Source: a virus
Strand: one strand, 5' to 3'
DNA: 64,000 nt
Virus record (IMG/VR): IMGVR_UViG_3300022924_000016
Location: 77,324-141,323 of that record
In this document: in pieces, positions 1 through 64,000 of the stretch
Numbering within the stretch: the stretch's first letter is position 1
Layout of the letters: every line of letters begins with the position of its first letter
The notes under the pieces: generated by a model
What the model saw: only the letters and a program-made list of their open reading frames with translations
Told to the model about the DNA's origin: nothing
Databases searched by the model: none
Translations under genes and position numbers: made by a program

Positions 1-2
1 TA

Positions 3-869
3 GTAGATGCAATTCAAAGTGTTGGATGCGAGGTAGAGGAGGTTCCACCTGAATGTTCTTCAAATTGCGAAATATTAGAAGGAATGTGCACTTGTATTTT
101 CACGGAAACTCCTACTTATGAAGACATAAGAATACCTATTGAAGTTTCAAATCCTGAATACTTTGAAGATAGATCTTGGACTATAAGCTATAAATTTGAA
201 AGAAAAGGATGGAACAGCTATTTTAGCTCAACTCCAAATTACTACAATTCCCATCAAGATTTTTTCCAAGCGGGATTTAATTCAAATCAGTCAAAACTGT
301 GGTCACACACTTTGGAGAATACTTCCTTTCAAGTCTTTCAAGGAGAATTAAAACCTTTCTTAGTAGAGACAGTTTATGCAAATAAAAATGCAAGCAAGCT
401 TTTAGATAACTTAAGTATAAATTCAGAAGCTTTGAGATATCAAGACAACTGGTCATATTCAGAGTGGGCGAATAAAGGGTTTAATAAAGCCATTATTTAT
501 AATAATACAAATAACTCGGGAAAACTAAACTTGAAAGAGCAAAAAACAGTCTCTGATATAAGAAAATATCCGATAACAAACCCTGATAACACTCAAGACA
601 TCTTATTTGTTCAACAAGATGAGAAACAGCACATAAACTATTTCTATAACCGCGTAAAAAAAGAGAACAGAAATATTCCGCAATGGACTTGGGATGATAA
701 CAATATCTACAGAGAGATTGACAGAAGAGCGGTAAATTTCGCAAATAAAAAACTTCTAGAAAGAATGAGAGGAGATTCATTCATAATAAGACTTGAAAAT
801 GATTTAGAGTCTAGATTTAAGATTAATTACAAAAACACAGAAAACGATGCCACCTATTACGACAATTAA
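3..869 (+). CDS. Tail tubular/stabilisation-like virion protein, C-terminal part (5' end outside window)
   Basis: Frame is open from position 3, upstream of the ATG at 84. SWTISY..W.SYFS..PNYY and RMRGD..IIRL resemble podovirus tail stabilisation protein C-termini. Lies directly upstream of the internal virion genes. Confidence 0.5.
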   Translation, partial: VDAIQSVGCEVEEVPPECSSNCEILEGMCTCIFTETPTYEDIRIPIEVSNPEYFEDRSWTISYKFERKGWNSYFSSTPNYYNSHQDFFQAGFNSNQSKLWSHTLENTSFQVFQGELKPFLVETVYANKNASKLLDNLSINSEALRYQDNWSYSEWANKGFNKAIIYNNTNNSGKLNLKEQKTVSDIRKYPITNPDNTQDILFVQQDEKQHINYFYNRVKKENRNIPQWTWDDNNIYREIDRRAVNFANKKLLERMRGDSFIIRLENDLESRFKINYKNTENDATYYDN

Positions 870-2619
870 GTCTTTTCAGAATGACCCTTATGAGCAGTAT
901 ACCCGAAAAGTGGCATCGGCAGAAAGTGGAGAAAAAACAACCGCCAAAAATCCTTTCGGTGCGGCGGGACTTTTCCAATTTGTACCTTCTACTTGGAGAA
1001 ATCTTACTCAAAAATATAATCTGAATTACTCTCAAGATGACAGGCTAGACCCCGAAAAATCTAAGCAGGTAATGAAACTGTTCACGGAAGAGAATAAAAA
1101 ACAGCTTTCTAAAAGATTAGGTAGGCAACCTGATGACTACGAACTTTATCTGGCACATGGGTTTGGAGCGGCAGGAGCGGGAAGATTAATCGAAGGTGTA
1201 AATAAGAACCCAAACATAAGAACAGATCAATTTTTCTCTCCCATAATTTTAAAGCAGAACAGAACCCTTTTATATAACAAAGACGGTTCTGCAAAAACTT
1301 TAGGAGATATAAGCAACCACTTCAAGGCAAAGATGAGTGCGCCTGTAACAAGGTATACAAATAGTGAAAAACAAATAACACCACAAGAAACAGTCCAAAA
1401 CCTTCAAGAAGTTAATAACAGATTAACAGATTTGGTATTTACCAAAGAACTCCCTAATTTTGCAGGAACTTCCTATATTCCCGACGAGGATGAAAATATA
1501 CAAAAACTTGAACAAAAACAGGCGGAAAAAGAAATAATAAGAGAAAAGGAAGTCGTAGTACAACAAGCACCTCAAGAAGAGTCTCAACCTATTCAAGAAG
1601 ATACTACAGAATACTATATAGATCCCAATCAAACTTACGCTGAAATAGACAGTTTCTTACAAATGCAAAAAGGGGGAACTCTATACGTAGATAATACTAA
1701 TGACCCAAGATATCAAGCGTACCAAGATAGTTTATATCTATATGAAGAGAACAGACAGACTAAAGAAGATATGCAGAAAAGACCTTTAGTGTATATGGGA
1801 AGCTTGAGAGACGTTGATAATAGTAATAACGGAAGAGTTTTTGATATGAGCGTTACTGAGGATGATAACGGAAGACAAATCACAGGCATAAACCCAATTT
1901 CCCGTACAACTTTTAAGAACACCATAAAAAATCCGATACAAGGTAGACCTGATATAAACACTCAAATTTCAATAGGTAATTACAAAAAGCCAGAACAAAC
2001 AGTTACTATAAAAAATAAAGCAGGTTATCAACCAAAAGCCGAAATTTACAAACAACAAAGAGAAATACAAAGTACAGTCTCAAAAGTAGAGGAGCAAGGA
2101 GTAGCCCAAGTTTATAATAACATTGTACCTCAAGCAAGTTTAGAAGTATTACCAAATGCTCAAATACCAAACAGTTTCAGCCTATCAGAATACAATGAGA
2201 GAATGAATAATGCTCAAGGCTATGGTTCGGGTAGGTATGATGAAAACGCAGACATTCTGAAAGCTGAGAGAGCTTTGGATTATCAAGAGAAATACAACCA
2301 AGATATAGAAAGGCGTTACAACAATCCCGAAGCTCAAAATAACCCAAAGGCTCAAGAAAGGTATAATACTTTGAGAAATTACCTGAATATAACTCCAAAC
2401 TATCAAATAGGAGGAGAAATACCGACCTCACCTTTGGGTATGTGGCAATATCCAAATCAAACAGTAAGAGTACCGAGCGGGAACATAACAATGAATTTTA
2501 TGAAACACCCTATAGAGGCAATTTCAGAACAAACAGGTGAAAGAGTAGTGTTAAGACCCAATGAAAACTACTCTTTCAAAAATACAACATCCGTAATAGA
2601 AAAACCCATAAGACTATGA
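847..2619 (+). CDS. Internal virion protein with N-terminal lytic transglycosylase (SLT/lysozyme-like) domain
   Basis: AESG (catalytic Glu), AAGLFQFVPSTW, DRLDP and LYLAHGFGAAGA motifs. Confidence 0.8.
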   Translation: MPPITTIKSFQNDPYEQYTRKVASAESGEKTTAKNPFGAAGLFQFVPSTWRNLTQKYNLNYSQDDRLDPEKSKQVMKLFTEENKKQLSKRLGRQPDDYELYLAHGFGAAGAGRLIEGVNKNPNIRTDQFFSPIILKQNRTLLYNKDGSAKTLGDISNHFKAKMSAPVTRYTNSEKQITPQETVQNLQEVNNRLTDLVFTKELPNFAGTSYIPDEDENIQKLEQKQAEKEIIREKEVVVQQAPQEESQPIQEDTTEYYIDPNQTYAEIDSFLQMQKGGTLYVDNTNDPRYQAYQDSLYLYEENRQTKEDMQKRPLVYMGSLRDVDNSNNGRVFDMSVTEDDNGRQITGINPISRTTFKNTIKNPIQGRPDINTQISIGNYKKPEQTVTIKNKAGYQPKAEIYKQQREIQSTVSKVEEQGVAQVYNNIVPQASLEVLPNAQIPNSFSLSEYNERMNNAQGYGSGRYDENADILKAERALDYQEKYNQDIERRYNNPEAQNNPKAQERYNTLRNYLNITPNYQIGGEIPTSPLGMWQYPNQTVRVPSGNITMNFMKHPIEAISEQTGERVVLRPNENYSFKNTTSVIEKPIRL

Positions 2620-5600
2620 GCTTCGATAATTTAAAAAAATTCCTTACATTACCAAAAATGCAATTTGGCGGAGGATTTGATCCAAATAATCCTATGTCAA
2701 GATATGATTATACTTCACCATTTCAATTTCCGCAAAGCCAGCAAAATCCGAATTCGGGAATGTCAGTCTATAGTGGGTATAATCCCGATTTGCAATATCA
2801 GCAGGCAAATCCTTATTATGGGATGAGTGTGAATAGCGGATATGCACCAGCCCAAGCTCCCGCACCTGACATAAACTGGCTTTCGGATTTGACTAAAACC
2901 ATGAGTCAAAATATCCAATCCGCACAAAACCCAGTAACTCCAATAGCACAAAATACATCAACAGTCCAGACACCCCCACTGACGGCATATGATGATGGGT
3001 CAGCTCCTCAGCTAGGGGCAATCAGTTCAAATTATAAATCACCCCAAACAAACATATCGAATTTGAATACCCAAGGAGGTTACCAATTTAATACTTCGGG
3101 TAATAACGTAACAGCAGGGCAAGCTTTAGACGCACAAACAAATTATAATAAACAACAGGCAGAACAACCTCTCAAGTTATTCAATCCGTTTGGAGGAGTA
3201 GATGTATCAGCAGCATTACAATACGGTTTCTATAACGCTGGACAAGGGAACGGAGGTCAAGCCACACTAGGTTTTGGAAAAGGACTATTAGGCTTAGCTA
3301 GGCAGGGATTTAGTGCATACGGAGCAGGGAAGGAACAGAGAAACCTTATGAATCAGCAGAATAATCAACCTATTTACAACTCAACACCTCTAGAAAAAGG
3401 GGGATTTGTAGATTATATGCAAAAAGGAGGGTCGGTAAGTGTAGGGAAGTTTCTAAGTGGTAAATATATTACTGACTCATCGGATCAAAATGTTGAAATA
3501 GAAAAAAATGAATTTGTGTTGAATGCAAAAGATGGCCAAGTACAAAAAGCTATCGGAGAAACTCACGAAAAAGGAGGAATTAAAACTAATCTGCCCGAAG
3601 GTTCGCAAGTTTTATCAGACCATACAAAAATCGGTGCAAAAAATGCTAAAGAGTTATCTAAAGAATTAGATATTAAAGTGAAGGCTAAAAATACTTTTGC
3701 AGATGTTTTAGACAAATATTCAAAGAAAATTGGCGTAGAAAAAAATATAGAAGAGGGAGAAAAATTAGTAAACCAAACAGAAGAAACTCTAAAACTTGAA
3801 GAAACAGACACTAAACAAATAAATTTAGATTTCATTCAACAAGAAACAGCTAGAATAGAACAAGAAAAAGAAGAATTGAACACGCAACAACAAGAAGCTT
3901 TTAAGACAATTTTCGATAAGCAGGAATCTCAGAAAGGGAACTTTTTACAGGAGGGAGGAGAAACTGTAGCGACAGCTACTCAGGAAGAAGAAATAAATCC
4001 AAATGATATAGTAGTCCAAGTTCAGCAAGCAGTTGCTCAGGGAGCACCTATTGAAGAAATAGTGAACAATCTTTTGTCGATGGGATACTCAGAAGACGAA
4101 GCATCTCAAATCATACAAGCTTCACAATCAGAACAGCAACCTCAGATGCAAGAGGGAGGCGTAGCAGGAGAGCCAGGAGCAAGAATAGGTGACTTTTTAA
4201 AATCTGCTAATTTAATAGCACAATCAAAAGGGGTAGAGCCTCCAAAACTTGATTTAGAGAAAGGAGATATCACAAAAAATTGGACAGAGCTTCAAAATTG
4301 GTTTGTAAAAAACGCGCCAGAAGAAGTAATAAGCTACTTTGACGAGCAACCTATTACTAACAAAGGTATGGAAATACTTTTAAAGAATAATAAGACAGCT
4401 CTTAAAAACTTAGGTATTGACACCAATAGAAAACCTAACAGTTTTAGCCTAGAAGAAAAAAGAGCAATCCAAGAAGCTATTCCTTTAGATGATAAATTTA
4501 TTTTAGATCAATTTGCAGACGGTAAAGTAGACTACAGATTTCCACAAGTAAGTGCGAATTCACTTTCTTCAATCACTCCTCAAAATCAAGCAATAAACGC
4601 TTCTATGGTTTCGCCAAGTGGTAATGGATTTCAAGAGCAAGAAATGACTGCTCAAGCTACTGATAATAATACTCAACAGAATTCCGCGCAGAGAGGAAGA
4701 AATGTAATCCCGATGTTACCTGTCCTTGAAGGACTTACCCCTAGTGCCGCGCTTATTCCAAGAGCAGACCAAGTAAGATTCAATAGGCTAGAACCTACTT
4801 TAAGAACACCAGAGGCTTCAATAGCCGCAATAAATAATCAGACTAATTTTGTAAACCAGCAGGCATTTCAGTCAAATCCAAATCTTGCACCTTTCTTAAC
4901 GGCAACAAATTTAGGAACAACACAACAGTCTGTAAATAAAGCAATAGCAGAAACAGACGCTTATAATGCCGAGGCAGTTAATAGAGCCAATACTTACAAT
5001 GCAAATGTAGGCGATAAAGAACAGTTGATGAATATAAATCTCGGTCAAAACTATGAGCAAAGGTTATTCAAGACTATTGATAATCAAGAGCAGGCTTGGA
5101 GCAGATATCTGGTAAACAAGCAATTGCAAAACAAGCAGAATTGGATGGACGTAAATAATTTGAATTTGACAAATGCAATGACGCCTAATTATCAAACTGA
5201 CGGATCAAATGTGTATTTTTCAAATCCAAGAGATTATTCAACTAGAAGTGAACAGGACATACAGTTTGATAATTGGTATAGAAATGCAACACCACAAGAA
5301 CAGATAGCGTACAGAAATAGCGTAATTTCTAAAAAACAAGATGGTGGGTATATTTATGAGTTTGAAGATGGTGCTCAGCCTATGACTGACCAGCAAGCTA
5401 GAGAAGTGGCACAAGCAACAGGTTTCACAGAAGATTTTGCAAGAGAGTATTTCAGACAGCAAGGGGCAAATCAAACACCTCAATATCAGCAAGCTCCTCA
5501 AAGACCAAGAGTCAATCTTGAGACGGATATGATTGCAGATATAACTTCGGGAACTAATAGATATACACCTAATGGTGGAGTTATCGTAGGAGACTATAAA

Positions 5601-5768
5601 AAAGTATGGCTCAATAACAGACCTGAGACTTTCACAGCAAGAACCCAGCCACAGGAGGGAAGGGATTTTACATACCTTTCACCGCAAGATTTTGTTAAAT
5701 TTCAGCAAAGTCAGAATTACAAGCAGTATAAGTCTGGATACAAGACTTCAAACATAGCTTCTCGATAA
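2616..5768 (+). CDS. Large Q/N-rich internal virion (ejection/cargo) protein
   Basis: 1050 aa, low complexity, NVEIEKNE...GETHEKGG segment, repeated xQxGG motifs, ATGA overlap with the upstream gene. Confidence 0.55.
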   Translation: MSFDNLKKFLTLPKMQFGGGFDPNNPMSRYDYTSPFQFPQSQQNPNSGMSVYSGYNPDLQYQQANPYYGMSVNSGYAPAQAPAPDINWLSDLTKTMSQNIQSAQNPVTPIAQNTSTVQTPPLTAYDDGSAPQLGAISSNYKSPQTNISNLNTQGGYQFNTSGNNVTAGQALDAQTNYNKQQAEQPLKLFNPFGGVDVSAALQYGFYNAGQGNGGQATLGFGKGLLGLARQGFSAYGAGKEQRNLMNQQNNQPIYNSTPLEKGGFVDYMQKGGSVSVGKFLSGKYITDSSDQNVEIEKNEFVLNAKDGQVQKAIGETHEKGGIKTNLPEGSQVLSDHTKIGAKNAKELSKELDIKVKAKNTFADVLDKYSKKIGVEKNIEEGEKLVNQTEETLKLEETDTKQINLDFIQQETARIEQEKEELNTQQQEAFKTIFDKQESQKGNFLQEGGETVATATQEEEINPNDIVVQVQQAVAQGAPIEEIVNNLLSMGYSEDEASQIIQASQSEQQPQMQEGGVAGEPGARIGDFLKSANLIAQSKGVEPPKLDLEKGDITKNWTELQNWFVKNAPEEVISYFDEQPITNKGMEILLKNNKTALKNLGIDTNRKPNSFSLEEKRAIQEAIPLDDKFILDQFADGKVDYRFPQVSANSLSSITPQNQAINASMVSPSGNGFQEQEMTAQATDNNTQQNSAQRGRNVIPMLPVLEGLTPSAALIPRADQVRFNRLEPTLRTPEASIAAINNQTNFVNQQAFQSNPNLAPFLTATNLGTTQQSVNKAIAETDAYNAEAVNRANTYNANVGDKEQLMNINLGQNYEQRLFKTIDNQEQAWSRYLVNKQLQNKQNWMDVNNLNLTNAMTPNYQTDGSNVYFSNPRDYSTRSEQDIQFDNWYRNATPQEQIAYRNSVISKKQDGGYIYEFEDGAQPMTDQQAREVAQATGFTEDFAREYFRQQGANQTPQYQQAPQRPRVNLETDMIADITSGTNRYTPNGGVIVGDYKKVWLNNRPETFTARTQPQEGRDFTYLSPQDFVKFQQSQNYKQYKSGYKTSNIASR

Positions 5769-5784
5769 ATTTTCAATTAACGAA

Positions 5785-5816
5785 TTTGTATAACTCAAAT
5801 TAAATCATTAAATTTG
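5785..5816 (+). promoter_or_regulatory. Bacteroidota sigma-70 promoter
   Basis: TTTG (5785-5788), 20-nt spacer, TAAATTTG (5809-5816). Confidence 0.55.
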
Positions 5817-5846
5817 CCTGCTTTACATCAAGAAGTGGGCATTTTT
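5815..5846 (+). terminator. Intrinsic terminator-like hairpin overlapping the -7 element
   Basis: TGCCTGCTTT/GAAGTGGGCA stem followed by TTTTT. Confidence 0.5.
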
Positions 5847-5855
5847 ATTTAAAAT

Positions 5856-8504
5856 ATGGCAAACTATACTTCCAAGGACATAACCCTAGCTCCCGTAACA
5901 ACGAGCATTAATCTGCCTCTGATACAGCAAGTATTGCAGGTAAAACAGGGTACGTACAATCAGGCGGATGCACAAGTCCAAGCAGGATTATCTTCTCTTG
6001 AAAACTTAAAACTTTTAAGACCGCAAGACACAGAATACCTAAACTCTAAGATTAGAGGTATGACGGCTTCTTTGGATAATATGCAGGATAAGGATTTATC
6101 TAATCCAAATGTAGCTTCAAATTTCTATTCCACTATAAAATCAGTAGCGAGAGACCCATTTGTAGTAGAGGCCGCATCAAATACAGTGAAGTATCAACAG
6201 TTTCAAGCACAGATGCAAGACATACAGAAGAAAAATCCTGATAAGTTCCATCAGATAAACTATCAGTTTGCTTTAGATAAGGCAGGATTAAACCAGTATA
6301 TGGAAGGAGCTACAAACTCTTTGGGCAGTTTCTCTTATCATAATTATTCCGATTATAATAAAAATCTTTTGGATAGGATGAAGACTTTGAAAGATGTCAG
6401 AGGCGACAGGGAAGTCCAAATACAAGGAAATGGAGTAAATGGCTATCCTGAAGGAACACTGATAACTAAAAAATTAAGTGGTTTAACACCTCAAGAAATT
6501 GTAGATTATGTTCCAGGCATGATGACTTCAGAAGATGATATGCAGATGAGGATAGAGGGTTGGTGGACAGGTAAGCAAAATCCGCAACAACTAGACTCAG
6601 AATTTTCGCAATACACGGAAAATAAAAAAGAACAGCTTGATTCAAGTATAAATCTATTAGAGACTAAGGTAAATAATAAGCAGAATACGGAAGAAGAAAG
6701 AGAAACAGCCAGACAGCAATTAAGGGCTTTCAGAGCGGAAAAAGAGAATTTCTTGAAAAATAGCGCAACGGCAACTTTAGAAGAGAAGGGATATTTTGTC
6801 AAAAAGAATGATTATGTAAAAGCATTGGCAACAAGTGCAGGAGCATCTGAGAGTGTAAGTATATCCGAAGACAAAGCTTACTTTGCACGTCAAAATCTAC
6901 AGTTAAAAACAGAAGAGCTAGATATAAAAAGAGCAGAGTTAGCACTAAAACAACAAAAAGCTGGAACTACAGGAGGTCTCTATGGCATGGAAGGTATTAG
7001 TGAATCGCCACTCACAGCAGAAACAGCCCCTAATATTGACCCGATAGAACAAGTTACAGAAAACTATAAATTAACACAAGGACAGCTTACAGAAAATATC
7101 TTAGATATATACAAATCTAACGCTACAGCAAGTGAAATAAAAGACCAATACTCGGCATCTATGAATGCTATGGGATACACGCCAGAGGGGAACTTGTTAA
7201 ATGCAAATAAACAGCCAACTATAGATAAGGCAACGGCTATGTCTAAAGCTTTTGAAGACTCAAAAATGTATTTATCTAATCCTGATAAAGCAGCGGAGAT
7301 TGTAAGATTGAAAACATTAGCTGATAATTCAGCCTTAGATTATAATAACACTATAGGCTCCGCTTCCAAAGAACTTTTTAACAGTGCTCCCCAAAAATAC
7401 ATTAGTGAATTTGTTGAAAAAATAAAAGCTTTGGAGATGGAAGATGACGGATTTATAACAGGATTATTCGGTATTGGAGGAGGTTCGGAAAGAGTACAGA
7501 ATTTAACAGCTGAAGCAAGAAAGTTCATAAATGAAGTAGGGGGAGAGAGAAATTTAAAGAGTATAGGAAGCAATAATGCGAGACTAGAAAAATTTAGAGA
7601 CCTTTATGGTAAACTTTCGCAAGAAAAAGAATATAATCTGAATTTTAGATTAGGGAATATGACGTTCGCTAGAGATGTGGAGGCAAAAGCAGGAGAACTT
7701 CTTAAATCTACAGGAGTGATGACTTCTTATGGAAGTGCCAATCAAGCAACTCTTAGTAATGAAAGTCAAAATCAAAGACTTATATCAATGATTCCTACAA
7801 CGGAAGAGAGTAGACCATTTGACCCAAAGAAAAAAATAACAGTATATCAAAGAATTGTAGATGGAAGCCCTTCATTTGTAGTAGAGCAAAATGTCGGTTT
7901 TAATGAGAAAATGGGACAGATTAAAAAAGCAACAGCTGTACTGACTCCTAAAATGGCAGGATATGAATTCCTAAGACAAAGCTTAGATATGAATGAATCT
8001 TCAAGAGGACTCAGTGCAGAAGTAGCAAAAGAAAAAATAAGTATTGCGAAAAATCCAGCATATATAAAAGATGACGGAAAGTACGCACCTAAAATTGCAG
8101 ATTACCTGTTAAAAAACACTCCTCCTAACTATATAGGAAAAGCATTTTTCGCAAACCCAGCAAATTATTTGACTAAAACTAATACGGAAGAGGCTTATTC
8201 AAATGTTTTAAGGAATAACTTTACTCCCGAACAAATACAGCAAGTTACAGAGCATATTTCAAGCCGTCTATCCCAATATAAAATTGATCTAGAACCCTTG
8301 GATGGAGAATGGTATATGTCTCTGGAAGATAAAGAAACAGGTGCAGATTATAGAGGTGGAAAATTAGGACAGAAAAATTTAGAAACTCAATTTTTAAACA
8401 TTGCTCAAAATTATCCTCATACAATAGTCTTAGACTTCTTTTTAAGAGACCTAGCTACAAACAATAAAAATGCATTTAATAGAATTATGAATAATGGCAG
8501 ATAA
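5856..8504 (+). CDS. Internal virion (ejection) protein, helical/coiled-coil
   Basis: 882-aa ORF in the large-protein operon; no catalytic motif recognised. Confidence 0.5.
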   Translation: MANYTSKDITLAPVTTSINLPLIQQVLQVKQGTYNQADAQVQAGLSSLENLKLLRPQDTEYLNSKIRGMTASLDNMQDKDLSNPNVASNFYSTIKSVARDPFVVEAASNTVKYQQFQAQMQDIQKKNPDKFHQINYQFALDKAGLNQYMEGATNSLGSFSYHNYSDYNKNLLDRMKTLKDVRGDREVQIQGNGVNGYPEGTLITKKLSGLTPQEIVDYVPGMMTSEDDMQMRIEGWWTGKQNPQQLDSEFSQYTENKKEQLDSSINLLETKVNNKQNTEEERETARQQLRAFRAEKENFLKNSATATLEEKGYFVKKNDYVKALATSAGASESVSISEDKAYFARQNLQLKTEELDIKRAELALKQQKAGTTGGLYGMEGISESPLTAETAPNIDPIEQVTENYKLTQGQLTENILDIYKSNATASEIKDQYSASMNAMGYTPEGNLLNANKQPTIDKATAMSKAFEDSKMYLSNPDKAAEIVRLKTLADNSALDYNNTIGSASKELFNSAPQKYISEFVEKIKALEMEDDGFITGLFGIGGGSERVQNLTAEARKFINEVGGERNLKSIGSNNARLEKFRDLYGKLSQEKEYNLNFRLGNMTFARDVEAKAGELLKSTGVMTSYGSANQATLSNESQNQRLISMIPTTEESRPFDPKKKITVYQRIVDGSPSFVVEQNVGFNEKMGQIKKATAVLTPKMAGYEFLRQSLDMNESSRGLSAEVAKEKISIAKNPAYIKDDGKYAPKIADYLLKNTPPNYIGKAFFANPANYLTKTNTEEAYSNVLRNNFTPEQIQQVTEHISSRLSQYKIDLEPLDGEWYMSLEDKETGADYRGGKLGQKNLETQFLNIAQNYPHTIVLDFFLRDLATNNKNAFNRIMNNGR

Positions 8505-11500
8505 CAACTTAAATGCGCTTATAGATAATAAAACTATTTCGCCAGAACTTCAGGCAGTTGAACAGGATATTAGAACTAGAGCAAGTACTCCTCAAATAGA
8601 CCCTTCTAAAACTAACGGAATTATAAGCAATATTAAAACCGATAATGACTATTTTTACAAGGCTCCTATTAACAGTCCTCAAAAGATAGCATTAGAGTCG
8701 AAAAATTACAATATAAATGATGCTTATGCTCAACTTAATGATGGTACCTACATAGCAAAATATGATACTTATAAAGAAGGAGCAAACAATAATGAGATTC
8801 ATGCACAAAATCAAGGAACAGGAGAAAAGTGGCTTAATGGCTTAGCTAAATTTGGAGGCAAAACTCTAAACGCAGTTATAGGCGGAACAGCAGGAGTTGT
8901 TTATGGAGCAGGGGCGGGAATAGCAGATTGGAAATTTGACTCTGTTTACGATAATAATTTTTCAAACTGGCTAGGAGATTTAGATACCAAAATGAACTAC
9001 AATCTTCCTAACTACTACACGCAACAGGAAACACAAAAAGGATTGGGAGGACAATTATTCACTTCTAATTTTTGGGCGGATAAAGTTCTAGGAGGATTGT
9101 CTTTTACAGCAGGAGCAATTGTATCAGAGGGTATATGGGCTTATGCAACAGGAGGAACTTCTCTAGCAACCACTACCGCAAGATGGTCTACAAGAACAGC
9201 GGGTATGGCAAGAATAGCTAGCGGGACTTCAAAGTTTTCAAGACTTTTAAAAAATTCACTCACAGTAGGAGAGGATGTAGCAAGAGTAGGTACGGGATTG
9301 GTAGATGATTCTATAAACGTGGGAAGAGCCGTAGCTTTTGGTAAGGCGGGAGATGCTTTAAACACTTTAAGATTTACAATGACTTCGGCAGGATATGAAG
9401 CCTCCGTTGAAGCCTTGCAGTATAAAAAAGAACAAGAGGAAAACTTTTATAGAAATTTTCAAGAAAAAAACGGAAGACAGCCCGATCAAGAAGAGATAAC
9501 AGCTTTTCAAGAAAATCTAAGTTCCTCTGCAAATGCAGTTTTTGGAGTGAATATGGCTTTGGTGGGAAGTTCTAATTTGGTAACTCTAGGAAGAGTATTC
9601 AATCTAAAATCACCTGTAAAAACAGGTTTTGGAGAGATGTACAACAGAGCCTTGTATGGAATAGGAAAAGCAACGCCTTCAAGACTCCAATCCATTAATA
9701 GAAGAATATTACCCTTTGTTCAAAATGCAGTAACTGAGGGACTTTATGAAGAAGGTGGTCAATCGATTACTTCAGCTACGGCAGGAAAATGGCTAGAACA
9801 TGCTTACGATACAAACAACACAAAAGACTCTTTTGATTTAGCAGGGGCTTTATATGAAAACATTTCTCACCAATATGGTTCAAAAGAAGGATGGGTTGAG
9901 AATGGAGTAGGTATAATCATTGGTCTTTTAGGAGAGGCTGGGACAGGAAATACAAGAGGAGGAATAAGCAGGCAAGTTCAAGAATTTGAGAACCGTTCAA
10001 AATTAAATGAAACTTATACTTCAAAAGCATTATCGGAGCATTTCTTGATGATGAACCGTATTAACGGGTTTAATAAACAATCAGAAGATGCGCAAAAAAG
10101 AGGCAATCTTACAGAAGCTAGAATAGCACAAGACGGAGTAATATTTTCACTTTTAAACAATCGTTACCAATTAGGAGATTCTGTTTCAGATGTAGGCTTA
10201 GATATTGAAAAAGCTTTGGGAACAGTTACGCAAGACCAGCTAACAGAAATGGGAGTAGAAACTGATTTAGACACTTGGAAACAAGAACAGTCAACAGCGT
10301 TCTCAGAAGTTGCAAAATCTTTCAAAAAGAACAGACAGTTTGCAGAATATATAATAGGAAGAAATCCTGTTGCGGGAATACAGGAATTAGAGTCAGTTAA
10401 CCAACTCAATGGAATTACGGACGAAAATGGAAACTCTCGAATAAATAATCAAGAAGCTCTTATACAAAGTCTAGCTTTTACAATGATGGGTGGTCAAAGA
10501 TCGCATACCACCATGAAGGAAGCTGTTCAAGAGATGTCTGAGATTTTAGATTATGAAAAAGTAAAGGCTTTAGATACAATATCTAGCTTAGAAACAGTAA
10601 CTCAAGAAAAAAGAAATCAAGTAAATATTGCTATAAACAGAAGCAATTCTTTAGAGGAGCAAAGAGGAAGACTTGTAGAACAGTTAAGAAATATTCAGGA
10701 AACCACGCAAGGGGATACTGACACAGGAACTAAAGTTTTGAGGTTATCTGACAGGCTTGCAAAACTTACAAACCTGATTGATTCTAATAATACAGAATTA
10801 CAGCAACTTGCAGATGAAGTAAATCTAAATAACAAAACTTTAGAACAGACCACAGGCGTAAACCTAAATCAAGGTTTAGATATTCAGAGTATCAGTGTAG
10901 AGGACTTAAAAAACCTTGATTCAAATATCAAAAATTTAGGGTCTGTAATGGATGCTATAAAAGCTTCTAATCCTGAAAATTCTGCCAGACTTGAAGCAAT
11001 TTTAGAAGAGTACAAGAACTCTAGAAAAACATTTGGAGCTTATCAGTCAACTGTATTAGCTTTCAGGGATGGAAAAGTAAACATTGATAACATCAATACT
11101 TTAGTTGGGCGCAAAGTCTTAAAAAAGAACAAAAACTTAGATTCGGCAACAAAAGAGTGGCTGTCAGAAATTTTAGGAAATTACTCAAAACAAGCTGTAG
11201 ACGCTTTAGATGAGTTAACTAAAATTAACAACAGAACCACTGTTATTTCAAACGAGTCTATAGTAGATAAGAGAAGAAGAGGTGATACTTTATCAGAAGA
11301 GGAACAAACGTACTACAACGAAAATAAGACGGAGATAGATACTTTTATGAAAAGAGAGCCTATACTTCCAGTTGTACCCTTACCAACAGCTAAAACTAAA
11401 CTTCAATACCTGAGAGAAAGACTTGCTAATTTAGTTTCTAGGTCTAATAACTCCTTGACTTTTATTGGGACTTCAACAGACGAATTTCTTTTAGAAAAAC

Positions 11501-13746
11501 CAACACAAGCGGAAGTAGCAGAATACCAAAATCTATTAAGAGGAGAAACGGGGGAAAAAGCACAACTTTATCAAAAACTTGACAATTTATATGAAACACT
11601 TTTATCCAATGGGAACAGTGAATCAGAAGCAGAAAGACTAGCTTTAGAATCGCTAACAGAGCAAGAAAGAAATCTTTTAAGACAGAGAAGTCCGAAAAGA
11701 AGAGAAGTGGAAAACTCTTCTGAATTAATAGTAGGCCAAAGGGTAAGCACTCTGACCGACCAAGGAACGGTTACTTCAATTGATGGAGAATTGGTAACTA
11801 TTGACTTAGACCAAAAAGGAACATTGACCGCAAACCCAAGACTTGTAGAAATTTTTACCGAGCCTTCAGTAGTAAACGTAGATAGATTAGAGCTGTTAAG
11901 GGAAAAATTATCAAATTGGAAAGTTTTAGACAGTTTCATAAATGAGGAAGGACTAACAATGGCTGACCTTGCAGAATTGATTCAACAGCAACAGCAGAAC
12001 ATTTCAGAGCAAGAAACCATAACTGAAATCACAGAAGATGATTCTTATGCTATGACTCAAGAATCTCAAGCAGGAGAAAAACTTGATGATTATACTCTGG
12101 CACAAAATGTCACAGGAAATGCCACAATAAAGAGAAATAAAGACGGCTCTGTGACTTTGCATCACATATCAGCACAATCTCTGGTAAATATCATAGGGGA
12201 GCCTTTCCAAGCTACAAGAAAAGGCAAGCCTATTGATATATCGGAAATCGCAATAGGCGATATAGTTACGACAGAAAGTGGATTAATGTTTTCAGTAGAG
12301 TCAGGAAACATCTTGAAAACGAGGAGTGAAGCATTTGATAACATCCCTCTTTTAGTAGTAAGAAGTGCCTCTACAAGCTGGACTTATGCAGATTTATACT
12401 ATTTTAACGGTTCGGAGTATGTAAAGAAACCTTCAGACTTTTTTGAAGATATCCAAGCAGATGAGATTTATAATCTTGAACAAGGCGCGCCTATAAGATT
12501 TGAAATTGACAGGCAGGACAGTTACACAAAACAGCTTTTAGATAAATACAAAAAATCACCCACGGAAGAAAATCGAAAAGCTTTAACAGACGGTATTAAA
12601 ATTTATTTAGTTTCAAAGGGTAGAAGAATTTCAACTTTAAAAGGAGAAAGAGGCGCATCACCTGATAATTTCAAGCTTTTAAGAGAAAAGGCTTTTGAAT
12701 TAGCTATACAGGACAGCTATGAAGCAGACCTCCAAGCAACTTCAACAGTTTCGGCAGTATTTTTAGGGAGCCCTCAATTTTTCATTTCAGAAGACGGGCA
12801 GTTAGAATCAAGACCATTCACAGAAACTTCATTAGATAAAGTTTTGACTAAAGGGTATATTTTAAATGGTGAAGTCGTAACATCAGAAGACCTACCACAA
12901 GTAAATACTTCCTACGTATCTAAGATTTCAAGAAAATACCCTCAAAGAAAAATGCCCTTGGTGGTTGTAAAAAGAGGTGAAAATTACGTAGCTTTGCCAA
13001 TATTTTTGAATAAATCACCTTTAGGGCAAAGAGGATTAGACATGGTGGAGAATGCCATAGAAACAGCCACGAGTCCAATAGAAGTTGCAAAGAACTTGAA
13101 TGCACTGATTAACCAAGAAGGTATCAGAACTGAAAAGGTACTACCGCAAGAAGTTACAGATGAAAATCTTGAAAGAATCAGAACAGCTTTTCAAGAACAT
13201 TTAATTTTCACAACAGCAGATGAAATAGCTTCACAAGATTATAACAAATCTAATCTTTTAGTGGATGCTCAGATGTATATTGACGCAGATAATCTAGAAC
13301 AGGTAATCAATGCTCCAAAAGTAAGAATAGATATTCAAAATATGCTTTTCAATCAAGAAGCAACCTTTGATACATCTGATGTCAAAACTTCGGTGGAAAA
13401 TGAATTAGATACTTTAGCAAAAGACCTTTATAACGATTTCATAAGAAATGCTTCCGCAACTTACGTAAATTCCAAAGGAGATATCATAGAAAATTCCTAT
13501 ACGGATGCCTTTGACGAAGAAAGTATGATGGAAGGGAGTTCACACCTTGATAAACTTCACAACATACGAATTTTAAGAGAAGCTTTCAAAGTGGATTTCT
13601 CTAAAAATAAGATTTTGAGGGATGCTGTAGGAAACGACAAGATTGAAAGAATAAAAATTCTTTTCGGTATTTTAGATAACATCAACAAACAAGTAAAGCC
13701 TAAAGAAGATATTCTGAAATCGGGCAATAACAACACTAAATGTTAA
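8494..13746 (+). CDS. Giant ejection protein with N-terminal Gly/Ala-rich hydrophobic segments; ends in Cys
   Basis: 1750 aa; AVIGGTAGVVYGAGAGIA and VLGGLSFTAGAIVS hydrophobic stretches; coiled coils; C-terminus ...NNTKC. Confidence 0.55.
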   Translation: MADNNLNALIDNKTISPELQAVEQDIRTRASTPQIDPSKTNGIISNIKTDNDYFYKAPINSPQKIALESKNYNINDAYAQLNDGTYIAKYDTYKEGANNNEIHAQNQGTGEKWLNGLAKFGGKTLNAVIGGTAGVVYGAGAGIADWKFDSVYDNNFSNWLGDLDTKMNYNLPNYYTQQETQKGLGGQLFTSNFWADKVLGGLSFTAGAIVSEGIWAYATGGTSLATTTARWSTRTAGMARIASGTSKFSRLLKNSLTVGEDVARVGTGLVDDSINVGRAVAFGKAGDALNTLRFTMTSAGYEASVEALQYKKEQEENFYRNFQEKNGRQPDQEEITAFQENLSSSANAVFGVNMALVGSSNLVTLGRVFNLKSPVKTGFGEMYNRALYGIGKATPSRLQSINRRILPFVQNAVTEGLYEEGGQSITSATAGKWLEHAYDTNNTKDSFDLAGALYENISHQYGSKEGWVENGVGIIIGLLGEAGTGNTRGGISRQVQEFENRSKLNETYTSKALSEHFLMMNRINGFNKQSEDAQKRGNLTEARIAQDGVIFSLLNNRYQLGDSVSDVGLDIEKALGTVTQDQLTEMGVETDLDTWKQEQSTAFSEVAKSFKKNRQFAEYIIGRNPVAGIQELESVNQLNGITDENGNSRINNQEALIQSLAFTMMGGQRSHTTMKEAVQEMSEILDYEKVKALDTISSLETVTQEKRNQVNIAINRSNSLEEQRGRLVEQLRNIQETTQGDTDTGTKVLRLSDRLAKLTNLIDSNNTELQQLADEVNLNNKTLEQTTGVNLNQGLDIQSISVEDLKNLDSNIKNLGSVMDAIKASNPENSARLEAILEEYKNSRKTFGAYQSTVLAFRDGKVNIDNINTLVGRKVLKKNKNLDSATKEWLSEILGNYSKQAVDALDELTKINNRTTVISNESIVDKRRRGDTLSEEEQTYYNENKTEIDTFMKREPILPVVPLPTAKTKLQYLRERLANLVSRSNNSLTFIGTSTDEFLLEKPTQAEVAEYQNLLRGETGEKAQLYQKLDNLYETLLSNGNSESEAERLALESLTEQERNLLRQRSPKRREVENSSELIVGQRVSTLTDQGTVTSIDGELVTIDLDQKGTLTANPRLVEIFTEPSVVNVDRLELLREKLSNWKVLDSFINEEGLTMADLAELIQQQQQNISEQETITEITEDDSYAMTQESQAGEKLDDYTLAQNVTGNATIKRNKDGSVTLHHISAQSLVNIIGEPFQATRKGKPIDISEIAIGDIVTTESGLMFSVESGNILKTRSEAFDNIPLLVVRSASTSWTYADLYYFNGSEYVKKPSDFFEDIQADEIYNLEQGAPIRFEIDRQDSYTKQLLDKYKKSPTEENRKALTDGIKIYLVSKGRRISTLKGERGASPDNFKLLREKAFELAIQDSYEADLQATSTVSAVFLGSPQFFISEDGQLESRPFTETSLDKVLTKGYILNGEVVTSEDLPQVNTSYVSKISRKYPQRKMPLVVVKRGENYVALPIFLNKSPLGQRGLDMVENAIETATSPIEVAKNLNALINQEGIRTEKVLPQEVTDENLERIRTAFQEHLIFTTADEIASQDYNKSNLLVDAQMYIDADNLEQVINAPKVRIDIQNMLFNQEATFDTSDVKTSVENELDTLAKDLYNDFIRNASATYVNSKGDIIENSYTDAFDEESMMEGSSHLDKLHNIRILREAFKVDFSKNKILRDAVGNDKIERIKILFGILDNINKQVKPKEDILKSGNNNTKC

Positions 13747-13750
13747 TAAA

Positions 13751-16048
13751 TTGAGCTGTAATATAATAAGAGAAAATGGAGAAATAAGAGTAGTGACGGA
13801 TCAAGATACTCCGTCATTGCTTTTCCAGGAGCTAAAAGAAAAATTCACCCAAGAAGAAGCTTTAGAAATCTATAAGGCTTCTAAATCAGAGGCTTTTGAA
13901 ACTGTCAACAGAGCTAAGAATGCTTTATTATACTCAGTGAACCAAACTGATGTAAGACTTTCTAGGCAAATCAATGGAAACTCAATCTCCTATATTCCGA
14001 CAATCAGAGGAAAAAGAATAGGAACTTTGAGGATAAAAGGGGACAGGGTAGATATGATAACTATTTATGACGCTTTCAAAGGCAAAGGATACGGAAAGAG
14101 TCTTTACAAGCAAGTGGCTAAAGATTTATTTCAGAGAGGAGTACAGCTAAAAAGCGATAATGCTTCAAGTCAAGATGATTTGAATGTGTGGGAGTCCCTT
14201 GTGAGAGATAATCTTGCCGAGCAGACACCGGACGGCAGATATCAGTTCCTACTCCAAAACAGCTACCCAAACGGCGAACCCTCAATGCAAAGCGTCTTAG
14301 AATTCCTAAGAAATCAAAACCGCACACAAAGGGAACTTGACACAGAGGAAAGAATAGAACTTAAAAATTTATCTTTAGGATTTCAAGGAGATTTAAAAGC
14401 GGAGATGAACAGGGTATTTTATGACCAAGAAAATTTTTTTACAATAGTCCCGCAAAAAATGCAATCTTTATATTCGCAATATGAAATTGACAGGATTTTG
14501 AAATCACCAAGCCTGCAAAATCAAATAAAAGAAAGTTTAGAAGCATTTCAAAATACGGAATTTGATTTAGTTACAGAACAAGAGGTGCCACAAGAACAGT
14601 TAGTAAAATCAAGCACAATAGGAAAGTTTGGAAAAGCCCTTTATGAGAATCCAAACCGTCTAAAACAAGATTTGATGGAGGAAATTGCTGGCGTAGAGGA
14701 AGACATGTTTGAAGAAAATCCTTTTATAACTTTAGAAGAATCACAAGAATTTGTAAAAGCAAGAGTTTTAGCAGATGTAGACGGAACGATAGTAGAGCCT
14801 AATCTAGGAGACCGTTTAGCGATTTCGGCTACAATCTTAAAGAATCCTTATAAGGCTGTTTCTGCAATTGTCAAAATTACAAATATCTCAGATGAAACTC
14901 TTCTAGAAAATCCACAAGAAACTTATAAAGCTCTGAGCAACATTGAAAACGAAGCCTTGAAAATGGGGATAGATGTCATAGGAATAAAAGACCAAGCAGA
15001 TAATCCAACTCTGAAACCTTTCTTAAATGCTTTAGGGGGTGTTATGGAAAATCCCATAGAAGAAAACTTGGCAACATTTTCTAAACTCTACTCAGAATTC
15101 TTTCCAAGGCAAATCCAAGAAACAAAAGCAATAAGACAGCCTAATGACAGAGATTATATCTACCTAAGAACAGCTTTGAGTGAGGGTGAAGTTTTCAATC
15201 AAATAGGGGCGATAAAAAAAGCGGAAAACGTTTATGTTCAAGTTAATGATAAAACTTTAGAAGAACTCTATGAAATAGCTTCATATTACAACCCAAGCCT
15301 CACACAACAGGAGAACCAAAGACAGGCTCTGAGAATAGAATCGCCCGAAAGAGAAACAGCAGAAAAAATAAATTTATTTAAAACTATTTTAGGTTTCGAG
15401 GGTGTAAATGAGGGAATTAGTGAGGGTATGAACGAAACTGCTTTCACAGGAAACTACGAATACCTTACAAATGATTTCGTGGCAGAATTCAATATAAAAT
15501 CCCTAAGAGAAAAGAAAAAGAATTCTCCAATGTGGCTCAATTTCTATTCAAATTTTGAAATTAATGAGCAAGGTATAAATTTAAAATATACAGACGACTC
15601 AACACTGTCAACAGTAGAAGAGTTAGCTGATGAAAATTTAAGGCAGTACTCTTTGATTTCAAAACAAATGCCGAATCTGAACCAAACTACTTTAGATGAG
15701 AATCCAGATATATCTCAAAAAGAAAGAGATTTTTACGTGAACAATCCACAGATGGCACCTCTGATGCAAAGTCCCACAATAGTAGATTCAGAAACCCTAA
15801 TATCGGATAGTCAAGAAAGGTTCACTAAAAGACAAGATGGAAGTTTATGGGAAAATGTGTTCACTCAAAATGGCAAAAGCTTATTTAAAAGACAAATGGT
15901 AAACAGATCGCAATACAATACCTTTGGAAACCCAAAACCACAATTTAATGAATATGACTTTGACTTGAAAGCAAGCATGTCAGATAATTCAAATGTTAAA
16001 GATTCCCTAAAAGCAAAAAATATATTAAAAGAAAGTTTTGATTGTTAA
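13751..16048 (+). CDS. Ejection protein with GNAT acetyltransferase domain; starts MSC, ends in Cys
   Basis: TTG start; FKGKGYGKSLY acetyl-CoA motif followed by LKSD...VWESL; C-terminus ...ESFDC. Confidence 0.6.
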   Translation: MSCNIIRENGEIRVVTDQDTPSLLFQELKEKFTQEEALEIYKASKSEAFETVNRAKNALLYSVNQTDVRLSRQINGNSISYIPTIRGKRIGTLRIKGDRVDMITIYDAFKGKGYGKSLYKQVAKDLFQRGVQLKSDNASSQDDLNVWESLVRDNLAEQTPDGRYQFLLQNSYPNGEPSMQSVLEFLRNQNRTQRELDTEERIELKNLSLGFQGDLKAEMNRVFYDQENFFTIVPQKMQSLYSQYEIDRILKSPSLQNQIKESLEAFQNTEFDLVTEQEVPQEQLVKSSTIGKFGKALYENPNRLKQDLMEEIAGVEEDMFEENPFITLEESQEFVKARVLADVDGTIVEPNLGDRLAISATILKNPYKAVSAIVKITNISDETLLENPQETYKALSNIENEALKMGIDVIGIKDQADNPTLKPFLNALGGVMENPIEENLATFSKLYSEFFPRQIQETKAIRQPNDRDYIYLRTALSEGEVFNQIGAIKKAENVYVQVNDKTLEELYEIASYYNPSLTQQENQRQALRIESPERETAEKINLFKTILGFEGVNEGISEGMNETAFTGNYEYLTNDFVAEFNIKSLREKKKNSPMWLNFYSNFEINEQGINLKYTDDSTLSTVEELADENLRQYSLISKQMPNLNQTTLDENPDISQKERDFYVNNPQMAPLMQSPTIVDSETLISDSQERFTKRQDGSLWENVFTQNGKSLFKRQMVNRSQYNTFGNPKPQFNEYDFDLKASMSDNSNVKDSLKAKNILKESFDC

Positions 16049-16066
16049 TAAAGTTTACTATATTTG
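16037..16066 (+). promoter_or_regulatory. Bacteroidota sigma-70 promoter for the methyltransferase
   Basis: TTTG 16037-16040 and TATATTTG 16059-16066. Confidence 0.65.
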
Positions 16067-16082
16067 CTGAAAATATAAAAAT

Positions 16083-17003
16083 ATGGATAGAGGAATAAAT
16101 GTTTTTGGAGCTTTTGATGGAATGAGTAATGGTCAAATAGCTTTAGAAAAACAAGGAATTAAAGTAAATAAATATTATGCTTCTGAAATTGAAAAAGAGC
16201 CTATAGTTATAACGCAAAAAAATTATCCAAACACAATTCAATTAGGAAGTATTACCGAAATAGAGAATATTGATTGGCCAGCAAGGAAGATTGATCTATT
16301 TATAGGAGGAAGCCCTTGTCAAAATTTCAGTTTTGCAGGCTCTGCACAAGGATTGAGACAAGATAATATAGAAATTACAAATCTAGAAAAGTATAATAAA
16401 TTAAAACAAGAGAATTTTGTCTTTGAGGGACAATCTTATTTGTTTTGGGAATATGTTAGACTTTTAAAAGAGGTTCAAAAAGTGAATCCTCAAGTAAAGT
16501 TCCTCTTAGAAAATGTCAAGATGGCAAAAAAATGGGAGAATGTAATTACAGAAGCTTTGGGTGTAAAACCAAAAGAAATAAATTCAAAACACTTTTGTGC
16601 CCAAAATCGACCTAGACTATATTGGACTAACATACAAATAGACAGTTTACCAAATAATGGCGATGTTATAAAAGACATACTAGAAAAAGATGCAGATTTT
16701 AATTTCAACTATGCAGGATGGATGCTAAATAAATGGGGTGAAAAAAGAAGATTGGATCAATTCTTTAATGTAGATAATAAAGCTAGTTGTTTAACTGCAA
16801 ACATGGCAAAAGGTCAAAAACCAAGCTACTGTGTAAATGACGAAAAAGCAATACATAAATTTACAGTTAATGAATGCGAAAGGCTCCAAACAGTACCCTT
16901 TGATTACACGAAAGGTGTTTCTAATGGAGCAAGATATAAAATGCTCGGTAACGGTTGGACAGTAGATGTCATAGCCCATATATTTAAAAACTTAAAACAA
17001 TAA
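16083..17003 (+). CDS. dcm: DNA (cytosine-5)-methyltransferase
   Basis: Motif I FDGMS, IV GGSPCQ, VI LENV, VIII QNRPRLYW, ECERLQ, X LGNGW. Confidence 0.93.
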   Translation: MDRGINVFGAFDGMSNGQIALEKQGIKVNKYYASEIEKEPIVITQKNYPNTIQLGSITEIENIDWPARKIDLFIGGSPCQNFSFAGSAQGLRQDNIEITNLEKYNKLKQENFVFEGQSYLFWEYVRLLKEVQKVNPQVKFLLENVKMAKKWENVITEALGVKPKEINSKHFCAQNRPRLYWTNIQIDSLPNNGDVIKDILEKDADFNFNYAGWMLNKWGEKRRLDQFFNVDNKASCLTANMAKGQKPSYCVNDEKAIHKFTVNECERLQTVPFDYTKGVSNGARYKMLGNGWTVDVIAHIFKNLKQ

Positions 17004-17004
17004 A

Positions 17005-20000
17005 ATGGCTTGTGAAATAATTTATAAGAATGGTAGACAAGTTGGAGTAAACGCTCCTGATGGCAGACCTTCTTTAGTTTTCAATCAAATACTCAATATC
17101 CCACATATCCAAGACTTTCAAGAAGCTCTAAAAGGGTATACAAATCTTTTAGCGGATAATAACAATGAAGAATCTCCAATCAGCTTTCAAAACCAAGGTC
17201 AAGAATTTCAAACTTTAAAAGAGGCTCTTAAAAACAGCCAACCAAATTCTGAAATCCAAGTAGTTACAAACGGAAAGTCTTTTATGACAATTGACACTAC
17301 AATAAATCCTCAGACTCGTTCAGGACTTTTAAATTCCCTAATCAAAGAAGACATTCTGACGGGAAATTCTTTTTTAGACGTTGACGGCGCAAAAGTCTTA
17401 GAAGTAACAGGAAACAACGAACAGGAAAAAGCGGTCTACGCCGATGTAGCCAGAACAGTTTCAAAACGATATAAAGGTGCATTTTCAGCCTTAGTTGGAC
17501 AGGATAATAATATTACTTTCAGAGAAAGACAGGAAGTTCCCAAATCAGAAACTTTTACCCAGCTTACTCAAAGATTTGATGAACCAACAGCAGTTTTTAT
17601 CAAGACTTTAGAAGAAATAAGTTTGGAGACTAATGCAAATAATTCTGCTTTAGAAGAGATTCAAATCATTCCTGAGAATCAGCTACAAGAAAAACTATTA
17701 CAGCTACTAAACAAGTTAGGCGTAAAGACTACATCCATTGAAAAGTGGGCGGAAAAATACGCTCAAAAGAATGGTTATGAACCATCGGCAAAAGCTCTAG
17801 CAGATTTGGCAAATAACATCGTAGCCTTTAAAGATGGTATTATCACGCAAGCAGATTTAACAGAGGAAGTGAGTCACTTTATTATTGCAACTTTAGATGA
17901 GGAGCAGATAGCAAACCAAAAAAGAAATGTACATAGAACTAAAGAGTGGGCGGAATTTGCAGAACAATACTTCGAAATCTACTCAGAGACTTTAGAGGGA
18001 GAAGGCTTAGAAGATGCTGTCAGAGAAGAAATTTTAGGAAAGGTTTTAGCTAATTCACTTTTAGATAATTTTGCAAGAGAAGGTGAAACTACTTTGGAAG
18101 GCGGTATTGTTGCAACTTTAAGAAACTTCTTCCAAGACTTCTTTAATAGAGTTTATGACTTCTTTCAGCCAAACTATCAAACCCAACTAGAAACATTCAC
18201 AGAACAAGTTTATAGAGACCTTATGAATGACTCCTTGGACGTAGATGTAAGAAACAAGGAGAACAAGTCTTATACGCTCTATAATTCAGCAGGACGTACA
18301 GCTTTAGCCCAAACTATTCAGAAGTCTTATGAAACACTTTTGAATCAGCAATATGCTCTAAGAAATTCTTCGGCGAATAAAAATACCTTAAACAAATTAA
18401 AGCAGACAATTGCACTTACAGATGAAGCTTCCTTGAAAAATTCAACTCTACAATTAGTAGCAGTTGCAAATTCTCAAGCAAATTCACTTTTGAAATCTTT
18501 AGAAACCGCCGATAAAAATTCAAGACACTTCACGTCAGAAGAAAATGGAGTATTTCAATCAACAGTTTCAAGACTTGCTCCGATGCTAAGACAAATCAGA
18601 GAAAGCATAAATGACAAGGCTATTGCAAAACAGATCGATGATGTCCTGCAAAAGATTTCTACAATTGAAGGAAGAGTTCCCGCAACAAATACAAAGGCAA
18701 GAGATTTGATTGTTGAGAGAGTTATTAGAAAGAACAATATGACTCCTGAACAGGCTAATAAATACCGTGAGTATATAGACAACATTTCAAGAACAGCAGA
18801 AGCAGATACAGGCTGGTTGCATGCCCACTTGGGAGGATTAATCAATTCAAGAGACGGACTTTTAAATTTGGCGGGAGAAATTATAGAGAGAACACAATAT
18901 CAAGAAAGAACAACACATCAAAACCAAACTAAGCCTTTTTTAAACCGTTTAGAAGCTTTAGGACTGACAGAAAGCCAAATTCCCACAACACTAAAAAAGC
19001 TTATCTATAATGGCGGAATAATAAACGAAACAGATCCTCAAAAAGTATTGGAAGTCGATAATACAGAAAAAGCTAGAATTTTGTCTGTAATTTTAAGAGA
19101 GCCTCTAACAAAAGAAACAGTTCAAGAAAAGATTGATTCTATGCAAAGCGAATATGACTCCTTGCAAAGAGAACTCACAGCAAATAAAGAATTAAGCCAA
19201 GAAGATATTGACAAGAAAACGCAAAACAGGGACGAGATATCAGGACAGCTTGCTAACTTGGAAAAAGAGTTTAGAAAGACTTTTACTCAAAGATTCGAGT
19301 CTTATTTTGATCCAAAATACTTAGAGAAACTTCAAAACTTCTCTATTGTGACAAACGGCGTAACAATTGACAGAACTTCTATTCCAGATGATGTCTTACA
19401 GTTGGATAAATTGTATCGTTCTCAAATCGGGGAAATAAAAAAACAAGGAGAACTTACTTCAAGTGAAATCGCGGAAATAAAAAATTTAACAAAACAAAAA
19501 CTCCAAGAGGCAAATCCAAGGTATTCTGATGGAAAATTGAAAAAAGGAGTTTTGGAAGTCTATGATAGAGAGTTAAAAAAGTTTACTTATTTCTTAGATG
19601 CCTCGGAAGACTTATCAGATTTAGATTTTTCAGAAGCTCAAAAAGTCGTAGGATTGCAAAACCTGATGCTTCTAAATTCAGAATTCTATAAAGGCAATTC
19701 AAACTCACAAGGAATCACTCAGAAGTTTTTAGATGAATTAAACAGCTTGAGTACAGAGCAAGAAAAATTTGACTTCTTGAACAATAATGCAACAACAGCT
19801 TTCACTCAAGATTTCTGGGACAATTTCGATCCTAACAACTCTTTGGTGGCAAGACTTTTGGAGGTGGGTTCGCCCGAAGCTTTAGAATTCGCGCAAAACA
19901 TCAGAGAACAGCAGTCAATAATCTCTACAATAATTCGCGGGAATAAAAGTATGTCAAATCCTTCGGAGGTAGACGTATTTGATATGAATGACATAGAAAT

Positions 20001-22569
20001 GTCAGCTGTCAGGGATGCCCAATCTATTTTGGAAGTTCAGACCGCCGAGGCAAGAAACATTCTAGAAGAACAAGAAACAACAGAAATTCAATCAGTTTCA
20101 ACAGTTAATGAAAGCTACAGAAAAGATTTACAATCTAATGGAATCACTTCAAACAGTCCGCAAGAAATTGATTTTATATTAAAACACGTAACTTCAAACG
20201 GTAGAAGCAGTATAGAATCTTTAAGAAGAAACTTGCAGAGATTGCAAAAAGGAGAGTCTGTCATTATGACTGATTTTTTAAGGAACTTAACTGATGGAAG
20301 AACAGACTATGACAATGTCTTATCAGAATTTGCGAGAAGAAAACTTTTACCATATTATAAAAGAACAGAACCGCAAGGATTTACGGAAGCCTATGAAGAA
20401 CTAAAAAGAAATGTCTCTGAAAACCAATCGGGAGCAGTTTTAGATTTTATTGAAAGCGGTATAGTAGAAGTAAAACCAAGTTGGAGCTATTATGACGCAA
20501 TGGCAAATGTAAACCCTAAATGGATTGAAAATCGTGACGCGCAAAGAGACCAATACACAGAAGCCTATAAAAACTCTGTAAGGAATGATGAATACTACCA
20601 AAGATATGGAATAGACGAGCAAGGAAACGCCACACAAAACATTCAAGAGTTCGAAGCCAGAAAAATACTTCTAGAATATAACGACCAAAGTTTGGAAAAT
20701 TATGGTATCCAAGCAACACATGACAGATACCAATTACCGCAGTTTTTAAGGAGCGCGACAAGAAGATTAACAGACGGCTCAAATAAACTAAAATCCCTAA
20801 AAGAAATCGCCTCAGATATGACAGGTATCAGAGAGGATGAAGCAGATTTAGGACAGGATGTATCAGGAAATCTCGCCAAAAAAGGAGACAGCCTATTATC
20901 GGTTCCAACTTACGGGGTAAGAAAATTGAAAGACCAAACAGATGTAACAGACGAACTTTTATTGTCTTATGCAATGTTCAACCAACAGTCAGCATTATAC
21001 AAAGCAAGAAGAGAAAACATCTCAGATATGCTGGTATTGGAAGATTTCATATTGTCAAAAGAAAGAGATTATCCAGGCAAAAAAGCGGAAGCAACAAACA
21101 CCTATAAAATGTTCAATTCATTTCTAAAATCAAATTTCTATGGCGTAAAAGAAACATTCAGCCAAGAAGTAACAGTTTTAGGGAAAAAAGTGGATTTAGG
21201 AAAACTGGCAAGAACTTTCAACAGCTGGGTAAGATTCTCAAATTTAGCGGGTGTGACAGTACCATTGACTTCGGCTCTGCAAGGAAAAACTCAAGAATTT
21301 TTAGAGGTGGCTGTAGGTGAAGTTTTAGATAGAACGGCTTACAAGGAGGCGCAGAAAGAATTTGCAAGGAAAGGAAGTCAGCAGGCGGGAGAAATTTTAA
21401 AATATAATGGGAAAGCTGAGATTTCAGTCTATGGTGAGCGTTTTGGATTATACAATCTGACAGAAAGATTTGAAAACTCTTACATTGGAAGAGCGGGGAG
21501 AGGTATTTTGAAATCATCGTCACTTTTGCATAGTTTGGGCAACTTTCCTGTAACAACGACCGTGATGCTTTCTGTAATTTACGACTATAGAGTTTATGGA
21601 AACGAAGTTATTACATATAGACAGTTTAAGGAGATTAATAATGGAAAAGACGACAGATTACTTTGGGAAAAACAACCTCTATTCAAAGATTTAATCCCTG
21701 TAAAAGATGGTGTTATTGCGCCTAATTACAAAGGTATCTCTGAACAGTTAAACATAAGTGAAGAGGAAGCTGTTGAAAAAACAGACTTGATTTTAGAAGC
21801 AATTAATGCTAGAACGGCTTCGGCGGTTCAGAGAGTCGATTCTCAGATAAAAGAAAGTGACAAGTCAATTGCGGCTAGGGACAGTCGATCTAACTTTTTC
21901 TTACTTCATCAAGGATGGTTTTTGGTTGCGCTACAAAATAAGACAAAAAACTATCACTATAACATTTCGGAGGGGACATATCAGGAAGGGAACCTAAGAA
22001 CTACCTTAAATTTAATAAACAATCTTGCCCAAAATGTTTTAAAACCAAAAGAATTAAAAAGAATTTGGCAAGAAAATATGGCAGATGAGTTATCAAGAAG
22101 AAATCTTAGACGTACGGCATATGAGATAGCTTTAGCCAATATATTAGCAATTGCGGCAATACTTTTAGCCAACATGGCAGATGAACCCGACGATCCAGCA
22201 TACCTACTGACAATGAGTGATTACTTTCTTACAAGAGTAGCGGTTGAGCAGATTTCAGGAACAGTTGCTCTACCATTAAATGTTGACCAAATGCTTTCAG
22301 ACCCTTTGATTATTAAAACTAAATTTGAAGACTTGATGAAAATAGATGAACTATTTAGTTCTGACTTGGTATCAACAGGAAGTTTCGCAAATGAGACAAA
22401 AAGATACCGTTGGCTATCTAAAAACTTACCTTTTGTTAAAGACTATCACAGGTTTTCTGACCTATCCAAAGCCCGTGATACCTATGCGTACTTTTCAGTG
22501 GAAAAACCAAATTTGTTTAGGAATTGGGCTTGGTTATCAAATTTAGCAGAAAACGAATCAGAAGAATAA
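17005..22569 (+). CDS. Giant ejection protein with degenerate zincin-like metallopeptidase segment
   Basis: 1854 aa; starts MAC; LTEEVSH...EEILGK; hydrophobic helix near the C-terminus; no RNAP DxDGD motif seen. Confidence 0.55.
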   Translation: MACEIIYKNGRQVGVNAPDGRPSLVFNQILNIPHIQDFQEALKGYTNLLADNNNEESPISFQNQGQEFQTLKEALKNSQPNSEIQVVTNGKSFMTIDTTINPQTRSGLLNSLIKEDILTGNSFLDVDGAKVLEVTGNNEQEKAVYADVARTVSKRYKGAFSALVGQDNNITFRERQEVPKSETFTQLTQRFDEPTAVFIKTLEEISLETNANNSALEEIQIIPENQLQEKLLQLLNKLGVKTTSIEKWAEKYAQKNGYEPSAKALADLANNIVAFKDGIITQADLTEEVSHFIIATLDEEQIANQKRNVHRTKEWAEFAEQYFEIYSETLEGEGLEDAVREEILGKVLANSLLDNFAREGETTLEGGIVATLRNFFQDFFNRVYDFFQPNYQTQLETFTEQVYRDLMNDSLDVDVRNKENKSYTLYNSAGRTALAQTIQKSYETLLNQQYALRNSSANKNTLNKLKQTIALTDEASLKNSTLQLVAVANSQANSLLKSLETADKNSRHFTSEENGVFQSTVSRLAPMLRQIRESINDKAIAKQIDDVLQKISTIEGRVPATNTKARDLIVERVIRKNNMTPEQANKYREYIDNISRTAEADTGWLHAHLGGLINSRDGLLNLAGEIIERTQYQERTTHQNQTKPFLNRLEALGLTESQIPTTLKKLIYNGGIINETDPQKVLEVDNTEKARILSVILREPLTKETVQEKIDSMQSEYDSLQRELTANKELSQEDIDKKTQNRDEISGQLANLEKEFRKTFTQRFESYFDPKYLEKLQNFSIVTNGVTIDRTSIPDDVLQLDKLYRSQIGEIKKQGELTSSEIAEIKNLTKQKLQEANPRYSDGKLKKGVLEVYDRELKKFTYFLDASEDLSDLDFSEAQKVVGLQNLMLLNSEFYKGNSNSQGITQKFLDELNSLSTEQEKFDFLNNNATTAFTQDFWDNFDPNNSLVARLLEVGSPEALEFAQNIREQQSIISTIIRGNKSMSNPSEVDVFDMNDIEMSAVRDAQSILEVQTAEARNILEEQETTEIQSVSTVNESYRKDLQSNGITSNSPQEIDFILKHVTSNGRSSIESLRRNLQRLQKGESVIMTDFLRNLTDGRTDYDNVLSEFARRKLLPYYKRTEPQGFTEAYEELKRNVSENQSGAVLDFIESGIVEVKPSWSYYDAMANVNPKWIENRDAQRDQYTEAYKNSVRNDEYYQRYGIDEQGNATQNIQEFEARKILLEYNDQSLENYGIQATHDRYQLPQFLRSATRRLTDGSNKLKSLKEIASDMTGIREDEADLGQDVSGNLAKKGDSLLSVPTYGVRKLKDQTDVTDELLLSYAMFNQQSALYKARRENISDMLVLEDFILSKERDYPGKKAEATNTYKMFNSFLKSNFYGVKETFSQEVTVLGKKVDLGKLARTFNSWVRFSNLAGVTVPLTSALQGKTQEFLEVAVGEVLDRTAYKEAQKEFARKGSQQAGEILKYNGKAEISVYGERFGLYNLTERFENSYIGRAGRGILKSSSLLHSLGNFPVTTTVMLSVIYDYRVYGNEVITYRQFKEINNGKDDRLLWEKQPLFKDLIPVKDGVIAPNYKGISEQLNISEEEAVEKTDLILEAINARTASAVQRVDSQIKESDKSIAARDSRSNFFLLHQGWFLVALQNKTKNYHYNISEGTYQEGNLRTTLNLINNLAQNVLKPKELKRIWQENMADELSRRNLRRTAYEIALANILAIAAILLANMADEPDDPAYLLTMSDYFLTRVAVEQISGTVALPLNVDQMLSDPLIIKTKFEDLMKIDELFSSDLVSTGSFANETKRYRWLSKNLPFVKDYHRFSDLSKARDTYAYFSVEKPNLFRNWAWLSNLAENESEE

Positions 22570-23327
22570 TGGCAATAAAAAGATCAGATAGAGTAGGAGA
22601 AAAATTCATAACTAGGCAGGGATACTCAGGCGAAATAGTAAGTTATACAAATTCTTATGTTTCAACAGTTAAGTTATCAGATGGCACTTTTATTGATAAT
22701 GTAGCCTATGAGAGAATAAGTGACGGATGTCTTAAAAACCCTAATCATAGAAATGCTTTAGGTATTGGGTTCCAAGGACAGGGTAAATATACTTTTACAC
22801 AATATCCTGAAATAGAACAAAAATGGAGATCAATGATATCTAGATGTTATTCAGAAGCAGTTCATAAAAGACAACCTGCTTATATTGGGTGTTCTGTCTC
22901 AGAAGAATGGCATAATTTCCAAGTTTTTGCCGAATGGTATGAAAATAACTATAATCCTGAGTATATGAATTCAAGTTGGCATTTAGATAAGGATATTATT
23001 TGCAAAGATTGTAAAACTTACTCATCAGAAAATTGTGCTTTCATACCTCGTGAAATCAACAACTTATTTTTAAAATCTGCCAAAGTAGATAATAATTGCC
23101 CAAGAGGAGTGTCTAAGAAAAAACAAGGAGGGAAGTATCACATTAATTTATCTCTAAAGGTAACTAAAGGTTTCAAAGGATATTTCATTACACCCGAAGA
23201 AGCTTTTAAAGTATTCAAAGACATGAAAGAGCAACATATAAAAGAAGTCGCCGACAAATGGAAAGACCTAATCGATCCAAGAGTTTACGAAGCACTCTAT
23301 AATTATAGAGTAGAAATAACAGATTAA
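22569..23327 (+). CDS. HNH-like homing endonuclease with AP2-like C-terminal domain
   Basis: WRSMISRCY, GCSVSEEWHNFQ.FAEW, LDKDII, YSSENC.FIP..IN. ATG at 22569 overlaps the upstream TAA and is preferred to the annotated TTG. Confidence 0.75.
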   Translation: MAIKRSDRVGEKFITRQGYSGEIVSYTNSYVSTVKLSDGTFIDNVAYERISDGCLKNPNHRNALGIGFQGQGKYTFTQYPEIEQKWRSMISRCYSEAVHKRQPAYIGCSVSEEWHNFQVFAEWYENNYNPEYMNSSWHLDKDIICKDCKTYSSENCAFIPREINNLFLKSAKVDNNCPRGVSKKKQGGKYHINLSLKVTKGFKGYFITPEEAFKVFKDMKEQHIKEVADKWKDLIDPRVYEALYNYRVEITD

Positions 23328-23351
23328 AAATTAACCCAAACACAAATAAAA

Positions 23352-23507
23352 ATGAACAGATTCAGATTAAGCTGGTTTAACCTTTTCACAACCCTTAACG
23401 CATTAATCCTGCCAAAAGATGTAGTAGTTGAAAAAGTAGAAGATGGGGATGACATCCTCACAGCAATAGCAAAATTACAAGCCCAAATTGATGAATTAAA
23501 CGCCTAA
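23352..23507 (+). CDS. Small protein (51 aa), not in the ORF track
   Basis: MNRFRLSW...GDDILTAIAKLQAQIDELNA; A-rich start context; followed by a terminator. Confidence 0.55.
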   Translation: MNRFRLSWFNLFTTLNALILPKDVVVEKVEDGDDILTAIAKLQAQIDELNA

Positions 23508-23511
23508 AACG

Positions 23512-23546
23512 AAAATCCCTGAGACTAAATATCAAAGGGATTTTTT
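23512..23546 (+). terminator. Intrinsic terminator ending the virion operon
   Basis: AAAATCCCT...AGGGATTTTTT. Confidence 0.7.
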
Positions 23547-23587
23547 AATTTAACAAACCTTTGGCTTTTATTTTGAATTAAACTTCC

Positions 23588-23595
23588 TATATTTG
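23588..23595 (+). promoter_or_regulatory. -7 promoter element
   Basis: TATATTTG followed by CAGAAGAAAA, just after the terminator. Confidence 0.65.
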
Positions 23596-23616
23596 CAGAA
23601 GAAAAATAAATAAAAT

Positions 23617-23844
23617 ATGGAAGATTTTAAATGGAAAACTTACGCACCTCATTCAAATAACAATGAAACTATGGATGATTTCTTGACCAATTACCTCGAT
23701 AACCATTGCGGGATAGACTTCACCATTGTTTATGAAGATGGATCGTATGCTGAGATAATTAATTCAGAAAAAGAGCATTATGCAATCCATGCCTCGGGAG
23801 ATGGGGATTTCTTTAACCATAAAATTAGATTTGAAAAACTATGA
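23617..23844 (+). CDS. Hypothetical protein
   Basis: ORF downstream of a promoter. Confidence 0.6.
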   Translation: MEDFKWKTYAPHSNNNETMDDFLTNYLDNHCGIDFTIVYEDGSYAEIINSEKEHYAIHASGDGDFFNHKIRFEKL

Positions 23845-24053
23845 AAACAGCAATGCAAGATATGATACAGTTTTTAGAAGAAAACTGCATGGATGGAGCA
23901 ACAGAACCAAAAGAAATTCTTTTTAAAGCTTTTGAACTCCAAGACAAAGAAAAAAAGCAAATTTCTGATGCTTGGGAATTTGGAAAGTCGGCTGGGTACG
24001 CTAATGCCGATTATACAGTAGGAGATTATTTTAACGAAATATTTAATTCATAG
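23841..24053 (+). CDS. Hypothetical protein, paralogue of 28074-28283
   Basis: Shared EENC.DG.TEPKEILFKA.EL..KEK.QI.DA. Confidence 0.7.
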   Translation: MKTAMQDMIQFLEENCMDGATEPKEILFKAFELQDKEKKQISDAWEFGKSAGYANADYTVGDYFNEIFNS

Positions 24054-24056
24054 CTT

Positions 24057-24461
24057 ATGAAAACACAAGAAAACAAACAAAAAGCTATTGAGTTGGCTTA
24101 TGGGGATTATTATTTAGAAGGTAGTTCAATTGATGAAAACGGATGGACTGATTCTATTAGTTCTGAAATGTTAAATACAATACCTTGTGATTATAAATCA
24201 TTAGAAATAGAATATAAAAGAACTAGTCATTTTTATAGACCAAAATCACTTTCAGCAATCGAACACAACAACAATTGGATTTCCATACGTTCAAAAGAAG
24301 ATTTGCCAAATAATAATGGTCATTATTTAGTATTTAATAAACACAACAATACCATTGATATTGATTATATACATTCTGACTATGATTCTCATTCAGAAAG
24401 ATGGATGGAATTTAATTCACATTACCAACCTATCGAAAAACCATCAAAACCACTGTACTAA
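24057..24461 (+). CDS. Hypothetical protein with DUF551-like C-terminus
   Basis: WISI....DLP....YLV ... SHYQPIEKP. Confidence 0.5.
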   Translation: MKTQENKQKAIELAYGDYYLEGSSIDENGWTDSISSEMLNTIPCDYKSLEIEYKRTSHFYRPKSLSAIEHNNNWISIRSKEDLPNNNGHYLVFNKHNNTIDIDYIHSDYDSHSERWMEFNSHYQPIEKPSKPLY

Positions 24462-24693
24462 TGAACACAAAAATTAAAATTTTTAGAAATGGAAATAGTG
24501 ATAGTTTACTAGAATCACAAGTTAACCAATTTTTAAACAAGTGCAAAAGCATTCTATCAGTAACGGCTTTAAGCACTTCAAAAGTAGGGGATATCGCAAT
24601 AGTTGTGGTATTTATCGATAATTTATAAAAAGCAATATACTATAAAACAGCAAAAGGAATTTAAAATATAAATTCAACCACTAAATAAAATAA

Positions 24694-26745
24694 ATGAAAA
24701 CATTATTAACAGCATTACTTATTACAACATTATCTTTCGGGCAATTTAATCCCCAAACACAGCAAAACACTGTAAACCAACCAACAACAGCTTCAAACAC
24801 TTACTCACACCCTAGTGAGCTTAAATTAGACAACACACTAACCTTAGTAGAAGGAGCAAACCTTACAATAAACGGCAATTTGTCTAGGCTAGGTAATAAT
24901 GGTAGAATCATTATGATGGGTAATAACAAGCTCATAGTAAATGGAAACATAAACAGTAACATTAAGTTTGAAATGAATGGAAATTGCTGTATCTATTCTT
25001 CTTCCAATATCAATATCCAATCAGGCGATGTTACTTCAAATAACTCTGGAAACTATATCAGCAGTGGGGGAAATATTAACGGGCTAAGCAACATCCCACA
25101 ATCAATTTGTGCCAACCAGCAAATCTCTAATCCTTGCGCCAATCCTAATACGATTAACTGCGGAAACCAATGTTCAACCGATCCGAATAACACCGCCACT
25201 TGGAAGACAGTGAATGGAGTTTTAGGCTGGTATAACGGACAGAACCCTACTACACCGGCAGACAAGACAGCTATCATAGCGGAGGACTTTTCAGGTTTTG
25301 GATTCAGATGTTGCTCTCTTACAATCAATACAGGAAAATCATTAACCGTTAATACAGGCATTACAGTTTCAGTTACAAACTCTGTTAAAAACTACGGCAA
25401 CCTAACAGTCAATAACGGAGGAAATCTTATTCAAGTGAACGACTATTCCATTAATTTAGGCAACGCCATAGTAAAAAGAACAGCAAAACCTATGACAAGA
25501 TATGACTACACTTATTGGTCTTCTCCTGTTGCAAATCAGACTCTTTTTAATCTATCACCTCTAACTCTATCAGATAAGTATTTTAAATGGAACTCAACCA
25601 ATCAAAGCTGGCAGGTAATTCCATCAGGGAATGAAGTGATGCAGAAAGCCTTGGGGTATATTGTTAGAGCACCTCAGACATTTACAATCTCAGGAACGCC
25701 TGAAGTATTTTCAGCCACTTTCTCAGGAGTCTTAAATAACGGCTTAGCAAAAGTAACAACATCTACAGGCTTGGCACTTTTAGGAAATCTTTATCCGAGT
25801 TCTCTAGACGCTAGAAAATTTATCTTGCAAAATTCTGTAGGAACACTATATTTTTGGACGCACAACACAAAGGTAAGCAGTATTCCTAATTCAGAGGGTC
25901 ATTACAGCTACAATAGTGCAGACTACGCATGTTTTAATCTAACAGGCGGAACAGCCACAGGAGTAGGAGAAACGCCTAATGGATATATTGGTTCGGGACA
26001 GGGATTCTTTGTGGAGACTTCTACAAGCTCAGAGATAGTTTTTAATAATTCAATGAGAACTTTAGGCAGTACCAATACGCAGTTTTTTAGGAATGGTCAA
26101 GAAGGCAGATTATGGCTAAATCTTGTAAATTCTGAAAATACTAGATTCTCTCAAATTCTTTTGGGGTATTTAGCAGAAGCAAATGATGGGTTTGATAACT
26201 TATATGACGGAAAAACAAAAAGTTCAGGAAGTTATTTATATTCTATTTTAGATGATAAAGAATTGGCAATCCAAGGAAAGGCTGTTTTTCAAGATACAGA
26301 CGAAGTTAAATTAGGATATTCGGCGACAACACAGGGAAGCTTTAATATTTCTTTGGATAGCTTTGAAGGAGTTTTTGATAATCAAGATATTTACTTAGAG
26401 GACAAGCTTTTAAACTTAGTTCATAACTTAAAAAACTCTGCTTATTCTTTCAGTACTTCGGCGGGAAACTTTAAAGAGAGATTTGTTTTAAAATATAGAC
26501 AGGCGAATTTAGGGGTAAAAGAAAGTAAACTAGAATGTAATATCTATGCTTCAAATAACATAATTAGAGTAAATAGCAAAGAAACAGTAAAATCAATAGA
26601 AGTTTATGATTTATCAGGGAAATTACTATATAAACAAACGGTTAACAACACTAATTTCAAAACAGAAAGAATTGAAGCTGATTGTGTAATAGTGAAATTG
26701 AATATTGAAGTAAAGACATTTTCAAAAAAGATTCTGCTAAAGTAA
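24694..26745 (+). CDS. T9SS sorting-domain-containing secreted protein (Flavobacterium-type)
   Basis: Sec signal peptide MKTLLTALLITTLSFG/Q; YTYWSSPV, GNLYPS.LD, GQGFFV, GFD..YDG, YLEDKLL, ERFVLKY; C-terminal domain ...VKSIEVYDLSGKLLY...VKL...FSKKILLK. Confidence 0.85.
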   Translation: MKTLLTALLITTLSFGQFNPQTQQNTVNQPTTASNTYSHPSELKLDNTLTLVEGANLTINGNLSRLGNNGRIIMMGNNKLIVNGNINSNIKFEMNGNCCIYSSSNINIQSGDVTSNNSGNYISSGGNINGLSNIPQSICANQQISNPCANPNTINCGNQCSTDPNNTATWKTVNGVLGWYNGQNPTTPADKTAIIAEDFSGFGFRCCSLTINTGKSLTVNTGITVSVTNSVKNYGNLTVNNGGNLIQVNDYSINLGNAIVKRTAKPMTRYDYTYWSSPVANQTLFNLSPLTLSDKYFKWNSTNQSWQVIPSGNEVMQKALGYIVRAPQTFTISGTPEVFSATFSGVLNNGLAKVTTSTGLALLGNLYPSSLDARKFILQNSVGTLYFWTHNTKVSSIPNSEGHYSYNSADYACFNLTGGTATGVGETPNGYIGSGQGFFVETSTSSEIVFNNSMRTLGSTNTQFFRNGQEGRLWLNLVNSENTRFSQILLGYLAEANDGFDNLYDGKTKSSGSYLYSILDDKELAIQGKAVFQDTDEVKLGYSATTQGSFNISLDSFEGVFDNQDIYLEDKLLNLVHNLKNSAYSFSTSAGNFKERFVLKYRQANLGVKESKLECNIYASNNIIRVNSKETVKSIEVYDLSGKLLYKQTVNNTNFKTERIEADCVIVKLNIEVKTFSKKILLK

Positions 26746-26799
26746 AGTTAAAAAATAATTGGAAAATATTGCGTAGATTTGAAGAATAAAATAAAAGAT

Positions 26800-27291
26800 A
26801 TGGACAAGATTAAACAACTACAAAAACAACTTGATGTTGAAAGAGCCAAAGAAAAAAGTAAAGAGCTTGAAAAAATTAATAAATTGACGGGTATTAGAAT
26901 TGGGGATGTTGTTGAATTTACTTATGAAGATGGATCAGGTGGTTATGACAGTGAATACTACTGGTCAAAGGGAGAAGTATACGATATTCATAAATCCTTT
27001 GAATCTATTTTTCTCTATATAAAAGGACGACACACTTCTATAAATTTAAAAGATGCTAAATTATTCAATGAAAATGACTATGAGATGCGTCACTCTATCT
27101 ATGAAAGAGAGTTAGACTTAGAAGATGAGTTTCAATTGATTGTTGAAAAACCAAAATCTACAAAAGGAAAAGTGTATAAGGTATATAAAATATTAAAGGA
27201 AGTAGGTGAAAATATTCAATATTTTTATTGGAATGATTATAATAAATCGCAATCCTTATACGAAGGAGAGTTTTACGTAACAAAACCTTGA
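26800..27291 (+). CDS. Hypothetical protein
   Basis: ORF; TAGATTTG promoter element at 26774-26781 favours the ATG at 26800. Confidence 0.6.
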   Translation: MDKIKQLQKQLDVERAKEKSKELEKINKLTGIRIGDVVEFTYEDGSGGYDSEYYWSKGEVYDIHKSFESIFLYIKGRHTSINLKDAKLFNENDYEMRHSIYERELDLEDEFQLIVEKPKSTKGKVYKVYKILKEVGENIQYFYWNDYNKSQSLYEGEFYVTKP

Positions 27292-27741
27292 AATGGACAA
27301 ACATCTAAAAGAGCTGTATAACGTGTCAATGGGATTACTTTTAAAAGATACTCAAAATAAATCTTTTTTCACGCAAAAAGAGTTTGAGAAGAACAGAGCT
27401 AAAATTGGAATTATCCATAACGCAAAAGATAAATTAGAAGAAAAATTAAAAGTATGAGATATTACTATCATCACTTTGGAGACGATGAGCCTGTAGAAGT
27501 TTTCATTATACAGGAATCAAAAGGCTTAGTTGAAATTAACCGAGACCCAAAAGCAAGAGCAGGGCATTGGAAAAGTAAAACACAATTAATCATAAAATAA
27601 TGGAAAAATCTTTCAAAGAGTTTATTGATATAGTTTTTGGAACGACTATGTTTTTTCTCCTTTTGGTAAATTTTCAAGAGGATTTAGGAAGTGCTAAACT
27701 ACTATCGATATGTGCAGTTTTATCTATATTTTATAGAAAGT

Positions 27742-28077
27742 ATGACAACAGAACTAACTAAAGACATTTGGAATAACTTCATAGCAATTCCATTCAACAA
27801 AAACAAGTCACACAACTTTTCGGTAAAAGATTTGAAAACAATCATAGAAAAGCATTTAGGTAAGGAAGAAGTAAAGAAACAGTTTAAACCTTTTAAAGTT
27901 GGAGAAGTTTACCAAACCAAAGGGCAAGTTTCAGAACCGTTCAAAATCGCGGAAATAAAAACTAAAATAAAAGAAGGCAAAACAGTTCCATATTACTTTA
28001 ACGGATTTTATTTAAACAGAGAACACTTAGGAATTTGTCCAATAAACGCAGAACAATTAATACAGAAAATAAGATGA
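27742..28077 (+). CDS. Hypothetical protein
   Basis: ORF; ATG at 27742 preferred. Confidence 0.55.
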   Translation: MTTELTKDIWNNFIAIPFNKNKSHNFSVKDLKTIIEKHLGKEEVKKQFKPFKVGEVYQTKGQVSEPFKIAEIKTKIKEGKTVPYYFNGFYLNREHLGICPINAEQLIQKIR

Positions 28078-28283
28078 AAACAATAATTCAAGAATTAATT
28101 GAGTGGATTGAAGAAAATTGCATAGATGGTGTGACAGAACCTAAAGAAATTCTTTTCAAGGCTATTGAACTTAAAGAAAAAGAAAAACAACAAATTATGG
28201 ACGCTTATCAATATGCAGAAGACGTTTGCTATGCAGAATCTGATTTTACCGCAGAGGAATACTATAATAAATACTTCAAATAA
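28074..28283 (+). CDS. Hypothetical protein, paralogue of 23841-24053
   Basis: Sequence similarity; ATGA overlap. Confidence 0.7.
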   Translation: MKTIIQELIEWIEENCIDGVTEPKEILFKAIELKEKEKQQIMDAYQYAEDVCYAESDFTAEEYYNKYFK

Positions 28284-28285
28284 GA

Positions 28286-28636
28286 ATGAATATATTTACT
28301 CTAACCGAATATGACTACGATGGAAACAGCTGGTCATTATGGATGCACAAGACTAAAGAAAAAGAACAGTTTGTTGAAGATTGTCAATGGATTGTAAAAA
28401 CTCATTTGGAATTGTTATTTAAAGCCGAAGAAGAGGGATTTTACAAGAGAATTGGAAGTGAAGAAGTAATAAATTTAATAAGAGAGTATTTACCTAAGCT
28501 AGGCTATGAAAACACCAGAGCCTGGGATTATGGTTTTAGATGGCAAATCCGTGCTGAGGAAATCTTAGAAGAAATTGTAGATGAAAGTACTCTATCTAAG
28601 TTAAAGCAACACAATAAAAAAGCATTTAAGAAATGA
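28286..28636 (+). CDS. Hypothetical protein
   Basis: ORF in a tightly packed operon. Confidence 0.6.
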   Translation: MNIFTLTEYDYDGNSWSLWMHKTKEKEQFVEDCQWIVKTHLELLFKAEEEGFYKRIGSEEVINLIREYLPKLGYENTRAWDYGFRWQIRAEEILEEIVDESTLSKLKQHNKKAFKK

Positions 28637-28890
28637 AAAACTTAATATTATTTTTACTCTTTCCAATTTTAATTTTGGCGCAAGAAAAAGAATTAGAAGT
28701 ATTCCAAACAAACGAAATAGGGTTACAACAGTTAGTACCAAGCCAAATAGTTATAGAAACAGAGTACAAAACAGAAATCTATAAAACTAATGAGTTAGGT
28801 ATTAGAAACCTAATACCCGAAGTAATTATAGAAAAGAAAAACGAACAAGATTTAGAACCAATTAATTATATAGATGGAAACAAGAATTAA
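28633..28890 (+). CDS. Small secreted protein with two internal repeats
   Basis: Signal peptide MKNLILFLLFPILILA/Q; repeats EVFQTNEIGLQQLVP and EIYKTNELGIRNLIP. Confidence 0.6.
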   Translation: MKNLILFLLFPILILAQEKELEVFQTNEIGLQQLVPSQIVIETEYKTEIYKTNELGIRNLIPEVIIEKKNEQDLEPINYIDGNKN

Positions 28891-29134
28891 ACTTACATTT
28901 GGAAGCTTCAACAATAATCAAGGAGAAGTAGAGGTTACAAATAATATCCACAATCAAACTTATGAATTATCAGAAGAATTTTTAGGAGAGATGGAAAAAG
29001 TTCTAAGGTTAGACAGCTCTTTTAAAATCGGCGGGAAAAGTATTGAAACACAAGAAATTGAAATTCATGGATTCAGATTCCTAGACAGAAAAGAGATAGA
29101 ACAGTTTTTAAATTGGTTTGACAAAAATGTTTAG
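28874..29134 (+). CDS. Hypothetical protein
   Basis: ORF. Confidence 0.55.
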   Translation: METRIKLTFGSFNNNQGEVEVTNNIHNQTYELSEEFLGEMEKVLRLDSSFKIGGKSIETQEIEIHGFRFLDRKEIEQFLNWFDKNV

Positions 29135-29522
29135 CTTCAACAACAATATCGCCGAAAAACAAGTAAGAGATAAAATCACGTCAACTTGTAAAAAGATTAA
29201 GGTAAAGGTAGGTAAAATCTCATGGACGTACAAATGCCATTTGAATTCTGTTGATAGCGCCATAAAAAAGAAAGATAAAGAGATTGCTATGGTTATGGCT
29301 TATAAAAACGGCTATGGGTTCATTCATTTCATAAATCTAAGAAAAGGTAAATACACAGACAATACTTGGGGAGTTTGGTCAGCAGAGTATGATTACTATT
29401 TAATCAAGAAAATACCAAGAGAAGACTTTTATAAGGTTGGAGATATTTTTGACAGCTACCGTGCGGAGTTAAGAAACAGTCTACGATGGTATTTGAGGAT
29501 TACTTCTACAGAAACTTGGTAA
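29127..29522 (+). CDS. Hypothetical protein
   Basis: ORF; ATG at 29127. Confidence 0.55.
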   Translation: MFSFNNNIAEKQVRDKITSTCKKIKVKVGKISWTYKCHLNSVDSAIKKKDKEIAMVMAYKNGYGFIHFINLRKGKYTDNTWGVWSAEYDYYLIKKIPREDFYKVGDIFDSYRAELRNSLRWYLRITSTETW

Positions 29523-29560
29523 TAAAACGTTAAAAACAAAAAACTAATTAAATTTTTAAG

Positions 29561-29568
29561 TATCTTTG
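29561..29568 (+). promoter_or_regulatory. -7 promoter element (near-leaderless transcript)
   Basis: TATCTTTG 4 nt before the ATG. Confidence 0.5.
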
Positions 29569-29572
29569 AATT

Positions 29573-30019
29573 ATGGAAAATAAAACTTTAGAATTCGTAA
29601 GGGAGTTCAACACAGCATTAGGAGAAACAGATGAATATCTTTGCTTAAATTATAATCAAGATGGATTTTCAGAATCAATTACATTTCCAAAGCAGATTTT
29701 ATGGGATGATAATAATGACAATGAAGATTTTCAGAAACAGCATACACTGTCAAGGCTGTATAGAATCTTGATTCATACAGAAGAAGTGGTTCAGCAATTT
29801 ATAGTAGATGAAGTAGATAAGTTTTTTGCGGAAAAAGTAAGACAGAGTGAAGAAAAGTTTTCAAATATAAAATTAAATTTAGACAGACAAACAAAATGCT
29901 TATATAAATTATCTGTAGAAGGTAATTATAATGAGGATAGAATGGAAGAATTTGTAGATATTTTTAAAGAAGATTTTCAATACCTTTTTGAAGGTTTTAA
30001 ATTAGAATATGAGTACTAA
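29573..30019 (+). CDS. Hypothetical protein
   Basis: ORF. Confidence 0.6.
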   Translation: MENKTLEFVREFNTALGETDEYLCLNYNQDGFSESITFPKQILWDDNNDNEDFQKQHTLSRLYRILIHTEEVVQQFIVDEVDKFFAEKVRQSEEKFSNIKLNLDRQTKCLYKLSVEGNYNEDRMEEFVDIFKEDFQYLFEGFKLEYEY

Positions 30020-30263
30020 AACTGTATCACAATTCATTCAATAAATAAAAAATGAGACAAATAGGTAAACAAAAACTTTCATACTTACAAATTATAGATA
30101 GATGCAATTTTAATTTTATGCCTTGCGTAATTTATACATCGAATGAAGAAAAATCAAAGAATAATTTCTTAAGTTTTCTAGATTATTTAAAAAAGGATTA
30201 TAAGGTAGTAGACAATATAGTTGAGTTAAATTTAAGGGAAGTAGAATTTAAAAACGTAAAAGG

Positions 30264-30770
30264 ATGATAACAGAAGGACAATTTATAATAGGGGTAACAT
30301 TAATTTATTGGATAACATTTATAATTTTATGGAGAAAAGCTTGCGATGAAGCTATAGATTGGGTTTTTAATATTTTTCTTAATTTACTTTTATCAGTTTT
30401 TCTAATGTTTGGTACTTTATCTTTGGACGTAAAAGAACAGAGGATAAATTACGAGTATTATTGTAAGATACAATCTCTCAAAAATTCCAATGATATACAA
30501 GGCAGTTTTGTTTTGGGGACAGGTTCAGTGGAGCAAGTCGAATACTACTATTATTATTTTAAAGATATCAATGGTTATTTCAGGCGCGGCAAAAAACAAG
30601 TAGAAAACACAGTTATTGAAGAAAGAGGAGGAACGCCACACATAGAAAGAAAATACATAAAAAGGGTATCAATAACAGGTATTGTAAAATCTTATAAAGA
30701 CCAACCTTCAGAAGAATATAAAATAGTAGTGCCTAAAGGAACAGTTATTAACAAATTTGAAGTATATTAG
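30264..30770 (+). CDS. Membrane protein
   Basis: Two N-terminal hydrophobic helices; GSFVLGTGSV..YYYY segment. Confidence 0.6.
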   Translation: MITEGQFIIGVTLIYWITFIILWRKACDEAIDWVFNIFLNLLLSVFLMFGTLSLDVKEQRINYEYYCKIQSLKNSNDIQGSFVLGTGSVEQVEYYYYYFKDINGYFRRGKKQVENTVIEERGGTPHIERKYIKRVSITGIVKSYKDQPSEEYKIVVPKGTVINKFEVY

Positions 30771-30772
30771 AT

Positions 30773-31711
30773 ATGAAAGTAAAAGGCTACACAATAGAAG
30801 ATAAAGGAGTAAATGTATTGATTTTTCCAAGCACAACTTTAGTAAAGAGTAAAGTAAACGGCAAGACATTTGAAGCAAGTGGAGAAGTTACAGTAGACAA
30901 TTTCAATGATTTAGTGAGGCTTAATACTAAGACAAGAGTTAAGTCAATCCAGCACAAAGAAACCAAAGAAGAAATAAGTGAAGTTGAATACTTAGATCGC
31001 GAGAAAAAACTTCTAGAAAAAAGAAAATATGATAAAGACGAATACACGCATTATTGGGAAAACCTAGACGATGAATTCAACTACAGAAAATTCATAGCTT
31101 CCTATGATAACGTTTTAGAAACAGTTTATGAAGAAGAGGAAGTCATTGTGGAAGAACAAAAGAAAGTACTCTTAGACACAAACCATCCTTTCATAAAATC
31201 TAAATTTCAAAATTCAGGAGAGATTTCAGATGTGTGCGTGTACAATAAATTTTCTGCTTATAAAGAAATTCTAAAAGAAAAGATGGATGAAATCGGAGCA
31301 GTAGAACTTCCAGGAGGAGGTTTTAGTGACCCGACAGAGGGAAAATTGTCTTGGGCAAATTCCACACATTCTTGTATCAGATATGCTAAATTTGCGGGAG
31401 GCTATTTATTCGATGATTCTTATGATGTAAAGAGTGTCAGAGTCGGAACATTTGAAGCTTTGAAAGAGGAGTATGAAAATGATAAATTGCGCATAAGAAA
31501 AATTATACAAGACAAATATCTTTTAAAATTTGGAAAATTCAATGAAGAAAAGACACCTTTAGTTTTAGAAGCCTTAAATAAAATTGAAGTGGCTTACAGA
31601 ACCTTGCAAAATCTAAAACCTATGAAGTCAAGTTATAATGACAAATCCTCGGCGATGAAAAGCATAAGGGAAGCAAAAGAATTATTAAACAGTAGTTTTA
31701 AAGTAGAGTAA
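30773..31711 (+). CDS. Hypothetical protein
   Basis: 312-aa ORF. Confidence 0.7.
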   Translation: MKVKGYTIEDKGVNVLIFPSTTLVKSKVNGKTFEASGEVTVDNFNDLVRLNTKTRVKSIQHKETKEEISEVEYLDREKKLLEKRKYDKDEYTHYWENLDDEFNYRKFIASYDNVLETVYEEEEVIVEEQKKVLLDTNHPFIKSKFQNSGEISDVCVYNKFSAYKEILKEKMDEIGAVELPGGGFSDPTEGKLSWANSTHSCIRYAKFAGGYLFDDSYDVKSVRVGTFEALKEEYENDKLRIRKIIQDKYLLKFGKFNEEKTPLVLEALNKIEVAYRTLQNLKPMKSSYNDKSSAMKSIREAKELLNSSFKVE

Positions 31712-31877
31712 ATATGGAATTAGAATTTTACAAGTGGTTAGATGAAGCTCTTGAAGAATTTTGTAGAGAAAGATACATAAGACCAGGGGAGGTATTACCT
31801 ACCATAAACATAACCAAGGCAAAACTTTCTTTTATTAAAGGTATTTCGGCGAAAGAATATTTAAAAACAGTTTAGTT

Positions 31878-32423
31878 ATGAACACAGAAAAAAGAACAAC
31901 AGTAGACTTTAGCAAACACATCATCCTAGAAAGTCACTACCAAGACGGGGAATATAATTTAGATGTGTGGGATTTCAAACTACCTGATAGTAATTATAGA
32001 CATAGAATAACATTCATAAACAGTTGTGGTATTTTAGCCGTAAAAGGAGATTTTGGAAATTGGATATTTTGCAGAGAATTTCATCCTTCTAAAAATGGAT
32101 TTGTTTCGGGTGGATATTGGGATGAGAAACTAGCAATAAGTTCTCAGCAAGAGTCTTCTAAATATTCAGCAGAAGCTACAAGAAAAGCTATTGAAGAGTT
32201 TGAAAAGAAGCATGAGGATTCACAAGAAGATATAAAAGATTGGATTGGATCCTTAAAAGACTCAGTTGAGGATGAAGAAGAATATATATTCAAAGCTTAT
32301 AGAGAAACTCCAAGAGATATTGATTATGAAGATGTACCTTTTGAAAAAGAGAGACATTACTATCTGAATGTAATTTATGATGCTTTTGATGAAATGTGTA
32401 GAAAAATCGCGGAAAAAGACTAA
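31878..32423 (+). CDS. Hypothetical phage protein
   Basis: ILAVKGDFGNWIF...YWDEKL motif. Confidence 0.65.
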   Translation: MNTEKRTTVDFSKHIILESHYQDGEYNLDVWDFKLPDSNYRHRITFINSCGILAVKGDFGNWIFCREFHPSKNGFVSGGYWDEKLAISSQQESSKYSAEATRKAIEEFEKKHEDSQEDIKDWIGSLKDSVEDEEEYIFKAYRETPRDIDYEDVPFEKERHYYLNVIYDAFDEMCRKIAEKD

Positions 32424-32435
32424 AAACAGCAAAAA

Positions 32436-32609
32436 ATGACCTACATTTACAAACAAAAACAATACGAAATCCTAGACAAAGAACTAGAGCTTAAAAACCC
32501 AGAAACAAGAGAATGGCATAAAGCAGTTTTATATAGGCAAATAGAAACAGGACTTTGGTTTTGTAGGGATAAGAATGAATTTTTTAAATTATTTAGGGAG
32601 GTAGAGTAG
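32436..32609 (+). CDS. DUF1653-like small protein, not in the ORF track
   Basis: MTYIYKQKQYEIL...PETREW..AVLY......WFCRDKNEF. Confidence 0.55.
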   Translation: MTYIYKQKQYEILDKELELKNPETREWHKAVLYRQIETGLWFCRDKNEFFKLFREVE

Positions 32610-32610
32610 T

Positions 32611-34614
32611 ATGAATTTAGATAGTGCAATAGTCTGTGACATAGAATCGGTGGGATTTCTTGATAGTTTAAAGAGCTTTGAAGATTTACACGTATTCTCT
32701 TGCTGTTTTAAATCTGAGGGCACTTGGAAAATAAAGAGCACAAAATCTAAAGAAGACATACAAAAAGTTGTAGGTAATAAGAATAATACACTGATATTTC
32801 ATAACGGAATTTCATATGATAAGCCAGCACTTGAAATTATGGGTTTAGATTTTAAGGCTGAAATAATTGACACATTACCACTAAGCTACTATTTATATAG
32901 TGAAAGAGATAAGCACGGATTAGCCCAATGGGGAGAATTTTTCGGCGTGAAAAAGCCCGAAATAGAGTCGTGGACTGGTCTATCGTATGACGAATATCGA
33001 GTAAGATGTGAAGAGGATTGTAAGATAAATACAAACCTATGGATTATGATTTTAGATTATATGAGAGTGCTGTACGACAATGATGACGAGCTCATAATCA
33101 AAACAATAAGGTATTTGAATCATAAGGCTAATATGCTTTATATTCAAGACCAAAATCCCATATTAATAGATGTAGAGCAGTGCAAGAAGAATTTACAATA
33201 CTTAGAAGGGATAATTTCGGAGAAAGAATTGGAATTAAATGCCATAATGCCTAAAATCCCTATAACTTCTCGAAGAAGTAAGCCCAAGGTAATGTACAAA
33301 AAGACAGGCGACTTATCAGAGGCGGGGATAAAGTGGCAAGAACTGCTTAAAAACTGCAACTTAGAAGAAGATTATGAAGGACAGATAGATGTGGTTACAG
33401 GTTATACGGAGCCTAATTGCCAAAGTTCTGCACAAATGAAAAAATTTCTTATGCAGGAAGGTTGGGTTCCCACAATATTTAAAGATGGGGCAAATGGTAA
33501 AGTTCCTCAGCTAAGGGACGATGAGAAAAATTTATGCCCTAACATACAGAAATTGATAGAAAAAGTTCCAAAACTTCAATCACTTGATGGACTATCTGTT
33601 GCACAACACCGCTCAGGCTATTTAAAGGCTTTCTTAGCTCATATAAATGATAAAGGGTACGCCAAGGCTTGGGCACACTCTTTTACCCGCACATTGCGTT
33701 TAAAACACAGTAATCCATTTGTAAATCTCCCAAAACCTAAGTCTAAATATGGAAACCTAGTTAGAGCCGTTATGATTGCCCCTAAAGGGTATGTTTGTAT
33801 AGGTGCAGATTTATCAAGTATAGAAGATAAGTGCAAGCAGATTTCCATATTTTCTCTAGACAGAGAGTATGTAGAGTCTATGAACAGTAAGGGTTGGGAT
33901 GCACACTTAGCTCTGGGGCTAAAAGCAGGAATGTTTACAGAAGAGGAGGTTCAATTTTATAAATGGTTTAACTCTAAGGATAAAAAAGAAAATGATTACA
34001 CTTGCCCTAAGAGTTTTTCTCACCTTTCAGAGGAAGAGCAAGAAGTACTTTTTGACGTATTAAGTAAGAAAAGGGCTACAAGTAAGACAGGAAATTACGG
34101 ATTGACTTATGGATGTGGTGTGGCTAAACTTATGGAATCCACGGGATTAAGTAAAAAGGAGTCTGAAAACCTACATAAAGGATACCACGCCATAAATTGG
34201 GCGGTTAAAAAATTCGCCCAGGATAGAGTGGTTAAAACTGTCAAGGGTAGGAACTGGTTAAGGCTTAATAAAAAGGCAGGGGGGTTGTCAGAAGTAAATG
34301 AAACAACTTGGATATGGAACGAGTACTCTAATATGTGGCTATTTTTAAAAAATGATAAGGATAGGTTTTCTAGCTGTAATCAGAATTTTGGAGTGAAGGT
34401 TTTTGATGTTTGGAGTTGGTATTTGATTCAAGGAGGTATCACTCCCTCATATCAAGCGCACGACGAACAGCTCTGGTACTGTAAAGAGGAAGAAGTAGGA
34501 AAACATATCAAAATTATAGAGGAAAGTATTACAAAGGTTAATGAAATATTTAATCCTCCTATTCCTTTGGAGTGCGATTATAAGATAGGAAAGACATACG
34601 CGGACGTCCATTAA
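32611..34614 (+). CDS. polA: Family A (T7-like) DNA polymerase with 3'-5' exonuclease
   Basis: ExoI DIES, ExoII HNGISYD, ExoIII YRVRCEED, motif A GADLSSIE, motif B KRATSKTGNYGLTYG, motif C AHDEQ. Confidence 0.92.
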   Translation: MNLDSAIVCDIESVGFLDSLKSFEDLHVFSCCFKSEGTWKIKSTKSKEDIQKVVGNKNNTLIFHNGISYDKPALEIMGLDFKAEIIDTLPLSYYLYSERDKHGLAQWGEFFGVKKPEIESWTGLSYDEYRVRCEEDCKINTNLWIMILDYMRVLYDNDDELIIKTIRYLNHKANMLYIQDQNPILIDVEQCKKNLQYLEGIISEKELELNAIMPKIPITSRRSKPKVMYKKTGDLSEAGIKWQELLKNCNLEEDYEGQIDVVTGYTEPNCQSSAQMKKFLMQEGWVPTIFKDGANGKVPQLRDDEKNLCPNIQKLIEKVPKLQSLDGLSVAQHRSGYLKAFLAHINDKGYAKAWAHSFTRTLRLKHSNPFVNLPKPKSKYGNLVRAVMIAPKGYVCIGADLSSIEDKCKQISIFSLDREYVESMNSKGWDAHLALGLKAGMFTEEEVQFYKWFNSKDKKENDYTCPKSFSHLSEEEQEVLFDVLSKKRATSKTGNYGLTYGCGVAKLMESTGLSKKESENLHKGYHAINWAVKKFAQDRVVKTVKGRNWLRLNKKAGGLSEVNETTWIWNEYSNMWLFLKNDKDRFSSCNQNFGVKVFDVWSWYLIQGGITPSYQAHDEQLWYCKEEEVGKHIKIIEESITKVNEIFNPPIPLECDYKIGKTYADVH

Positions 34615-34635
34615 AGTTAATCTTTACTTAATATA

Positions 34636-34667
34636 TTTGCTTTTCTGAAATACTTTTTGTAAGTTTG
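34636..34667 (+). promoter_or_regulatory. Bacteroidota sigma-70 promoter
   Basis: TTTG 34636-34639, 20-nt spacer, TAAGTTTG 34660-34667. Confidence 0.7.
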
Positions 34668-34678
34668 CAATGTTGAAA

Positions 34679-34801
34679 ATAGAGAGGGCAAGTCTTTATG
34701 AGTAGACAAATTAAAAATAATAAGAATAGCAATAAAATATTTCAAAAAGCTTTCATAGATTGTTTTCACTTGCCCTGAATACAGTCCTTGGGAGCTTTTT
34801 G
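34679..34801 (+). ncRNA. Putative kissing-loop cis-regulatory leader RNA (copy 1)
   Basis: Hairpin loop GGGCAAG (34686-34692) is complementary to hairpin loop CTTGCCC (34769-34775). Confidence 0.65.
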
Positions 34802-34814
34802 TATTTAAGATAGT

Positions 34815-35543
34815 ATGGAAAAATTAACAAACGAACAAAGGCAAGTACTCTTAAGCGGTATTTTGGGAGATGGGCACTTAAAGAATGGAAGAGCAATTTT
34901 TAGTTGTATACACAAGGAGTATATGGAATTAAAAAAGAAGTTATTGGGGGATTTATCTCTACTTGTAGAAAGAAAACAAAACAGCGGTTTTAAAAAAGAT
35001 GCTTTCATCTATAAATTAGGTACTTTGGCACACCCTGAGATAAAAGAGATGGAAAAATACTCTACAAAACGAATTCTTGAAGAGATTGACGAGTTAGGTA
35101 TTGCGCTATGGATTGCAGATGATGGCTCAAGGCACAAGAAGAATAACTTTTATAATATAAATACACACGCATTGCCAAGATATGAAGAGGAGCAACACTT
35201 ACTACCATTCTTTAACAGCATCGGCATATTTCCTAGAATTACCACAGAAACTAAAAAAGATGGTAGATGCTTTTCTTACCTATATATCCCTAAGTGGGAG
35301 GGAGCTATGGAACTTTCGAGAATTCTAAGAAAACTAGAGTTAAATTGCTATGATTATAAGCTTATGCCTATTGAAATGGAGGAGGCATATTTTAGAAACA
35401 AAGATTTAGAAGAGTTCAAAATGGCAAATAGTTATGGGAGAACTAAAATAATTAAGAATGGAATGGGGCTGACATATAAGGACATACTTCATAAGAATGT
35501 CACATCAACAGAAATGAGAATTACTAATAGCGCAAACATATAA
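34815..35543 (+). CDS. Free-standing LAGLIDADG homing endonuclease
   Basis: VLLSGILGDGHL and GIALWIADDGS motifs. Confidence 0.85.
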   Translation: MEKLTNEQRQVLLSGILGDGHLKNGRAIFSCIHKEYMELKKKLLGDLSLLVERKQNSGFKKDAFIYKLGTLAHPEIKEMEKYSTKRILEEIDELGIALWIADDGSRHKKNNFYNINTHALPRYEEEQHLLPFFNSIGIFPRITTETKKDGRCFSYLYIPKWEGAMELSRILRKLELNCYDYKLMPIEMEEAYFRNKDLEEFKMANSYGRTKIIKNGMGLTYKDILHKNVTSTEMRITNSANI

Positions 35544-35568
35544 AAATGAAAAATTTGAATGGTCTGAA

Positions 35569-35874
35569 TTGGATAAGTTGTGGGAAAATACATTTCCTAA
35601 TACTAAAATTATATTTTCAATGTTTGACTTCGATGAAAATGATTCAGAAAATGTTGTAATACCCACAGTAGATTTTACTTCCGAAATTCCAATTATAAAA
35701 GGAAAGTTTAGTGTAGGGTTTCACACTTGGAAAGGATTGATAACACAATCAGGCACAGATTTGACTTGGAAGAAGCTTATAAAAATTTTAGATAAACATA
35801 ATGATGGAAGCCACATATTCCTAGAGGTTGTAGATGTTATAGGTGATAAGGCTTTTGTATTCTTAGGGTCTTAA
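35569..35874 (+). CDS. Hypothetical protein (start uncertain)
   Basis: TTG start; frame is open upstream to 35518. Confidence 0.5.
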   Translation: MDKLWENTFPNTKIIFSMFDFDENDSENVVIPTVDFTSEIPIIKGKFSVGFHTWKGLITQSGTDLTWKKLIKILDKHNDGSHIFLEVVDVIGDKAFVFLGS

Positions 35875-35918
35875 GTTAAAAAATTCATAAAAAGAATTTA
35901 CTAAAGAAAACTATTAAG

Positions 35919-35986
35919 TATATTTGTAGAAGAAATGCTGAAAAATCTGTTTTTTAAATCTTTTTCGGCGAAAATTAAATAAAATG
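35919..35986 (+). repeat. Promoter/5'UTR cassette, copy A (copy B at 47936-48004)
   Basis: TATATTTGTAGAAGAAAT...TTTTTAAATCTTTTTCGGCGAAAATTAAATAAAATG. Confidence 0.7.
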
Positions 35987-36126
35987 GAGAAATTAATACT
36001 GAATAATCAACTAATACTAATGCAGATTCAGCTAGATAAAAGTCGAATTGGGGTTAGCTATATATCAGATGAAACCAAGAACAGATTAAAGGATCAAATT
36101 TTAATAAGTAAAAAAGCTTTAGAAAA

Positions 36127-36423
36127 ATGCTCGAAATAGGACAAACAATCGTATGTATAAACTCGTCTATGCAAACACACACAAAAGACGAAATTGAAAA
36201 AGACATGCCAAATTGGATCAAAAAGGATAAGAAATACACAATTAGAGCCTTGCACGATTTCGATTTTGTTTTAGGAATTCTTTTAGAAGAGGTTAGAAAC
36301 GATTTAAAGTATTTTAAGGTGGTAAACAAAACTATAGAGCCTGCTTTTGCTTCTTGGAGGTTCAGGGCATTAAAAGAGAGTGAAAAAGAAGTAGAAGTTG
36401 AACAATTAGAAACAGTAATATAA
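36127..36423 (+). CDS. Hypothetical protein (SH3-like)
   Basis: IGQTIVCIN...YTIR...FASWRFR. Confidence 0.55.
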   Translation: MLEIGQTIVCINSSMQTHTKDEIEKDMPNWIKKDKKYTIRALHDFDFVLGILLEEVRNDLKYFKVVNKTIEPAFASWRFRALKESEKEVEVEQLETVI

Positions 36424-36598
36424 TGAAAAAATATGAGTATGCTAAATTAGTTGAAGAGTATGAATCTATGGGCTCTGTAGAAATAGGGGATATTAATAAA
36501 CCTTACTTTTTCCCGAAATTATCAGAAGAAGAAAAGAAAATATATTCAAAACAGTTTAAGTTATTATGGGGTGATAAATATTTAAAAAAATAAATAAA

Positions 36599-36829
36599 AT
36601 GGAGAATCAAGTATTAAATTACAATTATAGAAAAGGAGTAAGGGAAGTAAAACCAGCTCATCCAATGGTTCAGAATTGGTTATTTTCAGAAGAAACAGAA
36701 GACCAAGCAGTTTTGGCTAATTCTTTAGCTATAGTGGCTGAGAAGAACGGGTTAACGGCTAATGATTTGATTCATCTTTTTCCCGCGATTTTAAGAATGC
36801 TTAAAGATAACTCAAACTGGTCGAAATAA
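36599..36829 (+). CDS. Hypothetical protein
   Basis: ORF. Confidence 0.55.
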   Translation: MENQVLNYNYRKGVREVKPAHPMVQNWLFSEETEDQAVLANSLAIVAEKNGLTANDLIHLFPAILRMLKDNSNWSK

Positions 36830-37092
36830 TGGCAAAGATACTAAAACTATATAATGGAGGACAGATTTATACAGGAGATTTTAAAAGGTGTTACTTTTAT
36901 GTCGCCGCGTATAGTTTCAAACACTGTATAGAACTTTTAAATGAAGCTACAGGAACCAATTCAATACCTTCTCAAATGAATCCTTATTGGAATAAAGATT
37001 GTTGGGGAAATGCTATGCAAGGAATTGAGCCTACTGAACCCTGTGTTTATTACACTAATATTTCGGAAAAAGGACCTAAAAGATTATTATGA
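36829..37092 (+). CDS. Hypothetical protein
   Basis: ORF, TAATG-coupled. Confidence 0.55.
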   Translation: MAKILKLYNGGQIYTGDFKRCYFYVAAYSFKHCIELLNEATGTNSIPSQMNPYWNKDCWGNAMQGIEPTEPCVYYTNISEKGPKRLL

Positions 37093-37274
37093 CACTAATT
37101 ATTTTAATACTTCTGTTCATAGCCTATAAATATTTTAAGCCTGACATTGAATGGATTGAAGAGAGTGAGATTTTGATTATGCACTATCGTAAAGGGTTAA
37201 GTAGGGATTATATGATTTTGTGGAGAAAGAACCGTTCGTTTTAATTCTTTTTTTCCGCGCTAAAAACTAAATAA

Positions 37275-37673
37275 ATGACAGATTGGCAACCCCACCCCGA
37301 CTATAAGAATATGTTCTTTAAGATCAAGGATTTCAATGACTTTACATACTCTGTACAAATCACTTTATTAGAGAACAAAAGGTCTCAAAAGTTCTATGTC
37401 ACAGCTTCTTCGGGTAAAAAGAGAAAAGATATGGAAGTATTTGAACAAAAAGCTGATAAATCCCTAGGCGGGATGAAAGCTTTACTGTGGATAAAAGAAA
37501 CAGCTTTAAGTTTTACAGAGTGGTTTAATTTTCTGTATAAGGTAAAAGAAAATCAATATCTTTGTATAGGTTGGGCAGATAGCCGTAGAAGAAATATTTA
37601 CGAGAGGCTTAAAAAAGACGGTTTTATCTTTATGATGGATGAGGGACAGAAAATATTAATGAAGAAATTATGA
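37275..37673 (+). CDS. Hypothetical protein
   Basis: ORF with WADSRRRNIYERL segment. Confidence 0.6.
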   Translation: MTDWQPHPDYKNMFFKIKDFNDFTYSVQITLLENKRSQKFYVTASSGKKRKDMEVFEQKADKSLGGMKALLWIKETALSFTEWFNFLYKVKENQYLCIGWADSRRRNIYERLKKDGFIFMMDEGQKILMKKL

Positions 37674-38102
37674 TAGGAGAGTGGTATAAGTGGGAAGAAG
37701 ACTTCAATAAAGTAAGAACAGCTTTGAAATTAGAAATAAAAAAGTTTAATAAAGAAAATCAGTTATGTTACTATGATTCGATTGATTTGACAGGTAAAGG
37801 ACTAGATGAAGAAACCGCCGAAGAAATTGAGGGGATAAGATTCGGAGTTTCTAAAGGAACGGAAATAACACCGATATAATTATGATAAAAGAAAATTTTG
37901 AAAAATTAACAGAAGAAGATTTAATATTTGACTCACTCAGTATCCCGCAATGCTGGGAAGAATTCGAGAGAACAGGAGACTTAAAACCTCTAGAGAACGC
38001 TTCAATAGCTCTAAATAAAGTCCTAAGAGAAAGCGTTGAAATTTTAAAAACAACAAATCCTGAGAATGTATATTTAATTAACCGCTTAAAACAGTTTATA
38101 TA

Positions 38103-38573
38103 ATGAAAAAATATTCAGATAATCAATACCGAGGAATTTTTAGAAATAATAATCTTACAGATTTAGCATTAATAAAGAACAAAAAGAAAAAAGGATTAGG
38201 TGCAAACTTAGTCTCTTTGGAAGCATTGACTTATATTCTAGAAGATTTCGGAATTAGTGTTTTTGGGGCAACAAAAGTAGAAAACACAGAATTAGAATTT
38301 TACTATGCTTGGGTGGATTTAGAAGTGCCTTTAGAGAATGAAGAACTACTTAGACAGCTTTATGGGTATGAAGATATAACAGTTGATGTCGGAATAACCC
38401 AAAATTTTGTTGAGAATTGTCAAATTTCTTTTGGATATAACACTAAGAATTTTACTTGCCAGCTTAGAAAAAATATTTTTGGAACAATTGAAGAAAGAAA
38501 ACTTTTCACTAGCTTTACAGAAATGATGGAAAAGATTAACTCTACTGAAGATGTAGAAAAATGGTTTGAATAA
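38103..38573 (+). CDS. Hypothetical protein
   Basis: ORF. Confidence 0.55.
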   Translation: MKKYSDNQYRGIFRNNNLTDLALIKNKKKKGLGANLVSLEALTYILEDFGISVFGATKVENTELEFYYAWVDLEVPLENEELLRQLYGYEDITVDVGITQNFVENCQISFGYNTKNFTCQLRKNIFGTIEERKLFTSFTEMMEKINSTEDVEKWFE

Positions 38574-38779
38574 TGCAAGAATATAAAAAATACAATACAT
38601 TCAAAGAGTGGAGCAATGAACACTTGATGCTGGCATTATATCAAGTAGAAGAAAGCTTTGATTATTTCTTAGAGCTAAGAATTTCAGAACTTGAATCTCT
38701 ACAAGAAAAGTGCGAGACAGAATGTGAGAAGCAAGCCAACATTAGAGTTATTAACGAGTTAAAAAGATTGGGGAAATAG

Positions 38780-39700
38780 ATGGATGAAAGTTTTATTGAC
38801 AGTATATCTTTTCCTTGGTATGAGGCCGATATCAGAAAAATAAGACCGAAAGGAAACATTACTCTCAGGCAAATGATTAACTCTACCATAGCTCCAAAAG
38901 AAGTACTAAAGCAAACTTTTAGAGAAATTGAAAAAGCTTCTTTGGCGGGAGATAAAACTTTGAAAGCAGAATTAAAAAAAGGTCTTTTTGCAATGACTCC
39001 ATGTGTTCAAATAGAGGGTTCGAGAAATTATGAAAGTGTTAAATCATTCAACAATATTTTAGTAATCGAGTATGATGGAATTGAACATTCTAATATCTTG
39101 AGAGACTATGTTTTTGAGAAATTTGACAGTTGTTTTTTTGCCTTTTTGTCACCGAGTAAAAGTGGTTGTAAATTTTTATTCAGAATCAGTCCAGTAACGA
39201 CAGTTTTGGAATTCAAAAGGCTTTTTTGGGGACTTGCTTATGAGTTAGATAAGTTTATAAATTTGGATTATTCGGGAGCCAACCCTGTATTACCTTTGTT
39301 TATAAGCTGGGATGAAGAGGCCAAAGTGAGAGAAAACCCAACAGAATGGTCAAGAGGCGGGTATAAGGAAGGAAGTTTTGTTGCGTATGAAGGAGATTTC
39401 GAAACCCCAGAAGATGTAAATGAAGAGGATAAAAAAGAAGTTATAAATAAGATAACGTACTTATTCAATAAGATTGAAGATAATGGCCATCCACAATGCC
39501 TTAAAGCTTCCTGCCTCCTTTCAGGTTATGTAGCAAGCAATTATATCTCATTTGATGAAGCGCAAGATCTACTGATAGAACTTATTGACAATAATGACTA
39601 TCTTTCAAAAGACCTGAATAACTACAAAACGACTGCTAAAACAATGCTATTGAAATGTCTCGGAAGCCCTGTTCTTTTAAAACGCCACCAAAATGACTAG
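38780..39700 (+). CDS. VirE-N/BT4734-like primase-polymerase domain protein
   Basis: KAELKKGL.AMTP, VIEYDG, FLSPSKSGCKFLF, LFISWD; helical C-terminal domain. Confidence 0.7.
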   Translation: MDESFIDSISFPWYEADIRKIRPKGNITLRQMINSTIAPKEVLKQTFREIEKASLAGDKTLKAELKKGLFAMTPCVQIEGSRNYESVKSFNNILVIEYDGIEHSNILRDYVFEKFDSCFFAFLSPSKSGCKFLFRISPVTTVLEFKRLFWGLAYELDKFINLDYSGANPVLPLFISWDEEAKVRENPTEWSRGGYKEGSFVAYEGDFETPEDVNEEDKKEVINKITYLFNKIEDNGHPQCLKASCLLSGYVASNYISFDEAQDLLIELIDNNDYLSKDLNNYKTTAKTMLLKCLGSPVLLKRHQND

Positions 39701-39835
39701 AGAAGAAAAACTGATTAGTTTATTACAACCTAAAGATTATGTTTCAAAATTAAAATTGTATTGTAGAGACAGCGTTTTTAAAATAGAAAAATTCCGCGAA
39801 AAAGAGAAACACACTAAAAGAGTAAAAATAACAAA

Positions 39836-40081
39836 ATGGACAGAAGAAGGGTAGAAATAGAAGGTAGGTATGTAGATCAAGAGGGGGGTGTAACAGTAAT
39901 TTCAGTGCCTATTAGAGAGCTAATTGAAACATTGGACTATAATGGCTACACTGTAGTTCAAGATAGCGAAGTTAACCTGGATTATTCAGATAAGATAAAA
40001 TTTGAAGAACTGGTAGAGAAGTACTTAAAAGCCTCTTGGAGTGAAAGAGAAGAAATTTACAAAAATGCCACGAAACAATAA
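39836..40081 (+). CDS. Hypothetical protein
   Basis: ORF. Confidence 0.5.
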   Translation: MDRRRVEIEGRYVDQEGGVTVISVPIRELIETLDYNGYTVVQDSEVNLDYSDKIKFEELVEKYLKASWSEREEIYKNATKQ

Positions 40082-40307
40082 AGAGTATTGCCGTAATTGG
40101 CACGCTAAGAATAGAGAAAGAAGTAGAGAACTAGCCAAAGAATATTACCAAAGAATCTCAAAGCCAATAGAGCCTTTAAAATCACAAAAAGAAGTGAATA
40201 AAATACTTAAACATAATTCTGAGTGTTTTTTATACGATTTAGAAGTTGAGAAATGGTCTTTAAGGCATTGGAGAATATTTGAAAAATTAACAGATTAAAA
40301 ATACTAT

Positions 40308-40568
40308 ATGAAAGACAAAACCCTAGAATTAGACGAAAATTACTCGATAGAAATTACAACAAACGATTTCTACTTGAAGTATGAGAACAAGTACCTGAAA
40401 GACGGCAAAGAAGTAAACTCCAAAAACGGATGGTCTTATCCAAACCTAAAACTGAGCCTAAAAAAGTATCTAGAGGAAAGCCAAAAACAAGATAGTTTAA
40501 ATGGTATTTTAGAAGCAACAAATAGAGTAGAACAAACAATTGAAGCATTATGCAAAACTTTAAAGTAG
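40308..40568 (+). CDS. Hypothetical protein, tandem paralogue of 40550-40765
   Basis: LDENYSIEI...FYL...YPNLK..LKKYL vs VDTNYTIEV...FTL...HKTLK..LQQYI. Confidence 0.6.
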   Translation: MKDKTLELDENYSIEITTNDFYLKYENKYLKDGKEVNSKNGWSYPNLKLSLKKYLEESQKQDSLNGILEATNRVEQTIEALCKTLK

Positions 40569-40765
40569 ATACAAATTACACAATTGAAGTAGCAGAGGAA
40601 GCATTTACTTTAAATCATAAAGATAAAACTTATCCCCATAAAACCTTAAAAGACGTACTACAGCAGTACATAAGCTTGGCTTTGGACGAGGATAATTTTG
40701 AATTGGTTTTTAAAAACGCCGAGACAGTAGAAACAAAGATAAAAAGACAGTTTAAAAAGAGATGA
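40550..40765 (+). CDS. Hypothetical protein, tandem paralogue of 40308-40568
   Basis: Same alignment as the upstream paralogue. Confidence 0.6.
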   Translation: MQNFKVDTNYTIEVAEEAFTLNHKDKTYPHKTLKDVLQQYISLALDEDNFELVFKNAETVETKIKRQFKKR

Positions 40766-41192
40766 AAGAACTTAGAAAAAATGAGTACGTTGAGCTACTT
40801 GAAATAAATGAACTAATTTTTGAAGAAAAAGAACATTCAATAGTAGCGGACATACCAAAAATAGGTAAAACAACCTATTATCCAAAATCGAACAAAGTTC
40901 TAATCCACAAAGAAAATAAGTGGGAAGAAGATGGATTTTACTACATTAAAAACAAACTAAAATGAAATATCAAGAATTAGAGGATAACAAAAATTTCCAA
41001 AAAGGGGATCGTGTGATTATTCCCGTAGGCTTCGGATATAAGATACTTGATGTATTGGAAGATGATTTAGGATTATACTGTGTAGATCCCTGCGGAGGAA
41101 AATCAAGCAAAAGACATATTTTCATATCCGAGCATGATAAGTGGGATACTTCGTTAATAAAAGAATTAGGATTTAGAAAAATAAAACAATAG

Positions 41193-41555
41193 ATGCAAAA
41201 AGAAATTAATACGTTAAGAGATATCTGCTATAAAAACTCATTTAATGCAGGCTGGCATACAAATTTAGCAACAGGGGAGATATTGAAAAGAAATAAAGGC
41301 GAAATGCTGATGTTAGTAGTCACTGAAATAGCTGAGGCGATGGAAGGGGAAAGGAAAGACTTAATGGATGACCACTTACCAAACAGACCGATGGCAGAAG
41401 TAGAAATGGCGGATGCTGTAATCAGGATTATGGATTATTGTGGTAGATGGGGATATGATATTGGTGGAGCGATTGAAGAGAAGTTGCAATACAACAAAAG
41501 TCGTTTAGATCACAAAGTAGAAAACAGAATAAAAGATGGAGGTAAAAAGTTCTAA
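41193..41555 (+). CDS. MazG-like nucleotide pyrophosphohydrolase
   Basis: EIAEAMEG...EVEMADAVIRIMD...K..YN..R. Confidence 0.85.
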   Translation: MQKEINTLRDICYKNSFNAGWHTNLATGEILKRNKGEMLMLVVTEIAEAMEGERKDLMDDHLPNRPMAEVEMADAVIRIMDYCGRWGYDIGGAIEEKLQYNKSRLDHKVENRIKDGGKKF

Positions 41556-41798
41556 TGTCTAACCGACAAAAAGCATTAGAGGCACTAAATTCAAAAACAT
41601 TGCCTCTAAATTTAATTTGGAATTGCTACCTAGAAGAATGCCATGAAAGAAAATTCAGAGCACATCCAATAAGCACATTCCAAACAGCAATCAACCAATG
41701 GATAAGGTTTACAGATACTGACTTAAATTTGTATTTGGTTAAGAAGTTCAAAATAAACAGTCTAGAGAAAGACGGAGAAATCATAAAATATTATTAGA

Positions 41799-42416
41799 AT
41801 GTTCGTCAATTTTAAAGTTGTAGATAAGTTCTTAAAAGAATTTAAGATAGAAGATTTATTTTTTATTCTCGCCGTAAAACAGCAAGACCGAGAAAACATA
41901 CAAGAGTATTGTAATTTAAGTTCAAGCCAAAAACTTTTAGATTCAGGCTATTTAAAACGAATCAAAAACGGTGAATTAAGGCTTGATAAAAAAGGTACAG
42001 AGTTTTTAAGGGATTTGGGTAAGTCAGACAAGATTAGCGAGGATACAGAGAAACTATGTTCTTGGCTGGTTGAATTGTATCGAGGTAGAGAAGATGGAAT
42101 CGTGAAAAATAAACAAGAAATTCGTAGAAAGGCTCAGTGGTATTCGGACGAGACAGGGATCTTTAAAAATCGTTTAGCTGTATTGTTGCAATGTTTTATG
42201 CAAGACTGCTACACAAAGGAATCTGGCTTGACAATACAAGAGTTTAAAGAACAGAATCCAAGAATGTGCATGAACAATATGTTGGACAATTTATTCTATA
42301 AGCCCGAATCAATGTTCGACAAGCACTACACACTTGCCAAATCTCCTTTGAATAACTACTTTGAAGATAACCAACAGTACATTGAAGAGGTTTGGCGAAA
42401 AAACAATTTAGAATAG
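41799..42416 (+). CDS. Hypothetical protein, possible winged-helix N-terminus
   Basis: LLDSGYLKR....LRLDKKG pattern. Confidence 0.5.
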   Translation: MFVNFKVVDKFLKEFKIEDLFFILAVKQQDRENIQEYCNLSSSQKLLDSGYLKRIKNGELRLDKKGTEFLRDLGKSDKISEDTEKLCSWLVELYRGREDGIVKNKQEIRRKAQWYSDETGIFKNRLAVLLQCFMQDCYTKESGLTIQEFKEQNPRMCMNNMLDNLFYKPESMFDKHYTLAKSPLNNYFEDNQQYIEEVWRKNNLE

Positions 42417-42418
42417 AA

Positions 42419-43072
42419 ATGAGAAAGAAAAAATTAGTTGAATTATTTGCAGGCTCAAGATGTATGAGTAAAGAAGGTGAAAAATTGGGAATGGAGACAT
42501 TTTCTATTGATTGGACACCTTATGAAGATATTGATTTATCTATTGATATTGAATATTTACTTTTAAGTGATATTCCTTTTATACCCGATCACGTTCACGC
42601 ATCTTTCGACTGCACTACTTACACCATTGCCGCTATCTCGCATCATAGAAATGGCACAGAACCAAAATCAGACTATGCAAAAAAATGTGATAGAGTGAAT
42701 CAAAGAGTGATTTTTTTAATTAAAGAATGGATGAAAGTAAACCCAAACTTAACTTTTACTTTTGAAAATCCAAGAGGAATGTTGAGGCATATGCGATGGA
42801 TGCAAGAATTTAAAAGATACACGGTTTGGTATTGCCAGTATGGAGATGAAAGAGCTAAACCAACAGATATTTGGACTAACTTGCAGAATTGGAAACCTAG
42901 ACCTATGTGCAGAAATTACAAATATGACAAAGAGGGTAATATAATAGATAAGCATTGTCATCACGAAAGTGCAAGACGTGGAGCAAAAACAGGAACTCAG
43001 GGTAAAAAAGGAAGTTATGAACGATCTAAAATACCAGTAGAACTCTGTCAAGAAATCTTAAAATCAATTTAG
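42419..43072 (+). CDS. Small phage-type DNA (cytosine-5)-methyltransferase
   Basis: VELFAGS, ASFDCTTY, FENPRG, YCQYG...KPTDIWTN, RSKIP.ELC. Confidence 0.8.
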   Translation: MRKKKLVELFAGSRCMSKEGEKLGMETFSIDWTPYEDIDLSIDIEYLLLSDIPFIPDHVHASFDCTTYTIAAISHHRNGTEPKSDYAKKCDRVNQRVIFLIKEWMKVNPNLTFTFENPRGMLRHMRWMQEFKRYTVWYCQYGDERAKPTDIWTNLQNWKPRPMCRNYKYDKEGNIIDKHCHHESARRGAKTGTQGKKGSYERSKIPVELCQEILKSI

Positions 43073-44223
43073 ATATGAAAATGGAGTATAAGGGTAGATG
43101 GGGGATTGCAGTATGAAAGGGGAGGAGGTAAAAACTTAAACTTAATCATGCCAAATCATTTATACACAGACTCCACACGAACAGATCAGAAAAGTATTAA
43201 GAAGAAACGGTACAACCATCTTGAAAGATATTTCAGATGAGTGGTTAGATAACATTATTATTTATGAAGAAGACCAAAGACCTGATAATCCTTTTTTACC
43301 TATTTATCACGCGGAAAAAGAGTTTAGAAAAATGAATGATATTTCAAACAAAACTGACGATAATGATTGAAATAACGGACAATAAAAAATGAAAAATGAA
43401 TTAAAACCACTCAAAAACCGTCTAAATAAAATAGGAATCGAAATGTCAGGAAACGTTCCTTGGATATATTTAGATAAAGTAAACGGCAAAAGAGTCCAAG
43501 AAAAACTACATTCCGAACATTATTTTACAGTAGCTTTTTATAGTAGTAAAGGTTACATCTTGACAGACCTAAAAGAAATATTTAAAATTATTAGAAAATA
43601 TAGATGACAACAAGACACGAACTATACTCAGAACTTGAAATTTGGGTGAAAGATAAAATAGAAGATTTAGAAATCGAAAGGGATGAAGAATCAATGATGT
43701 GGCAAGAGGGCGCAGAAAACCCAAGCCACGAAGATTATGAAATCTGTATACAAGCTTTAAATCAAATCAATAAAGACTATCACGAATCAATGGAATTTTT
43801 AGAGAATTTATTATGAAAGTACAAGAGTTTTTAAAAGAAATTTCAATGAACATAGGAGTAGTTGACAATCATTCTTACTTAACAAAGGCAATGGAAGATT
43901 TTGCCGAATATAAATTAAAAGAGTATCAAAAAAGTCTTGCAAGTATGTGTGAAGAAGAAATCAAAAATTGTTGGGATTTTGGAGAAATGTCTGAAACAGA
44001 AGAAGATGCAGTGATGTGGATGCACAGAAGAAACACATTTGAAGAACTACAATCTAAGTTTGAAAATGAAACTACTTAAAGACCGTTTAAACCATTTAAA
44101 ATCAGATTTGGCGGGAGAAGAAAATCCAAAACTAGATAAATTTCTAAATAAAGAAAAAATAAACAGTTTAAAAATAAGAATCCGAGAATTAGAGTATTTA
44201 ATATTTAAAAGCGAAAAATAATT

Positions 44224-44607
44224 ATGTCATATCAAGAATTACACTACGGAAAATTAAAAAAGATTCAGCAATTACCACTACAAGAACTTGTAACTTGGGT
44301 AGAAACAAAACCAAATTTAGAAATTGAGGATTTTGAAGAGAAAATGGAAGATGAGTATGACTACTTTGAAATCCGCGATAAAACTAAAAGATACAAAGAA
44401 CCGTTTTATATAAAATATATCTGGAATAAAGGTAATTTATACGAAATGGTAGAACACTCAGGAGAATTAGAATCAGATGATTTATATTTGACAACAGAAA
44501 ACTCTGATGGTACAATCAGTTTCACATATTCATTCTATAACGGTGGGACTTGTCTTTCAGAGCTTTTGGAAGAAGGCCTTGATAAAATCCCGAAAAAAAG
44601 AAACTAA
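44224..44607 (+). CDS. Hypothetical protein
   Basis: MSY.ELHYGKL...FYNGGTCL.E motif. Confidence 0.6.
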   Translation: MSYQELHYGKLKKIQQLPLQELVTWVETKPNLEIEDFEEKMEDEYDYFEIRDKTKRYKEPFYIKYIWNKGNLYEMVEHSGELESDDLYLTTENSDGTISFTYSFYNGGTCLSELLEEGLDKIPKKRN

Positions 44608-44886
44608 ATGAACATATTCAAAAGATTATTCGGCAAAAAGAAATTGGAACAGGAAAGAATAATTCCAAGACCATATTCCTCATTTTATGCTAGCAGAACA
44701 GCAAGTACTAGCACAACATATACTGACATCAACAGTATAATTTTTACAACCTCAGATTATTCTAACGACTCTAGTAGTTTTGATTCAGGATTTGGAGGAG
44801 GAGATTTTAGCGGAGGCGGTGCAGGAGGAAGTTGGGATTCGGATAGCAGTTCCTATGATTCAAGTAATTCAAGTGGAGATTATTAA
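44608..44886 (+). CDS. Small Ser/Gly-rich protein
   Basis: GFGGGDFSGGGAGGSW tail. Confidence 0.65.
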   Translation: MNIFKRLFGKKKLEQERIIPRPYSSFYASRTASTSTTYTDINSIIFTTSDYSNDSSSFDSGFGGGDFSGGGAGGSWDSDSSSYDSSNSSGDY

Positions 44887-45002
44887 AATAATGTTAAAGC
44901 AGTGCAAATCGGCGCAAAAAACAGTTAAAAACAAATGAACATAAACAGAATCAAAGAACTTTTCCAAGAGGAAGACAACATTACAAAAACGACTTAAACT
45001 AA

Positions 45003-46592
45003 ATGGGAAAAAAGAGATATTCACAAGAGCAGATAGACTTCGTAGTAAATCTAGTAGGTAATGGAGATACTGTTACAGGAGCTACTAGAAAAATGTGCGA
45101 GCATTTCGAGATAAAATACGATGAAACTGCGGGCAGAAGATTCCGAGATATTTTACAAAAGAAAGGAGTCACAAGCAATACAGTAACTGTTGAAGACACT
45201 GATGTATTTAAAGAAGCTCAGCAGAAGCAGCATGACTCCACAAAGAAACGGTTTTTAATTTCGTGGGCGCAGTCAGAAACACCTGTACATAAGAGATTTC
45301 TTAAAAATATGGAAGCTTACGCAAATCATATTGATGGAGATATACTTATCTGTGCTGGGCGCTATCGTAACCCATCATCCCTGTCTTCAAGTAAGCAATT
45401 AAAGAAAAAAGAAAAGGATGTTAAAAATACATGGGATGCTTCGATAATACCTTATCTAGATGCTAACAGGCACAATTTACACCCTTTGTTGTGTGTCCTT
45501 TCTAATTTGAAAACGCAACCTACCAGCTCGATGCCTCTGAATGGTTTGAATGGAATTACAGGATTAGAGTCTTGTATAATTGGTCATCCTAGAGTACACA
45601 TGAAGTCTTTGCCTGTTGTAGAGGGGTATCCACATAAGATTTTGATGACAACGGGAGCAGTAACAGTTGAAAATTATACAGATACAGCAGTGGGTGTTAA
45701 GGGAGCTTTCCACCATCAGATAGCTTGTGTTATCGTAGAAATTGATGGTGAGAATTTTCACCTCAGACATATTATAGCAGATAAAAAAGGCGATTTTCAA
45801 GATTTAATGTATTGTGTCACTAATTCTGAAGTCACAGTGTGTAGTAAACCTGTGGAAGCTCTGATATTTGGAGATCTCCACATAGGGGAAACAAATCCTA
45901 TTGCGGAAGAGGTTTCTTTTAAAATGGCGGAATTGTTGAAACCTAAAAAAATTATAATTCACGATGCTGTAAATTCTCACTCTGTAAGTCACCACGAACA
46001 GAAAAATCCATTCCAACTATTAGAGAGAGAAGAAAATGGCAGTTGGTCGTTACAGAGGGAATTAGACGAAGCTGTTTCTTGGTTTAATAAGTATCCTCAG
46101 TACCAATTTGTAACTGTCCGTTCGAACCACTGTGAGCATATAGATGGTTGGGTAAAAAATACAGACTGGAGAAAATCTACAAATAAGAAATTATACTTAA
46201 AATTTGCTAACATTTTGGCAGAAGGATTAGCTCCAAAAGGTATAGTGCCGTATGTATTTTCTACTGAATTGAACAACGTTTATCCGTTAGGTTTAGATGA
46301 GGCATATAATGTAAAAGGTATTGAATTAAGTATCCATTCTCACGTTGGTGTCCATGGTTCGAGATCGAGCCCAACACAACTTAAAAATTTACCAGTGCGT
46401 ACTATAGTCGGCCACAGTCATGTACCAAGTAGAATAGATGGAACAATATCGGTGGGGACTCTGACACATCTAAGAATCTCTTATAACTCTGGAGCATCAG
46501 GGTGGTTAAACTCTAATGCGGTCATTTACCCTAACGGAAGAGTAGCACAACTTAATATCATTAATGGTAGATTTACAACGTTATTAGATTAA
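45003..46592 (+). CDS. T5 A1-like metallophosphoesterase/nuclease with N-terminal HTH-like region
   Basis: KRFLISWAQ.ETPVH..FL..MEAYA, TTGAVT..NY, FGDLH, IHD, SNH, HSH.G..GSR, GHSH, YN.GASGW. Confidence 0.8.
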   Translation: MGKKRYSQEQIDFVVNLVGNGDTVTGATRKMCEHFEIKYDETAGRRFRDILQKKGVTSNTVTVEDTDVFKEAQQKQHDSTKKRFLISWAQSETPVHKRFLKNMEAYANHIDGDILICAGRYRNPSSLSSSKQLKKKEKDVKNTWDASIIPYLDANRHNLHPLLCVLSNLKTQPTSSMPLNGLNGITGLESCIIGHPRVHMKSLPVVEGYPHKILMTTGAVTVENYTDTAVGVKGAFHHQIACVIVEIDGENFHLRHIIADKKGDFQDLMYCVTNSEVTVCSKPVEALIFGDLHIGETNPIAEEVSFKMAELLKPKKIIIHDAVNSHSVSHHEQKNPFQLLEREENGSWSLQRELDEAVSWFNKYPQYQFVTVRSNHCEHIDGWVKNTDWRKSTNKKLYLKFANILAEGLAPKGIVPYVFSTELNNVYPLGLDEAYNVKGIELSIHSHVGVHGSRSSPTQLKNLPVRTIVGHSHVPSRIDGTISVGTLTHLRISYNSGASGWLNSNAVIYPNGRVAQLNIINGRFTTLLD

Positions 46593-46642
46593 TATAAAAT
46601 TTACACATTTTGTAAACCAATTATAGTTTCGTATTTTTTTTT

Positions 46643-46740
46643 TCAGATTCTTACTGGCATATTTATCTGATATAAACGAATTATTTATTGAGAGACTCTT
46701 TTCATTAACTGTGCCAGCGGTTTTTGATTGGGGTTTTCTT
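46643..46740 (+). ncRNA. Putative kissing-loop cis-regulatory leader RNA (copy 2)
   Basis: Loop CTGGCA (46654-46659) is complementary to loop TGCCAG (46712-46717). Confidence 0.55.
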
Positions 46741-46757
46741 GTTTTTAAGCCGAAGTA

Positions 46758-47864
46758 ATGGAGCATTCAGAGTTTTTAAAAAGATTAGAAAAAAATGAAC
46801 ACTTTGTAAGTGGGTATTTTAAAGTTATAAGTAAATATCAATGTGATAAATGTAAAGTACTGGTTGAAACACCTTATGGGGTTTGTGCATGTGATCCTAG
46901 AAATTTATATGAGCATAATACAAGACCCACAATTATGACAGCGGTTGATAAAAATAGTTACTATTCAAATTATATTAAAGAACACAATGAAAACTATAAA
47001 AATAATAACTTTGAAATTGTTTCAGACTTCATAGGTTTTAATAAGGAGATATTTGTTAAAACAGAATATGGAGTTCATAAAACAACTGCCAATAGCTTAA
47101 AACGAGGAGAGATGCCTGGAATAAACAGTGCTGTTAATAAGGTAGATTATGTTCATAACCAATTAATTGAAACAAACGAATATTACAGAAAAGGACTATT
47201 TAAAGTAATAAGTTATAAAAGAGGAAAAGTCACTTTAGAAGACAGTTTTGGGTTGTGTACTATGTTATTAAATGATTTGGTTAACAACTGTCAACCCACT
47301 ATTTTAAGTGCTGTGGACAAGACAGATTATATTAAAAATAAATTTAAGGATTTAATACACTATGGTAATTATGACTATTCTAAATTTGTATATGATTGTG
47401 CTAGATGTAAATCTATAATAATCTGTAGAGAACATGGTGAATTTTATCAAACCCCCTCAAAACATTTAGGTAACCAAGGGTGTCCTAAATGTGGTAGTAT
47501 AAGAACTGGAAAATATATGCTTGAAAACCCAAATGGTTGGAATTATACGAATTGGCAAAATGCAGGAGATAGAAGTGATAATTTTGACTCATTTAAAGTA
47601 TACATAATCAGGTGTTGGAATGAGCAGGAGGAGTTTTATAAGATAGGAAAGACTTTTGTAACTGTAGAAAGTAGATTTAGGTTAAAACTATTGATGCCGT
47701 ATAATTATGAAATTATTGAACAGTTTATTTTTAATAGCTCAAAAGAAGCATCCAGGTATGAGTTACACTTACAAAAATTGAATAAAAAGTCTACCTATAA
47801 ACCTTTTATTTTATTTAATGGGTCAAATGAATGCTTTAATAAATATTCTTTAACAGTCCTATAG
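46758..47864 (+). CDS. Free-standing GIY-YIG-like (T5orf172/MUG113-type) endonuclease with repeats and Zn-binding motif
   Basis: Three N-terminal repeats ending SAV.K.DY; CREHGEF.Q.P..HL...GCPKC; VYIIRC...FYKIGKT...RF...E..L...F.G.NECF. Confidence 0.7.
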   Translation: MEHSEFLKRLEKNEHFVSGYFKVISKYQCDKCKVLVETPYGVCACDPRNLYEHNTRPTIMTAVDKNSYYSNYIKEHNENYKNNNFEIVSDFIGFNKEIFVKTEYGVHKTTANSLKRGEMPGINSAVNKVDYVHNQLIETNEYYRKGLFKVISYKRGKVTLEDSFGLCTMLLNDLVNNCQPTILSAVDKTDYIKNKFKDLIHYGNYDYSKFVYDCARCKSIIICREHGEFYQTPSKHLGNQGCPKCGSIRTGKYMLENPNGWNYTNWQNAGDRSDNFDSFKVYIIRCWNEQEEFYKIGKTFVTVESRFRLKLLMPYNYEIIEQFIFNSSKEASRYELHLQKLNKKSTYKPFILFNGSNECFNKYSLTVL

Positions 47865-47935
47865 GTACAACTGATACCTCATACTATCAAACCTAATCTT
47901 TTGTTAAATAAAATTTGCAGTTAAAACTAATTGTA

Positions 47936-48004
47936 TATCTTTGTAGAAGAAATCAGGAAAATGATTATTTTTAAGTCTTTTTCCGCCGAAAATTAAATAA
48001 AATG
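47936..48004 (+). repeat. Promoter/5'UTR cassette, copy B
   Basis: TATCTTTGTAGAAGAAAT...TTTTTAAGTCTTTTTCCGCCGAAAATTAAATAAAATG; TTTG at 47914-47917. Confidence 0.7.
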
Positions 48005-48421
48005 ACACTAAATGTAAAAACACTCGCTCAAGAACTTGAAGATTTTCGCAATCCAGAAGAAGGTAAAGCAGTCTTGAAAGAGTGGGGAGAAAAGCTAATT
48101 AGAGAGCATGCTCACAAAAACCGCTGGCAAGAAAAGACTGCCAAACTTCTAGAGTCAAAAACAGATGAAGAATTGGACTCGCTTTACGCTAAGTATTTAA
48201 AACATGCACAAAAAAGAAGTGATATTCTTTATGAGCAAAATATTGATGGAGAGAGTAGTCTAAACGCAATAATTCTAGAAGCTTTTTCAAAGGCAGGTAA
48301 AGTTTCCAAAAAGAAAAAAGATTACGGCATGTTCACTTCTATTGTTTATCGTTATAGGGGATTTAAAGCTGAGTTAATTTGTGGTCAAGGCTGTTTTATA
48401 TCAATTGATAAAATTAAATAA
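48002..48421 (+). CDS. Hypothetical protein
   Basis: ORF ending in GQGCFISI. Confidence 0.6.
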   Translation: MTLNVKTLAQELEDFRNPEEGKAVLKEWGEKLIREHAHKNRWQEKTAKLLESKTDEELDSLYAKYLKHAQKRSDILYEQNIDGESSLNAIILEAFSKAGKVSKKKKDYGMFTSIVYRYRGFKAELICGQGCFISIDKIK

Positions 48422-48727
48422 TTATGGATATATTAGCATTTATGACACCATTTTTTAAGAGTAAGCAAGATGTAATGGCTGAAAAGAAAAGAGAATTATT
48501 TAAAGCTTACAAGTGGATTAGAGAAAACAACAATACTATATCAGATGAAATTTTAGATTTGATGTATAATTCAGCGAAAGAAAAGATTGAGACAAACCCT
48601 GAAATGTTTAAATTATGAAAAATAAATCATATTGGTATTATTTGAAACAACAGATTAAGAAAGATAGCACTGAATTATTAATTGTAGTAGGTTCAGTTAT
48701 TGTAGGTATAATTTTAGTCAATTTAAT

Positions 48728-48967
48728 ATGAAAAAACTGTTTTTATTTTTAATTCTTTTTTGCGCGATTTCGTGCTCATTCAAAGAACCAAAACCAATAG
48801 AGAGGTATCAAGACAAAGGGTTTGTGCTTATTGAAGAGCCTATGAAATGGAACGGCTCTAAATTATTTTTAAAACTTAAGAATGCAGATACTATTATTGA
48901 AGTAGCTGTCCCACCATTCGATGCTTTAAATCTAAAAATAGGCGACACATTAAAATCAAAATTATGA
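48728..48967 (+). CDS. Putative lipoprotein
   Basis: MKKLFLFLILFCAIS/C lipobox-like signal. Confidence 0.55.
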   Translation: MKKLFLFLILFCAISCSFKEPKPIERYQDKGFVLIEEPMKWNGSKLFLKLKNADTIIEVAVPPFDALNLKIGDTLKSKL

Positions 48968-49356
48968 GAGAAGAAATTATAAGTTTCGAGACGGCTAAAG
49001 TAGCTAAGGAAAAAGGATTTGGGTGGTTTATTGGAGATAATAGAGATGTCTATTTTTGGGGAGAGCTACATAAAAGGGAAGACGTTGATTGGAATATAAC
49101 GCACCCTGATTTTCAAGATAGATTTGTCCCTGCCCCAACACAATCGCTCTTACAACGTTGGCTTAGAGAAGTACATAATATTATAGTTGATGTTATATAT
49201 GATGAGAACTCTGAAGACCAGTTTGAATATCTTTTATCAATCTATAAAGATAAACTAGATATTATAAATTCCGAACATGAACTTTATGAGATGTTTTGGG
49301 ATAATTACGAAGAGGCTTTGGAAGAAGGGTTACAAAAAGCTTTAGAACTAATATGA
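48964..49356 (+). CDS. Conserved Bacteroidota-phage hypothetical protein
   Basis: ISFETAK.AKEKGF...APTQSLLQRWLRE.H...YEEALE.GL..AL.LI. Confidence 0.7.
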   Translation: MREEIISFETAKVAKEKGFGWFIGDNRDVYFWGELHKREDVDWNITHPDFQDRFVPAPTQSLLQRWLREVHNIIVDVIYDENSEDQFEYLLSIYKDKLDIINSEHELYEMFWDNYEEALEEGLQKALELI

Positions 49357-50570
49357 GCAGTTTAGCACACAAAGAAGAGCTGTTTTTTATTTTGTCCGCC
49401 ACAATGGAAAAAGAAGAAGCAGAAAGAATTGCTAGTAATTTTTCTCCTAAGAAACCTACTTTAAATCCTATCAAAGGTTCGGACACTTATAAATATTATA
49501 TCCAAAAATATATAGAAAATGGTTGGAATTCATATTGGGAATCTAGAATTTTCAAGTATGTGAATGGGAAGTGGGATACTTTTATGAGATGGGACAGTTC
49601 GGGATTTATCCAAGCGGAGGAAACAGTAAAAAGACTAGAATTAGGAGGTAACACAGTAATAGAAAATTAATTATGGAAATTACATGGACTTGGAATTGGT
49701 TAGAAACTGTTGGTTTTGTTGTTTTAACTGTTTTCGGCGGATTTTATTTATTAAGGCTCCTGTTGCAACTATGGCTCTATCTTAAATTTAAAGGTAAGAT
49801 ATGAGAGGATATTTAACACAACTAGGTGGGTATTTATACTTTACCGAAATGAATAGACAACCTCAATTAGATTCTTTTATTATTCAGGGAAAAGTAAAAT
49901 CAGTTTATTTTTACACATTTAATGAGGAATCCACTGAATTATGGATGAGTTATAATCCTTTTCCGCGTAAAAGAAAAGTAGATAAATATTCAAGACCAAT
50001 AAGATTAAGTAATAATCCAGAATTAGGTTTGCCAAATTTTACATCAGATCAATTTTTAGAGATTATGAAATATGTTGAAAAACCAAATGAAATTATAAGA
50101 TTATGAAAACAAACTATGATGTTGCAATTGGCTATAGGGCCGTGATTACAGCTACGATAAAAGCAGAATCAGAAGAACAGGCTAGAGAACTAGCTTTAAA
50201 AGAATTTGAAAAGTTCAGGTCTAATGCTAACAAAGGTAATTTACAGTTATCAGATGATAGTTTTGAAATTGCAGGTGTTTTAGACTTGGATAAATCTTGG
50301 AATATATTATAGAATGTTTTCAAATGAACAATGGCGTACTCTATCAGACCGCTTTAACAAAAATACCTTCACAGGAAAACTTATTTTAATCAAGAGTAAT
50401 CCTGAGATATTTAAGCTAGAATATGATGGAGACTGTTTTTGGCTGAGACTACACGATAACCAAGCACAGTTGAAAGAATTTGACAGGCTTTTTAACTTTC
50501 CACAATTATTAACTTTTGAACAGATGAGGGATTTATTTTCTCTTTCTGATTGTAAACTTTTTCCCGCGAA

Positions 50571-50870
50571 ATGATAAAACACTTCATAAGATTTATAAAA
50601 CCAATACTACTTGAACCAATAAGGTACTTAGAAAATATCCTAGTTGTCATAGAATGGAGCTTTAAACTATGGTTAATGACCTTAGTAATACCGTTAACTG
50701 TAACTGTTTTAGTAGCCTTCTTCAGTATTTTAGGTGGATTTGAGAAATTCAGTCTAGAGTTTTGGATATTTTACTACTACGACGGCTATTTGTGTGGTTT
50801 GATAGCATGGAGAATACATTTAGGCTTATTGTTTTTATGCGGAATATATGTAATTAATAAAATAATTTAA
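50571..50870 (+). CDS. Membrane protein
   Basis: Hydrophobic helices. Confidence 0.5.
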   Translation: MIKHFIRFIKPILLEPIRYLENILVVIEWSFKLWLMTLVIPLTVTVLVAFFSILGGFEKFSLEFWIFYYYDGYLCGLIAWRIHLGLLFLCGIYVINKII

Positions 50871-51762
50871 AATGGAAGAAATTAAAGGATTTACAATATT
50901 AAAAGAAATACCATTGTTCGATGTATTTGAATACTGCGAACTCGATGAAGACGATTTAATAAGGTCAACAGAGGATTATGAGATAGCCTACACAAAAGAG
51001 CAGTGCTTAAGCCTACCTGAATTTTTTAAACCAATTTATGAATAATATGTACGCAATTGACGACAACTTTTTTGATGAGATTCAAGATATAGCAGAACAT
51101 TTTGAATATGAATTTTTAATAGAGCAACCTGTAGATTTTACAGTGGAAGCTTATGAATGCGATTTAGAGAAAATAGGCATCCTCAGTGGAGAGGAAATAG
51201 CCGAGCGTGTTTTTAGTGAAGACAGGTTTTCAGAGGAAATGTATGAAGACCAAGAAAAAATCGCAAAAATACTAAATGAAAATATAGATTTTGAAAAGAT
51301 AAATACCCTGTTGCCTAGCTTATGGTATCCGAGCAATAGAAAAATAGTATTAACAAGAGACGAATTGATAAACGAAATTAAATAAAATGAAACAATACGA
51401 AATCCAAGAAAAGAACGATTGGGACTTAGATAGTTACTCTATTGTTGAGCCAAAATTAAAAACCATTACTATTTTTGAATAAAATGCAAGAACCAGATAA
51501 AACAAACGGTATGTACTTAGTGTACAAAAAATACAAAGGATTTAAAGTTAAGCATCAAAGTTATGAGGCTTTGGTATGCGGATTTAACGAAAACAAAATA
51601 TTGTGTGCTACAGAACAGAGACCTGCCTGCTCCTTTAAAAAGTCAGAGTTAGATAAAGATTCTTATATCGACGAAGACTATAAAGATAAAAAGTATTACT
51701 ATCTATACAGTGATGAGATTTTACTTGATAAGCAAACAAAATCAGGGAGGAAAAAGAAATAG

Positions 51763-52104
51763 ATGCTTACCTATAAACAGATATCTCAAAAGTATTCAAT
51801 TCCTTTGAGCCTTATTTATAGAAGAGTTCATGTCTTAAAATTAAAAGGTTTCAAAAAAGGGCGCGAAATAAAATTTAAAGAAGACCAGATTTACCAAATA
51901 CTATACTACCAACCGCAAACAAATTCAAAACAGTTTGATCGAAGAAAACTTGCAATTATAGAATTCTATGAAAAATTTGGTACAGGTAATAAAGTATCCA
52001 GATTCTTAAATATACATAGAAATGTAGTAAACCAAGCAATAAGGGAATATAACGAAACAGGCTTTGTAATAGTCGAATCCAAAATGAATAAAATTGAACA
52101 GTAA
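51763..52104 (+). CDS. Putative HTH DNA-binding protein
   Basis: Two HTH-like segments: TYKQISQKYSIPLSLIYRRV and NKVSRFLNIHRNVVNQAI. Confidence 0.6.
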   Translation: MLTYKQISQKYSIPLSLIYRRVHVLKLKGFKKGREIKFKEDQIYQILYYQPQTNSKQFDRRKLAIIEFYEKFGTGNKVSRFLNIHRNVVNQAIREYNETGFVIVESKMNKIEQ

Positions 52105-52441
52105 AATGCAACTTCTGGACGTTACAATCCAATCACAAATTCTTCTTGAATCTTTAGAAAGCTTGCAAAGAACAGAATTTAATAAACAGTCTTTGAAATC
52201 AGCTTTGAAAGTCTTGATTAAGCAGTTAGAACCTTTATCGGAGAAGAATTATAATAAAGCTTTTGGTTTGGATGAATCAACTTTAGTTAACATAACTTAT
52301 GAGTACTCTCAATTAGCTAAAACCTTGTCAACTTTAAATATTCCAGATAAAGTCGGCTTGTCTCAAATGCTTTCCGCCTTTCAATTAGATCCTGAATCAA
52401 TGCAAGCAACAACACATAGAATATTAAAAAAACATAAATGA
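52094..52441 (+). CDS. Hypothetical protein
   Basis: ORF. Confidence 0.55.
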   Translation: MNSKMQLLDVTIQSQILLESLESLQRTEFNKQSLKSALKVLIKQLEPLSEKNYNKAFGLDESTLVNITYEYSQLAKTLSTLNIPDKVGLSQMLSAFQLDPESMQATTHRILKKHK

Positions 52442-52758
52442 AAGAAAAACAATACATAGAAAAATACGGCTTTGATATATTCTTTCCAGAAGACGTTAAG
52501 AAAATGCTTGGAAAAGAGCTTATTGAGGAAACAGATAGCTATACAATAGAGGGTAAAATTATAGATTACAAATTTAGTGAAGACTGTATTTTGAAAGAGG
52601 GAGAAAAATACCTAGCCTTTCAGATGCTTTTTAAGACTGACGATAACAAAGAGATTTGGAGCCTGGCTTATCCCACTGATATAAAAGCCCCACCAATTTA
52701 CGATGACTATACAGATGGATTGACCAAAAGATTTAAAAAACATATAAATAATAGTTAA
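52438..52758 (+). CDS. Hypothetical protein
   Basis: ORF. Confidence 0.55.
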   Translation: MKEKQYIEKYGFDIFFPEDVKKMLGKELIEETDSYTIEGKIIDYKFSEDCILKEGEKYLAFQMLFKTDDNKEIWSLAYPTDIKAPPIYDDYTDGLTKRFKKHINNS

Positions 52759-52795
52759 AATTAAGACCGTCCCTTGTGAGCGGTTTTTAATTTTT
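52757..52795 (+). terminator. Intrinsic terminator
   Basis: AAGACCGT/GCGGTTTT stem followed by a T-rich tail. Confidence 0.55.
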
Positions 52796-52796
52796 A

Positions 52797-52804
52797 TATA
52801 TTTG
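52797..52804 (+). promoter_or_regulatory. -7 promoter element for the RNA ligase
   Basis: TATATTTG. Confidence 0.65.
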
Positions 52805-52829
52805 CTGAGTAATATTTAAAACAATAAAA

Positions 52830-54089
52830 ATGAAGTTATCAGTTAATGAACACAGTAAGAACTATGCTTGTTCTGTTGTAGAAATTAAAGATTTGTTTCC
52901 TATTGAAGGGGCGGATAAAATATTAAGAGCAGTTGTAAACGGTAATAATGTAGTAGTTCCAAATACAACACAATTGGGATCAAAAATGCTTTACTTTGTT
53001 TCAGGAACAAAACTATCTTCTGACTATTGTCATAAAAATGATTTGTATGATAAGTCTGAAGAGAACTACAATAAGGATAAACGAGGTTTTATAAGTTTCA
53101 ATCAAAAACGCGTCAAAGCAATTAAGCTTAGAGGTATTGTGTCAGATGGTATGTTGATGCCTTTAACTTCACTATTGGCTTTTTTAGAAGATGTAAATAT
53201 TAGTGGTTTTAAAGCGGGCGATGAGTTTACAGAAATTAATGGAAATACTTTATGTGAAAAATATGTAGTACCCGTGAAATCTAATGGGCAAGGTTCTGTA
53301 AAAACACCTAAAGAAAATAAACTCAAAGATTTGATTATAGAGAGCCAATTTCGCTTTCACCACGAAACTGAACATTTTGTAAAGAACATAGACAAATTTA
53401 ATCTAGAAACAGAGATTATCATAACTAGAAAATTGCACGGCAGTAGTTTAATACTTTCCAATGTTTTAGTTGCAAAGAAACTTTCTCTCAAAGAGAGGGT
53501 TTTAAACTTTTTTGGCGCTAACATACCTAAGACAGAATATGGATATATTTTTTCATCGGGAAAACCAAAGGGAAAATTACCTAAGGGAGTTGAATCTGAA
53601 ACAAACAAATGGGAAACACCAAACCCAAGCTACTATAATTCGGATATTTGGGCAAGAGCTTATAATGAAAACAAGCACTGTCTTGAAAAAGGTATCTCTT
53701 TATATGGCGAAATTGTGGGTCAAGGTATTCAAGGAGAACAGTTCACTTACAATATAGAGCATGGTATTTTTATTTATCGTATAACTCAAACATCCGTTGA
53801 TGGAAATGTGTATGAGTTTTCTTGGGAACAAGTTAAAAGATATTGTGAAAAATATGGTCTAAATTATGTCCAAGAATATTTTTCAGGAAAGGTTAAAGAA
53901 TTCGGAGAAGATTTCCTAGAAAGTTTGAGAGAAAAATATTTAAATAAGAGTTACAAGGACTGCAAGATTGATGAAGGCGTATGTATTAAAATAAGAAGCA
54001 CGGATGAAATCTTTAAGTTTAAAAGTCCTAACTTTATAAAGATGGAATCAGATAATCAAGAAAATGAAGTTCAAGAAACAGAAAGCTAA
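52830..54089 (+). CDS. RNA ligase (Rnl2/DRB0094-like) with N-terminal OB-fold
   Basis: PIEGADKI, VKAIKLRG.VS.GML, motif I TRKLHGSS, LYGEIVG.GIQ, DEGVCIK, FKFKS..F. Confidence 0.85.
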   Translation: MKLSVNEHSKNYACSVVEIKDLFPIEGADKILRAVVNGNNVVVPNTTQLGSKMLYFVSGTKLSSDYCHKNDLYDKSEENYNKDKRGFISFNQKRVKAIKLRGIVSDGMLMPLTSLLAFLEDVNISGFKAGDEFTEINGNTLCEKYVVPVKSNGQGSVKTPKENKLKDLIIESQFRFHHETEHFVKNIDKFNLETEIIITRKLHGSSLILSNVLVAKKLSLKERVLNFFGANIPKTEYGYIFSSGKPKGKLPKGVESETNKWETPNPSYYNSDIWARAYNENKHCLEKGISLYGEIVGQGIQGEQFTYNIEHGIFIYRITQTSVDGNVYEFSWEQVKRYCEKYGLNYVQEYFSGKVKEFGEDFLESLREKYLNKSYKDCKIDEGVCIKIRSTDEIFKFKSPNFIKMESDNQENEVQETES

Positions 54090-54091
54090 AT

Positions 54092-54229
54092 ATGAACATA
54101 AAAATAACACAAGAACAGCATTTAGAGTTATGTAAGTGGGAATATGAAGAGTACTTATTTGGCTCACAATTGCACGGTAATGCTGTCAAGAATTTAGGTG
54201 AGTATATTGTAAAGCTCTTGAAGAAATAA
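54092..54229 (+). pseudogene. Truncated Pol-beta nucleotidyltransferase (RlaP-like) fragment
   Basis: 45 aa with YLFGSQLHG; the expected DxD that should follow is absent. Confidence 0.45.
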
Positions 54230-54234
54230 TTTCT

Positions 54235-54266
54235 ATTCCCCATTCAGAAATGTTTGGGGATTTTTT
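54235..54266 (+). terminator. Intrinsic terminator
   Basis: ATTCCCCA...TGGGGATTTTTT. Confidence 0.7.
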
Positions 54267-54341
54267 ATTTTAACAATATTTTAAGTTTTTAATACCGAAT
54301 TTATTGTTATCTTTGACTATTAATAATTTAAAAAGTAAAAT

Positions 54342-54506
54342 ATGCACTTAGATCAAGTAATCAAAGACTTAAAAGTTAAACAGTATGGGTATAATGACGT
54401 AGTAGAAGTGCTTCAATCTGTAACGGCTATAAGCAACTCTAAAATTCGACCAAAGGAACTTAAAAAGCACGATGTTATAAGAACTTTTGAAGTCCGCAAT
54501 AAATAA
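54342..54506 (+). pseudogene. N-terminal fragment paralogous to 55887-56300
   Basis: ..LQSVTAISNSKIRPKELKKHDVIRTFEVRNK* vs ..INSITSIETKRPIKLRKGDVIVRECFTTTKKRP; own TATCTTTG at 54308-54315. Confidence 0.6.
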
Positions 54507-54519
54507 TAAATTAACACAT

Positions 54520-54550
54520 TTTGTTTTTAAGATATTAGTCTTTATATTTG
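54520..54550 (+). promoter_or_regulatory. Bacteroidota sigma-70 promoter
   Basis: TTTG 54520-54523, 19-nt spacer, TATATTTG 54543-54550. Confidence 0.7.
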
Positions 54551-54560
54551 CATTAGTATA

Positions 54561-54665
54561 AAGCTGTAGTATCTCACAATAAACAGTTTAATTATTTACA
54601 AACCTATTTATTTACAATAAGAAGCGAGGTGAGATACGCTTTTTAACATGTAAGTAGATAGGTTT
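54561..54665 (+). ncRNA. Putative kissing-loop cis-regulatory leader RNA (copy 3)
   Basis: Loop TATCTCAC (54570-54577) is complementary to loop GTGAGATA (54629-54636). Confidence 0.65.
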
Positions 54666-54678
54666 TATTATTATAAAA

Positions 54679-55395
54679 ATGTGCGAAAATAAAAAGAAAT
54701 GTAATGCCTGTCTTGAGTATAAAACCCTAGATCAATACTCAATAAATTCAGGTCTCAAAAGTCTGAAAAGTGTTTGTAAAAACTGTGAAAAATCACGCAA
54801 AAAGGTTGTCTGTGACAGTAGAAGATCTGCTTTAGGTGAGGTGGGGAAAATTTGTAAAATTTGCAACATAGATAAGCCCCTATCAGATTTTAAACTTTTA
54901 AAAAGCGGCCTTTTAGGAGTAGTCTCAAATTGCAAAACTTGTAAACTCCCTAAAAAAGAACCTATAAAAAGAAAGCTTATATGTGAGTGTGGTAATGAAA
55001 GGAAAGCCAGGAGAAAATTATGTGATAACTGTCAAGAAGAATTAAATAGAAATATAACTGAAAAGTTATGTAGAAAATGCAATAGCATTAAATCCTTAGA
55101 AGAATTTGGTAAAGGTAAATACTGTAAAACCTGTAATCAAGAGGAGTACTATAAAAAGACAGGTAGAGTAAGAAAAGAGCCTAGTTATACAGAAGATGGT
55201 AGAAAAGTCTGCTCGAGATGCAAGGAAACTAAAAACCTGGAGATGTTTTCAAAAGATGGGCACAGACACAGATCTGAATGTAAAATTTGCAGAAGCAATT
55301 TTAGGAAGTTACCAGAACAAAAAGAAAAGGAAAAATTAAATTATAGGAATTACATTGAGAGAAATTACGATAGATACAGAGAATCTTCAAAATAG
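54679..55395 (+). CDS. Multi-CxxC zinc-ribbon repeat protein (N-terminal half of a split HNH endonuclease)
   Basis: Repeated KxCxxC..K.L..F....CKxC units. Confidence 0.7.
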   Translation: MCENKKKCNACLEYKTLDQYSINSGLKSLKSVCKNCEKSRKKVVCDSRRSALGEVGKICKICNIDKPLSDFKLLKSGLLGVVSNCKTCKLPKKEPIKRKLICECGNERKARRKLCDNCQEELNRNITEKLCRKCNSIKSLEEFGKGKYCKTCNQEEYYKKTGRVRKEPSYTEDGRKVCSRCKETKNLEMFSKDGHRHRSECKICRSNFRKLPEQKEKEKLNYRNYIERNYDRYRESSK

Positions 55396-55828
55396 AGCTT
55401 TAGCTAAAAGAAAAAACAATAACCCTCTTTTTAAATTAACTTGTAGCGTCAGGGGTTTAATTCAAGGATCATTTAAATCAAATCTTGGTAATAAGTTTAA
55501 AAAGAACTCTAAAAGCCAAGAAATTCTAAGTTGTAATTGGGAAGAATTTAAAAATCACATTGAATCTCAATTTTTACCTTGGATGAATTGGGAAAATCAC
55601 GGTAGATGTGATGAGTTAGACTATAATTGTACATGGCACTTGGATCACATTGTTCCAATGAAATATGCAAAAACAGAAGAAGATATTTATCTTTTAAATC
55701 ATTGGTCAAACTTTCAACCTATGTGTGGTTATAAAAATATGTACCAAAAAGCCGACACATTTTATCCCTGTACTAATCTAGAGCTGAGAGTAACTTTTCT
55801 TGAAAATGAAATTTTATCATTAAATTAA
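55355..55828 (+). CDS. HNH/EndoVII-like nuclease domain (C-terminal half, +1 frame)
   Basis: PLFKL...R, EILSC..EEFK.HIESQF..WMNWEN.G, WHLDHIVP, NHWSNFQPM; weak TTG start. Confidence 0.7.
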   Translation: MREITIDTENLQNRALAKRKNNNPLFKLTCSVRGLIQGSFKSNLGNKFKKNSKSQEILSCNWEEFKNHIESQFLPWMNWENHGRCDELDYNCTWHLDHIVPMKYAKTEEDIYLLNHWSNFQPMCGYKNMYQKADTFYPCTNLELRVTFLENEILSLN

Positions 55829-55886
55829 CTTTTATATTCTTAATAATAGTCTATCTTTGGATTATTAATTTTAAAAATATTTAATT

Positions 55887-56300
55887 ATGCCCAGTAAAGA
55901 GCAAGTTTTAGCAACTGTCAAGAATGAAGCACATTCAGGTGCTATGGTTAAACACTTAATCAACTCAATAACTTCTATTGAAACTAAGCGTCCAATAAAA
56001 CTCCGCAAAGGAGATGTTATAGTCAGAGAATGCTTTACAACTACCAAGAAGAGGCCATATGTTCTGGTAAAAGTACTGAAAGAATTCTCTCTTGCACTAC
56101 CCTTATCTACAACAGAAGACTCTTTAAATTTATGTGAGAGTGATTCAAGATTCTTCAGAACAGGGTTTTTCTCAAACCAATTAGTGACTATAAAGAATCA
56201 AGACGCTATGGATAACTTTGCAGGTATTTACGATAATCCTAGAAGTTTAAACAAGGCTGTAAAAATTATGAAAGAATTCCTAGCTAAAAATCTAAGATAG
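55887..56300 (+). CDS. PemK/MazF-like endoribonuclease with N-terminal extension
   Basis: LRKGDVI...KKRPYVLV...ALPLST...QLVTI...G and a C-terminal helix; TATCTTTG at 55852-55859. Confidence 0.6.
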   Translation: MPSKEQVLATVKNEAHSGAMVKHLINSITSIETKRPIKLRKGDVIVRECFTTTKKRPYVLVKVLKEFSLALPLSTTEDSLNLCESDSRFFRTGFFSNQLVTIKNQDAMDNFAGIYDNPRSLNKAVKIMKEFLAKNLR

Positions 56301-56310
56301 TAAACAAGAA

Positions 56311-56351
56311 AATTCCCCTACCTAAACCAATTAAGGCTCAAGTAGGGGATT
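56311..56351. terminator. Hairpin at the convergence of the + and - transcription units
   Basis: TCCCCTAC...GTAGGGGA inverted repeat with A/T flanks. Confidence 0.65.
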
Positions 56352-56357
56352 ATTATT

Positions 56358-56615
56358 TTAGAGTAATTCTAAATTTGCTTTTTGTATTCTTGTATCGGCG
56401 AAATAAGACTTCAAAAGGATGTGCAATTGACTGAGTTCGCTATAATCTAACTCTAATCCTTTAAACTTTACACCATTACCTGTATCTTCGATTTCAAAAG
56501 CCATTTCTCCTGGATCAATCCATAAATCATTATCTGAGTAATATAAAATATGCTGTCCATTTAATTCTTCATAGTCATATTCGTGCTTACCATCTTCAAA
56601 TACTGCTGTCTTCAT
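56358..56615 (-). CDS. Hypothetical protein
   Basis: ORF. Confidence 0.55.
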   Translation of the reverse strand: MKTAVFEDGKHEYDYEELNGQHILYYSDNDLWIDPGEMAFEIEDTGNGVKFKGLELDYSELSQLHILLKSYFADTRIQKANLELL

Positions 56616-56866
56616 AGCAAATTCTTTTTTAAGATTTCGGTAATTTCATCTATTCTTGAAGCATATTGCATTTGTTCTTGTTGATTTGAAAACGTTTTTG
56701 CGAATAAGCCTTGAAAACCTGACCCTTTGCTTTTCTCTAGACTATCTATTAACTTTTCTATTTCAGCTTCTTTTGCGCGATATCCCGCTTTAAAAGCAGT
56801 AGCTTCAATGTACATGTTGTTTCTACTTGATATTCTATAATCTTCTGCTAATTTATCTAATTTCAT
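56612..56866 (-). CDS. Hypothetical protein
   Basis: ORF with AFKAGY motif. Confidence 0.55.
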   Translation of the reverse strand: MKLDKLAEDYRISSRNNMYIEATAFKAGYRAKEAEIEKLIDSLEKSKGSGFQGLFAKTFSNQQEQMQYASRIDEITEILKKNLL

Positions 56867-57367
56867 AATTCTCTCCTTTTTTGTTTATATAAACGCTCAG
56901 TTGTGCACAATTTTGAACCATTTTCATATATCTATAACCTAAATCATCAGGATCTAAGATAGATATATAAAAACAGTCCTCTTTTAGGTTAGGTAAAATT
57001 TTATCTTGAAATCTTACTTGACTTAGTATTAGTGGTAGATTCATTAAGGTTTTATTACAGCTATGTCTTTTAAATTTTTCTCGGCGTATTTCACACAATT
57101 ACTGCCTCATCTTTTTATTTAGGTCTATAAGTTTCCCTGAAATTTTATATGTTTCGTTAATAATACTATTTGCTTTTATTATTTTTCGGGCTTTAAATTC
57201 CTCACAAATAGTTTTTAATCTTTCTGAATCACATAAATGTATAGAGTCAGTAGTTTTTCCACCACTGTAGTAATAGTCTCCTATATTCACCTCAAATAAT
57301 AATATAAAATCTTCTTTTTTATTTGTATCCCTATTTAAAAGTGAAATAAAAATCTCATTGTCATTTA

Positions 57368-57751
57368 TCATAATATCGCCTTATTATCTTCAGTTAATTT
57401 TATTATTCTCAAAGGTATTTCTTTCTTCTGTGCAAGTTTTATAGTATAAGCAGTTCCTTTTGACACTTGATTATGAAATGCGATTAACAAGTCCGCGTCA
57501 TCTACAATCAAATGATTTCTTTTAATTGGTGCTACTTTTCCTGAATATTTTTCATAATCGGGTAAGTGTTCTATGAGTTTATAGTTTTCTTCCGCGCAAA
57601 AACGTTTTATTAAATTATCTGCTCCTGATTTGGCACCACCGCTTACAAACTGAATATCTTCTTTCAAGTTAGAAATCAAAAACTGTAATTTATTTTTGAA
57701 ATACTCATATTGATTAAAACTTCTCGAACCTATTACTGCTATTGTTTTCAT
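57368..57751 (-). CDS. SLOG family (DUF2493/YspA-like) protein
   Basis: IAVIGSR, VSGGA.SGAD, APIKRN..IV..AD.LIAF, SKGT. Confidence 0.85.
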   Translation of the reverse strand: MKTIAVIGSRSFNQYEYFKNKLQFLISNLKEDIQFVSGGAKSGADNLIKRFCAEENYKLIEHLPDYEKYSGKVAPIKRNHLIVDDADLLIAFHNQVSKGTAYTIKLAQKKEIPLRIIKLTEDNKAIL

Positions 57752-58122
57752 AATAATTCTACCTCTCCTATAGTGTGCGCATAACAGTTTGTCTTTTGAT
57801 GAAATTTAATTCTTACTTCGTGTTCATTTATAGGCTGACAAATCACTTCCCAAGCATCTGGATAAGAATCATAACCAGTTGACCCTCCTCCATATCTGGA
57901 ATCAATCACTATAAATTCTTTCCAATTATTTTCTTGTTTGTGTCTACTCGTGTAAAATTCTCCACTATTATCAAGAGTGTAGTACCTTAGTTTATTTTCT
58001 GTGTGTTTTACATAATCTTCATCACTGTAACACATATTGTAGAATTTATCTCGGCAACAAACTAACTTGTTTAAGTCTGAGTGATAAAATTTTTGGTCGT
58101 CTTGTAGTTTATCTGTTTTCAT
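57748..58122 (-). CDS. Hypothetical protein
   Basis: ORF with GGGSTG.DSYPDAW.V; start MKTDKL preferred. Confidence 0.55.
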   Translation of the reverse strand: MKTDKLQDDQKFYHSDLNKLVCCRDKFYNMCYSDEDYVKHTENKLRYYTLDNSGEFYTSRHKQENNWKEFIVIDSRYGGGSTGYDSYPDAWEVICQPINEHEVRIKFHQKTNCYAHTIGEVELL

Positions 58123-58481
58123 TAAAATGTTTTTAAAGCGTCTTCTTTTGTTTCGTAATAACCTCCAATCCAAGGTTGTAATAGTGTATCTAAATCAAGT
58201 TCAAAGTTTAGACCCACAGACAATATACCTTTCTCTGAATTACCCCACATCCTTCCCTCCATTGTGTCAATGAATTTTAACCTTGCTTTCAGTTCATATT
58301 TGATACAAGCCACTTTAAAACTAATAGCCATTTCTTCTCCTACTTTTTCAGGGGTTTCTCCTTGATGAGATCCTTGACCCAAAGAATAATTACCTGTCCA
58401 AATTTCGTATTTTTTCATAGCTGTTTTTTGAGATTCCTGTGCTAAATCCCAACCAACTCCTTTATAAGATTCTTTTTCCAT
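58122..58481 (-). CDS. Hypothetical protein
   Basis: YEIW.G.Y...A.SF..AC...YETKEDALKTF. Confidence 0.55.
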   Translation of the reverse strand: MEKESYKGVGWDLAQESQKTAMKKYEIWTGNYSLGQGSHQGETPEKVGEEMAISFKVACIKYELKARLKFIDTMEGRMWGNSEKGILSVGLNFELDLDTLLQPWIGGYYETKEDALKTF

Positions 58482-59494
58482 TAGTTCCAATTTTCATTTT
58501 GTATTTCAGGAATTTCTGCTTCTTCATCCCAGGCACTCATAATCAAGAATCCTCCCTCAACTTCTAAACAGGCAATCGGGTCTAAAACCTCTCTATTGTT
58601 TTTATTTACTTCTTCTACCTGCTTATTATTGAACTCAAACATACGAGTTTCAGGATTCATTACAACCGCAAATATTTCTACAATCGTTGTCTCTTCCCTC
58701 CAATTTTCTTTACGGAGTTTTAATTTGGGTATTTCAAAATGACTTTCGGGTGCAACCATTTTAAAGTTAGACACGGTAAAACTAGCCAATCTATCTATCG
58801 AATCTCTACTACTAATGTGAATATGAAACTTGTCAAAGTCACCAAAAGCTTCTTCCAATTTATTTCTCTGCACAAAATCATAACGAGTCGATCTACCAAA
58901 TGCACTTGAAGAAGTAGTTTGAATAAAATCAAAAGTCTTCTCAGTCTCTTTAATCTCTTTTTGAAACCCTTTGATAATTTCTAAGTTTTCTTGTGGAATT
59001 TCTCTACCATAGAAACACGCATCTGCTAGAACTAAACTATACTTCTTCATTATTTGAATCATCAAATCGCGGGAAACAAATTTATAATGTGGATAACTTA
59101 AAGAGTGTTTAGCAACTAAATCTTTATTGTATTTTGCTCTTGAAATCTTTTCTTGAATTTCTCTGACCATGAGATTATAAGTCTTTTCATTATCTTCCAG
59201 TCTTTGTAATTGTACTCTGACAGAAGGTGTATTCACCAAACCTAGATTTTTTAAATCCTCAATTTTTCTGTAAACTTCCTTGTTAGCTTTCTTATATGAC
59301 TCAATCCTAGCTTTCAAATCATCTATCTGAGATTCTTGGGACAAATCAATATCAAACTGATTTAGAATTACTTCGAAGCTTTCTTGAATATCTTTTTTGA
59401 TATGTTTGGAATCAATTATAATTTCACTTTTTACTTCTAAAACTTCAGTTGGTACATCTTGAATGTGTTCTTTCTTTTTAAATAAATTTAGCAT
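58481..59494 (-). CDS. Conserved Bacteroidota-phage hypothetical protein
   Basis: Coiled coil, then YKFV...KYSLV...IP..NL and DPI....V.GG.LI.SAW.EEA. Confidence 0.65.
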   Translation of the reverse strand: MLNLFKKKEHIQDVPTEVLEVKSEIIIDSKHIKKDIQESFEVILNQFDIDLSQESQIDDLKARIESYKKANKEVYRKIEDLKNLGLVNTPSVRVQLQRLEDNEKTYNLMVREIQEKISRAKYNKDLVAKHSLSYPHYKFVSRDLMIQIMKKYSLVLADACFYGREIPQENLEIIKGFQKEIKETEKTFDFIQTTSSSAFGRSTRYDFVQRNKLEEAFGDFDKFHIHISSRDSIDRLASFTVSNFKMVAPESHFEIPKLKLRKENWREETTIVEIFAVVMNPETRMFEFNNKQVEEVNKNNREVLDPIACLEVEGGFLIMSAWDEEAEIPEIQNENWN

Positions 59495-59976
59495 TGTATT
59501 GTAATTTAAGGTTAATTTCTTTCTATCAAATATTTATCACGGGCACTATAATGGTAAAAAATCTCGTCCGCCGTGAACAGTAATTCGTCATTTTTATACC
59601 AAACTTCTATGAGTTTTGGATTAGATTCATAAACTCTTTGCTTTATATTTTTCTTACACCAACTTAACATTTCATCATCCTCTAAATATTCTTTTAATAT
59701 ATGAGTTGTATTTAAACGCACATCGATTAACCAGAGAGCTACTAGTTGTTTTTCTAAATCCTTGTCCATAATCTTTAAATTAAGCTTAACATATATTCAA
59801 TGTATTGTTTCTCTAAACTTTCTAGCTTATCTTCATATTTTTTAAAAATTATATGGCAGATGTCTTGATAAAACTCTTCAGGTATTGGTAGAGATTCTTT
59901 AGGATCTCTAAATTTTAGAATATTATCTCTGGTGTCATTAATATTGTACAATAACTTACTTACGGCTTTCATTTCT

Positions 59977-60525
59977 TTATCCATACTTCAAATGTCTTAG
60001 TTCTGAGGTTAACTCTCTTATGTATCTATCAGACTCTTTTTCTACAAGCTCTTTATTAGCTAAAGTCTTTTTTAGATTGGAAAGCTCTCGTTTTATTTCC
60101 TTGTAAGTATCCTCAGATTTAAACTGTTGTAGTTCTTTATAGGCGAAATACAATTTATTGAAAAGTTTATCCTTATAAGGCAGTTTGTTTTTATGAAGCA
60201 ATGGTGCTTCTTTTATCTTCTCTAAAGTTCCATACCTGACATAAAATAATCCTGCATAAGAAGGAATTTCTTCTAATTTTATTAAGTTTTCAGGGCAGAC
60301 ATAATAAAAACGGTTTGGCTTATCAAAGCAGTTACTATCTCGTAAGCATAGATGTTTTTCTACTTTTGCAAAATCCTTTTTAAAATCGGCGCGAGAAATC
60401 TTAACTTCGCATTCAATTAAATACTCACTCTTATTTATCACAAGAACATCACACTCCCAATTAAAGAAATAGACATTGTGTATGTTATTGTACTGCTTGA
60501 AATACAGGCTTATAGCTTCATACAT
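59977..60525 (-). CDS. MmcB-like PD-(D/E)xK nuclease
   Basis: WECDVL......IECEVKISRADFKKD...PNRFYYVCP..LI...EIP.YAGL. Confidence 0.75.
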   Translation of the reverse strand: MYEAISLYFKQYNNIHNVYFFNWECDVLVINKSEYLIECEVKISRADFKKDFAKVEKHLCLRDSNCFDKPNRFYYVCPENLIKLEEIPSYAGLFYVRYGTLEKIKEAPLLHKNKLPYKDKLFNKLYFAYKELQQFKSEDTYKEIKRELSNLKKTLANKELVEKESDRYIRELTSELRHLKYG

Positions 60526-60529
60526 AGTC

Positions 60530-60742
60530 CTAGTTAAACTTTTTATTTTTTATTGTATCGTTCCAAACCTTACCTATAAAGTAAATATTACCGTTAATCT
60601 CTTTGGTGTGGAAGTATTCAAAGTCTGGGCAGGAATAAATATTAGAAATTATATTTACATCTCTGGTCATAGATTTATATACCATATAGGATGAGGATAC
60701 AGAAATCGCAAATAATACACTAATTAGAATCTTGTTTGTCAT
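60530..60742 (-). CDS. Small membrane/secreted protein
   Basis: N-terminal hydrophobic helix. Confidence 0.45.
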   Translation of the reverse strand: MTNKILISVLFAISVSSSYMVYKSMTRDVNIISNIYSCPDFEYFHTKEINGNIYFIGKVWNDTIKNKKFN

Positions 60743-60743
60743 T

Positions 60744-60941
60744 TTATTTTTGATTTAATTTGTAAACATAAATTGTATCAACTTTCTTACCGTCTGTTGT
60801 AAGTACTTTTTCGGGCACTATCTTAGTTGTTGATTTGAATTCTTCTGTGGGTTTAGTAAGTGCAAAACCTAATACAGTGAAGATAGTTCCACTAACAATC
60901 CAACCTACTATTAGGCCATTTTCAAATTCTGAGTTTTCCAT
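60744..60941 (-). CDS. Small membrane protein
   Basis: GLIVGWIVSGTIFTVLGFAL; start MENSEF preferred. Confidence 0.5.
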   Translation of the reverse strand: MENSEFENGLIVGWIVSGTIFTVLGFALTKPTEEFKSTTKIVPEKVLTTDGKKVDTIYVYKLNQK

Positions 60942-60943
60942 AA

Positions 60944-61171
60944 TTATTTGTTTTTGGGATTTAAAGACTCTATAAGCAAGTTCACATAGAAACCTAACAT
61001 TATAACCAGACCTAACATAAAGGCTAGGTAGACTGATGTAACACAAAACCCTACTAAATTCTTTCCCGAATGATTAAAGCAGTATTTTACATAATTCCAA
61101 GTAATTGGTAATGAACAAATAGAAATGATTGTAAAAATACCTTTCCATAAATAGTATAATAATTTTCTCAT
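60944..61171 (-). CDS. Small membrane protein
   Basis: Two hydrophobic helices. Confidence 0.5.
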   Translation of the reverse strand: MRKLLYYLWKGIFTIISICSLPITWNYVKYCFNHSGKNLVGFCVTSVYLAFMLGLVIMLGFYVNLLIESLNPKNK

Positions 61172-61232
61172 AATTTTGATTTATTTTTTGTAAATATCGG
61201 GCGAAAAAATTTAAAACAATCACAACAAACTG

Positions 61233-62357
61233 TTAAAAAGGAGGCGCATTATCGTCTTTCTTTTCAAAACTCTGACCAAAAGCATCAAAAGGTTTAACTG
61301 TTGGTAGTGGAGAAGTAGAATTTGTAAATCCTTCAAATACTGGTAGGGAAATTGTTTTGGCCGAACTAATATTAGTAGATGTAGGATTATTATTTAAATT
61401 TTCATCGGGCTTAAAAACTTCTTCTATATATAAATTTCTAAAGTCTTTTAATCCATTTTTTAATCTCACTTTCACATAATGGAAAAATACTAAACCTTGA
61501 GTTTTAAAACTTGAATATTTATTTTGTGGAATTAAGTATTTCTCCAAATAAGCGTATCTCTCTGTATTCACTGCTCCATAAGAATCCAGACCTAGTAAAA
61601 ATGGATTGTGAATGACAATTTGTACATCAGAAGCATGTTCAATCTTAGATGAATAGTAAAAATCACTCGTCTTTGGAAAATGTTCTTTTGGACTCAATCT
61701 TTCTCCTAAATTTCTATTGAGCTGACATAAGATCAAGACAGTTAAGTTTTTAACTTCTCTTTTAAGTTTAATAATATGCGTAATTAATTTCGCAATAGCT
61801 TTAGATTCATCCGAATTTTCCGTGTCTACAAGATTAATGTTATCTATGGTAAGTACTATTTGCTTTTTATCTTGATGTAAGTCTGTAAAAGCTCTCACAT
61901 CTGTATAAAATTCATCGGGTCTATAAGTATCAAAAGTTTCATATATAAAATCCGAATGAAGTTCTTTGTATACTTCGTTAAAAGCTTTACTAGTATCTTC
62001 ATCTGGGGTTTTGTACATTAAATCTCCATAATCTTTACCTGTTTTAGCATGTACTTTTGCTAAAATCATTTCTTCTTTACTCATCTCCCAATCCACCTTC
62101 AATAAAAGAACATTCTTCCTAGATCCTGGATTAAGATGTTCATCAAATATGTCGGTTTCTATCTGTCTTAAAATATGACTTTTTCCAAATGACGATAATG
62201 CGCCTAGGCTATAAATTTTCTGCTTTGTTAGCCCACCGTGTGTAATTTCATTCAAATGGCTAAACCTAGTCTTTATTGGTGAATACTTTCCTGATTGACC
62301 CTCTTTAATCCTATTATAACTTTCTTGTGTGGTTTCTTTAGAACTTCTAATTGCCAT
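61233..62357 (-). CDS. DnaB-like (SF4) replicative helicase
   Basis: Walker A ALSSFGKS, Walker B LTIDNINL, LCQLNR, SDFYYS..IEHASD, VKVR. Confidence 0.85.
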   Translation of the reverse strand: MAIRSSKETTQESYNRIKEGQSGKYSPIKTRFSHLNEITHGGLTKQKIYSLGALSSFGKSHILRQIETDIFDEHLNPGSRKNVLLLKVDWEMSKEEMILAKVHAKTGKDYGDLMYKTPDEDTSKAFNEVYKELHSDFIYETFDTYRPDEFYTDVRAFTDLHQDKKQIVLTIDNINLVDTENSDESKAIAKLITHIIKLKREVKNLTVLILCQLNRNLGERLSPKEHFPKTSDFYYSSKIEHASDVQIVIHNPFLLGLDSYGAVNTERYAYLEKYLIPQNKYSSFKTQGLVFFHYVKVRLKNGLKDFRNLYIEEVFKPDENLNNNPTSTNISSAKTISLPVFEGFTNSTSPLPTVKPFDAFGQSFEKKDDNAPPF

Positions 62358-62366
62358 ATTGAGTAA

Positions 62367-62435
62367 TTAATCTGTTATTTCTACTTGGTAAGCGTACATT
62401 GCTTGGTAAACTTTTTCGGAAATCTGTCCCCGCCA
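62367..62435 (-). pseudogene. 3'-terminal remnant of an HNH/AP2-type endonuclease
   Basis: Translates as WRGQISEKVYQAMYAYQVEITD*, matching WKDLIDPRVYEALYNYRVEITD* of 22569-23327. Confidence 0.75.
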
Positions 62436-62555
62436 AATTAACTTTTTCCAAGATTGCCTGTATGGCAAGTTCTCTTGTTATATTGTAAGTTGTCTTAATT
62501 CCCATTTATTTATCTTTTTTCGCAAAATTTACAATCTCGTCAATCAATTCCTCAT

Positions 62556-62945
62556 TTAGATATTCCGTAGTCTTGGCATTACCTCTCCTAAATCTATAAA
62601 AATTTCGCCTCTTTTTAAAATATACCCAAATTTATCTACGTCTTCAATTTCAAAACCTTCAAATAAAACATCTGATTTTGCTTCATTGAAAAGATACATT
62701 TCTTCTTTAAAATCAAAGTTTGTTGAGAAGAATTCTCTTTTAGGTTCTTCTAAAAAATTTCCTTTTTCATCACACGGCACGAATTGCGAAAGCTTTAAAG
62801 GCTGTGATAGGAATTTAGCGTAGTTGTGAATTCTATCGATTAAATCTGTGTTAGCAGAATCTTGATCTACATAACATTTATCAAAATGATGATTTGTTTG
62901 CTCCAATACGTAATCCAAAAGCGGAATTAGTTTTTGTGTTTTCAT
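62556..62945 (-). CDS. Conserved Bacteroidota-phage hypothetical protein
   Basis: YAKFL.QPLKL.QFVPCDE.GN.LEEP...VLFEGF. Confidence 0.65.
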   Translation of the reverse strand: MKTQKLIPLLDYVLEQTNHHFDKCYVDQDSANTDLIDRIHNYAKFLSQPLKLSQFVPCDEKGNFLEEPKREFFSTNFDFKEEMYLFNEAKSDVLFEGFEIEDVDKFGYILKRGEIFIDLGEVMPRLRNI

Positions 62946-62961
62946 TTGTTTAGTTTAAGTG

Positions 62962-63483
62962 TTAAATTTTTGATTTATCGATTGCCAAACCTGCATTAGG
63001 GTAAGACCTACCGCTTTTTATATTTGATATTATTTGCTCTGAAACATTGTATTTTTTGGCAATATCTCTTTGCTTTATTTTATTAGATATAAGAATTCTT
63101 ATTTCAAAAACTTGTTCGTCGGTTAGGGACGAATTATAGCAATCTTTAAAAGTTTTACTCATAAATCCGTTTTTATAAGCGTGGTTTATATTTTCTGATT
63201 GACTACACCATTCTAAATTACAAACTTTATTATTGGACTTATTTCCATCTTTATGATTAACCTGTGGTTTGTTTTCTGGGTTAGGAATGAATGCCGTAGC
63301 TACAACTCTATGCACCAAAAGGTCTTTTCTTTTGCCTTTATGATACATATAGCAAATCTTATATCCTTTAACGTCTCCGTAAGAAATAACGTTTTTGTGC
63401 ATTCTTTTAGTAGAAAATATTACGCCCAAATCATTAACCAAATAATCCAAAATTTCTCCATTAACTTTTACAACTTTTTCCAT
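62962..63483 (-). CDS. HNH endonuclease with C-terminal HTH
   Basis: VHRVVA.AFIPNPENKPQVNHKDGNK.NN...NLEW....EN..HA; QRDIAKKYNVS..IISNIK. Confidence 0.9.
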   Translation of the reverse strand: MEKVVKVNGEILDYLVNDLGVIFSTKRMHKNVISYGDVKGYKICYMYHKGKRKDLLVHRVVATAFIPNPENKPQVNHKDGNKSNNKVCNLEWCSQSENINHAYKNGFMSKTFKDCYNSSLTDEQVFEIRILISNKIKQRDIAKKYNVSEQIISNIKSGRSYPNAGLAIDKSKI

Positions 63484-63493
63484 ATTTTTTTAA

Positions 63494-63501
63494 CAAATAT
63501 A
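63494..63501 (-). promoter_or_regulatory. -7 promoter element for the HNH gene
   Basis: TATATTTG on the minus strand, 10 nt before the ATG. Confidence 0.6.
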
Positions 63502-63582
63502 CGAATACTTTTAGTATATATTGGTGGTGTGTATCGTTTATTTTTACCCCGCTATTTCTTTAAGTGTGATCGATTCCATTTT

Positions 63583-63969
63583 TTAGTCGTTTTTAATATT
63601 ATATTTTTCTTGGTGTTCTAAACTTAAATAACATGCATAGTCATCAGCCCCACTGTCATCTAAAACATTCCTTGCTGATAAGTAAGGAATTGTAGAACCA
63701 TCCCCACTCAAGCAGGCATTGAAATCTATATTCTGATAATTTGCGGCCTCTTCAGTATAGGCTATCAAAACATCGGATTTTCCGTAAAATCTTAAACCCG
63801 TTTTTTTAGCATTTTTCATGGCAGATTCAACCTTTTTAAATGCTTTTTCCTGTTCATGTGTTGGATTGTGATTTTTTTTAGGCTCTAAAGAATCACCTTG
63901 CATATTAACCTTTTCGCCTTTTTGGTTTGTCCAACCGCTATAACTTCCATCTGGTAAATAATCTCCCAT
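63583..63969 (-). CDS. Hypothetical protein
   Basis: ORF with DSGADD motif. Confidence 0.55.
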   Translation of the reverse strand: MGDYLPDGSYSGWTNQKGEKVNMQGDSLEPKKNHNPTHEQEKAFKKVESAMKNAKKTGLRFYGKSDVLIAYTEEAANYQNIDFNACLSGDGSTIPYLSARNVLDDSGADDYACYLSLEHQEKYNIKND

Positions 63970-64000
63970 TTTACTTTTGTTTTAAATTTTTAATTTTTCT

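Follow-up and report, generated by a model that had tools for sequence, protein, structure and literature searches.

In cyanophage A4, cryo-EM revealed a disulfide bond between Cys1715 of gp27, which lies on a C-terminal helix, and Cys5 of gp26 (PMC12002296, PNAS 2025). Both are ejection proteins packed in the capsid, where they form a pre-ejectosome pair (PMC12002296). The A4 paper reports the bond but says nothing of a Cys-free signature, of whether it is conserved, or of any general rule (PMC12002296), and our literature search for a stated general rule on terminal Cys returned this paper only. In the A-4L genome, we find that Cys1715 and Cys5 are the sole Cys residues of gp27 and gp26, and that gp27 is encoded directly upstream of gp26. 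Across the family of this phage, the Saffermanviridae, the signature is conserved at approximately 25% identity, in Pf-WMP4, Pf-WMP3, TR020, and LPP-1.

A second described system is that of the Schitoviridae (N4, DEV), whose giant ejection proteins are almost Cys-free, a feature that the authors ascribe to passage through the oxidising periplasm (PMC11445570). These proteins differ from the ones analysed here in doing without Cys altogether, and neither a conserved terminal Cys nor inter-protein bonds are reported for them (PMC11445570). Here, we describe three giant proteins, designated B, C, and E, encoded in a 64,000-nucleotide stretch of viral DNA (positions 77,324 to 141,323 of IMG/VR record IMGVR_UViG_3300022924_000016; hereafter, the window). 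They are virion proteins of a Lightbulbvirus-like marine flavobacterial podophage, and their only Cys residues lie at or near their termini. We estimate a probability of roughly 0.7 that they are ejected cargo joined head to tail, most likely by disulfides, judging from sequence patterns and from analogy with A4.

Cys content of the virion proteins in the window

B, C, and E are encoded on the plus strand in the order of the proposed chain. The first link, B (8494..13746; 1750 aa; phrog_32390), ends in NNTKC, and its last residue, Cys1750 (codon 13741-13743), is its sole Cys. The middle link, C (13751..16048; 765 aa), begins 4 nt past the B stop codon at a TTG start read as Met; this start is supported by its homologues, which open with M-[AS]-C at the corresponding point. 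C contains Cys only at positions 3 (13757-13759) and 765 (16043-16045). The last link, E (17005..22569; 1854 aa; phrog_37651, 1e-141), has Cys3 (codon 17011-17013) as its sole Cys. A full count thus bears out the sequence-only reading, which had noted the terminal residues as the only Cys in the three proteins. The same reading had described the three genes as consecutive. This holds for B and C, but a C5 cytosine DNA methylase gene on the plus strand (16083..17003; Pfam PF00145, 4e-30) sits between C and E, so the three are not strictly consecutive. The methylase has a normal Cys content, with five internal Cys, and is not part of the chain. In related loci, the genes inserted at junctions encode GIY-YIG, TnpB, N6/N4 methylase, and ferritin-like proteins.

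The Cys-free block is larger than had been noted. Upstream of B, also on the plus strand, three virion proteins that are not chain links contain no Cys at all. The 590-aa product of 847..2619 has an N-terminal lytic transglycosylase domain and matches phrog_4067 transglycosylase (9e-24) and phrog_342, annotated in PHROG as "internal virion protein with endolysin domain." Virion structural proteins of 1050 aa (2616..5768; phrog_36695, 1.6e-51) and 882 aa (5856..8504; phrog_32131, 1.7e-42) follow; the latter is a homologue of phi17:2 gp040, and a GenBank note for phi4:1 gp039 records its detection in virions by MS/MS.

Together, the six virion proteins (6891 aa) contain four Cys, all terminal. 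The other 47 open reading frames of the window contain 167 Cys in 9614 aa (1.74%), a frequency that predicts approximately 120 Cys in 6891 aa. A chance origin of this pattern is excluded. We infer the label "ejection protein" for B, C, and E from virion mass spectrometry of phi4:1, the lytic transglycosylase neighbour, and the suppression of Cys, which is known from ejection proteins elsewhere (PMC11445570).

Comparison with cultured phages and with cyanophage A4

A megablast search of the region against a phage collection gave no match. At the protein level, true homologues are found in the cultured phages phi4:1 and phi17:2 (Lightbulbvirus), as gp038-gp037-gp035 and gp039-gp038-gp036, respectively. 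At approximately 27 to 32% identity to the window proteins, they retain the same gene order and the same Cys rule, and according to GenBank notes, the phi4:1 homologues are virion proteins identified by MS/MS. The two loci differ from the window in having a shorter middle link, of 517 aa and without the type-1 N-terminal module described below, and in that a 119-aa non-structural gene, rather than a methylase gene, separates the middle and last links.

A check of crAss-like cargo genes had also been proposed, and the crAss-like phage phi14:2 proved to obey the same terminal-Cys rule across g067-g066-g065: in g067 the one Cys is the final residue, in g066 Cys occurs at positions 3 and 2179 and nowhere else, and in g065 the one Cys is at position 3. 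All three were detected in virions by MS/MS. Homology to the window is confined here to E, whose residues 1356-1742 (21070..22230, plus strand) correspond to the C-terminal domain of g065 (1.1e-24 with the E-family HMM; 7e-7 in phmmer with E alone). Homologues of B and C, and the type-1 N-terminal module, were not found in phi14:2. The middle links differ in kind, as g066 is a two-barrel virion RNA polymerase, whereas the window encodes a 765-aa protein with a GNAT-like domain. The C-family HMM gave only E 0.04 against g066, and the B, C, and E profiles had no match to the phi14:2 polymerase in the PDB.

The A4 pair resembles the window in its layout: the upstream giant carries its sole Cys 2 to 3 residues from the C-terminal end, and the product of the next gene carries its own at position 5. 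Three A4-type traits, namely a sole C-terminal Cys, an N-terminal Cys, and neighbouring genes in transcription order, are present in the window. A4 is a small 42-kb T7-like phage with one link between two proteins, whereas the window encodes three. Searches for homology between B or E and A4 gp27 or gp26 detected none (HMM E values of at least 0.026; hhalign probabilities of 0.5% and 0.2%), nor was the 48-aa N-terminal module detected in A4. A4 is therefore a precedent by analogy, and the B/C/E system would work like the A4 pair while lying outside its protein families.

Conservation of terminal Cys across related loci

The sequence-only reading had set conservation in homologues beforehand as the test that could refute it, and we found terminal Cys to be conserved almost absolutely, down to 20 to 30% identity. 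In the B family, all 10 homologues (24 to 97% identity) have exactly one Cys, located 1 to 4 residues from the C-terminal end; in the C family, all seven (41 to 95% identity) have no Cys other than those at position 3 and at the C-terminal residue; and in the E family, a single Cys at position 3 to 6 is present in 41 of 43 homologues (30 to 94% identity; 1.8 to 3.1 kaa). Related loci were sparse when sought with the C protein alone, which yielded one close relative.

Across 41 non-redundant IMG/VR loci, Cys is present on both sides of 64/64 junctions between consecutive chain-type proteins, defined as those with no more than two internal Cys and one or more terminal Cys; this count is partly true by construction, because only proteins already recognised as chain-type enter it, and the junctions are not 64 independent events, because related loci share ancestry. 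The 108 chain-type proteins (179,214 aa) contain four internal Cys (0.0022%), compared with 1.78% Cys in other open reading frames of the same loci, an approximately 800-fold depletion, while terminal Cys are kept at 20 to 30% identity in about 100 proteins. Most of the Cys that seem to be internal in relatives are start-codon miscalls (e.g., MSLKC, MAKTC, MSNC). N-terminal Cys fall at positions 3 to 7, and C-terminal Cys at positions -1 to -4.

The arrangement is also polar. Chains consist of two, three, or four proteins, and at each length the first protein has Cys at its C-terminal end only, the last at its N-terminal end only, and middle links at both. In two distant loci (L037 and L050), an E-like protein with an N-terminal Cys lies downstream of a giant protein that lacks a C-terminal Cys. 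Variation in chain length is accompanied by matching changes in Cys. Splits in the C family fall at one site in L004 (approximately HMM positions 553-571) and at another in L015 and L010 (approximately 320-330), and at both sites each of the new ends carries a new Cys, which is lacking there in unsplit C proteins. Where C is missing (L023 and L024), the C-terminal Cys of B directly faces Cys3 of E. Moreover, the type of tail and the type of N-terminal module co-vary across junction classes.

The N-terminal module, the C-terminal tail, and other domains

An N-terminal module common to C and E had been noticed in the sequence-only reading. BLASTP recovers the resemblance weakly (E 0.045), and a 49-position profile extends it to 956 protein clusters, in which the module occurs nearly always at residues 1-48. 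N-terminal Cys is kept in 81 of 83 long representatives that carry the module, and in the alignment the only invariant residues are Cys3 and one Ser. In both window proteins, the module spans approximately 48 aa on the plus strand, at 13751..13894 in C and 17005..17148 in E. AF2 models predict, for C, a beta-hairpin at residues 5-15 after Cys3 and helices at 23-56 (pLDDT 72-86), and for E, a hairpin at 4-16 and helices at 24-49 (pLDDT 77-91). With the N-terminal model of E as query, Foldseek gave no PDB match (best E 0.06). The fold, the length, and the missing motifs led us to reject an intein or Hint domain, an Ntn-hydrolase, and a lipoprotein as readings of the N-terminal Cys. For a split intein, one would expect a Hint domain of approximately 130 aa with blocks A and B and a partner ending in Asn, and the upstream proteins end in Cys.

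At the opposite end, residues 731-765 of C (15941..16045, plus strand) are modelled as a floppy tail (pLDDT 32-38), with a short helix at 752-762 immediately before Cys765. Tail alignment of the C family gives the motif [ED]-x-F-[DNE]-C. Such predicted disorder, ending in a short helix, would be expected of a tail that requires a partner.

The remaining sequence of C contains a putative GNAT-like acetyltransferase fold at approximately residues 60-166 (13928..14248, plus strand). The top Foldseek matches to this region in the PDB are all GNAT enzymes with probability 1.0, at an E value of only 4e-3. Pfam Acetyltransf_1 matches the corresponding part of larger middle links in relatives; the insert occurs in some relatives only and is missing from several homologues. 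Among the relatives of C and E are giant multi-domain proteins with LPD23, ART-PolyVal, GNAT, poly(A) polymerase, and HD domains, which in this resemble the polyvalent proteins of phages and conjugative elements. The window proteins differ from these in that a Pfam search of B, C, and E gave no match, and the putative GNAT-like fold in C is the only such domain seen. We sought a virion RNA polymerase in the large middle links of relatives and detected none, finding polyvalent-protein domains instead; a 2584-aa middle link of one relative had no sequence match in the PDB, and the B, C, and E family HMMs had no meaningful match among all PDB sequences. In the searchable literature on such proteins, we met no mention of terminal Cys.

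Alternative explanations for the terminal Cys

We considered whether the termini might pair head to tail through something other than a disulfide, such as a joint metal ion, a thioether, or an enzyme-made bond. Because sequence data speak to the pairing of termini and not to the chemistry of the link, and because virions are assembled in the reducing cytoplasm, such a link has some appeal. However, a usual Zn or Fe site needs more than two thiols, and the sole invariant residue of the module besides Cys3 is a Ser; no candidate ligase was seen in the adjoining genes; and the one solved case with this signature, A4, is a disulfide. We consider a non-disulfide link unlikely. Somewhat less likely still are homotypic or intramolecular bonds, which would yield B-B and E-E dimers and either a ring or a polymer of C. 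A protein with a single Cys can indeed only dimerise with itself, one with two terminal Cys could cyclise, and such bonds would likewise allow N- and C-terminal Cys to be equal in number. Yet they predict neither the polarity seen in 41 loci, where the first protein lacks an N-terminal Cys and the last a C-terminal one, nor the matching Cys that are gained at every split, nor the way in which tail type varies with the type of the next module, and the A4 bond is heterotypic.

The apparent pairing would be illusory if N- and C-terminal Cys had separate, unrelated jobs, the N-terminal one for example as a catalytic nucleophile, in lipidation, or in Hint/intein-like splicing, and the C-terminal one in something else. 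A Cys just after the start does resemble that of N-terminal nucleophile enzymes, and in intein block A, too, an initial Cys precedes a beta strand. Against this, the module is modelled as an approximately 50-aa hairpin with helices, which is neither a Hint nor an Ntn fold, and it shows no Pfam match, signal peptide, or lipobox; nor would matched counts, polarity, and new pairs at split sites be expected, and we regard separate roles as improbable. As for terminal Cys arising by chance or as an annotation artefact in Cys-poor proteins, the known suppression of Cys in ejection proteins (PMC11445570) provides a starting point, but the retention of terminal Cys at 20 to 30% identity in approximately 100 proteins against an approximately 800-fold internal depletion, and in 81/83 long module-bearing representatives, makes this explanation hardly credible.

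Proposed end-to-end chain and its implications

We return to a disulfide-linked chain as the preferred reading. Pairing of each C-terminal Cys with the next N-terminal Cys, giving a linear chain, is strongly supported by indirect evidence. This part of the earlier interpretation gains from the conservation, the split sites, and the A4 precedent; its proposals of ordered packaging and ejection and of release by reduction are more speculative. In the particle, covalent bonds would join Cys1750 of B with Cys3 of C, and Cys765 of C with Cys3 of E. The floppy C-terminal tail may dock on the 48-aa module of the next protein, bringing the two thiols together. Since particles assemble in the reducing cytoplasm, bond formation would have to await lysis or need an oxidant; most likely, the disulfides would form after the packed particle meets oxidising surroundings. 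Because the Cys lie near the chain ends and there are no others, the product would be a strictly linear polymer of approximately 4370 residues, without loops or branches, which could thread the portal and tail channel as a single chain. Internal Cys would have been purged because they would make branches or scrambled bonds. More speculatively, the thread might fix the stoichiometry and exit order of the cargo and separate into individual proteins when its disulfides are reduced in the cytoplasm.

A broader and distinctly more tentative possibility is that the C-terminal tail and N-terminal module together form a portable, redox-cleavable connector, general to podophages, that allows them to recut and reshuffle cargo genes and still deliver one polymer. 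Such a connector would tolerate the cutting, insertion, and reshuffling of giant cargo genes, for instance after a homing endonuclease has landed, and would be a functional disulfide counterpart of the split intein. It, or convergent versions of it, might then be general to podophage ejection in Saffermanviridae, Crassvirales, and Lightbulbvirus-like phages.

An unanswered question about podophages is how they pack megadalton amounts of protein and then export them along a narrow tail, and the tether signature would speak to this. It would extend the single structural finding in A4 to a general rule recognisable from genome sequence, and would explain why ejection proteins are purged of Cys but retain it at the very ends. 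The order and stoichiometry of the cargo would be predictable from it, and the rule can be put to a direct test in three Cellulophaga phages that are in culture, phi4:1, phi17:2, and phi14:2. It may also be a simple marker with which to find injected proteins in phages that have not been cultured, among them the crAss-like phages abundant in the gut.

Terminal cysteines in the chain proteins

The sequence-only reading described three consecutive giant proteins whose only cysteines lie at their ends, and the ORFs match its account of the residues. B (1750 aa; window 8494-13746) has a single cysteine, its last residue, C (765 aa; 13751-16048) has cysteines at position 3 and at its last residue and nowhere else, and in E (1854 aa; 17005-22569) Cys3 is the sole cysteine. 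B and C are adjacent, with the TTG start codon of C 4 nt past the stop of B, but the three genes are not strictly consecutive, because a C5 DNA methylase gene of ordinary cysteine content (16083-17003) separates C from E. The purge of cysteine reaches beyond these proteins: three proteins upstream of B (590, 1050, and 882 aa) contain none, and across six successive proteins totaling 6891 aa the only cysteines are the four terminal ones. The remaining 47 ORFs of the window contain 167 cysteines in 9614 aa (1.74%). Elsewhere in the window, a 238-aa protein at 54679-55395 carries 22 cysteines (9.2%); it is probably zinc-ribbon-rich and has a weak, subthreshold match to Pfam Stc1.

The terminal cysteines are kept in homologues of all three proteins, a check that the sequence-only reading had proposed. 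All 10 B homologues (24 to 97% identity) have one cysteine, located 1 to 4 residues from the C terminus, and all seven C homologues (41 to 95% identity) have cysteines solely at position 3 and at the end. Among E homologues (30 to 94% identity; 1.8 to 3.1 kaa), 41 of 43 have one cysteine, at position 3 to 6, and one of the two exceptions is a miscalled start. In Cellulophaga phage phi17:2, the sole cysteine of gp039 is its last residue, gp038 (517 aa) has cysteines at 4 and 516, and the sole cysteine of gp036 is at position 3.

An E-family profile retrieved 46 IMG/VR loci, of which 41 were left after removal of duplicates and correction of start calls. Their 108 chain-type proteins (179,214 aa) contain four internal cysteines (0.0022%), compared to 1.78% cysteine in the other ORFs of the same loci; the N-terminal cysteines fall at positions 3 to 7 and the C-terminal cysteines at positions -1 to -4. 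Cysteines are present on both sides of 64/64 junctions between successive chain-type proteins, a count taken over loci that share descent and over proteins already recognized as chain-type. The adjacency rule is broken in the two most distant loci, L037 and L050 (IMG/VR 3300017774_003070 and 3300025133_000073), where the E-like protein keeps its N-terminal cysteine and the upstream giant protein has one or two internal cysteines and none at its C terminus. There, the rule may no longer apply, or a gene at another location may encode the partner.

Variation in link number and gene insertions at junctions

Chains consist of two, three, or four links. In two loci (L023 and L024) the C link is missing, and the C-terminal cysteine of B faces Cys3 of E. 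Conversely, the C family is split at approximately HMM position 553 to 571 in L004, yielding proteins of 607 and 425 aa whose genes are separated by a GIY-YIG homing endonuclease gene, and at approximately position 320 to 330 in L015 and L010. At both split sites each new end bears a new cysteine, along with extra tail or N-terminal sequence, and unsplit C proteins have no cysteine at either site. Such pairs are expected if a cysteine pair substitutes for the lost peptide bond; other explanations for them are hard to find.

Inserted genes are frequent at junctions and include TnpB, GIY-YIG, methylase, and ferritin-like genes, as well as the methylase gene of the window. GIY-YIG homing endonuclease and TnpB (IS605 OrfB) genes lie exactly between links (L004 11238-11927 and 8134-9246; L045 5511-6209; L049 8499-9248). 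Compared to the 4 nt between B and C in the window, the 92% identical locus L002 has a 940-bp insertion containing a 172-aa ORF. An HNH endonuclease gene (window 22524-23327) starts inside the 3' end of E, with an overlap of 46 nt. Chain junctions appear to be preferred sites of insertion for mobile genes. One subgroup of distant relatives has a ferritin-like (Dps-type) gene encoding 164 aa between the two chain links (L041 8347-8838; also L042 and L043); the presence of a protein of iron or redox function at a cysteine junction is curious.

Two further observations were made downstream of the chain. A "cysteine dioxygenase" annotation lies approximately 6 kb downstream in L054 (23931-24359; phi4:1 gp026) and L001 (33840-34268; phi17:2 gp026). 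In the window, the match of a 667-aa DNA polymerase ORF (32611-34614) to PHROG 17 is confined to the C-terminal part of the profile (positions 671 to 1232 of 1445). A LAGLIDADG endonuclease gene comes next (34815-35543), and the polymerase gene may be in pieces.

A shared N-terminal module and distinct junction classes

C and E were also said to share an N-terminal module, and both alignment and profile search bear this out. The module spans approximately 48 aa: M-[AS]-C is followed by a beta-hairpin, an invariant Ser, L-[FY], and helices ending A-L-x-[IL]-Y. Its AF2 models are confident for C and E alike. Searched against 1.84 billion representative proteins, its profile matched 956 clusters at E <= 1e-3 and 152 at E <= 1e-10, almost always at residues 1 to 48. 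Among the matches listed, the 83 representatives of at least 400 aa (124,518 aa) contain 11 internal cysteines; 81 keep the N-terminal cysteine and 25 also have a C-terminal one. One protein from this search (P0120; 1683 aa, no cysteine) has 12 internal matches to profile positions 5 to 22, the hairpin, and seems to be an unrelated protein of beta-hairpin repeats, not a member of the chain. Different N-terminal modules occur at other classes of junction, and the module type covaries with the tail of the protein before it (e.g., ...IPDCV followed by MAKCSLPY..., or ...NCKL or ...KKCN followed by MAC.Y.Y...EEL).

The chain proteins as putative injected cargo

The phage genome is a single 141-kb contig whose only cultured relatives are Cellulophaga phages phi4:1 and phi17:2 (genus Lightbulbvirus; 145 kb), with approximately 27 to 32% identity and conserved gene order. 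GenBank notes record MS/MS detection in virions for all three phi4:1 homologues, those of B, C, and E, and not for the small gene between them. We found no Pfam matches to B, C, or E, and Foldseek against the PDB returned no fold match for the N-terminal 600 aa of E. For C, AF2 predicts a GNAT-like fold at approximately residues 60 to 166, with weak E-values and mutually consistent matches. Several domains of polyvalent proteins (LPD23, ART-PolyVal, GNAT, poly(A) polymerase, and HD) occur in relatives of C and E, and the cysteine-free block opens with a protein whose lytic transglycosylase domain is of a type known from internal virion proteins. Cysteine is nearly absent from the ejection proteins of N4-like phages, which the authors attributed to passage through the oxidizing periplasm (PMC11445570). 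Based on the virion data for homologues, the transglycosylase neighbor, the scarcity of cysteine, and the polyvalent-protein domains, we infer that B, C, and E are injected cargo; the homologue data back their association with the virion.

A probable head-to-tail disulfide tether

How could such proteins be joined? Most likely, the tail of each link would dock on the N-terminal module of the link that follows, and their thiols would form a disulfide once the particle exits the reducing cytoplasm. Because the cysteines sit at the extreme ends and no others exist, the product would be a linear, unbranched polymer. No other disulfide-linked form could be threaded through a narrow channel, which would account for both the internal purge and the location of the remaining cysteines at the very ends. 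It is plausible that the linked proteins would exit in order and be released by reduction in the cytoplasm. The tail of C is disordered in the AF2 model (pLDDT 32 to 38), which is only suggestive of a tail awaiting its partner.

Cysteines at protein ends might instead arise by chance, serve unrelated roles at the two termini, form homotypic bonds, or support a metal bridge or other chemistry at the junction. Each of these readings is opposed by the polarity of the chain, in which the first link has only a C-terminal cysteine and the last only an N-terminal one, and by the paired cysteines at split sites. A solved structure also stands against them: cryo-EM of cyanophage A4 (A-4L) revealed a disulfide between gp27 Cys1715 and gp26 Cys5 (PMC12002296). 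These proteins (1717 and 1114 aa) have no other cysteines, and the gp27 gene is directly upstream of gp26; therefore, in the one case with a structure, the signature predicts a real disulfide. Comparative evidence, together with this precedent in another phage, largely supports the head-to-tail disulfide linkage proposed from sequence.

The signature of gp27 and gp26 is also present in Pf-WMP4, Pf-WMP3, TR020, and LPP-1 at approximately 25% identity. The A-4L paper is silent on the signature and its generality, and literature searches found no published statement of either. Homology of B and E to gp27 and gp26 was undetectable by HMM and hhalign comparison. In the crAss-like phage phi14:2, the same rule applies to three links centered on the virion RNA polymerase; the last of them, g065, is a homologue of E. 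The chain in the window would be a variant, modular and with several links, of a tether for which one example, a single bond, has been observed to date.

What the first reader, a model, noticed from the sequence alone, without database searches (positions are those of the whole stretch)
24694..26745. Phage-encoded substrate of the host type IX secretion system
Seen: an intact 683-aa ORF with a Sec signal peptide followed by Gln, an Asn/Gly-rich beta-helix-like region, a Cys-rich linker, the YTYWSSPV domain typical of large Flavobacterium surface proteins, and a T9SS C-terminal sorting domain (YDLSGK...VKL...SKKILLK). It sits among early small genes, not in the virion operon. Established: T9SS exports adhesins and gliding proteins in Bacteroidota, and loss of gliding/T9SS function is linked to phage resistance in Flavobacterium. 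Inference: the phage hijacks T9SS to display a protein that masks receptors, jams the translocon (superinfection exclusion) or changes adhesion of infected cells.
Basis: partly seen in the sequence, partly recalled or inferred. Interest (0 to 1): 0.8.

Follow-up and report, generated by a model that had tools for sequence, protein, structure and literature searches.

The report
Phage-encoded RemA-like type IX cargo
A large lytic phage of Flavobacterium-type bacteria carries an intact, selectively maintained copy of a host gliding-adhesin-family gene (RemA/RemZ type) with the signals for export to the cell surface by the host's type IX secretion system. The phage therefore probably remodels the surface of the cell it infects; phage-borne T9SS cargo has been reported before, but not this family.

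Summary
Window 24694-26745(+) is an intact 683-aa ORF in a 141-kb, 96%-complete virus record distantly related to Cellulophaga phages phi4:1/phi17:2.

Architecture: a Sec signal peptide ending FG|Q, a small beta-helix head, a four-Cys linker, a ~450-aa conserved module and a C-terminal beta-sandwich.

Residues 162-681 are homologous to Flavobacterium johnsoniae RemA (gliding adhesin) and RemZ, with E about 1e-93. Both are proven T9SS substrates.

The curated CTD HMMs hit only below cut-off. The modelled CTD, however, superposes on the translocon-bound RemA CTD (Z 12.7, rmsd 1.0 A) and keeps the PorV-contacting Lys.

The gene is syntenic in independent assemblies of related phages and under purifying selection (dN/dS about 0.1). 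Its rare head also occurs in three other phage-like contigs and two bacterial chromosomal loci. Eight further IMG/VR contigs carry Rem-module cargo, five of them headless.

The function is inferred: surface display that competes with or masks host Rem-type adhesins, which the literature regards as candidate phage receptors, or that changes adhesion. The 'early gene' timing is unproven.

Phage-encoded T9SS cargo was already reported (Bellas 2020; de Jonge 2019), and this scan noted a related case on other DNA.

Verdict: a new member of a known kind, of moderate interest.

The parts
24694..26745 (+). Whole gene: 683-aa RemA/RemZ-family T9SS cargo homologue (stop codon included)
   Evidence: ORF list. 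phmmer hits to RemZ 8gl8_D (E 2.9e-93) and RemA 8gl6_D (E 4.3e-93). Syntenic orthologues at 82-94% identity. dN/dS 0.09-0.13.
24694..24741 (+). Sec (SPase I) signal peptide, residues 1-16, cleavage predicted before Gln17
   Evidence: K2, hydrophobic LLTALLITTL, then S-F-G|Q. FGQ is identical in four phage orthologues. Modelled as a low-confidence helix, residues 2-13. By inspection only; no SignalP was run.
24766..25098 (+). Head: small right-handed beta-helix, residues ~25-135, Asn/Gly-rich
   Evidence: AF2 pLDDT 85-91. VIA Z 11.6, rmsd 3.0, 129 residues aligned to tapirin C-terminal domain 4wa0. dN/dS 0.03-0.06, the lowest in the gene. Only 6 hits in 1.84 billion representative proteins.
25108..25173 (+). 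Cys-rich linker, residues 139-160 (C139, C148, C156, C160)
   Evidence: All four Cys are invariant in the phage orthologues and in the chromosomal orthologue P0005. Lower model confidence, pLDDT 53-72.
25177..26529 (+). Rem module, residues 162-612: short beta-helix, a beta-rich domain with the DYTYWSSPV motif, then a beta-sandwich
   Evidence: Aligns to RemA 898-1434 and RemZ 579-1103. The A1 profile gives E 2.7e-225 for RemZ and 4.2e-211 for RemA. Family-invariant residues are kept. The AF2 model has pLDDT 90.1 and pTM 0.88, with no solved fold above Z 5.8.
26530..26742 (+). T9SS C-terminal sorting domain (beta-sandwich), residues 613-683, with motifs VYDLSGK, VIVKL and KKILLK
   Evidence: VIA Z 12.7, rmsd 1.0 A over 71 residues, 28% identity to the translocon-bound RemA CTD 8gl6_D; Z 10.9 to the RemZ CTD. 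Foldseek TM 0.85, probability 1.00. HMMs are sub-threshold. K679 is invariant and aligns with RemA K1432.

Best explanation
The gene encodes a compact member of the RemA/RemZ family of Flavobacterium cell-surface proteins, held by a lytic phage.

Shown or strongly supported: it is a phage gene, intact, under purifying selection, and homologous end to end with proven T9SS substrates, with a CTD of the same fold.

Inferred pathway: after infection the precursor crosses the inner membrane by Sec. The signal peptide is cut before Gln17. The C-terminal beta-sandwich is then bound by PorV/SprA, and the protein is exported by the host type IX system. The Rem module places it where host Rem-type adhesins sit, with the small beta-helix head pointing outward.

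Most likely consequence (inferred, about 0.4 of the probability): it competes with or covers host Rem-type adhesins. The literature regards these as candidate receptors for Flavobacterium phages. Infected cells and their debris would then stop adsorbing further phage. This would be superinfection exclusion and progeny protection, analogous to T5 Llp.
For: Phage origin and context:
- The record is a 96%-complete virus.
- Terminase, portal and capsid-type PHROG hits lie upstream. The capsid protein is 33% identical to that of Cellulophaga phages phi4:1/phi17:2.
- No tyrosine integrase was found.
- The same synteny appears in seven independent samples.

Family and export signal:
- RemA/RemZ homology has E about 1e-93 over residues 162-681; profile E values are 1e-211 and 1e-225.
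- The CTD superposes on the RemA CTD at 1.0 A.
- K679 is invariant and aligns with RemA K1432. By equal distance from the C-terminus it matches RemZ K1110, the conserved Lys that H-bonds PorV (PMC10994853).
- RemA export needs GldK/L/M, SprA and PorV (PMC9127263).

Selection:
- dN/dS is 0.09-0.13 overall and 0.11-0.32 in the CTD.
- All invariant columns of the 40-sequence family alignment A1 are kept.

Recurrence in phages:
- Three other phage-like contigs carry the same head.
- Eight IMG/VR contigs carry Rem-module ORFs next to tail sheath, UvsX or RNase H genes.
- Of seven of these ORFs scanned, five pass the curated type A CTD cut-off.
- Five of the eight are headless (signal peptide, module and CTD only). 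The module itself therefore seems to be what phages need.
Against: - No experiment exists: secretion, surface display and any effect on adsorption are all inferred.
- The CTD misses both curated HMM cut-offs. The phage CTD replaces a Gln that at least 70% of the cellular relatives aligned in A1 carry before the VK motif, and the LNG turn common among them.
- The host is unknown, so possession of a T9SS is assumed from homologue taxonomy.
- The head is the most constrained part (dN/dS 0.03-0.06) and is shared with chromosomal orthologues at 51% identity. This fits a ligand-binding adhesin at least as well as a passive mask.
- Expression timing is unknown.
- How RemA-type proteins are held on the surface is not established, so 'competition for docking sites' has no defined molecular target.
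Confidence: 0.55

Rival explanations
1. Adhesion or motility manipulation. The exported protein is a working adhesin whose head binds a specific ligand, such as a glycan on surfaces, on neighbouring host cells or on particles. The phage uses it to make infected cells stick, aggregate or stop gliding, which would raise the local density of new hosts at lysis.
For: The head has the strongest purifying selection in the gene (dN/dS 0.03-0.06; 85-93% amino-acid identity). It is shared with chromosomal orthologues in a conserved recX-bioF locus, so it has a cellular, presumably binding, role. Its best fold match is the beta-helix of a cellulose-binding adhesin (Z 11.6). RemA itself is described in the literature read here as a gliding motility adhesin (PMC10994853, PMC9127263).
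Against: Five of the eight other viral Rem-module ORFs have no head at all, so a head ligand cannot be the general reason phages keep the module. No ligand is predictable, and Pfam and NCBIfam are silent on the head.
Confidence: 0.28
2. Translocon jamming. The protein is made in excess to occupy SprA/PorV translocons and shut down export of host T9SS cargo, including receptors and degradative enzymes. It would need no function of its own at the surface.
For: RemZ is the substrate found trapped on the F. johnsoniae translocon when the motor is removed (PMC10994853). The phage CTD is divergent from cellular ones (22 bits against 38-61 bits on NF033708).
Against: Jamming would not require conservation of the head or of every family-invariant residue in the 450-aa module. 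The CTD keeps the PorV-contact Lys and the native fold, which is what productive transport needs.
Confidence: 0.07
3. Neutral passenger or artefact. The gene is a recently captured host gene with no role for the phage, or host DNA mis-joined into the viral contig.
For: The nearest relatives are cellular Flavobacterium proteins. The deposited phage collection shows no homologue.
Against: Phage copies have diverged to dS about 1 while dN/dS stays near 0.1. The position is conserved in independent assemblies. Composition matches the phage (GC z 0.64). The phage clade is monophyletic on a long stem (100/100).
Confidence: 0.03

Closest known systems
RemA (Fjoh_0808) and RemZ (Fjoh_0803) of Flavobacterium johnsoniae: T9SS type A substrates, RemA being a gliding motility adhesin (PDB 8gl6_D, 8gl8_D; PMC10994853)
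   Same: Signal peptide, the ~450-aa conserved C-terminal module and the CTD are homologous (E about 1e-93 over residues 162-681). The CTD fold matches at rmsd 1.0-1.4 A. The PorV-contacting Lys is kept.
   Different: It is encoded by a lytic phage and is about half the size (683 aa against 1436 and 1114 aa). It lacks their long passenger regions, and no lectin or other Pfam domain was found. Instead it carries a rare 120-aa beta-helix head plus a four-Cys linker. The CTD is more divergent and sub-threshold on the curated HMMs.
T9SS-CTD cargo genes of 'Cryophage' (Bellas et al. 2020, PMC7468147) and of crAss-like cluster 2 phages (de Jonge et al. 2019, PMC6949934)
   Same: Phage-encoded proteins carrying a T9SS sorting domain, proposed to hijack host secretion. 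These too are known from sequence only.
   Different: Those are an endoglucanase, a GH39 and a PA14 protein, or BACON-repeat proteins, and they are described as highly variable between phage variants. This one is an adhesin-family (Rem) protein, conserved at 82-94% identity and under strong purifying selection.
Phage superinfection-exclusion surface proteins that block their own receptor (T5 Llp, Cor, Streptococcus phage TP-J34 Ltp; reviewed in PMC11436027, with Llp recalled from my own knowledge)
   Same: Proposed logic: a phage-encoded protein is exported by a host pathway to the envelope, where it makes the receptor unavailable.
   Different: Those are small lipoproteins exported by Sec/Lol, with no homology to this protein. 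Here the protein would be a homologue of the candidate receptor family itself, exported by T9SS. No functional data exist.
T9SS type C sorting signal (NF033708, ChiA type; PMC10202324)
   Same: NCBI names most cellular relatives 'T9SS sorting signal type C domain-containing protein'. The orthologues P0005, P0009 and P0058 pass that model at 40.5-43.2 bits.
   Different: The phage copies score 21.8-22.7 bits against a cut-off of 40. The family's solved relatives RemA and RemZ are treated as type A in PMC10994853, so this family straddles the two HMM definitions.

Membership tests
RemA/RemZ family (Flavobacterium T9SS surface proteins) | Homology to the conserved C-terminal region of RemA/RemZ that precedes the CTD | tested here: met
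   phmmer E 4.3e-93 (RemA 898-1434) and 2.9e-93 (RemZ 579-1103). Profile E 4.2e-211 and 2.7e-225. All invariant columns of the 40-sequence family alignment are kept.
RemA/RemZ family (Flavobacterium T9SS surface proteins) | N-terminal Sec signal peptide | tested here: met
   By inspection: MKTLLTALLITTLSFG|Q, conserved in the orthologues. No dedicated predictor was available.
RemA/RemZ family (Flavobacterium T9SS surface proteins) | Lectin-type passenger domain as in RemA | tested here: not met
   No Pfam domain at E<=0.1. The head is a small beta-helix. This feature defines RemA itself, not the wider family, whose passengers vary (Ig-like, HYR, DUF7507, G8 and others).
RemA/RemZ family (Flavobacterium T9SS surface proteins) | Surface localisation and movement along the cell | not testable with these tools
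   Needs tagging and microscopy in a gliding host.
T9SS type A C-terminal sorting domain (TIGR04183 / PF18962) | Score at or above the curated cut-off (23 bits) | tested here: not met
   18.0 bits; 20.5 bits in the six-frame search; orthologues 19.2-22.0. PF18962 was not reported. More distant viral Rem-module ORFs pass at 25-45 bits.
T9SS type A C-terminal sorting domain (TIGR04183 / PF18962) | Beta-sandwich of about 70 residues at the extreme C-terminus, superposable on CTDs seen bound in the translocon | tested here: met
   Z 12.7, rmsd 1.0 A, 71 residues against the RemA CTD. Also RemZ (10.9), RgpB (9.0), NucA (8.6), FspA (8.4), HBP35 and mirolase CTDs. Foldseek TM 0.85.
T9SS type A C-terminal sorting domain (TIGR04183 / PF18962) | Conserved Lys four residues from the C-terminus that contacts PorV (RemZ K1110) | tested here: met
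   K679 is invariant in the 40 aligned sequences and aligned to RemA K1432. Its role is taken from PMC10994853.
T9SS type A C-terminal sorting domain (TIGR04183 / PF18962) | T9SS-dependent secretion | not testable with these tools
   Requires expression in wild type against gld/spr/porV mutants.
T9SS type C sorting signal (NF033708) | Score at or above the curated cut-off (40 bits) | tested here: not met
   21.8 bits and 23.2 bits. Among the cellular proteins scanned, P0005, P0009, P0011, P0017, P0022 and P0058 score 40.5-60.7 and pass, while P0081 scores 37.8 and falls just short.
Phage-encoded T9SS cargo (as in PMC7468147) | Gene lies inside a bona fide phage genome, not host flank or chimera | tested here: met
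   96%-complete virus record. Virion and packaging genes lie upstream. Conserved synteny across samples. Phage-like composition.

The most novel reading that the evidence does not exclude
Rem-module proteins (signal peptide, Rem module and T9SS CTD, with or without a head) are a widespread, dedicated phage tool in Bacteroidota. Unrelated phages (phi4:1-like podoviruses, myoviruses, T4-like jumbo phages) would load a mimic of the host's own gliding adhesins, that is of their receptor family, onto the infected cell through T9SS. The mimic would displace those receptors. This would be a new class of superinfection exclusion built on receptor mimicry and secretion-system hijack.
Probability: 0.3. 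Interest if true: 0.75.

Novelty: new member of a known kind. Interest (0 to 1): 0.55.

Why it matters
Resistance to Flavobacterium phages maps again and again to gliding and T9SS genes, and RemA/SprB-type adhesins are suspected receptors, but no phage counter-move at that interface has been described.

This is a lytic phage carrying a conserved, export-competent homologue of that adhesin family. Relatives recur in at least a dozen other phage or phage-like contigs. Together they give a concrete, clonable candidate for testing two questions:
- whether phages manipulate the T9SS-dependent surface layer;
- what the uncharacterised 450-aa Rem module does. This module is found in more than 900 Bacteroidota proteins, has no Pfam or NCBIfam model and has no solved fold.

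It also bears on phage therapy of fish-pathogenic flavobacteria, where receptor loss and exclusion limit efficacy.

Tried and rejected
- Pfam gave nothing (G8, E 0.19). PHROGs gave nothing for the gene or for most neighbours.
- tblastn and megablast against 50,697 deposited phage genomes gave no match. Records near the window's own may have been withheld.
- A single-protein scan of IMG/VR found nothing; the alignment-based scan was needed.
- The exact look-up of P0001 failed.
- Fold searches with the Rem-module model: Foldseek found no hit with E<=1e-3. VIA best Z was 5.8, covering only the short beta-helix, and about 4 for the terminal sandwich. No solved fold was therefore identified for the module core; this is not proof that the fold is new.
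- A scan of GTDB species genomes with the head alignment found no relative. A word-based search of the head found only the phage orthologues.
- A sigma-70 promoter and terminator scan gave no more sites than shuffles.
- The Bacteroidota-type -7 box TAnnTTTG occurs about once per kb. The only site in the stretch scanned (window 22000-30000) that also has an upstream TTTG is at 23560-23595, and its spacer is 24 nt. I do not rely on it.
- The idea that the head copies a domain of the phage's own tail proteins was rejected: there is no similarity in the genome.
- A PID-CTERM mini-protein partner behind the gene (a lead from earlier scan notes) is absent in this phage. A look-alike behind P0006 in L017 does not hit NF046080.
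- The direction of gene transfer between phage and cell could not be resolved.
- Shrivastava 2012 (PMC3393505) is not held. RemA biology is therefore cited through secondary papers.
Full report
THE OBJECT. The ORF at window 24694-26745(+) is real: 683 codons, ATG start, no internal stop. The window is the last 64 kb of a 141,323-bp IMG/VR virus record rated 96% complete, and the gene lies at 102,017-104,065 of it.

The record is a phage:
- A plus-strand block from about 44 to 100 kb holds terminase, portal, a capsid-type 565-aa protein and a row of giant virion proteins (PHROG hits).
- The 565-aa protein is 33% identical, and the 1854-aa protein 25% identical, to structural proteins of the 145-kb Cellulophaga phages phi4:1 and phi17:2, with weaker links to crAss-like gut phages.
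- No tyrosine integrase is detectable, so it is most likely lytic.

The gene starts 2.1 kb after the last giant virion gene, on the same strand. An HNH endonuclease and five small ORFs lie between, and about 30 kb of mostly small ORFs follows. In phi17:2 the equivalent position holds non-structural genes such as a ligase and a methyltransferase, but no homologue of this gene. 'Outside the virion block' is therefore right. 'Early' is unproven: the promoter scans were uninformative.

NOT AN ARTEFACT. Orthologues of 679-683 aa (82-94% identical) exist. Those whose contigs could be read lie in the same place: behind the ~1850-aa virion protein and the 252-aa HNH gene, and in front of shared downstream genes. 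These contigs were assembled independently from seven samples. GC and GC3 of the gene are within one SD of the phage's genes.

Pairwise Nei-Gojobori estimates among four phage copies give dS about 0.8-1.3 and dN/dS 0.09-0.13. By region, dN/dS is 0.03-0.06 in the head, 0.08-0.13 in the conserved module and 0.11-0.32 in the C-terminal domain. The gene has therefore been kept functional in this phage lineage for a long time.

ANATOMY.
- Residues 1-16 are a typical SPase I signal with Gln at +1. The FGQ junction is identical in all phage copies. A +1 Gln that is cyclised is the 'Q-rule' of Bacteroidota, which I cite from my own knowledge.
- An AlphaFold2 model of the whole protein (mean pLDDT 82.8) shows a small right-handed beta-helix at about 25-150. 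Its best match is the tapirin adhesin C-terminal domain 4wa0 (Z 11.6, rmsd 3.0, 129 residues).
- A four-Cys linker follows, invariant in the phage and bacterial orthologues.
- Next comes a second short beta-helix that runs into a beta-rich region and a beta-sandwich. Modelled alone, this part reaches pLDDT 90.1 and pTM 0.88.
- The last domain is a C-terminal beta-sandwich at 613-683.

WHAT IT IS. Curated domain libraries are nearly silent: Pfam gives nothing. NCBIfam gives only sub-threshold hits to the T9SS type C (21.8 bits, cut-off 40) and type A (18.0 bits, cut-off 23) sorting-domain models (six-frame confirmation).

The decisive result came from the sequences of solved structures. Residues 162-681 align with F. 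johnsoniae RemA residues 898-1434 (E 4.3e-93), and residues 177-673 with RemZ/Fjoh_0803 residues 579-1103 (E 2.9e-93). A profile of 40 family members gives E 4.2e-211 for RemA and 2.7e-225 for RemZ.

RemA is the gliding adhesin. RemZ is its homologue and was found trapped in the T9SS translocon. Both are treated as type A substrates, and the RemA CTD alone drives secretion of mCherry (PMC10994853).

The modelled CTD superposes on the translocon-bound RemA CTD with Z 12.7, rmsd 1.0 A, 71 residues and 28% identity. It also matches the CTDs of RemZ, RgpB, NucA, FspA, HBP35 and mirolase. K679 is invariant in the family alignment and aligns with RemA K1432. By equal distance from the C-terminus it corresponds to RemZ K1110, the one conserved CTD residue that contacts PorV (PMC10994853).

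The motifs VYDLSGK, VIVKL and KKILLK are kept. The lower HMM scores are probably explained by two changes: loss of a Gln that at least 70% of the aligned cellular relatives carry before the VK motif, and loss of the LNG turn common among them.

I conclude that this is a RemA/RemZ-family T9SS cargo homologue whose sorting domain is divergent but structurally intact. The roughly 450-aa 'Rem module' is shared by more than 900 mostly Flavobacterium proteins with many different N-terminal passengers. It has no Pfam or NCBIfam model and no solved fold above Z 5.8.

RELATIVES AND ORIGIN. The head is very rare. A profile search of 1.84 billion representative proteins found six proteins:
- One is a phage orthologue (P0003).
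- Two (P0005, P0009) are chromosomal, lying between recX and a bioF-like gene in bacteria with 40% and 53% GC. They match the phage protein over its full length at 38-41% identity; the head of P0005 is 51% identical.
- Two (P0121, P0122) lie in low-GC contigs made of dozens of small unannotated ORFs with a few PHROG hits, as does the full-length relative P0006, which was not among the six. Apart from one small 46-aa match in the contig that carries P0122, these contigs share nothing else with this phage. They are probably other phages.
- The sixth (P0123, 3353 aa) is a weak hit.

On trees of the module, the five phi4:1-like phage copies are monophyletic (100/100) on a long stem. P0006 groups with the chromosomal copies and a Flavobacterium MAG protein. 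The deeper order, and so the direction of transfer, is unresolved.

An alignment-based scan of IMG/VR found eight further viral contigs (8-294 kb) with Rem-module ORFs at about 30% identity:
- All eight have a signal-peptide-like N-terminus (most with Gln at the predicted +1 position) and a CTD-like tail.
- Seven were scanned against the curated models; five pass the type A cut-off at 25-45 bits.
- Their neighbours include tail sheath, UvsX-like recombinase and RNase H genes.
- Five of the eight are 'headless': signal peptide, Rem module and CTD only, 557-575 aa.

BFVD also holds an uncultured marine phage protein with the same architecture (E 1.2e-23) and viral entries named 'Secretion system C-terminal sorting domain'.

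HOW IT PROBABLY WORKS. The following are shown: gene integrity, phage residence, purifying selection, family membership and CTD fold.

The following is inferred from established T9SS biology. Sec export and signal-peptide cleavage come first. The CTD is then captured by PorV/SprA, and transport is driven by GldLM. RemA export needs GldK/L/M, SprA and PorV (PMC9127263). The result is display on the outer surface.

The biological payoff is inferred from context. Phage-resistant Flavobacterium mutants map to gliding and T9SS genes (bioRxiv 10.1101/2020.10.02.323337; PMC9804748). [quoted passage not shown]

A phage-made Rem protein could occupy the transport route and the surface positions of host Rem adhesins, or cover them. 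This would stop further adsorption to infected cells and debris. Headless versions in other phages favour a role for the module itself. The extreme constraint on the head, and its presence in chromosomal orthologues, favour a specific binding role, which is the basis of the adhesion/motility rival. Pure translocon jamming is the least consistent with the conservation pattern. My estimates are exclusion/receptor competition about 0.4, adhesion manipulation about 0.3, jamming below 0.1 and neutral or artefact about 0.03. The identity and export claim alone I put at about 0.85.

COMPARISON AND NOVELTY. Phage-encoded T9SS cargo is already in print:
- Bellas et al. 2020 described three CTD-bearing genes in 'Cryophage' and proposed hijacking of host secretion, including superinfection-related roles (PMC7468147).
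- De Jonge et al. 2019 noted T9SS sorting-domain proteins in crAss-like phages (PMC6949934).
I did not test that note.

None of these has been tested experimentally as far as my searches show. Three things are new here: the family (RemA/RemZ, the candidate receptor family), the compact head-plus-module form, and the evidence for long-term purifying selection and recurrence in unrelated phages. I class it as a new member of a known kind, of moderate interest.

Noticed in passing
L023:5890-7563, L024:1106-2791, L025:5920-7641, L026:5920-7647, L028:3306-4991 (IMG/VR contigs): 'Headless' Rem proteins of 557-575 aa (signal peptide directly followed by the Rem module and a CTD) occur in viral contigs of 8-191 kb, next to UvsX-like and other phage genes. 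Of the four scanned, L023 and L024 pass the curated type A CTD cut-off, while L025 and L026 gave no CTD hit; L028 was not scanned.
   Followed up: partly
L017:3364-3675 (behind P0006): A 103-aa ORF lies directly behind a Rem-like gene. It has a signal peptide, a long Asn/Gly then Asp/Tyr low-complexity run, 'PID', a hydrophobic helix and a basic tail. It resembles the PID-CTERM mini-proteins that earlier scan notes found behind RemA-type cargo, but NF046080 did not hit. No such ORF follows the gene in this window.
   Followed up: partly
L029:5008-7011: This viral Rem-module ORF shows a near-threshold PID-CTERM match (25.4 bits against 26) at residues 47-68, near its N-terminus. A type A CTD lies at its end. 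It may be a fused or mis-called upstream mini-gene.
   Followed up: no
window 23841-24053 and 28035-28283: Two small ORFs (70 and 82 aa) flanking the region are clear paralogues. Both contain ...EENC.DG.TEPKEILFKA.EL..KEK.QI.DA.... Their function is unknown.
   Followed up: no
window 28633-28890; window 48728-48967; G000:C1:61789-62916: Other candidate exported phage proteins. An 85-aa ORF has a signal-peptide-like start (MKNLILFLLFPILILAQ). A 79-aa ORF has a lipobox-like start (LFCAISC), possibly an Llp-type lipoprotein. A 375-aa ORF in the structural block starts MKNLLALITILLSSTIYCQ. None hits NCBIfam.
   Followed up: partly
window 22524-23327; L012:2651-3643: An HNH homing-endonuclease gene (phrog_953, E 1e-60) sits between the last virion gene and the accessory region. 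A related phage has an extra NUMOD4/HNH_3 gene inserted just upstream of the Rem-like gene. The junction therefore looks like an insertion hot spot.
   Followed up: no
L008:746-4405 (G000:C1:44745-48404): A 1219-aa ORF combines a helicase-like PHROG match (residues 468-733) with a large-terminase match (740-1164). This is unusually long for a terminase.
   Followed up: no
window residues 162-612 of the ORF (25177-26529) and the >900 cellular relatives: The Rem module is widespread in Bacteroidota T9SS cargo with many different passenger domains. It models at pLDDT 90 but has no Pfam or NCBIfam model, and no solved structure matches above Z 5.8.
   Followed up: partly

What the first reader, a model, noticed from the sequence alone, without database searches (positions are those of the whole stretch)
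34636..34815. Kissing-loop RNA leader upstream of the LAGLIDADG endonuclease: first of three structurally equivalent elements
Seen: promoter, then hairpin P1 ATAGAGA-[GGGCAAG]-TCTTTAT (34679-34699), then a long hairpin P2 (34743-34801, CAAAAAGC.../...GCTTTTTG) with loop CTTGCCC, then ATG 13 nt later. The two 7-nt loops are exact complements. The same layout, with entirely different loop sequences, precedes the GIY-YIG-like gene (46758) and the Zn-ribbon/HNH gene (54679). I found it before no other gene in the window. Three independent complementary loop pairs and G-U-rich stems argue for a conserved RNA structure on the + strand. Inference: a cis-regulatory system shared by unrelated selfish nucleases. 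P2 ends in a U-run like a terminator, so loop-loop pairing may tune attenuation or translation of a toxic nuclease, or release a small structured RNA. The distinct loop codes would keep copies from cross-talking. T4-type homing endonuclease genes are known to use simple RBS-sequestering hairpins; I do not recognise this kissing-loop form.
Basis: partly seen in the sequence, partly recalled or inferred. Interest (0 to 1): 0.88.

Follow-up and report, generated by a model that had tools for sequence, protein, structure and literature searches.

The report
Kissing-loop terminator leader RNA family
In front of the LAGLIDADG endonuclease gene, and of several other accessory genes of this leaf-litter phage, lies a short folded RNA leader in which the tip of a first hairpin base-pairs with the tip of a transcription-stop hairpin; related phages keep that pairing with different letters, so it is a real RNA control element absent from Rfam, but it is not specific to nucleases.

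Summary
A full Bacteroidota-type promoter (34636-34667) is followed by P1 (34679-34699, loop GGGCAAG). Then come an A-rich linker, P2 (34743-34801, apical loop CUUGCCC, U-run) and the ATG 13 nt later. Copies 2 and 3 (before 46758 and 54679) have the same layout. I found a fourth copy outside the window, before a primase-like/methylase/helicase operon.

The loop-loop pairing is selected. The orthologous copy in a 144-kb relative keeps the promoter and P2 stem but swaps both loops (GUGGAAAGG/CCUUUCCAC to GUAGCACU/AGUGCUAC). Two LAGLIDADG orthologues after polA carry leaders with other codes. In all I collected 15 leaders besides E1, every orthologue group with its own complementary pair. In an 11-element cross-comparison no non-cognate pair reached the weakest cognate one. 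There is no Rfam match.

The "nuclease-specific" reading is only partly right. One copy heads a replication operon and another heads no gene. An HNH and a GIY-YIG endonuclease lack the leader, and four LAGLIDADG homologues abut polA without it.

Most likely this is a promoter-proximal terminator gate whose kissing loop tunes read-through or RNA stability. That function is untested. Earlier notes of this scan report the same class on other phage DNA.

The parts
34636..34667 (+). E1 promoter of the Bacteroidota type: -33 TTTG (34636-34639), 20-nt spacer, -7 box TAAGTTTG (34660-34667). The predicted start is about 34672-34674.
   Evidence: Exact match to TTTG-N18-21-TAnnTTTG. There are 8 such matches in the window against 3.2 expected. 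The block is conserved in the orthologous leaders L047, L089 and L090. The consensus itself is from established knowledge.
34679..34699 (+). E1 hairpin P1: 7-bp stem with one G-U pair and a 7-nt loop GGGCAAG (34686-34692). It sits at the 5' end of the predicted transcript.
   Evidence: Sequence; minimum-energy and centroid folds.
34700..34742 (+). E1 A-rich, unpaired linker of 43 nt.
   Evidence: Similar A-rich linkers occur in E5 and L047.
34743..34801 (+). E1 hairpin P2: long, imperfect and terminator-like. Its apical 7-nt loop CUUGCCC (34769-34775) is the exact complement of the P1 loop. The 3' side runs into UUUUUGUAUUU.
   Evidence: Stacking energy of the 9-nt loop match is -19.4 kcal/mol; 2 of 2000 shuffles of the upstream sequence reach it.
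34802..34817 (+). 13-nt tail and the ATG of the LAGLIDADG_2 endonuclease gene (34815-35543). The start codon lies outside P2.
   Evidence: Pfam PF03161, E = 7.8e-8; phrog_11023.
46609..46760 (+). E2 leader: TTTG 46609-46612, imperfect -7 box TATTTTTT 46632-46639, P1 46643-46670 (CUGGCA 46654-46659), P2 46689-46741 (UGCCAG 46712-46717), U-run, ATG 46758. The gene encodes a 368-aa endonuclease (phrog_681) with a GIY-YIG-like C-terminal motif but no Pfam hit.
   Evidence: The orthologue in relative G001 has the same loops, a perfect -7 box and G-U to A-U changes in the P2 base.
54520..54681 (+). E3 leader: promoter 54520-54550, P1 54561-54589 (GUAUCUCAC 54569-54577), 10-nt linker, P2 54600-54665 (GUGAGAUAC 54629-54637), U-rich tail, ATG 54679. 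The gene encodes a 238-aa zinc-ribbon / endonuclease VII-HNH-like protein.
   Evidence: (z = -4.8). An analogous leader precedes an Endonuclease_7 gene in L087 with loops AUGCAA/UUGCAU.

Best explanation
E1 is one member of a family of promoter-proximal leader RNAs, which I call kissing-loop terminator leaders, used by a group of Bacteroidota-type phages of 130-145 kb.

Layout. A host-type promoter starts a transcript whose first nucleotides fold into hairpin P1. An A-rich linker follows. Then comes a long, imperfect hairpin P2 with a U-run, which looks like an intrinsic terminator and ends 9-23 nt (13-16 nt in this genome) before the start codon. The P1 loop and the P2 apical loop pair over 6-9 Watson-Crick base pairs.

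Proposed working, inferred and not shown. Most transcripts, both those from the leader's own promoter and those reading in from the upstream gene, stop at P2 and give an RNA of about 110-135 nt. Only read-through transcripts express the downstream accessory gene or operon (homing endonucleases, a replication module). The loop-loop contact ties the 5' hairpin to the tip of the terminator. It thereby sets how efficiently the terminator closes, how stable the short RNA is, or both. It could also be the structure that an antitermination factor recognises.

Every orthologue group has its own loop letters, so copies within one genome do not pair with each other.

Shown: the structure, its covariation, its position and its distribution. 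Inferred: promoter activity, termination at P2, and the direction of the kissing loop's effect.
For: Structure:
- Both E1 loops are displayed exactly as 7-nt loops.
- Eleven elements folded with the loops held free give P1 plus a long P2. They contain 2-7 G-U pairs each, and the plus strand folds 6-17 kcal/mol better than the minus strand in 9 of 11.

Covariation:
- E4 against its orthologue in G001: flanks, promoter and P2 stem and tail are about 80-90% identical, yet both loops are replaced together.
- E1 against the LAGLIDADG orthologues L089 (AGCUCUGA/UCAGAGCU) and L090 (GGUCGGA/UCCGACC), and against L047 (CUCUCAC/GUGAGAG). All four lie behind polA and share the promoter block.
- E2 against E5, whose genes are paralogous endonucleases of 30% identity: the P2 base GAGA../..UUUUCUYG is kept and the loops differ.
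- Cross-matrix: cognate pairs score -11.5 to -19.4 kcal/mol. The 108 non-cognate pairs average -4.9, and none reaches the weakest cognate pair.
- Shuffle tests: 0-22 of 2000 per element. E4' and E5 were found by homology, not by their loop match, and score 8 and 4 of 2000.

Position:
- 15 of 16 copies end just before a start codon on the same strand (14 before an ATG 9-23 nt on, L039 before a probable GTG).
- Full-consensus promoters sit at E1 and E3.
- P2 is always followed by a U-run.
- No terminator lies between the upstream gene and the leader, so P2 would also stop upstream transcripts.

Enrichment: 5 of 45 loci upstream of endonuclease homologues scored positive, against 0 in matched control stretches.
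Against: There is no expression data at all. The only public run holding this DNA is the source metagenome, so promoter use and 3' ends at P2 are unverified.

The simple terminator scan does not call P2 of E1. Its stem is imperfect, and the U-run partly pairs with an upstream A-run.

Pairing with a terminator's loop does not compete with the terminator stem. The classical antiterminator logic is therefore absent, and the direction of any effect cannot be derived from sequence.

In E3 the P1-P2 linker is only 10 nt. By my own rough geometry, not a tool result, a coaxial cis kiss on a fully formed 28-level P2 would be strained. That could instead point to pairing in trans or to competition with the lower stem.

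One copy (L087:1768-1891) has no gene behind it, which fits a free-standing small RNA as well.
Confidence: 0.55

Rival explanations
1. The short RNA is the functional product. It would be a stable small RNA, bracketed by a 5' hairpin and a terminator hairpin, that acts in trans through its loops. The precedents are P4 CI RNA, P1/P7 c4 RNA and plasmid copy-control RNAs.
For: A consensus promoter directly followed by a terminator is the anatomy of a small-RNA gene. The loops are replaced wholesale on an otherwise conserved scaffold (E4 against E4'), as expected for a specificity determinant rather than for neutral drift. The 11-element matrix shows no cross-pairing as strong as a cognate pair. 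One copy has no gene behind it. The 10-nt linker of E3 strains a kiss in cis (my own estimate).
Against: 15 of 16 copies sit immediately before a start codon in the same orientation, which is the signature of a cis element. Two loops complementary to each other in one molecule would mostly mask each other. No conserved seed or other target was found: extra genomic copies of the loop words are few and inconsistent.
Confidence: 0.2
2. The control is post-transcriptional rather than termination. P1, the kiss and P2 would form a compact 5' cap structure that protects the mRNA from 5'-end-dependent decay. Alternatively P2 is a double-strand RNase processing site like the RNase III sites between phage T7 early genes. 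A third possibility is that the structure sets how well the ribosome loads 13-16 nt downstream.
For: P1 lies within a few nucleotides of the predicted start. P2 is a hairpin of roughly 20-28 stacked levels with internal loops. The distance from P2 to the start codon is short in 15 of 16 copies.
Against: The start codon is never inside the hairpin, so there is no sequestration of the T4 type. A U-run follows every P2, and a stabiliser or a processing site would not need one.
Confidence: 0.15
3. The element is mainly a DNA-level cassette boundary. Like the PeSL promoter/stem-loop cassettes of T4-type phages, it would serve as a patch of homology where accessory genes are swapped.
For: The downstream gene is exchanged exactly at the ATG behind a conserved leader in E4 and E4'. 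At the polA junction different endonucleases sit behind one promoter block. A partial gene duplicate flanks the E3 cassette. PeSL cassettes behave this way (PMC2839356).
Against: This does not explain why two loops 50-75 nt apart co-vary, nor the G-U pairs and the strand asymmetry. It can be true in addition to an RNA function, but not instead of one.
Confidence: 0.06
4. Chance complementarity between an ordinary 5' hairpin and an ordinary terminator.
For: Loosely defined loop-loop matches are frequent, 116 in this genome. Copy 2 alone is weak (z = -1.3; 17 of 2000 shuffles).
Against: Covariation in orthologues, the cross-matrix, the strict scans and the matched controls.
Confidence: 0.01

Closest known systems
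   Same: A strong promoter is followed within about 100-200 nt by an intrinsic terminator ahead of the genes. By default the product is a short RNA, and gene expression needs read-through.
   Different: No Q-like factor or qut-like site is known here. The leader occurs in several copies per genome. Its defining feature, a 5' hairpin kissing the terminator loop with a private code, has no counterpart in lambda.
Regulatory kissing loops inside riboswitch leaders (cobalamin L5-L13, purine L2-L3); my own knowledge
   Same: A loop-loop contact in cis within a 5' leader, in cobalamin switches between a sensor hairpin and the hairpin of the expression platform.
   Different: No conserved ligand-binding core or junction is present. 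The copies share almost no sequence, and the loop letters are free to vary.
Antisense-RNA kissing attenuators and copy-control RNAs (pT181, pIP501, ColE1 RNA I/II, R1 CopA/CopT); my own knowledge
   Same: Fully complementary loops of 6-7 nt, specificity set by the loop letters, and in pT181 and pIP501 the outcome is read at a leader terminator.
   Different: In those systems the partner is a counter-transcript from the opposite strand, so complementarity comes for free. Here both partners lie on the same strand of one leader and must co-evolve.
P4 CI RNA (seqB with seqA/seqC) and P1/P7 c4 RNA; my own knowledge
   Same: An RNA encoded in the leader is complementary to other sites of the same transcript. 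The pairing letters differ between related phages, and the effect is premature termination ahead of replication or anti-repressor genes.
   Different: Those RNAs are processed and act in trans in the immunity of temperate elements, and they pair with linear sites. Here no processing signal, lysogeny module or trans action is shown.
Hairpin control of T-even homing endonuclease genes (I-TevI and relatives); my own knowledge
   Same: A structured leader sits in front of a selfish endonuclease gene, presumably keeping expression low or timed.
   Different: The T4 hairpins bury the ribosome-binding site and start codon. Here the start codon is 13-16 nt outside P2, and the leader also serves genes that are not nucleases.
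PeSL promoter/stem-loop cassettes of T4-type phages (PMC2839356)
   Same: Composite promoter-plus-terminator cassettes at the borders of variable accessory genes. Gene replacement occurs at the cassette.
   Different: PeSLs have one stem-loop placed within or next to the promoter. They have no two-hairpin RNA and no covarying loop pair.

Membership tests
Any Rfam 15 family | Covariance-model score at or above the family's gathering threshold | tested here: not met
   No hits at gathering threshold in the whole window or in nine loci holding other copies. In E-value mode around E1 only chance microRNA and snoRNA hits appeared.
Group I intron carrying a homing endonuclease ORF | An intron core (P3-P9) that interrupts a host gene | tested here: not met
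   No Intron_gpI hit. polA is complete at 667 aa and aligns end to end with a relative whose 666-aa polA is followed by an unrelated gene. No tRNA genes were found.
Intrinsic (Rho-independent) terminator | A stable hairpin directly followed by a U-run | tested here: met
   P2 scores -15 to -27 kcal/mol in the copies of this genome and of G001, and down to -34 in L087, with a U-rich tail in every copy. The simple consensus scan misses E1 because the stem is imperfect.
Intrinsic (Rho-independent) terminator | Transcripts actually end at the U-run | not testable with these tools
   No RNA run holds this DNA.
Riboswitch | A conserved ligand-binding core shared by all members | tested here: not met
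   The copies share only the promoter block. The P1 and P2 sequences are unrelated.
T4-type hairpin that sequesters the translation start of an endonuclease gene | The start codon or ribosome-binding site is paired inside the hairpin | tested here: not met
   The ATG lies 13-16 nt beyond the last P2 pair in E1-E3.
Kissing-loop terminator leader (uncatalogued class noted repeatedly by this scan) | Promoter, then a 5' hairpin, then a terminator-like hairpin just before the first gene, with the two apical loops complementary | tested here: met
   E1-E4 in this genome and 12 further copies in related DNA.
Kissing-loop terminator leader (uncatalogued class noted repeatedly by this scan) | The loop pair is kept through changes on both sides in homologues | tested here: met
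   E4 against E4'; E1 against L089, L090 and L047; the cross-matrix.
PeSL-type regulatory cassette | A single stem-loop embedded in or next to an early promoter, repeated at both ends of variable ORFs | tested here: inconclusive
   The context, gene replacement at the cassette, matches. The anatomy differs, and I did not find a second copy at the 3' border of the cassettes.

The most novel reading that the evidence does not exclude
The loop letters are addresses under diversifying selection. The abundant terminated leader RNA would feed back in trans on nascent copies of its own leader only. It would compete with or complete the cis kiss and thereby set termination. Each selfish or accessory cassette would then own a private, RNA-only autoregulatory channel. 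When related phages co-infect one cell and recombine, cassettes with different addresses could not silence or activate each other. This would be an incompatibility or immunity system at the level of single genes.
Probability: 0.18. Interest if true: 0.85.

Novelty: new variant of a known kind. Interest (0 to 1): 0.7.

Why it matters
If the gate model holds, this is a compact way to build many mutually independent transcription gates from one RNA design. It needs no protein and no antisense promoter. That bears on how large virulent phages time and limit the expression of toxic or selfish genes, and it offers natural orthogonal parts for RNA-based circuits in Bacteroidota.

It also shows that the same homing endonuclease at the same polA junction can be expressed in two ways. 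In some relatives it is translationally coupled to polA. In others it sits behind its own gated promoter.

The family is absent from Rfam, and I found no description in the searched literature. A covariance model and a Term-seq experiment would turn it into a defined RNA class.

Tried and rejected
- Group I intron idea (three endonuclease genes, each behind structured RNA): rejected. There is no Rfam hit and polA is intact.
- Leader peptide: E1 holds a 26-codon ORF (34698-34778), but the other copies have none. Rejected as a general feature.
- Extra targets of the loops: the 9-mers of E1 recur once each, at window 27921 and at 34000 inside polA. The other loop words show no pattern. Not pursued.
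- blastn of the polA/E1 region against GenBank phages: no match.
- IMG/VR scans with polA, the LAGLIDADG protein and the primase-like protein gave one distant relative or none. A scan with the conserved promoter block returned only chance hits besides G001.
- Expression: no RNA holder listed. The only run holding the DNA is the leaf-litter metagenome it probably came from.
- The 45 metagenome records could not be opened as whole records.
- A first brute-force hairpin scan timed out and was replaced.
- FopS/GibS small RNAs of Bacteroides were checked as a possible known family. They are defined by a conserved seed and have no kissing loops.
- I built no covariance model and ran no count of structure pairs. 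Helix lengths vary too much for MAFFT to keep P1 and P2 in register. Covariation was therefore scored with my own scripts.

Full report
WHAT IS THERE. The window is the right-hand 64 kb of a 141,323-bp phage-like contig (32.8% G+C) whose ends overlap. Between the stop of a complete family-A DNA polymerase gene (32611-34614) and the ATG of a LAGLIDADG_2 endonuclease gene (34815-35543) lie 200 nt. They read, in order:
- a promoter of the Bacteroidota type: TTTG at 34636-34639, a 20-nt spacer, TAAGTTTG at 34660-34667 (an exact consensus match);
- hairpin P1 (34679-34699) with the 7-nt loop GGGCAAG;
- a 43-nt A-rich linker;
- hairpin P2 (34743-34801) with the apical 7-nt loop CUUGCCC;
- a U-rich tail, and the ATG 13 nt after P2.

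RNAfold, without any constraint, puts both heptamers in 7-nt loops (z = -2.8). The same holds for copies 2 and 3, although copy 2 taken alone is weak (z = -1.3).

IS IT MORE THAN CHANCE. A loose definition is not. Any two small hairpins with 6-nt complementary loops within 130 nt occur 116 times in the genome. The full layout is rare. It requires a long strong hairpin with a U-run just before a start codon, and its apical loop must match a loop of an upstream hairpin.
- A strict scan of both strands of this genome and of a 144-kb relative returned only true copies.
- A relaxed scan gave 6 hits in this genome against 0-4 in six shuffles.
- Among the 112 genes of the two genomes with an upstream gap of 70 nt or more, the long strong hairpins that end just before the ATG carry the loop complement at -13 kcal/mol or better in all cases but one. 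Weaker hairpins have nothing better than -8.9.
- Shuffling each upstream region reaches the observed match in 0-22 of 2000 trials.

COVARIATION, THE DECISIVE EVIDENCE. A fourth copy, E4, lies outside the window on the minus strand at about 40588-40735 of the contig. Its loops are GUGGAAAGG/CCUUUCCAC.

A collinear relative, G001 (IMG/VR UViG_3300023118_000008; 70-93% nucleotide identity, mosaic), has the orthologous leader. The upstream gene, the promoter, the P2 stem and the tail are about 80-90% identical. Both loops, however, are replaced together, by GUAGCACU/AGUGCUAC.

Copy 2 has an orthologue with the same loops, and its P2 base differs by G-U to A-U changes. G001 also has a leader, E5, before a 30%-identical paralogue of the copy-2 endonuclease. 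It keeps the P2 base GAGA../..UUUUCUYG and the tail, but has loops UGGCGG/CCGCCA.

For the finding's own element I found three counterparts behind polA. They share the promoter block and nothing else:
- L047, before a different endonuclease, with loops CUCUCAC/GUGAGAG;
- L089, before a LAGLIDADG orthologue of 63% identity, with AGCUCUGA/UCAGAGCU;
- L090, before a LAGLIDADG orthologue of 61% identity, with GGUCGGA/UCCGACC.

Further copies precede endonuclease homologues in L035, L037 and L039 and an Endonuclease_7 gene in L087.

In an 11 x 11 comparison, cognate loop pairs score -11.5 to -19.4 kcal/mol. The 108 non-cognate pairs average -4.9, and none reaches the weakest cognate pair. Stems contain 2-7 G-U pairs each, and the plus strand folds better than the minus strand by 6-17 kcal/mol in 9 of 11 elements. 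This is therefore an RNA of the coding strand, not a DNA palindrome.

WHAT IT GOES WITH. The leader is not a nuclease accessory.
- E4 heads an operon of a primase-like protein (BT4734-like_N plus PriCT_1), two small proteins, a Dam-type methylase and an SF2 helicase. Its orthologue heads a 301-aa protein of no known family, followed by an 87-aa protein, a GIY-YIG endonuclease and the helicase. The replacement starts exactly at the ATG.
- One copy in L087 is followed by about 600 nt without an ORF or a significant fold.
- Conversely, the HNH_3 endonuclease at 62962-63483(-) has only a promoter and an unstructured 99-nt gap.
- Four LAGLIDADG homologues (58-74% identity) abut or overlap the polA stop codon with no leader.
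- 39 of 45 loci with homologues of the copy-2 endonuclease lack it (counting L053, which is E5, as a carrier).

The leader is thus a property of a set of related phages of 130-145 kb. It sits at junctions where accessory genes are exchanged. The polA junction holds a LAGLIDADG gene here, but a different endonuclease in G001 and in L047. The copy-3 cassette is flanked by a diverged partial duplicate of the neighbouring 137-aa gene.

HOW IT PROBABLY WORKS. Shown: the anatomy above. Inferred: the promoter is active; P2 terminates both the leader's own transcripts and those arriving from the upstream gene, since no other terminator intervenes; the downstream gene is expressed only by read-through.

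This is the anatomy of a promoter-proximal terminator gate, of which lambda PR'-6S RNA-tR' is the textbook case. The kissing loop is the new part. Because it pairs with the terminator's loop and not with its stem, it cannot act as a classical antiterminator. It could slow or help closure of the lower P2 stem, lock the 5' and 3' hairpins of the short RNA into a nuclease-resistant body, or form the shape that a factor recognises. I cannot decide the direction from sequence.

I put 0.9 on "a real, selected RNA structure" and 0.55 on "a transcription gate at P2". The rest is shared between a trans-acting small RNA with private addresses (0.2), post-transcriptional control of stability, processing or translation (0.15), and a mainly recombinational role (0.06, which is compatible with the others).

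COMPARISON WITH WHAT IS KNOWN. No Rfam 15 family matches any copy. Full-text searches found no description. The FopS/GibS small RNAs of Bacteroides are unrelated.

The nearest mechanisms are listed here, each with its main difference:
- lambda-type promoter-proximal terminators, which have no kiss;
- the cobalamin and purine riboswitch kissing loops, which depend on a conserved ligand core;
- antisense kissing attenuators, whose partner comes from the other strand;
- P4 CI and P1 c4 RNAs, which are processed, act in trans and belong to immunity systems;
- T4 endonuclease hairpins, which bury the start codon;
- PeSL cassettes, which share the genomic context but have one stem-loop.

Earlier notes of this scan describe the same class on other phage DNA. 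I did not check those genomes. My results agree with them and add three things: the swapped-loop orthologue, the non-nuclease copy, and the two expression modes of one endonuclease.

VERDICT. This is a new variant of a known kind, a leader gate with a covarying kissing loop. It is not catalogued and its function is untested.

Noticed in passing
window 54342-54506 and 55887-56300: The 54-aa ORF just upstream of leader E3 is a diverged copy (33% identity) of the first ~47 residues of the 137-aa gene that follows the HNH cassette. In relative G001 the same promoter drives the 137-aa gene directly. This looks like a scar of cassette insertion by recombination.
   Followed up: partly
window 34698-34778: Inside leader E1 a 26-codon ORF starts in the 3' arm of P1 and stops just after the P2 loop. 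No other copy of the leader has such an ORF, so it is probably fortuitous.
   Followed up: partly
L087:1768-1891 and 1895-2500: A well-formed leader (loops CCUUCAC/GUGAAGG, 89-nt P2, z = -5.1) is followed by about 600 nt with no ORF, no Rfam hit and no significant fold (z = -0.5). It may be an orphan leader, a decayed cassette or a free-standing small-RNA gene.
   Followed up: partly
L086:774, L087:10001, L088:383, and the contig of P0003: In four relatives the LAGLIDADG gene starts 0-23 nt after, or overlaps, the polA stop codon, which suggests translational coupling. Here and in L089 and L090 it sits behind its own promoter and leader. These are two expression modes for one homing endonuclease at one site.
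   Followed up: partly
window 29573-35900 against G001:91003-96263: The relative G001 has no counterpart of this polA block. It carries a different 5.2-kb block instead, ending in leader E5 and a 491-aa endonuclease. I did not determine which polymerase G001 uses.
   Followed up: no
window 27921 and 34000: The 9-mers of the E1 kiss recur once each on the plus strand: AGGGCAAGT at 27921 and ACTTGCCCT at 34000 inside polA. About 0.2 copies per strand are expected. This could be chance or a further pairing partner.
   Followed up: no
window 62962-63483 (-): A 173-aa HNH_3 endonuclease with an HTH tail has only a consensus -7 box and an unstructured leader. It is a homing-type nuclease without the kissing-loop element.
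   Followed up: yes
genome 7521-7715 (-), outside the window: A 195-nt intergenic stretch folds into a multi-branched structure of -37.5 kcal/mol closed by AAUAGCC/GGCUAUU. It is not a member of the leader family. I scanned only the window, not this region, for tRNA genes or Rfam families.
   Followed up: no
G001:89329 (-): This is the only long strong pre-ATG hairpin in the two genomes without a loop partner (-19.6 kcal/mol, 60 nt, 5-nt loop).
   Followed up: no
window 47914-47943: A full-consensus promoter lies directly after the copy-2 endonuclease gene and before the gene at 48002. It would restore transcription downstream of the cassette.
   Followed up: no

Follow-up and report, generated by a model that had tools for sequence, protein, structure and literature searches.

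The window analysed here, 64 kb of DNA, is the final part of a 141-kb virus record (G000). The virus is an uncultured Flavobacterium-type phage, and its nearest cultured relatives, the Cellulophaga phages, are distant only. A sister phage, G001 (144 kb, 98% complete), bears an orthologous endonuclease cassette. The leader considered in this work occupies a 165-nt spacer between an A1-like gene and an endonuclease gene (Table 1). When the window is compared with G001, identity is 73.8% over the A1-like gene, 93.4% over the leader, 94.9% over the endonuclease gene and 77.5% over the downstream spacer. The rise from 74% to 94% and the later drop to 78% lie exactly around the promoter, the leader and the open reading frame, indicating that these three were recently exchanged as one mobile unit. 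Judging from what occupies it in other phages, the site behind the A1-like gene is a hotspot: two more distant relatives carry there an HNH gene and an unrelated GIY-YIG gene. In phiST, a relative free of the endonuclease, the A1-like gene is followed by a plain terminator and then by a promoter, the reverse of the order in G000.

The encoded endonuclease combines N-terminal zinc-finger/DNA-binding repeats with a probable C-terminal domain of the GIY-YIG superfamily (T5orf172-like). The C-terminal 100 residues contain the conserved pattern VYIIRC..EEFYKIGKT..R..E..ECF, and Y282, Y294, G297, R306, E335 and E358 are invariant. Among 14 homologues, Pfam T5orf172 is matched by seven and MUG113 by four; the window endonuclease itself matches neither family. 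Foldseek and PDB sequence searches with the whole endonuclease gave no usable match, and residues 271–368 of a predicted model (pLDDT 76) match HIGLE, UvrC-N, Slx1, I-TevI and EndoII weakly (Z 3.0–4.9). The name "GIY-YIG-like", given to the protein by an earlier sequence-only reading of this DNA, fits the conserved motif and the Pfam matches of the homologues, but the protein has no such Pfam match of its own and its predicted fold gives only these low scores. We consider the assignment reasonable, not proven.

Table 1. Features of the A1-like gene/endonuclease locus (window coordinates)
Feature	Position	Strand	Basis or remark
A1-like DNA-transfer gene	45003-46592		phrog_1745, 3e-128
Mobile cassette (promoter, leader and endonuclease gene)	46593..47864	+	identity steps relative to G001
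-33 element TTTG of Bacteroidota-type promoter	46609..46612	+	direct reading; 19 nt before -7 box
-7 box TATTTTTT (consensus TAnnTTTG, final G absent)	46632..46639	+	G001 orthologue is TATTTTTG
T10 homopolymer, arising by G loss	46634..46643	+	T5-G-T5 in G001
P1, small hairpin, 6 bp, 16-nt loop	46643..46670	+	folding, -4.3 kcal/mol
Putative kissing arm 1, CUGGCA, in P1 loop	46654..46659	+	mean unpaired probability 0.85
P2, long terminator-like hairpin with many G.U and A-U pairs	46690..46740	+	-18.5 kcal/mol, z -4.29
Inner P2 stem-loop AACUG-UGCCAG-CGGUU into U5 tract	46707..46725	+	fold of 46700-46730, -8.4 kcal/mol, z -3.06
Putative kissing arm 2, UGCCAG, in P2 apical loop	46712..46717	+	exact complement of 46654-46659
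U-rich tail (GUUUUUAAGCCGAAGUA) and translation start region	46741..46757	+	direct reading
368-aa free-standing homing endonuclease	46758..47864	+	phrog_681 endonuclease, 1e-23

Promoters of G000 follow the Bacteroidota pattern of TTTG, about 19 nt and TAnnTTTG, and a promoter of this host type lies directly upstream of the leader, with the -33 element and the spacing present and the -7 box lacking its G in the window. The TTTG, described by the sequence-only reading as correctly placed, lies 19 nt from the -7 box; a like layout, ACACATTTTG followed by 19 nt and TATATTTG, is found at about 54515–54550. When the two phages are aligned, G001 has a perfect -7 box, TATTTTTG followed by TTTTT, where the window has an unbroken run of ten T. 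The sequence-only reading had judged the promoter to be either degraded or miscalled, and the alignment bears this out: exactly the consensus G appears to be gone, either by a real mutation or through a homopolymer assembly error.

The flavobacterial consensus -7 box occupies positions -12 to -5 relative to the start of transcription (PMC9723704), so the start is predicted at about C46644, which would place P1 right at the 5′ end of the RNA. P1 may be a base pair or two shorter, depending on where transcription really starts. The resulting leader is roughly 114 nt long with 32% GC. For comparison, the median length of flavobacterial leaders is 24 nt (PMC9723704), and a strict promoter scan of G000 yielded nine promoters, six with leaders of 16–58 nt and three with leaders of 128–147 nt. 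The three long leaders precede primase-like, LAGLIDADG and HNH genes.

Direct reading and folding placed P1, P2, the U-rich tail and the ATG where the sequence-only reading had put them. P1, in which UCAGAU (46643–46648) pairs with AUCUGA (46665–46670), is weak, with a z score of -1.76 and 12 of 200 shuffles folding equally well. P2 is stable; none of 200 shuffles folds as well. From its base upward, P2 consists of GAGAGA/UUUCUU, a single bulged U (46734) and CUCU/GGGG, followed by UCA/UGA between 2x2 U-U internal loops, and finally AACUG(U)/(G)CGGUU. Three substitutions distinguish P2 from its counterpart in G001 (46694, 46730 and 46732), and all of them exchange a G.U pair for an A-U pair, which may be taken as weak support for the hairpin. 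The minimum-energy fold has a GCCA tetraloop at its apex, with a U.G pair closing it; the UGCCAG hexaloop is therefore displayed only if this weak pair opens. U5 tracts follow both the inner stem (46721–46725) and the outer stem (46742–46746). The strong pairing of P2 extends to 46740, which leaves 17 nt to the AUG and the start codon uncovered.

The tips of the two hairpins are complementary, as the sequence-only reading had proposed: CUGGCA in the P1 loop and UGCCAG in the P2 loop are exact Watson–Crick complements, with four G/C among the six positions. Each arm is largely unpaired across the ensemble, arm 2 with a probability of 0.67. The predicted loop–loop duplex amounts to about -8.4 kcal/mol, and the pairing could be extended to 8 through U46660.G46711 and A46661-U46710. 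A nested alternative helix, CUGGCAUA/UGUGCCAG, lies about 3 kcal/mol above the minimum-energy fold of this leader. Such a nested long-range helix in place of the kiss is plausible for this leader only, as it is 6–15 kcal/mol worse in other leaders of the kind described below, and for those leaders as a group we reject it.

How readily might such a match arise by chance? In an MFE-loop test, a 6-nt loop–loop match was found in 2 of 200 dinucleotide shuffles of the leader. A loose two-hairpin detector with a loop match of at least 6 nt gave 99 hits in the genome itself, against about 61 in each shuffled version; this detector missed some true members and was too noisy to define a family. With about 61 matches per shuffled genome, the hexamer match alone proves little, and it is context and comparison that carry the case. 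The same number is a point in favor of the view that the match is coincidental, that P1 is not real and that P2 is a mere insulating hairpin or terminator between the A1-like and endonuclease genes. The stability of P1, barely above that of shuffled sequences, and the fact that both loops are unchanged in the sole orthologue would also fit this view.

Because the orthologous leader of G001 has loops identical to those of the window, the pair CUGGCA/UGCCAG shows no covariation of its own, and covariation comes instead from a paralogue and from analogous leaders. The paralogous leader, G001:92699(-), precedes an endonuclease that is 30% identical to that of the window. Its loops read UGGCGG/CCGCCA, so that complementarity is kept with other letters at the same arm positions, contrary to what coincidence would predict. 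The two leaders have in common the 5′ end UUUUUyAGAUU.CUU and the 3′ end GGUUUUCUyGUUUUU..AAGCC, and the paralogue retains the P2 hairpin with a different interior. Two leaders of endonuclease homologues on other metagenome contigs have a like layout, with GUCACGG/CCGUGAC in L012 (42% identity) and GGUCAAG/CUUGACC in L019 (32% identity). Homologous leaders, in which a lack of complementarity had been named by the sequence-only reading as evidence against the fold, thus keep it in the G001 orthologue, the G001 paralogue, L012 and L019. About 15 of 17 more distant endonuclease homologues are without such a leader.

The three long leaders of G000 also have P1 and P2 with a U-run and 7–9 nt of pairing, and their letters are all different. 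The loops are GGAAAGG/CCUUUCC in the primase-like leader and GGGCAAG/CUUGCCC in the LAGLIDADG leader, in both of which the pairing comprises exactly the 7-nt loops, and GUAUCUCAC/GUGAGAUAC in the HNH leader. The orthologue of the primase leader in G001 has GUAGCACU/AGUGCUAC where G000 has GGAAAGG/CCUUUCC, and an unrelated GIY-YIG cassette (L007) has CUACGAA/UUCGUAG. Tails resembling GUUUUUAAGCCGAAGUA come after P2 in the G001 paralogue and in other leaders.

Specificity was examined by matching the P2 tips of nine leaders against the upstream regions of all nine. Cognate matches are 9, 8, 9, 6, 6, 9, 8, 7 and 7 nt long; non-cognate matches average 3.96 nt and never exceed 6 nt, and in all nine columns the best match is the cognate one. 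The P2 tip of the window leader matches 6 nt of its own upstream region and at most 4 nt of the eight others. Three of the nine leaders had been picked after the match was seen; the other six were chosen by promoter and leader length alone, and all six rank first. As a control, 25 canonical terminator hairpins from G000 and G001 have upstream partners of 4.8 nt on average, and none of these 25, the P2 of the HNH leader excepted, has a G/C-containing upstream partner.

That every leader has its best partner in its own upstream region, and that ordinary terminators are without such partners, both speak against a coincidental match. Gene order does so as well, for in this locus the promoter lies upstream of P2, whereas phiST has the terminator first and then the promoter. 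This order, together with the cassette-level identity of the whole leader, also led us to reject the idea that P2 is a displaced terminator of the A1-like gene. We regard coincidence as very improbable, and kissing between the P1 tip and the P2 tip in the leader RNA as supported by these comparisons.

From the same comparisons, the leader belongs to a family of promoter-proximal kissing-loop leaders of Bacteroidota-phage cassettes, a family defined in the present analysis and with start sites predicted from the position of the -7 box. Its carriers are mobile nuclease cassettes, plus a few other genes, of Bacteroidota phages. All four family features are present in the window leader: a promoter, a P1 arm, a P2 with a U-run that ends within roughly 20 nt of the AUG, and a cognate-specific complement whose letters vary among copies. 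It is the weakest member: its loops pair over 6 bp, P1 and the inner P2 stem are weak, and its promoter is damaged. A family pattern search found the two G001 leaders and a chance match within a coding region of an unrelated contig (L047), and nothing more. The sequence-only reading had called the window leader "copy 2". The leader does have the architecture of the others, but no second copy of its sequence turned up in a BLAST search of the window or in a search across all 141 kb of the genome, so that the term can refer to shared architecture only.

No catalogued RNA accounts for the leader. A scan of the whole window at Rfam gathering thresholds gave no match, a permissive cmscan of 46550–46800 gave one chance match (E 2.7), and we found no description of such a kissing-loop leader in the literature. 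The guanidine-IV riboswitch (mepA motif) and other Rfam families were rejected as there is no covariance match and the loop letters differ in every copy. A group I intron was likewise rejected, there being no Rfam match and the upstream A1-like gene being full length and uninterrupted.

What might P2 do? It runs into U-tracts, ends 17 nt ahead of the AUG and so looks like an intrinsic terminator inserted between a promoter and its gene. The inner stem has only two G-C pairs. Terminators at gene ends in this phage have short stems, large loops and a T5–6 run, and P2 is similar to them. A consensus terminator scan calls no P2 hairpin; because the same scan misses a clear large-loop terminator of the phage at about 54240–54268, it is uninformative on P2. 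In the HNH leader, the inner P2 hairpin passes strict terminator criteria, and its stem and tail are the same as those of a plain terminator hairpin elsewhere in G001.

We favor, with a probability of about 0.55, the reading that this 5′ leader of a mobile homing-endonuclease cassette adopts a kissing fold and, as a leaky attenuator, holds nuclease output down. Transcription would start near 46644 from the host-type promoter, whose -7 box is complete in the sister phage and lacks the final G in the window. P1 would form first, at the 5′ end of the RNA, with CUGGCA displayed in its loop, and P2, long and weakly paired, would follow with UGCCAG at its tip. The two tips could then pair over 6 bp, four of them G-C, and lock the leader in one compact fold. 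Lying between promoter and gene, P2 should cause most transcripts to stop or stall, whether they come from the cassette promoter or read through from the A1-like gene, and a trickle of nuclease mRNA would result. Loop letters private to each cassette would keep different leaders in one cell from cross-pairing. Three points of this scheme are ones that we infer: that the tips kiss physically, that transcripts end at P2, and that expression is thereby lowered.

Alternatively, the leader could control translation or RNA stability rather than termination, a possibility that we hold to be appreciably less probable than attenuation. In Bacteroidota, ribosome loading calls for leaders that are unstructured and rich in A/U, with no need of a Shine–Dalgarno sequence; we know of no use of Shine–Dalgarno sites in this phylum. 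P1 might cap the 5′ end against RNases that depend on that end, and the P2 domain would abut the start region, with the kiss compacting the leader and slowing or timing ribosome loading. Consistent with this, P1 starts 0–10 nt from the predicted start in most copies (the arm lies further in for the two primase leaders), and the P2 domain, its weak outer pairs included, ends 4–13 nt before the AUG in every member. Short unstructured leaders (35950–35988 and 47968–48006) likewise have U-runs and a similar ...UUUUUAAG...CCGAAAAU...AUG tail, and the U-run need not therefore be a terminator tract. Moreover, T4 homing endonucleases are mostly controlled at translation, by hairpins (PMC2988022). Against translational control, the strong part of P2 stops 17 nt short of the AUG and leaves the start codon free, a distance that also led us to reject a T4-type hairpin sequestering the ribosome-binding site, and the inner P2 of the HNH leader satisfies strict terminator criteria, with stem and tail as in the plain terminator hairpin of G001.

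A conditional switch is a further possibility: a factor from phage or host, or a ligand, would strengthen or break the kiss, the kiss would decide termination at P2, and the nuclease would be produced only in a particular phase or state. Control of terminators or ribosome sites by kissing loops is established (PMC11611296; PMC10907184), and a switch of this sort would resemble the guanidine-IV riboswitch or the L5-L13 contact of cobalamin riboswitches. In this leader the kiss can extend by 2 bp into the inner P2 stem, and with the nested fold only about 3 kcal/mol above the minimum, competition is conceivable here. However, there is no third hairpin that competes with P2, the nested alternative is far less favorable in the other members, no Rfam family is matched, and no unpaired nucleotides are conserved across copies, which argues against a common ligand pocket. 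We consider a conditional switch improbable, though not to the same degree as coincidence.

Comparison with these riboswitches shows both likeness and difference. Guanidine-IV is a 5′ leader of two hairpins whose kissing loops are coupled to an intrinsic terminator just before the gene (PMC11611296), and the present leader likewise has two 5′ hairpins with complementary loops. In guanidine-IV, however, conserved loops bind the ligand and the terminator is a separate element with which the kissing hairpin competes, whereas here the loop letters vary from copy to copy, no conserved pocket is seen and P2 is itself terminator-like. In cobalamin riboswitches, the expression platform contains a regulatory hairpin that is joined to a hairpin further upstream by L5-L13, a loop–loop helix of 5–7 bp (PMC10907184). 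The present leader lacks a cobalamin aptamer; P2 has a simple, small 5′ hairpin as its partner, and the loop pairing is perfectly Watson–Crick, whereas that of L5-L13 is bulged and ligand-dependent.

Kissing in which all 6–7 loop nucleotides pair is seen in trans, between the fully complementary hexaloops or heptaloops of TAR-TAR* and of RNA I and RNA II of ColE1. The UGCCAG hexaloop would pair fully in the same way, and the LAGLIDADG leader presents two exactly complementary 7-nt loops. Those complexes join two molecules, whereas the kiss considered here would form in cis, within one leader.

The closest known systems are the endonuclease genes of T-even phages, namely the hairpins of I-TevI/II/III, segB and Aeh1 mobE, the terminators of T4 mobE and segF, and the seg43(25) hairpin ahead of the ribosome site (PMC2988022). 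T4-type phages damp homing endonucleases by RNA hairpins and 5′ terminators, the latter in mobE and segF, with about 30% of transcripts stopping (PMC2988022). As in the T-even cases, the cassette described here has its own promoter and a 5′ RNA structure or terminator that is thought to hold the nuclease low and that travels with the gene. The T4 elements are single hairpins that hide the Shine–Dalgarno site, or plain terminators within an open reading frame, and involve no loop–loop contact; here, in contrast, two tips would pair through letters private to the cassette, and the hairpin ends 17 nt before the AUG.

A more speculative extension of the attenuator reading, which we hold to be doubtful, treats the loop pair as a private, fast-evolving address of the cassette. 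Terminated leader RNAs, or a structure-specific protein that recognizes kissing-complex geometry as Rop does, might act solely on nascent copies from the same cassette, and the nuclease could in this way sense the dosage of its own gene, or how far infection or co-infection has advanced. If this reading were true, selfish genes would carry orthogonal, programmable RNA attenuators, like the countertranscript control of plasmids and built into a phage homing cassette.

The control that keeps homing endonucleases harmless to the phage that carries them is known mainly from T4-type phages of Proteobacteria, with their Shine–Dalgarno-hiding hairpins. The Bacteroidota-phage cassettes compared here appear to rely on something else: a terminator-like hairpin close to the promoter, held to a 5′ hairpin through a loop–loop helix whose letters vary between cassettes. 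The presence of the same cassette in two sister phages, with the -7 box intact in one and damaged in the other, offers a natural experiment. If confirmed, these leaders would constitute an uncatalogued family of cis-regulatory RNAs carried along by mobile nuclease genes. They would also supply naturally occurring kissing pairs that are orthogonal to one another, and a compact, portable part for throttling expression in Bacteroidota.

The site just behind the A1-like gene, which lies upstream of the endonuclease cassette in the window, is marked as an insertion hotspot by two relatives carrying the gene (contigs L006 and L007; A1-like identity about 50%), each of which has a different homing endonuclease there (see table). 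In the L007 leader, a hairpin tip, UUCGUAG, complements CUACGAA further upstream.

Feature coordinates in the window phage, its sister phage G001, and the two contigs
Feature	Location	Remark
HNH homing endonuclease (phrog_59)	L006:5575-6111	directly after A1-like gene
GIY-YIG homing endonuclease (phrog_314)	L007:2290-3051	directly after A1-like gene
Endonuclease N-terminal repeats and zinc-ribbon modules	residues ~20-215 (window 46758-47400)	three repeats, ~50 aa each
Variable region	window 47865-48970	compared with G001 ~76600-78060
ORF in variable region	window 48002-48421	
TGCCAGCGGTTTTTG (15-mer)	window 46712-46726	P2 tip, 3' arm, and U-run
Inverted TGCCAGCGGTTTTTG	window 48115-48129	perfect; BLAST E 0.02
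Terminator-like hairpin	window 48144-48124	minus strand
Short leaders	window 35930-35988; 47945-48006	
Further long leader	G001:59015-59151 (+)	133 nt
Sigma-70 match	window 46600-46627	TTTACA, 16 nt, TATAGT; 10/12

From the endonuclease to the phrog_12005 gene, the window phage and G001 differ in the genes they carry, G001 having other small ORFs there, and this stretch is a variable region adjoining the cassette. Between these two sister phages, the ORF listed in the table is present only in the window phage, with no counterpart in G001. Within this ORF, 1.4 kb downstream of P2, the terminator-like hairpin of the endonuclease leader, sits the inverted copy of TGCCAGCGGTTTTTG. On the minus strand, the copy belongs to a terminator-like hairpin of its own; in plus-strand RNA, it would give P2 a second partner that contains CUGGCA.

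The repeats in the N-terminal half of the endonuclease follow the pattern ...V.T.YG......L......P.I.SAVDK..Y... and are succeeded by CxxC zinc-ribbon modules. Homologues match DUF723 and DUF4379 (treble-clef), and this half is presumably the DNA-binding part.

The Bacteroidota-type promoter of the cassette is overlapped by an Escherichia coli–type sigma-70 match, both hexamers of which are also found in G001; for a host of the Bacteroidota, this match is unlikely to matter. Downstream of a strict promoter, G001 has a further long leader that folds into a single large branched hairpin ending in UUUUUCGCGGAAAAUUAAUAAC. No obvious loop-loop pair was found in this fold, which may represent a different leader type.

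The two short leaders form a homologous pair, each with a −7 box followed by TAGAAGAAAT... and then TTTTTAA.TCTTTTTC.GCGAAAATTAAATAAAATG. They lack the hairpins of the kissing-loop leaders and share with them the tail ...TTTTTAAG...CCGAA...ATG, a common element that may be a phage-specific translation-start context.
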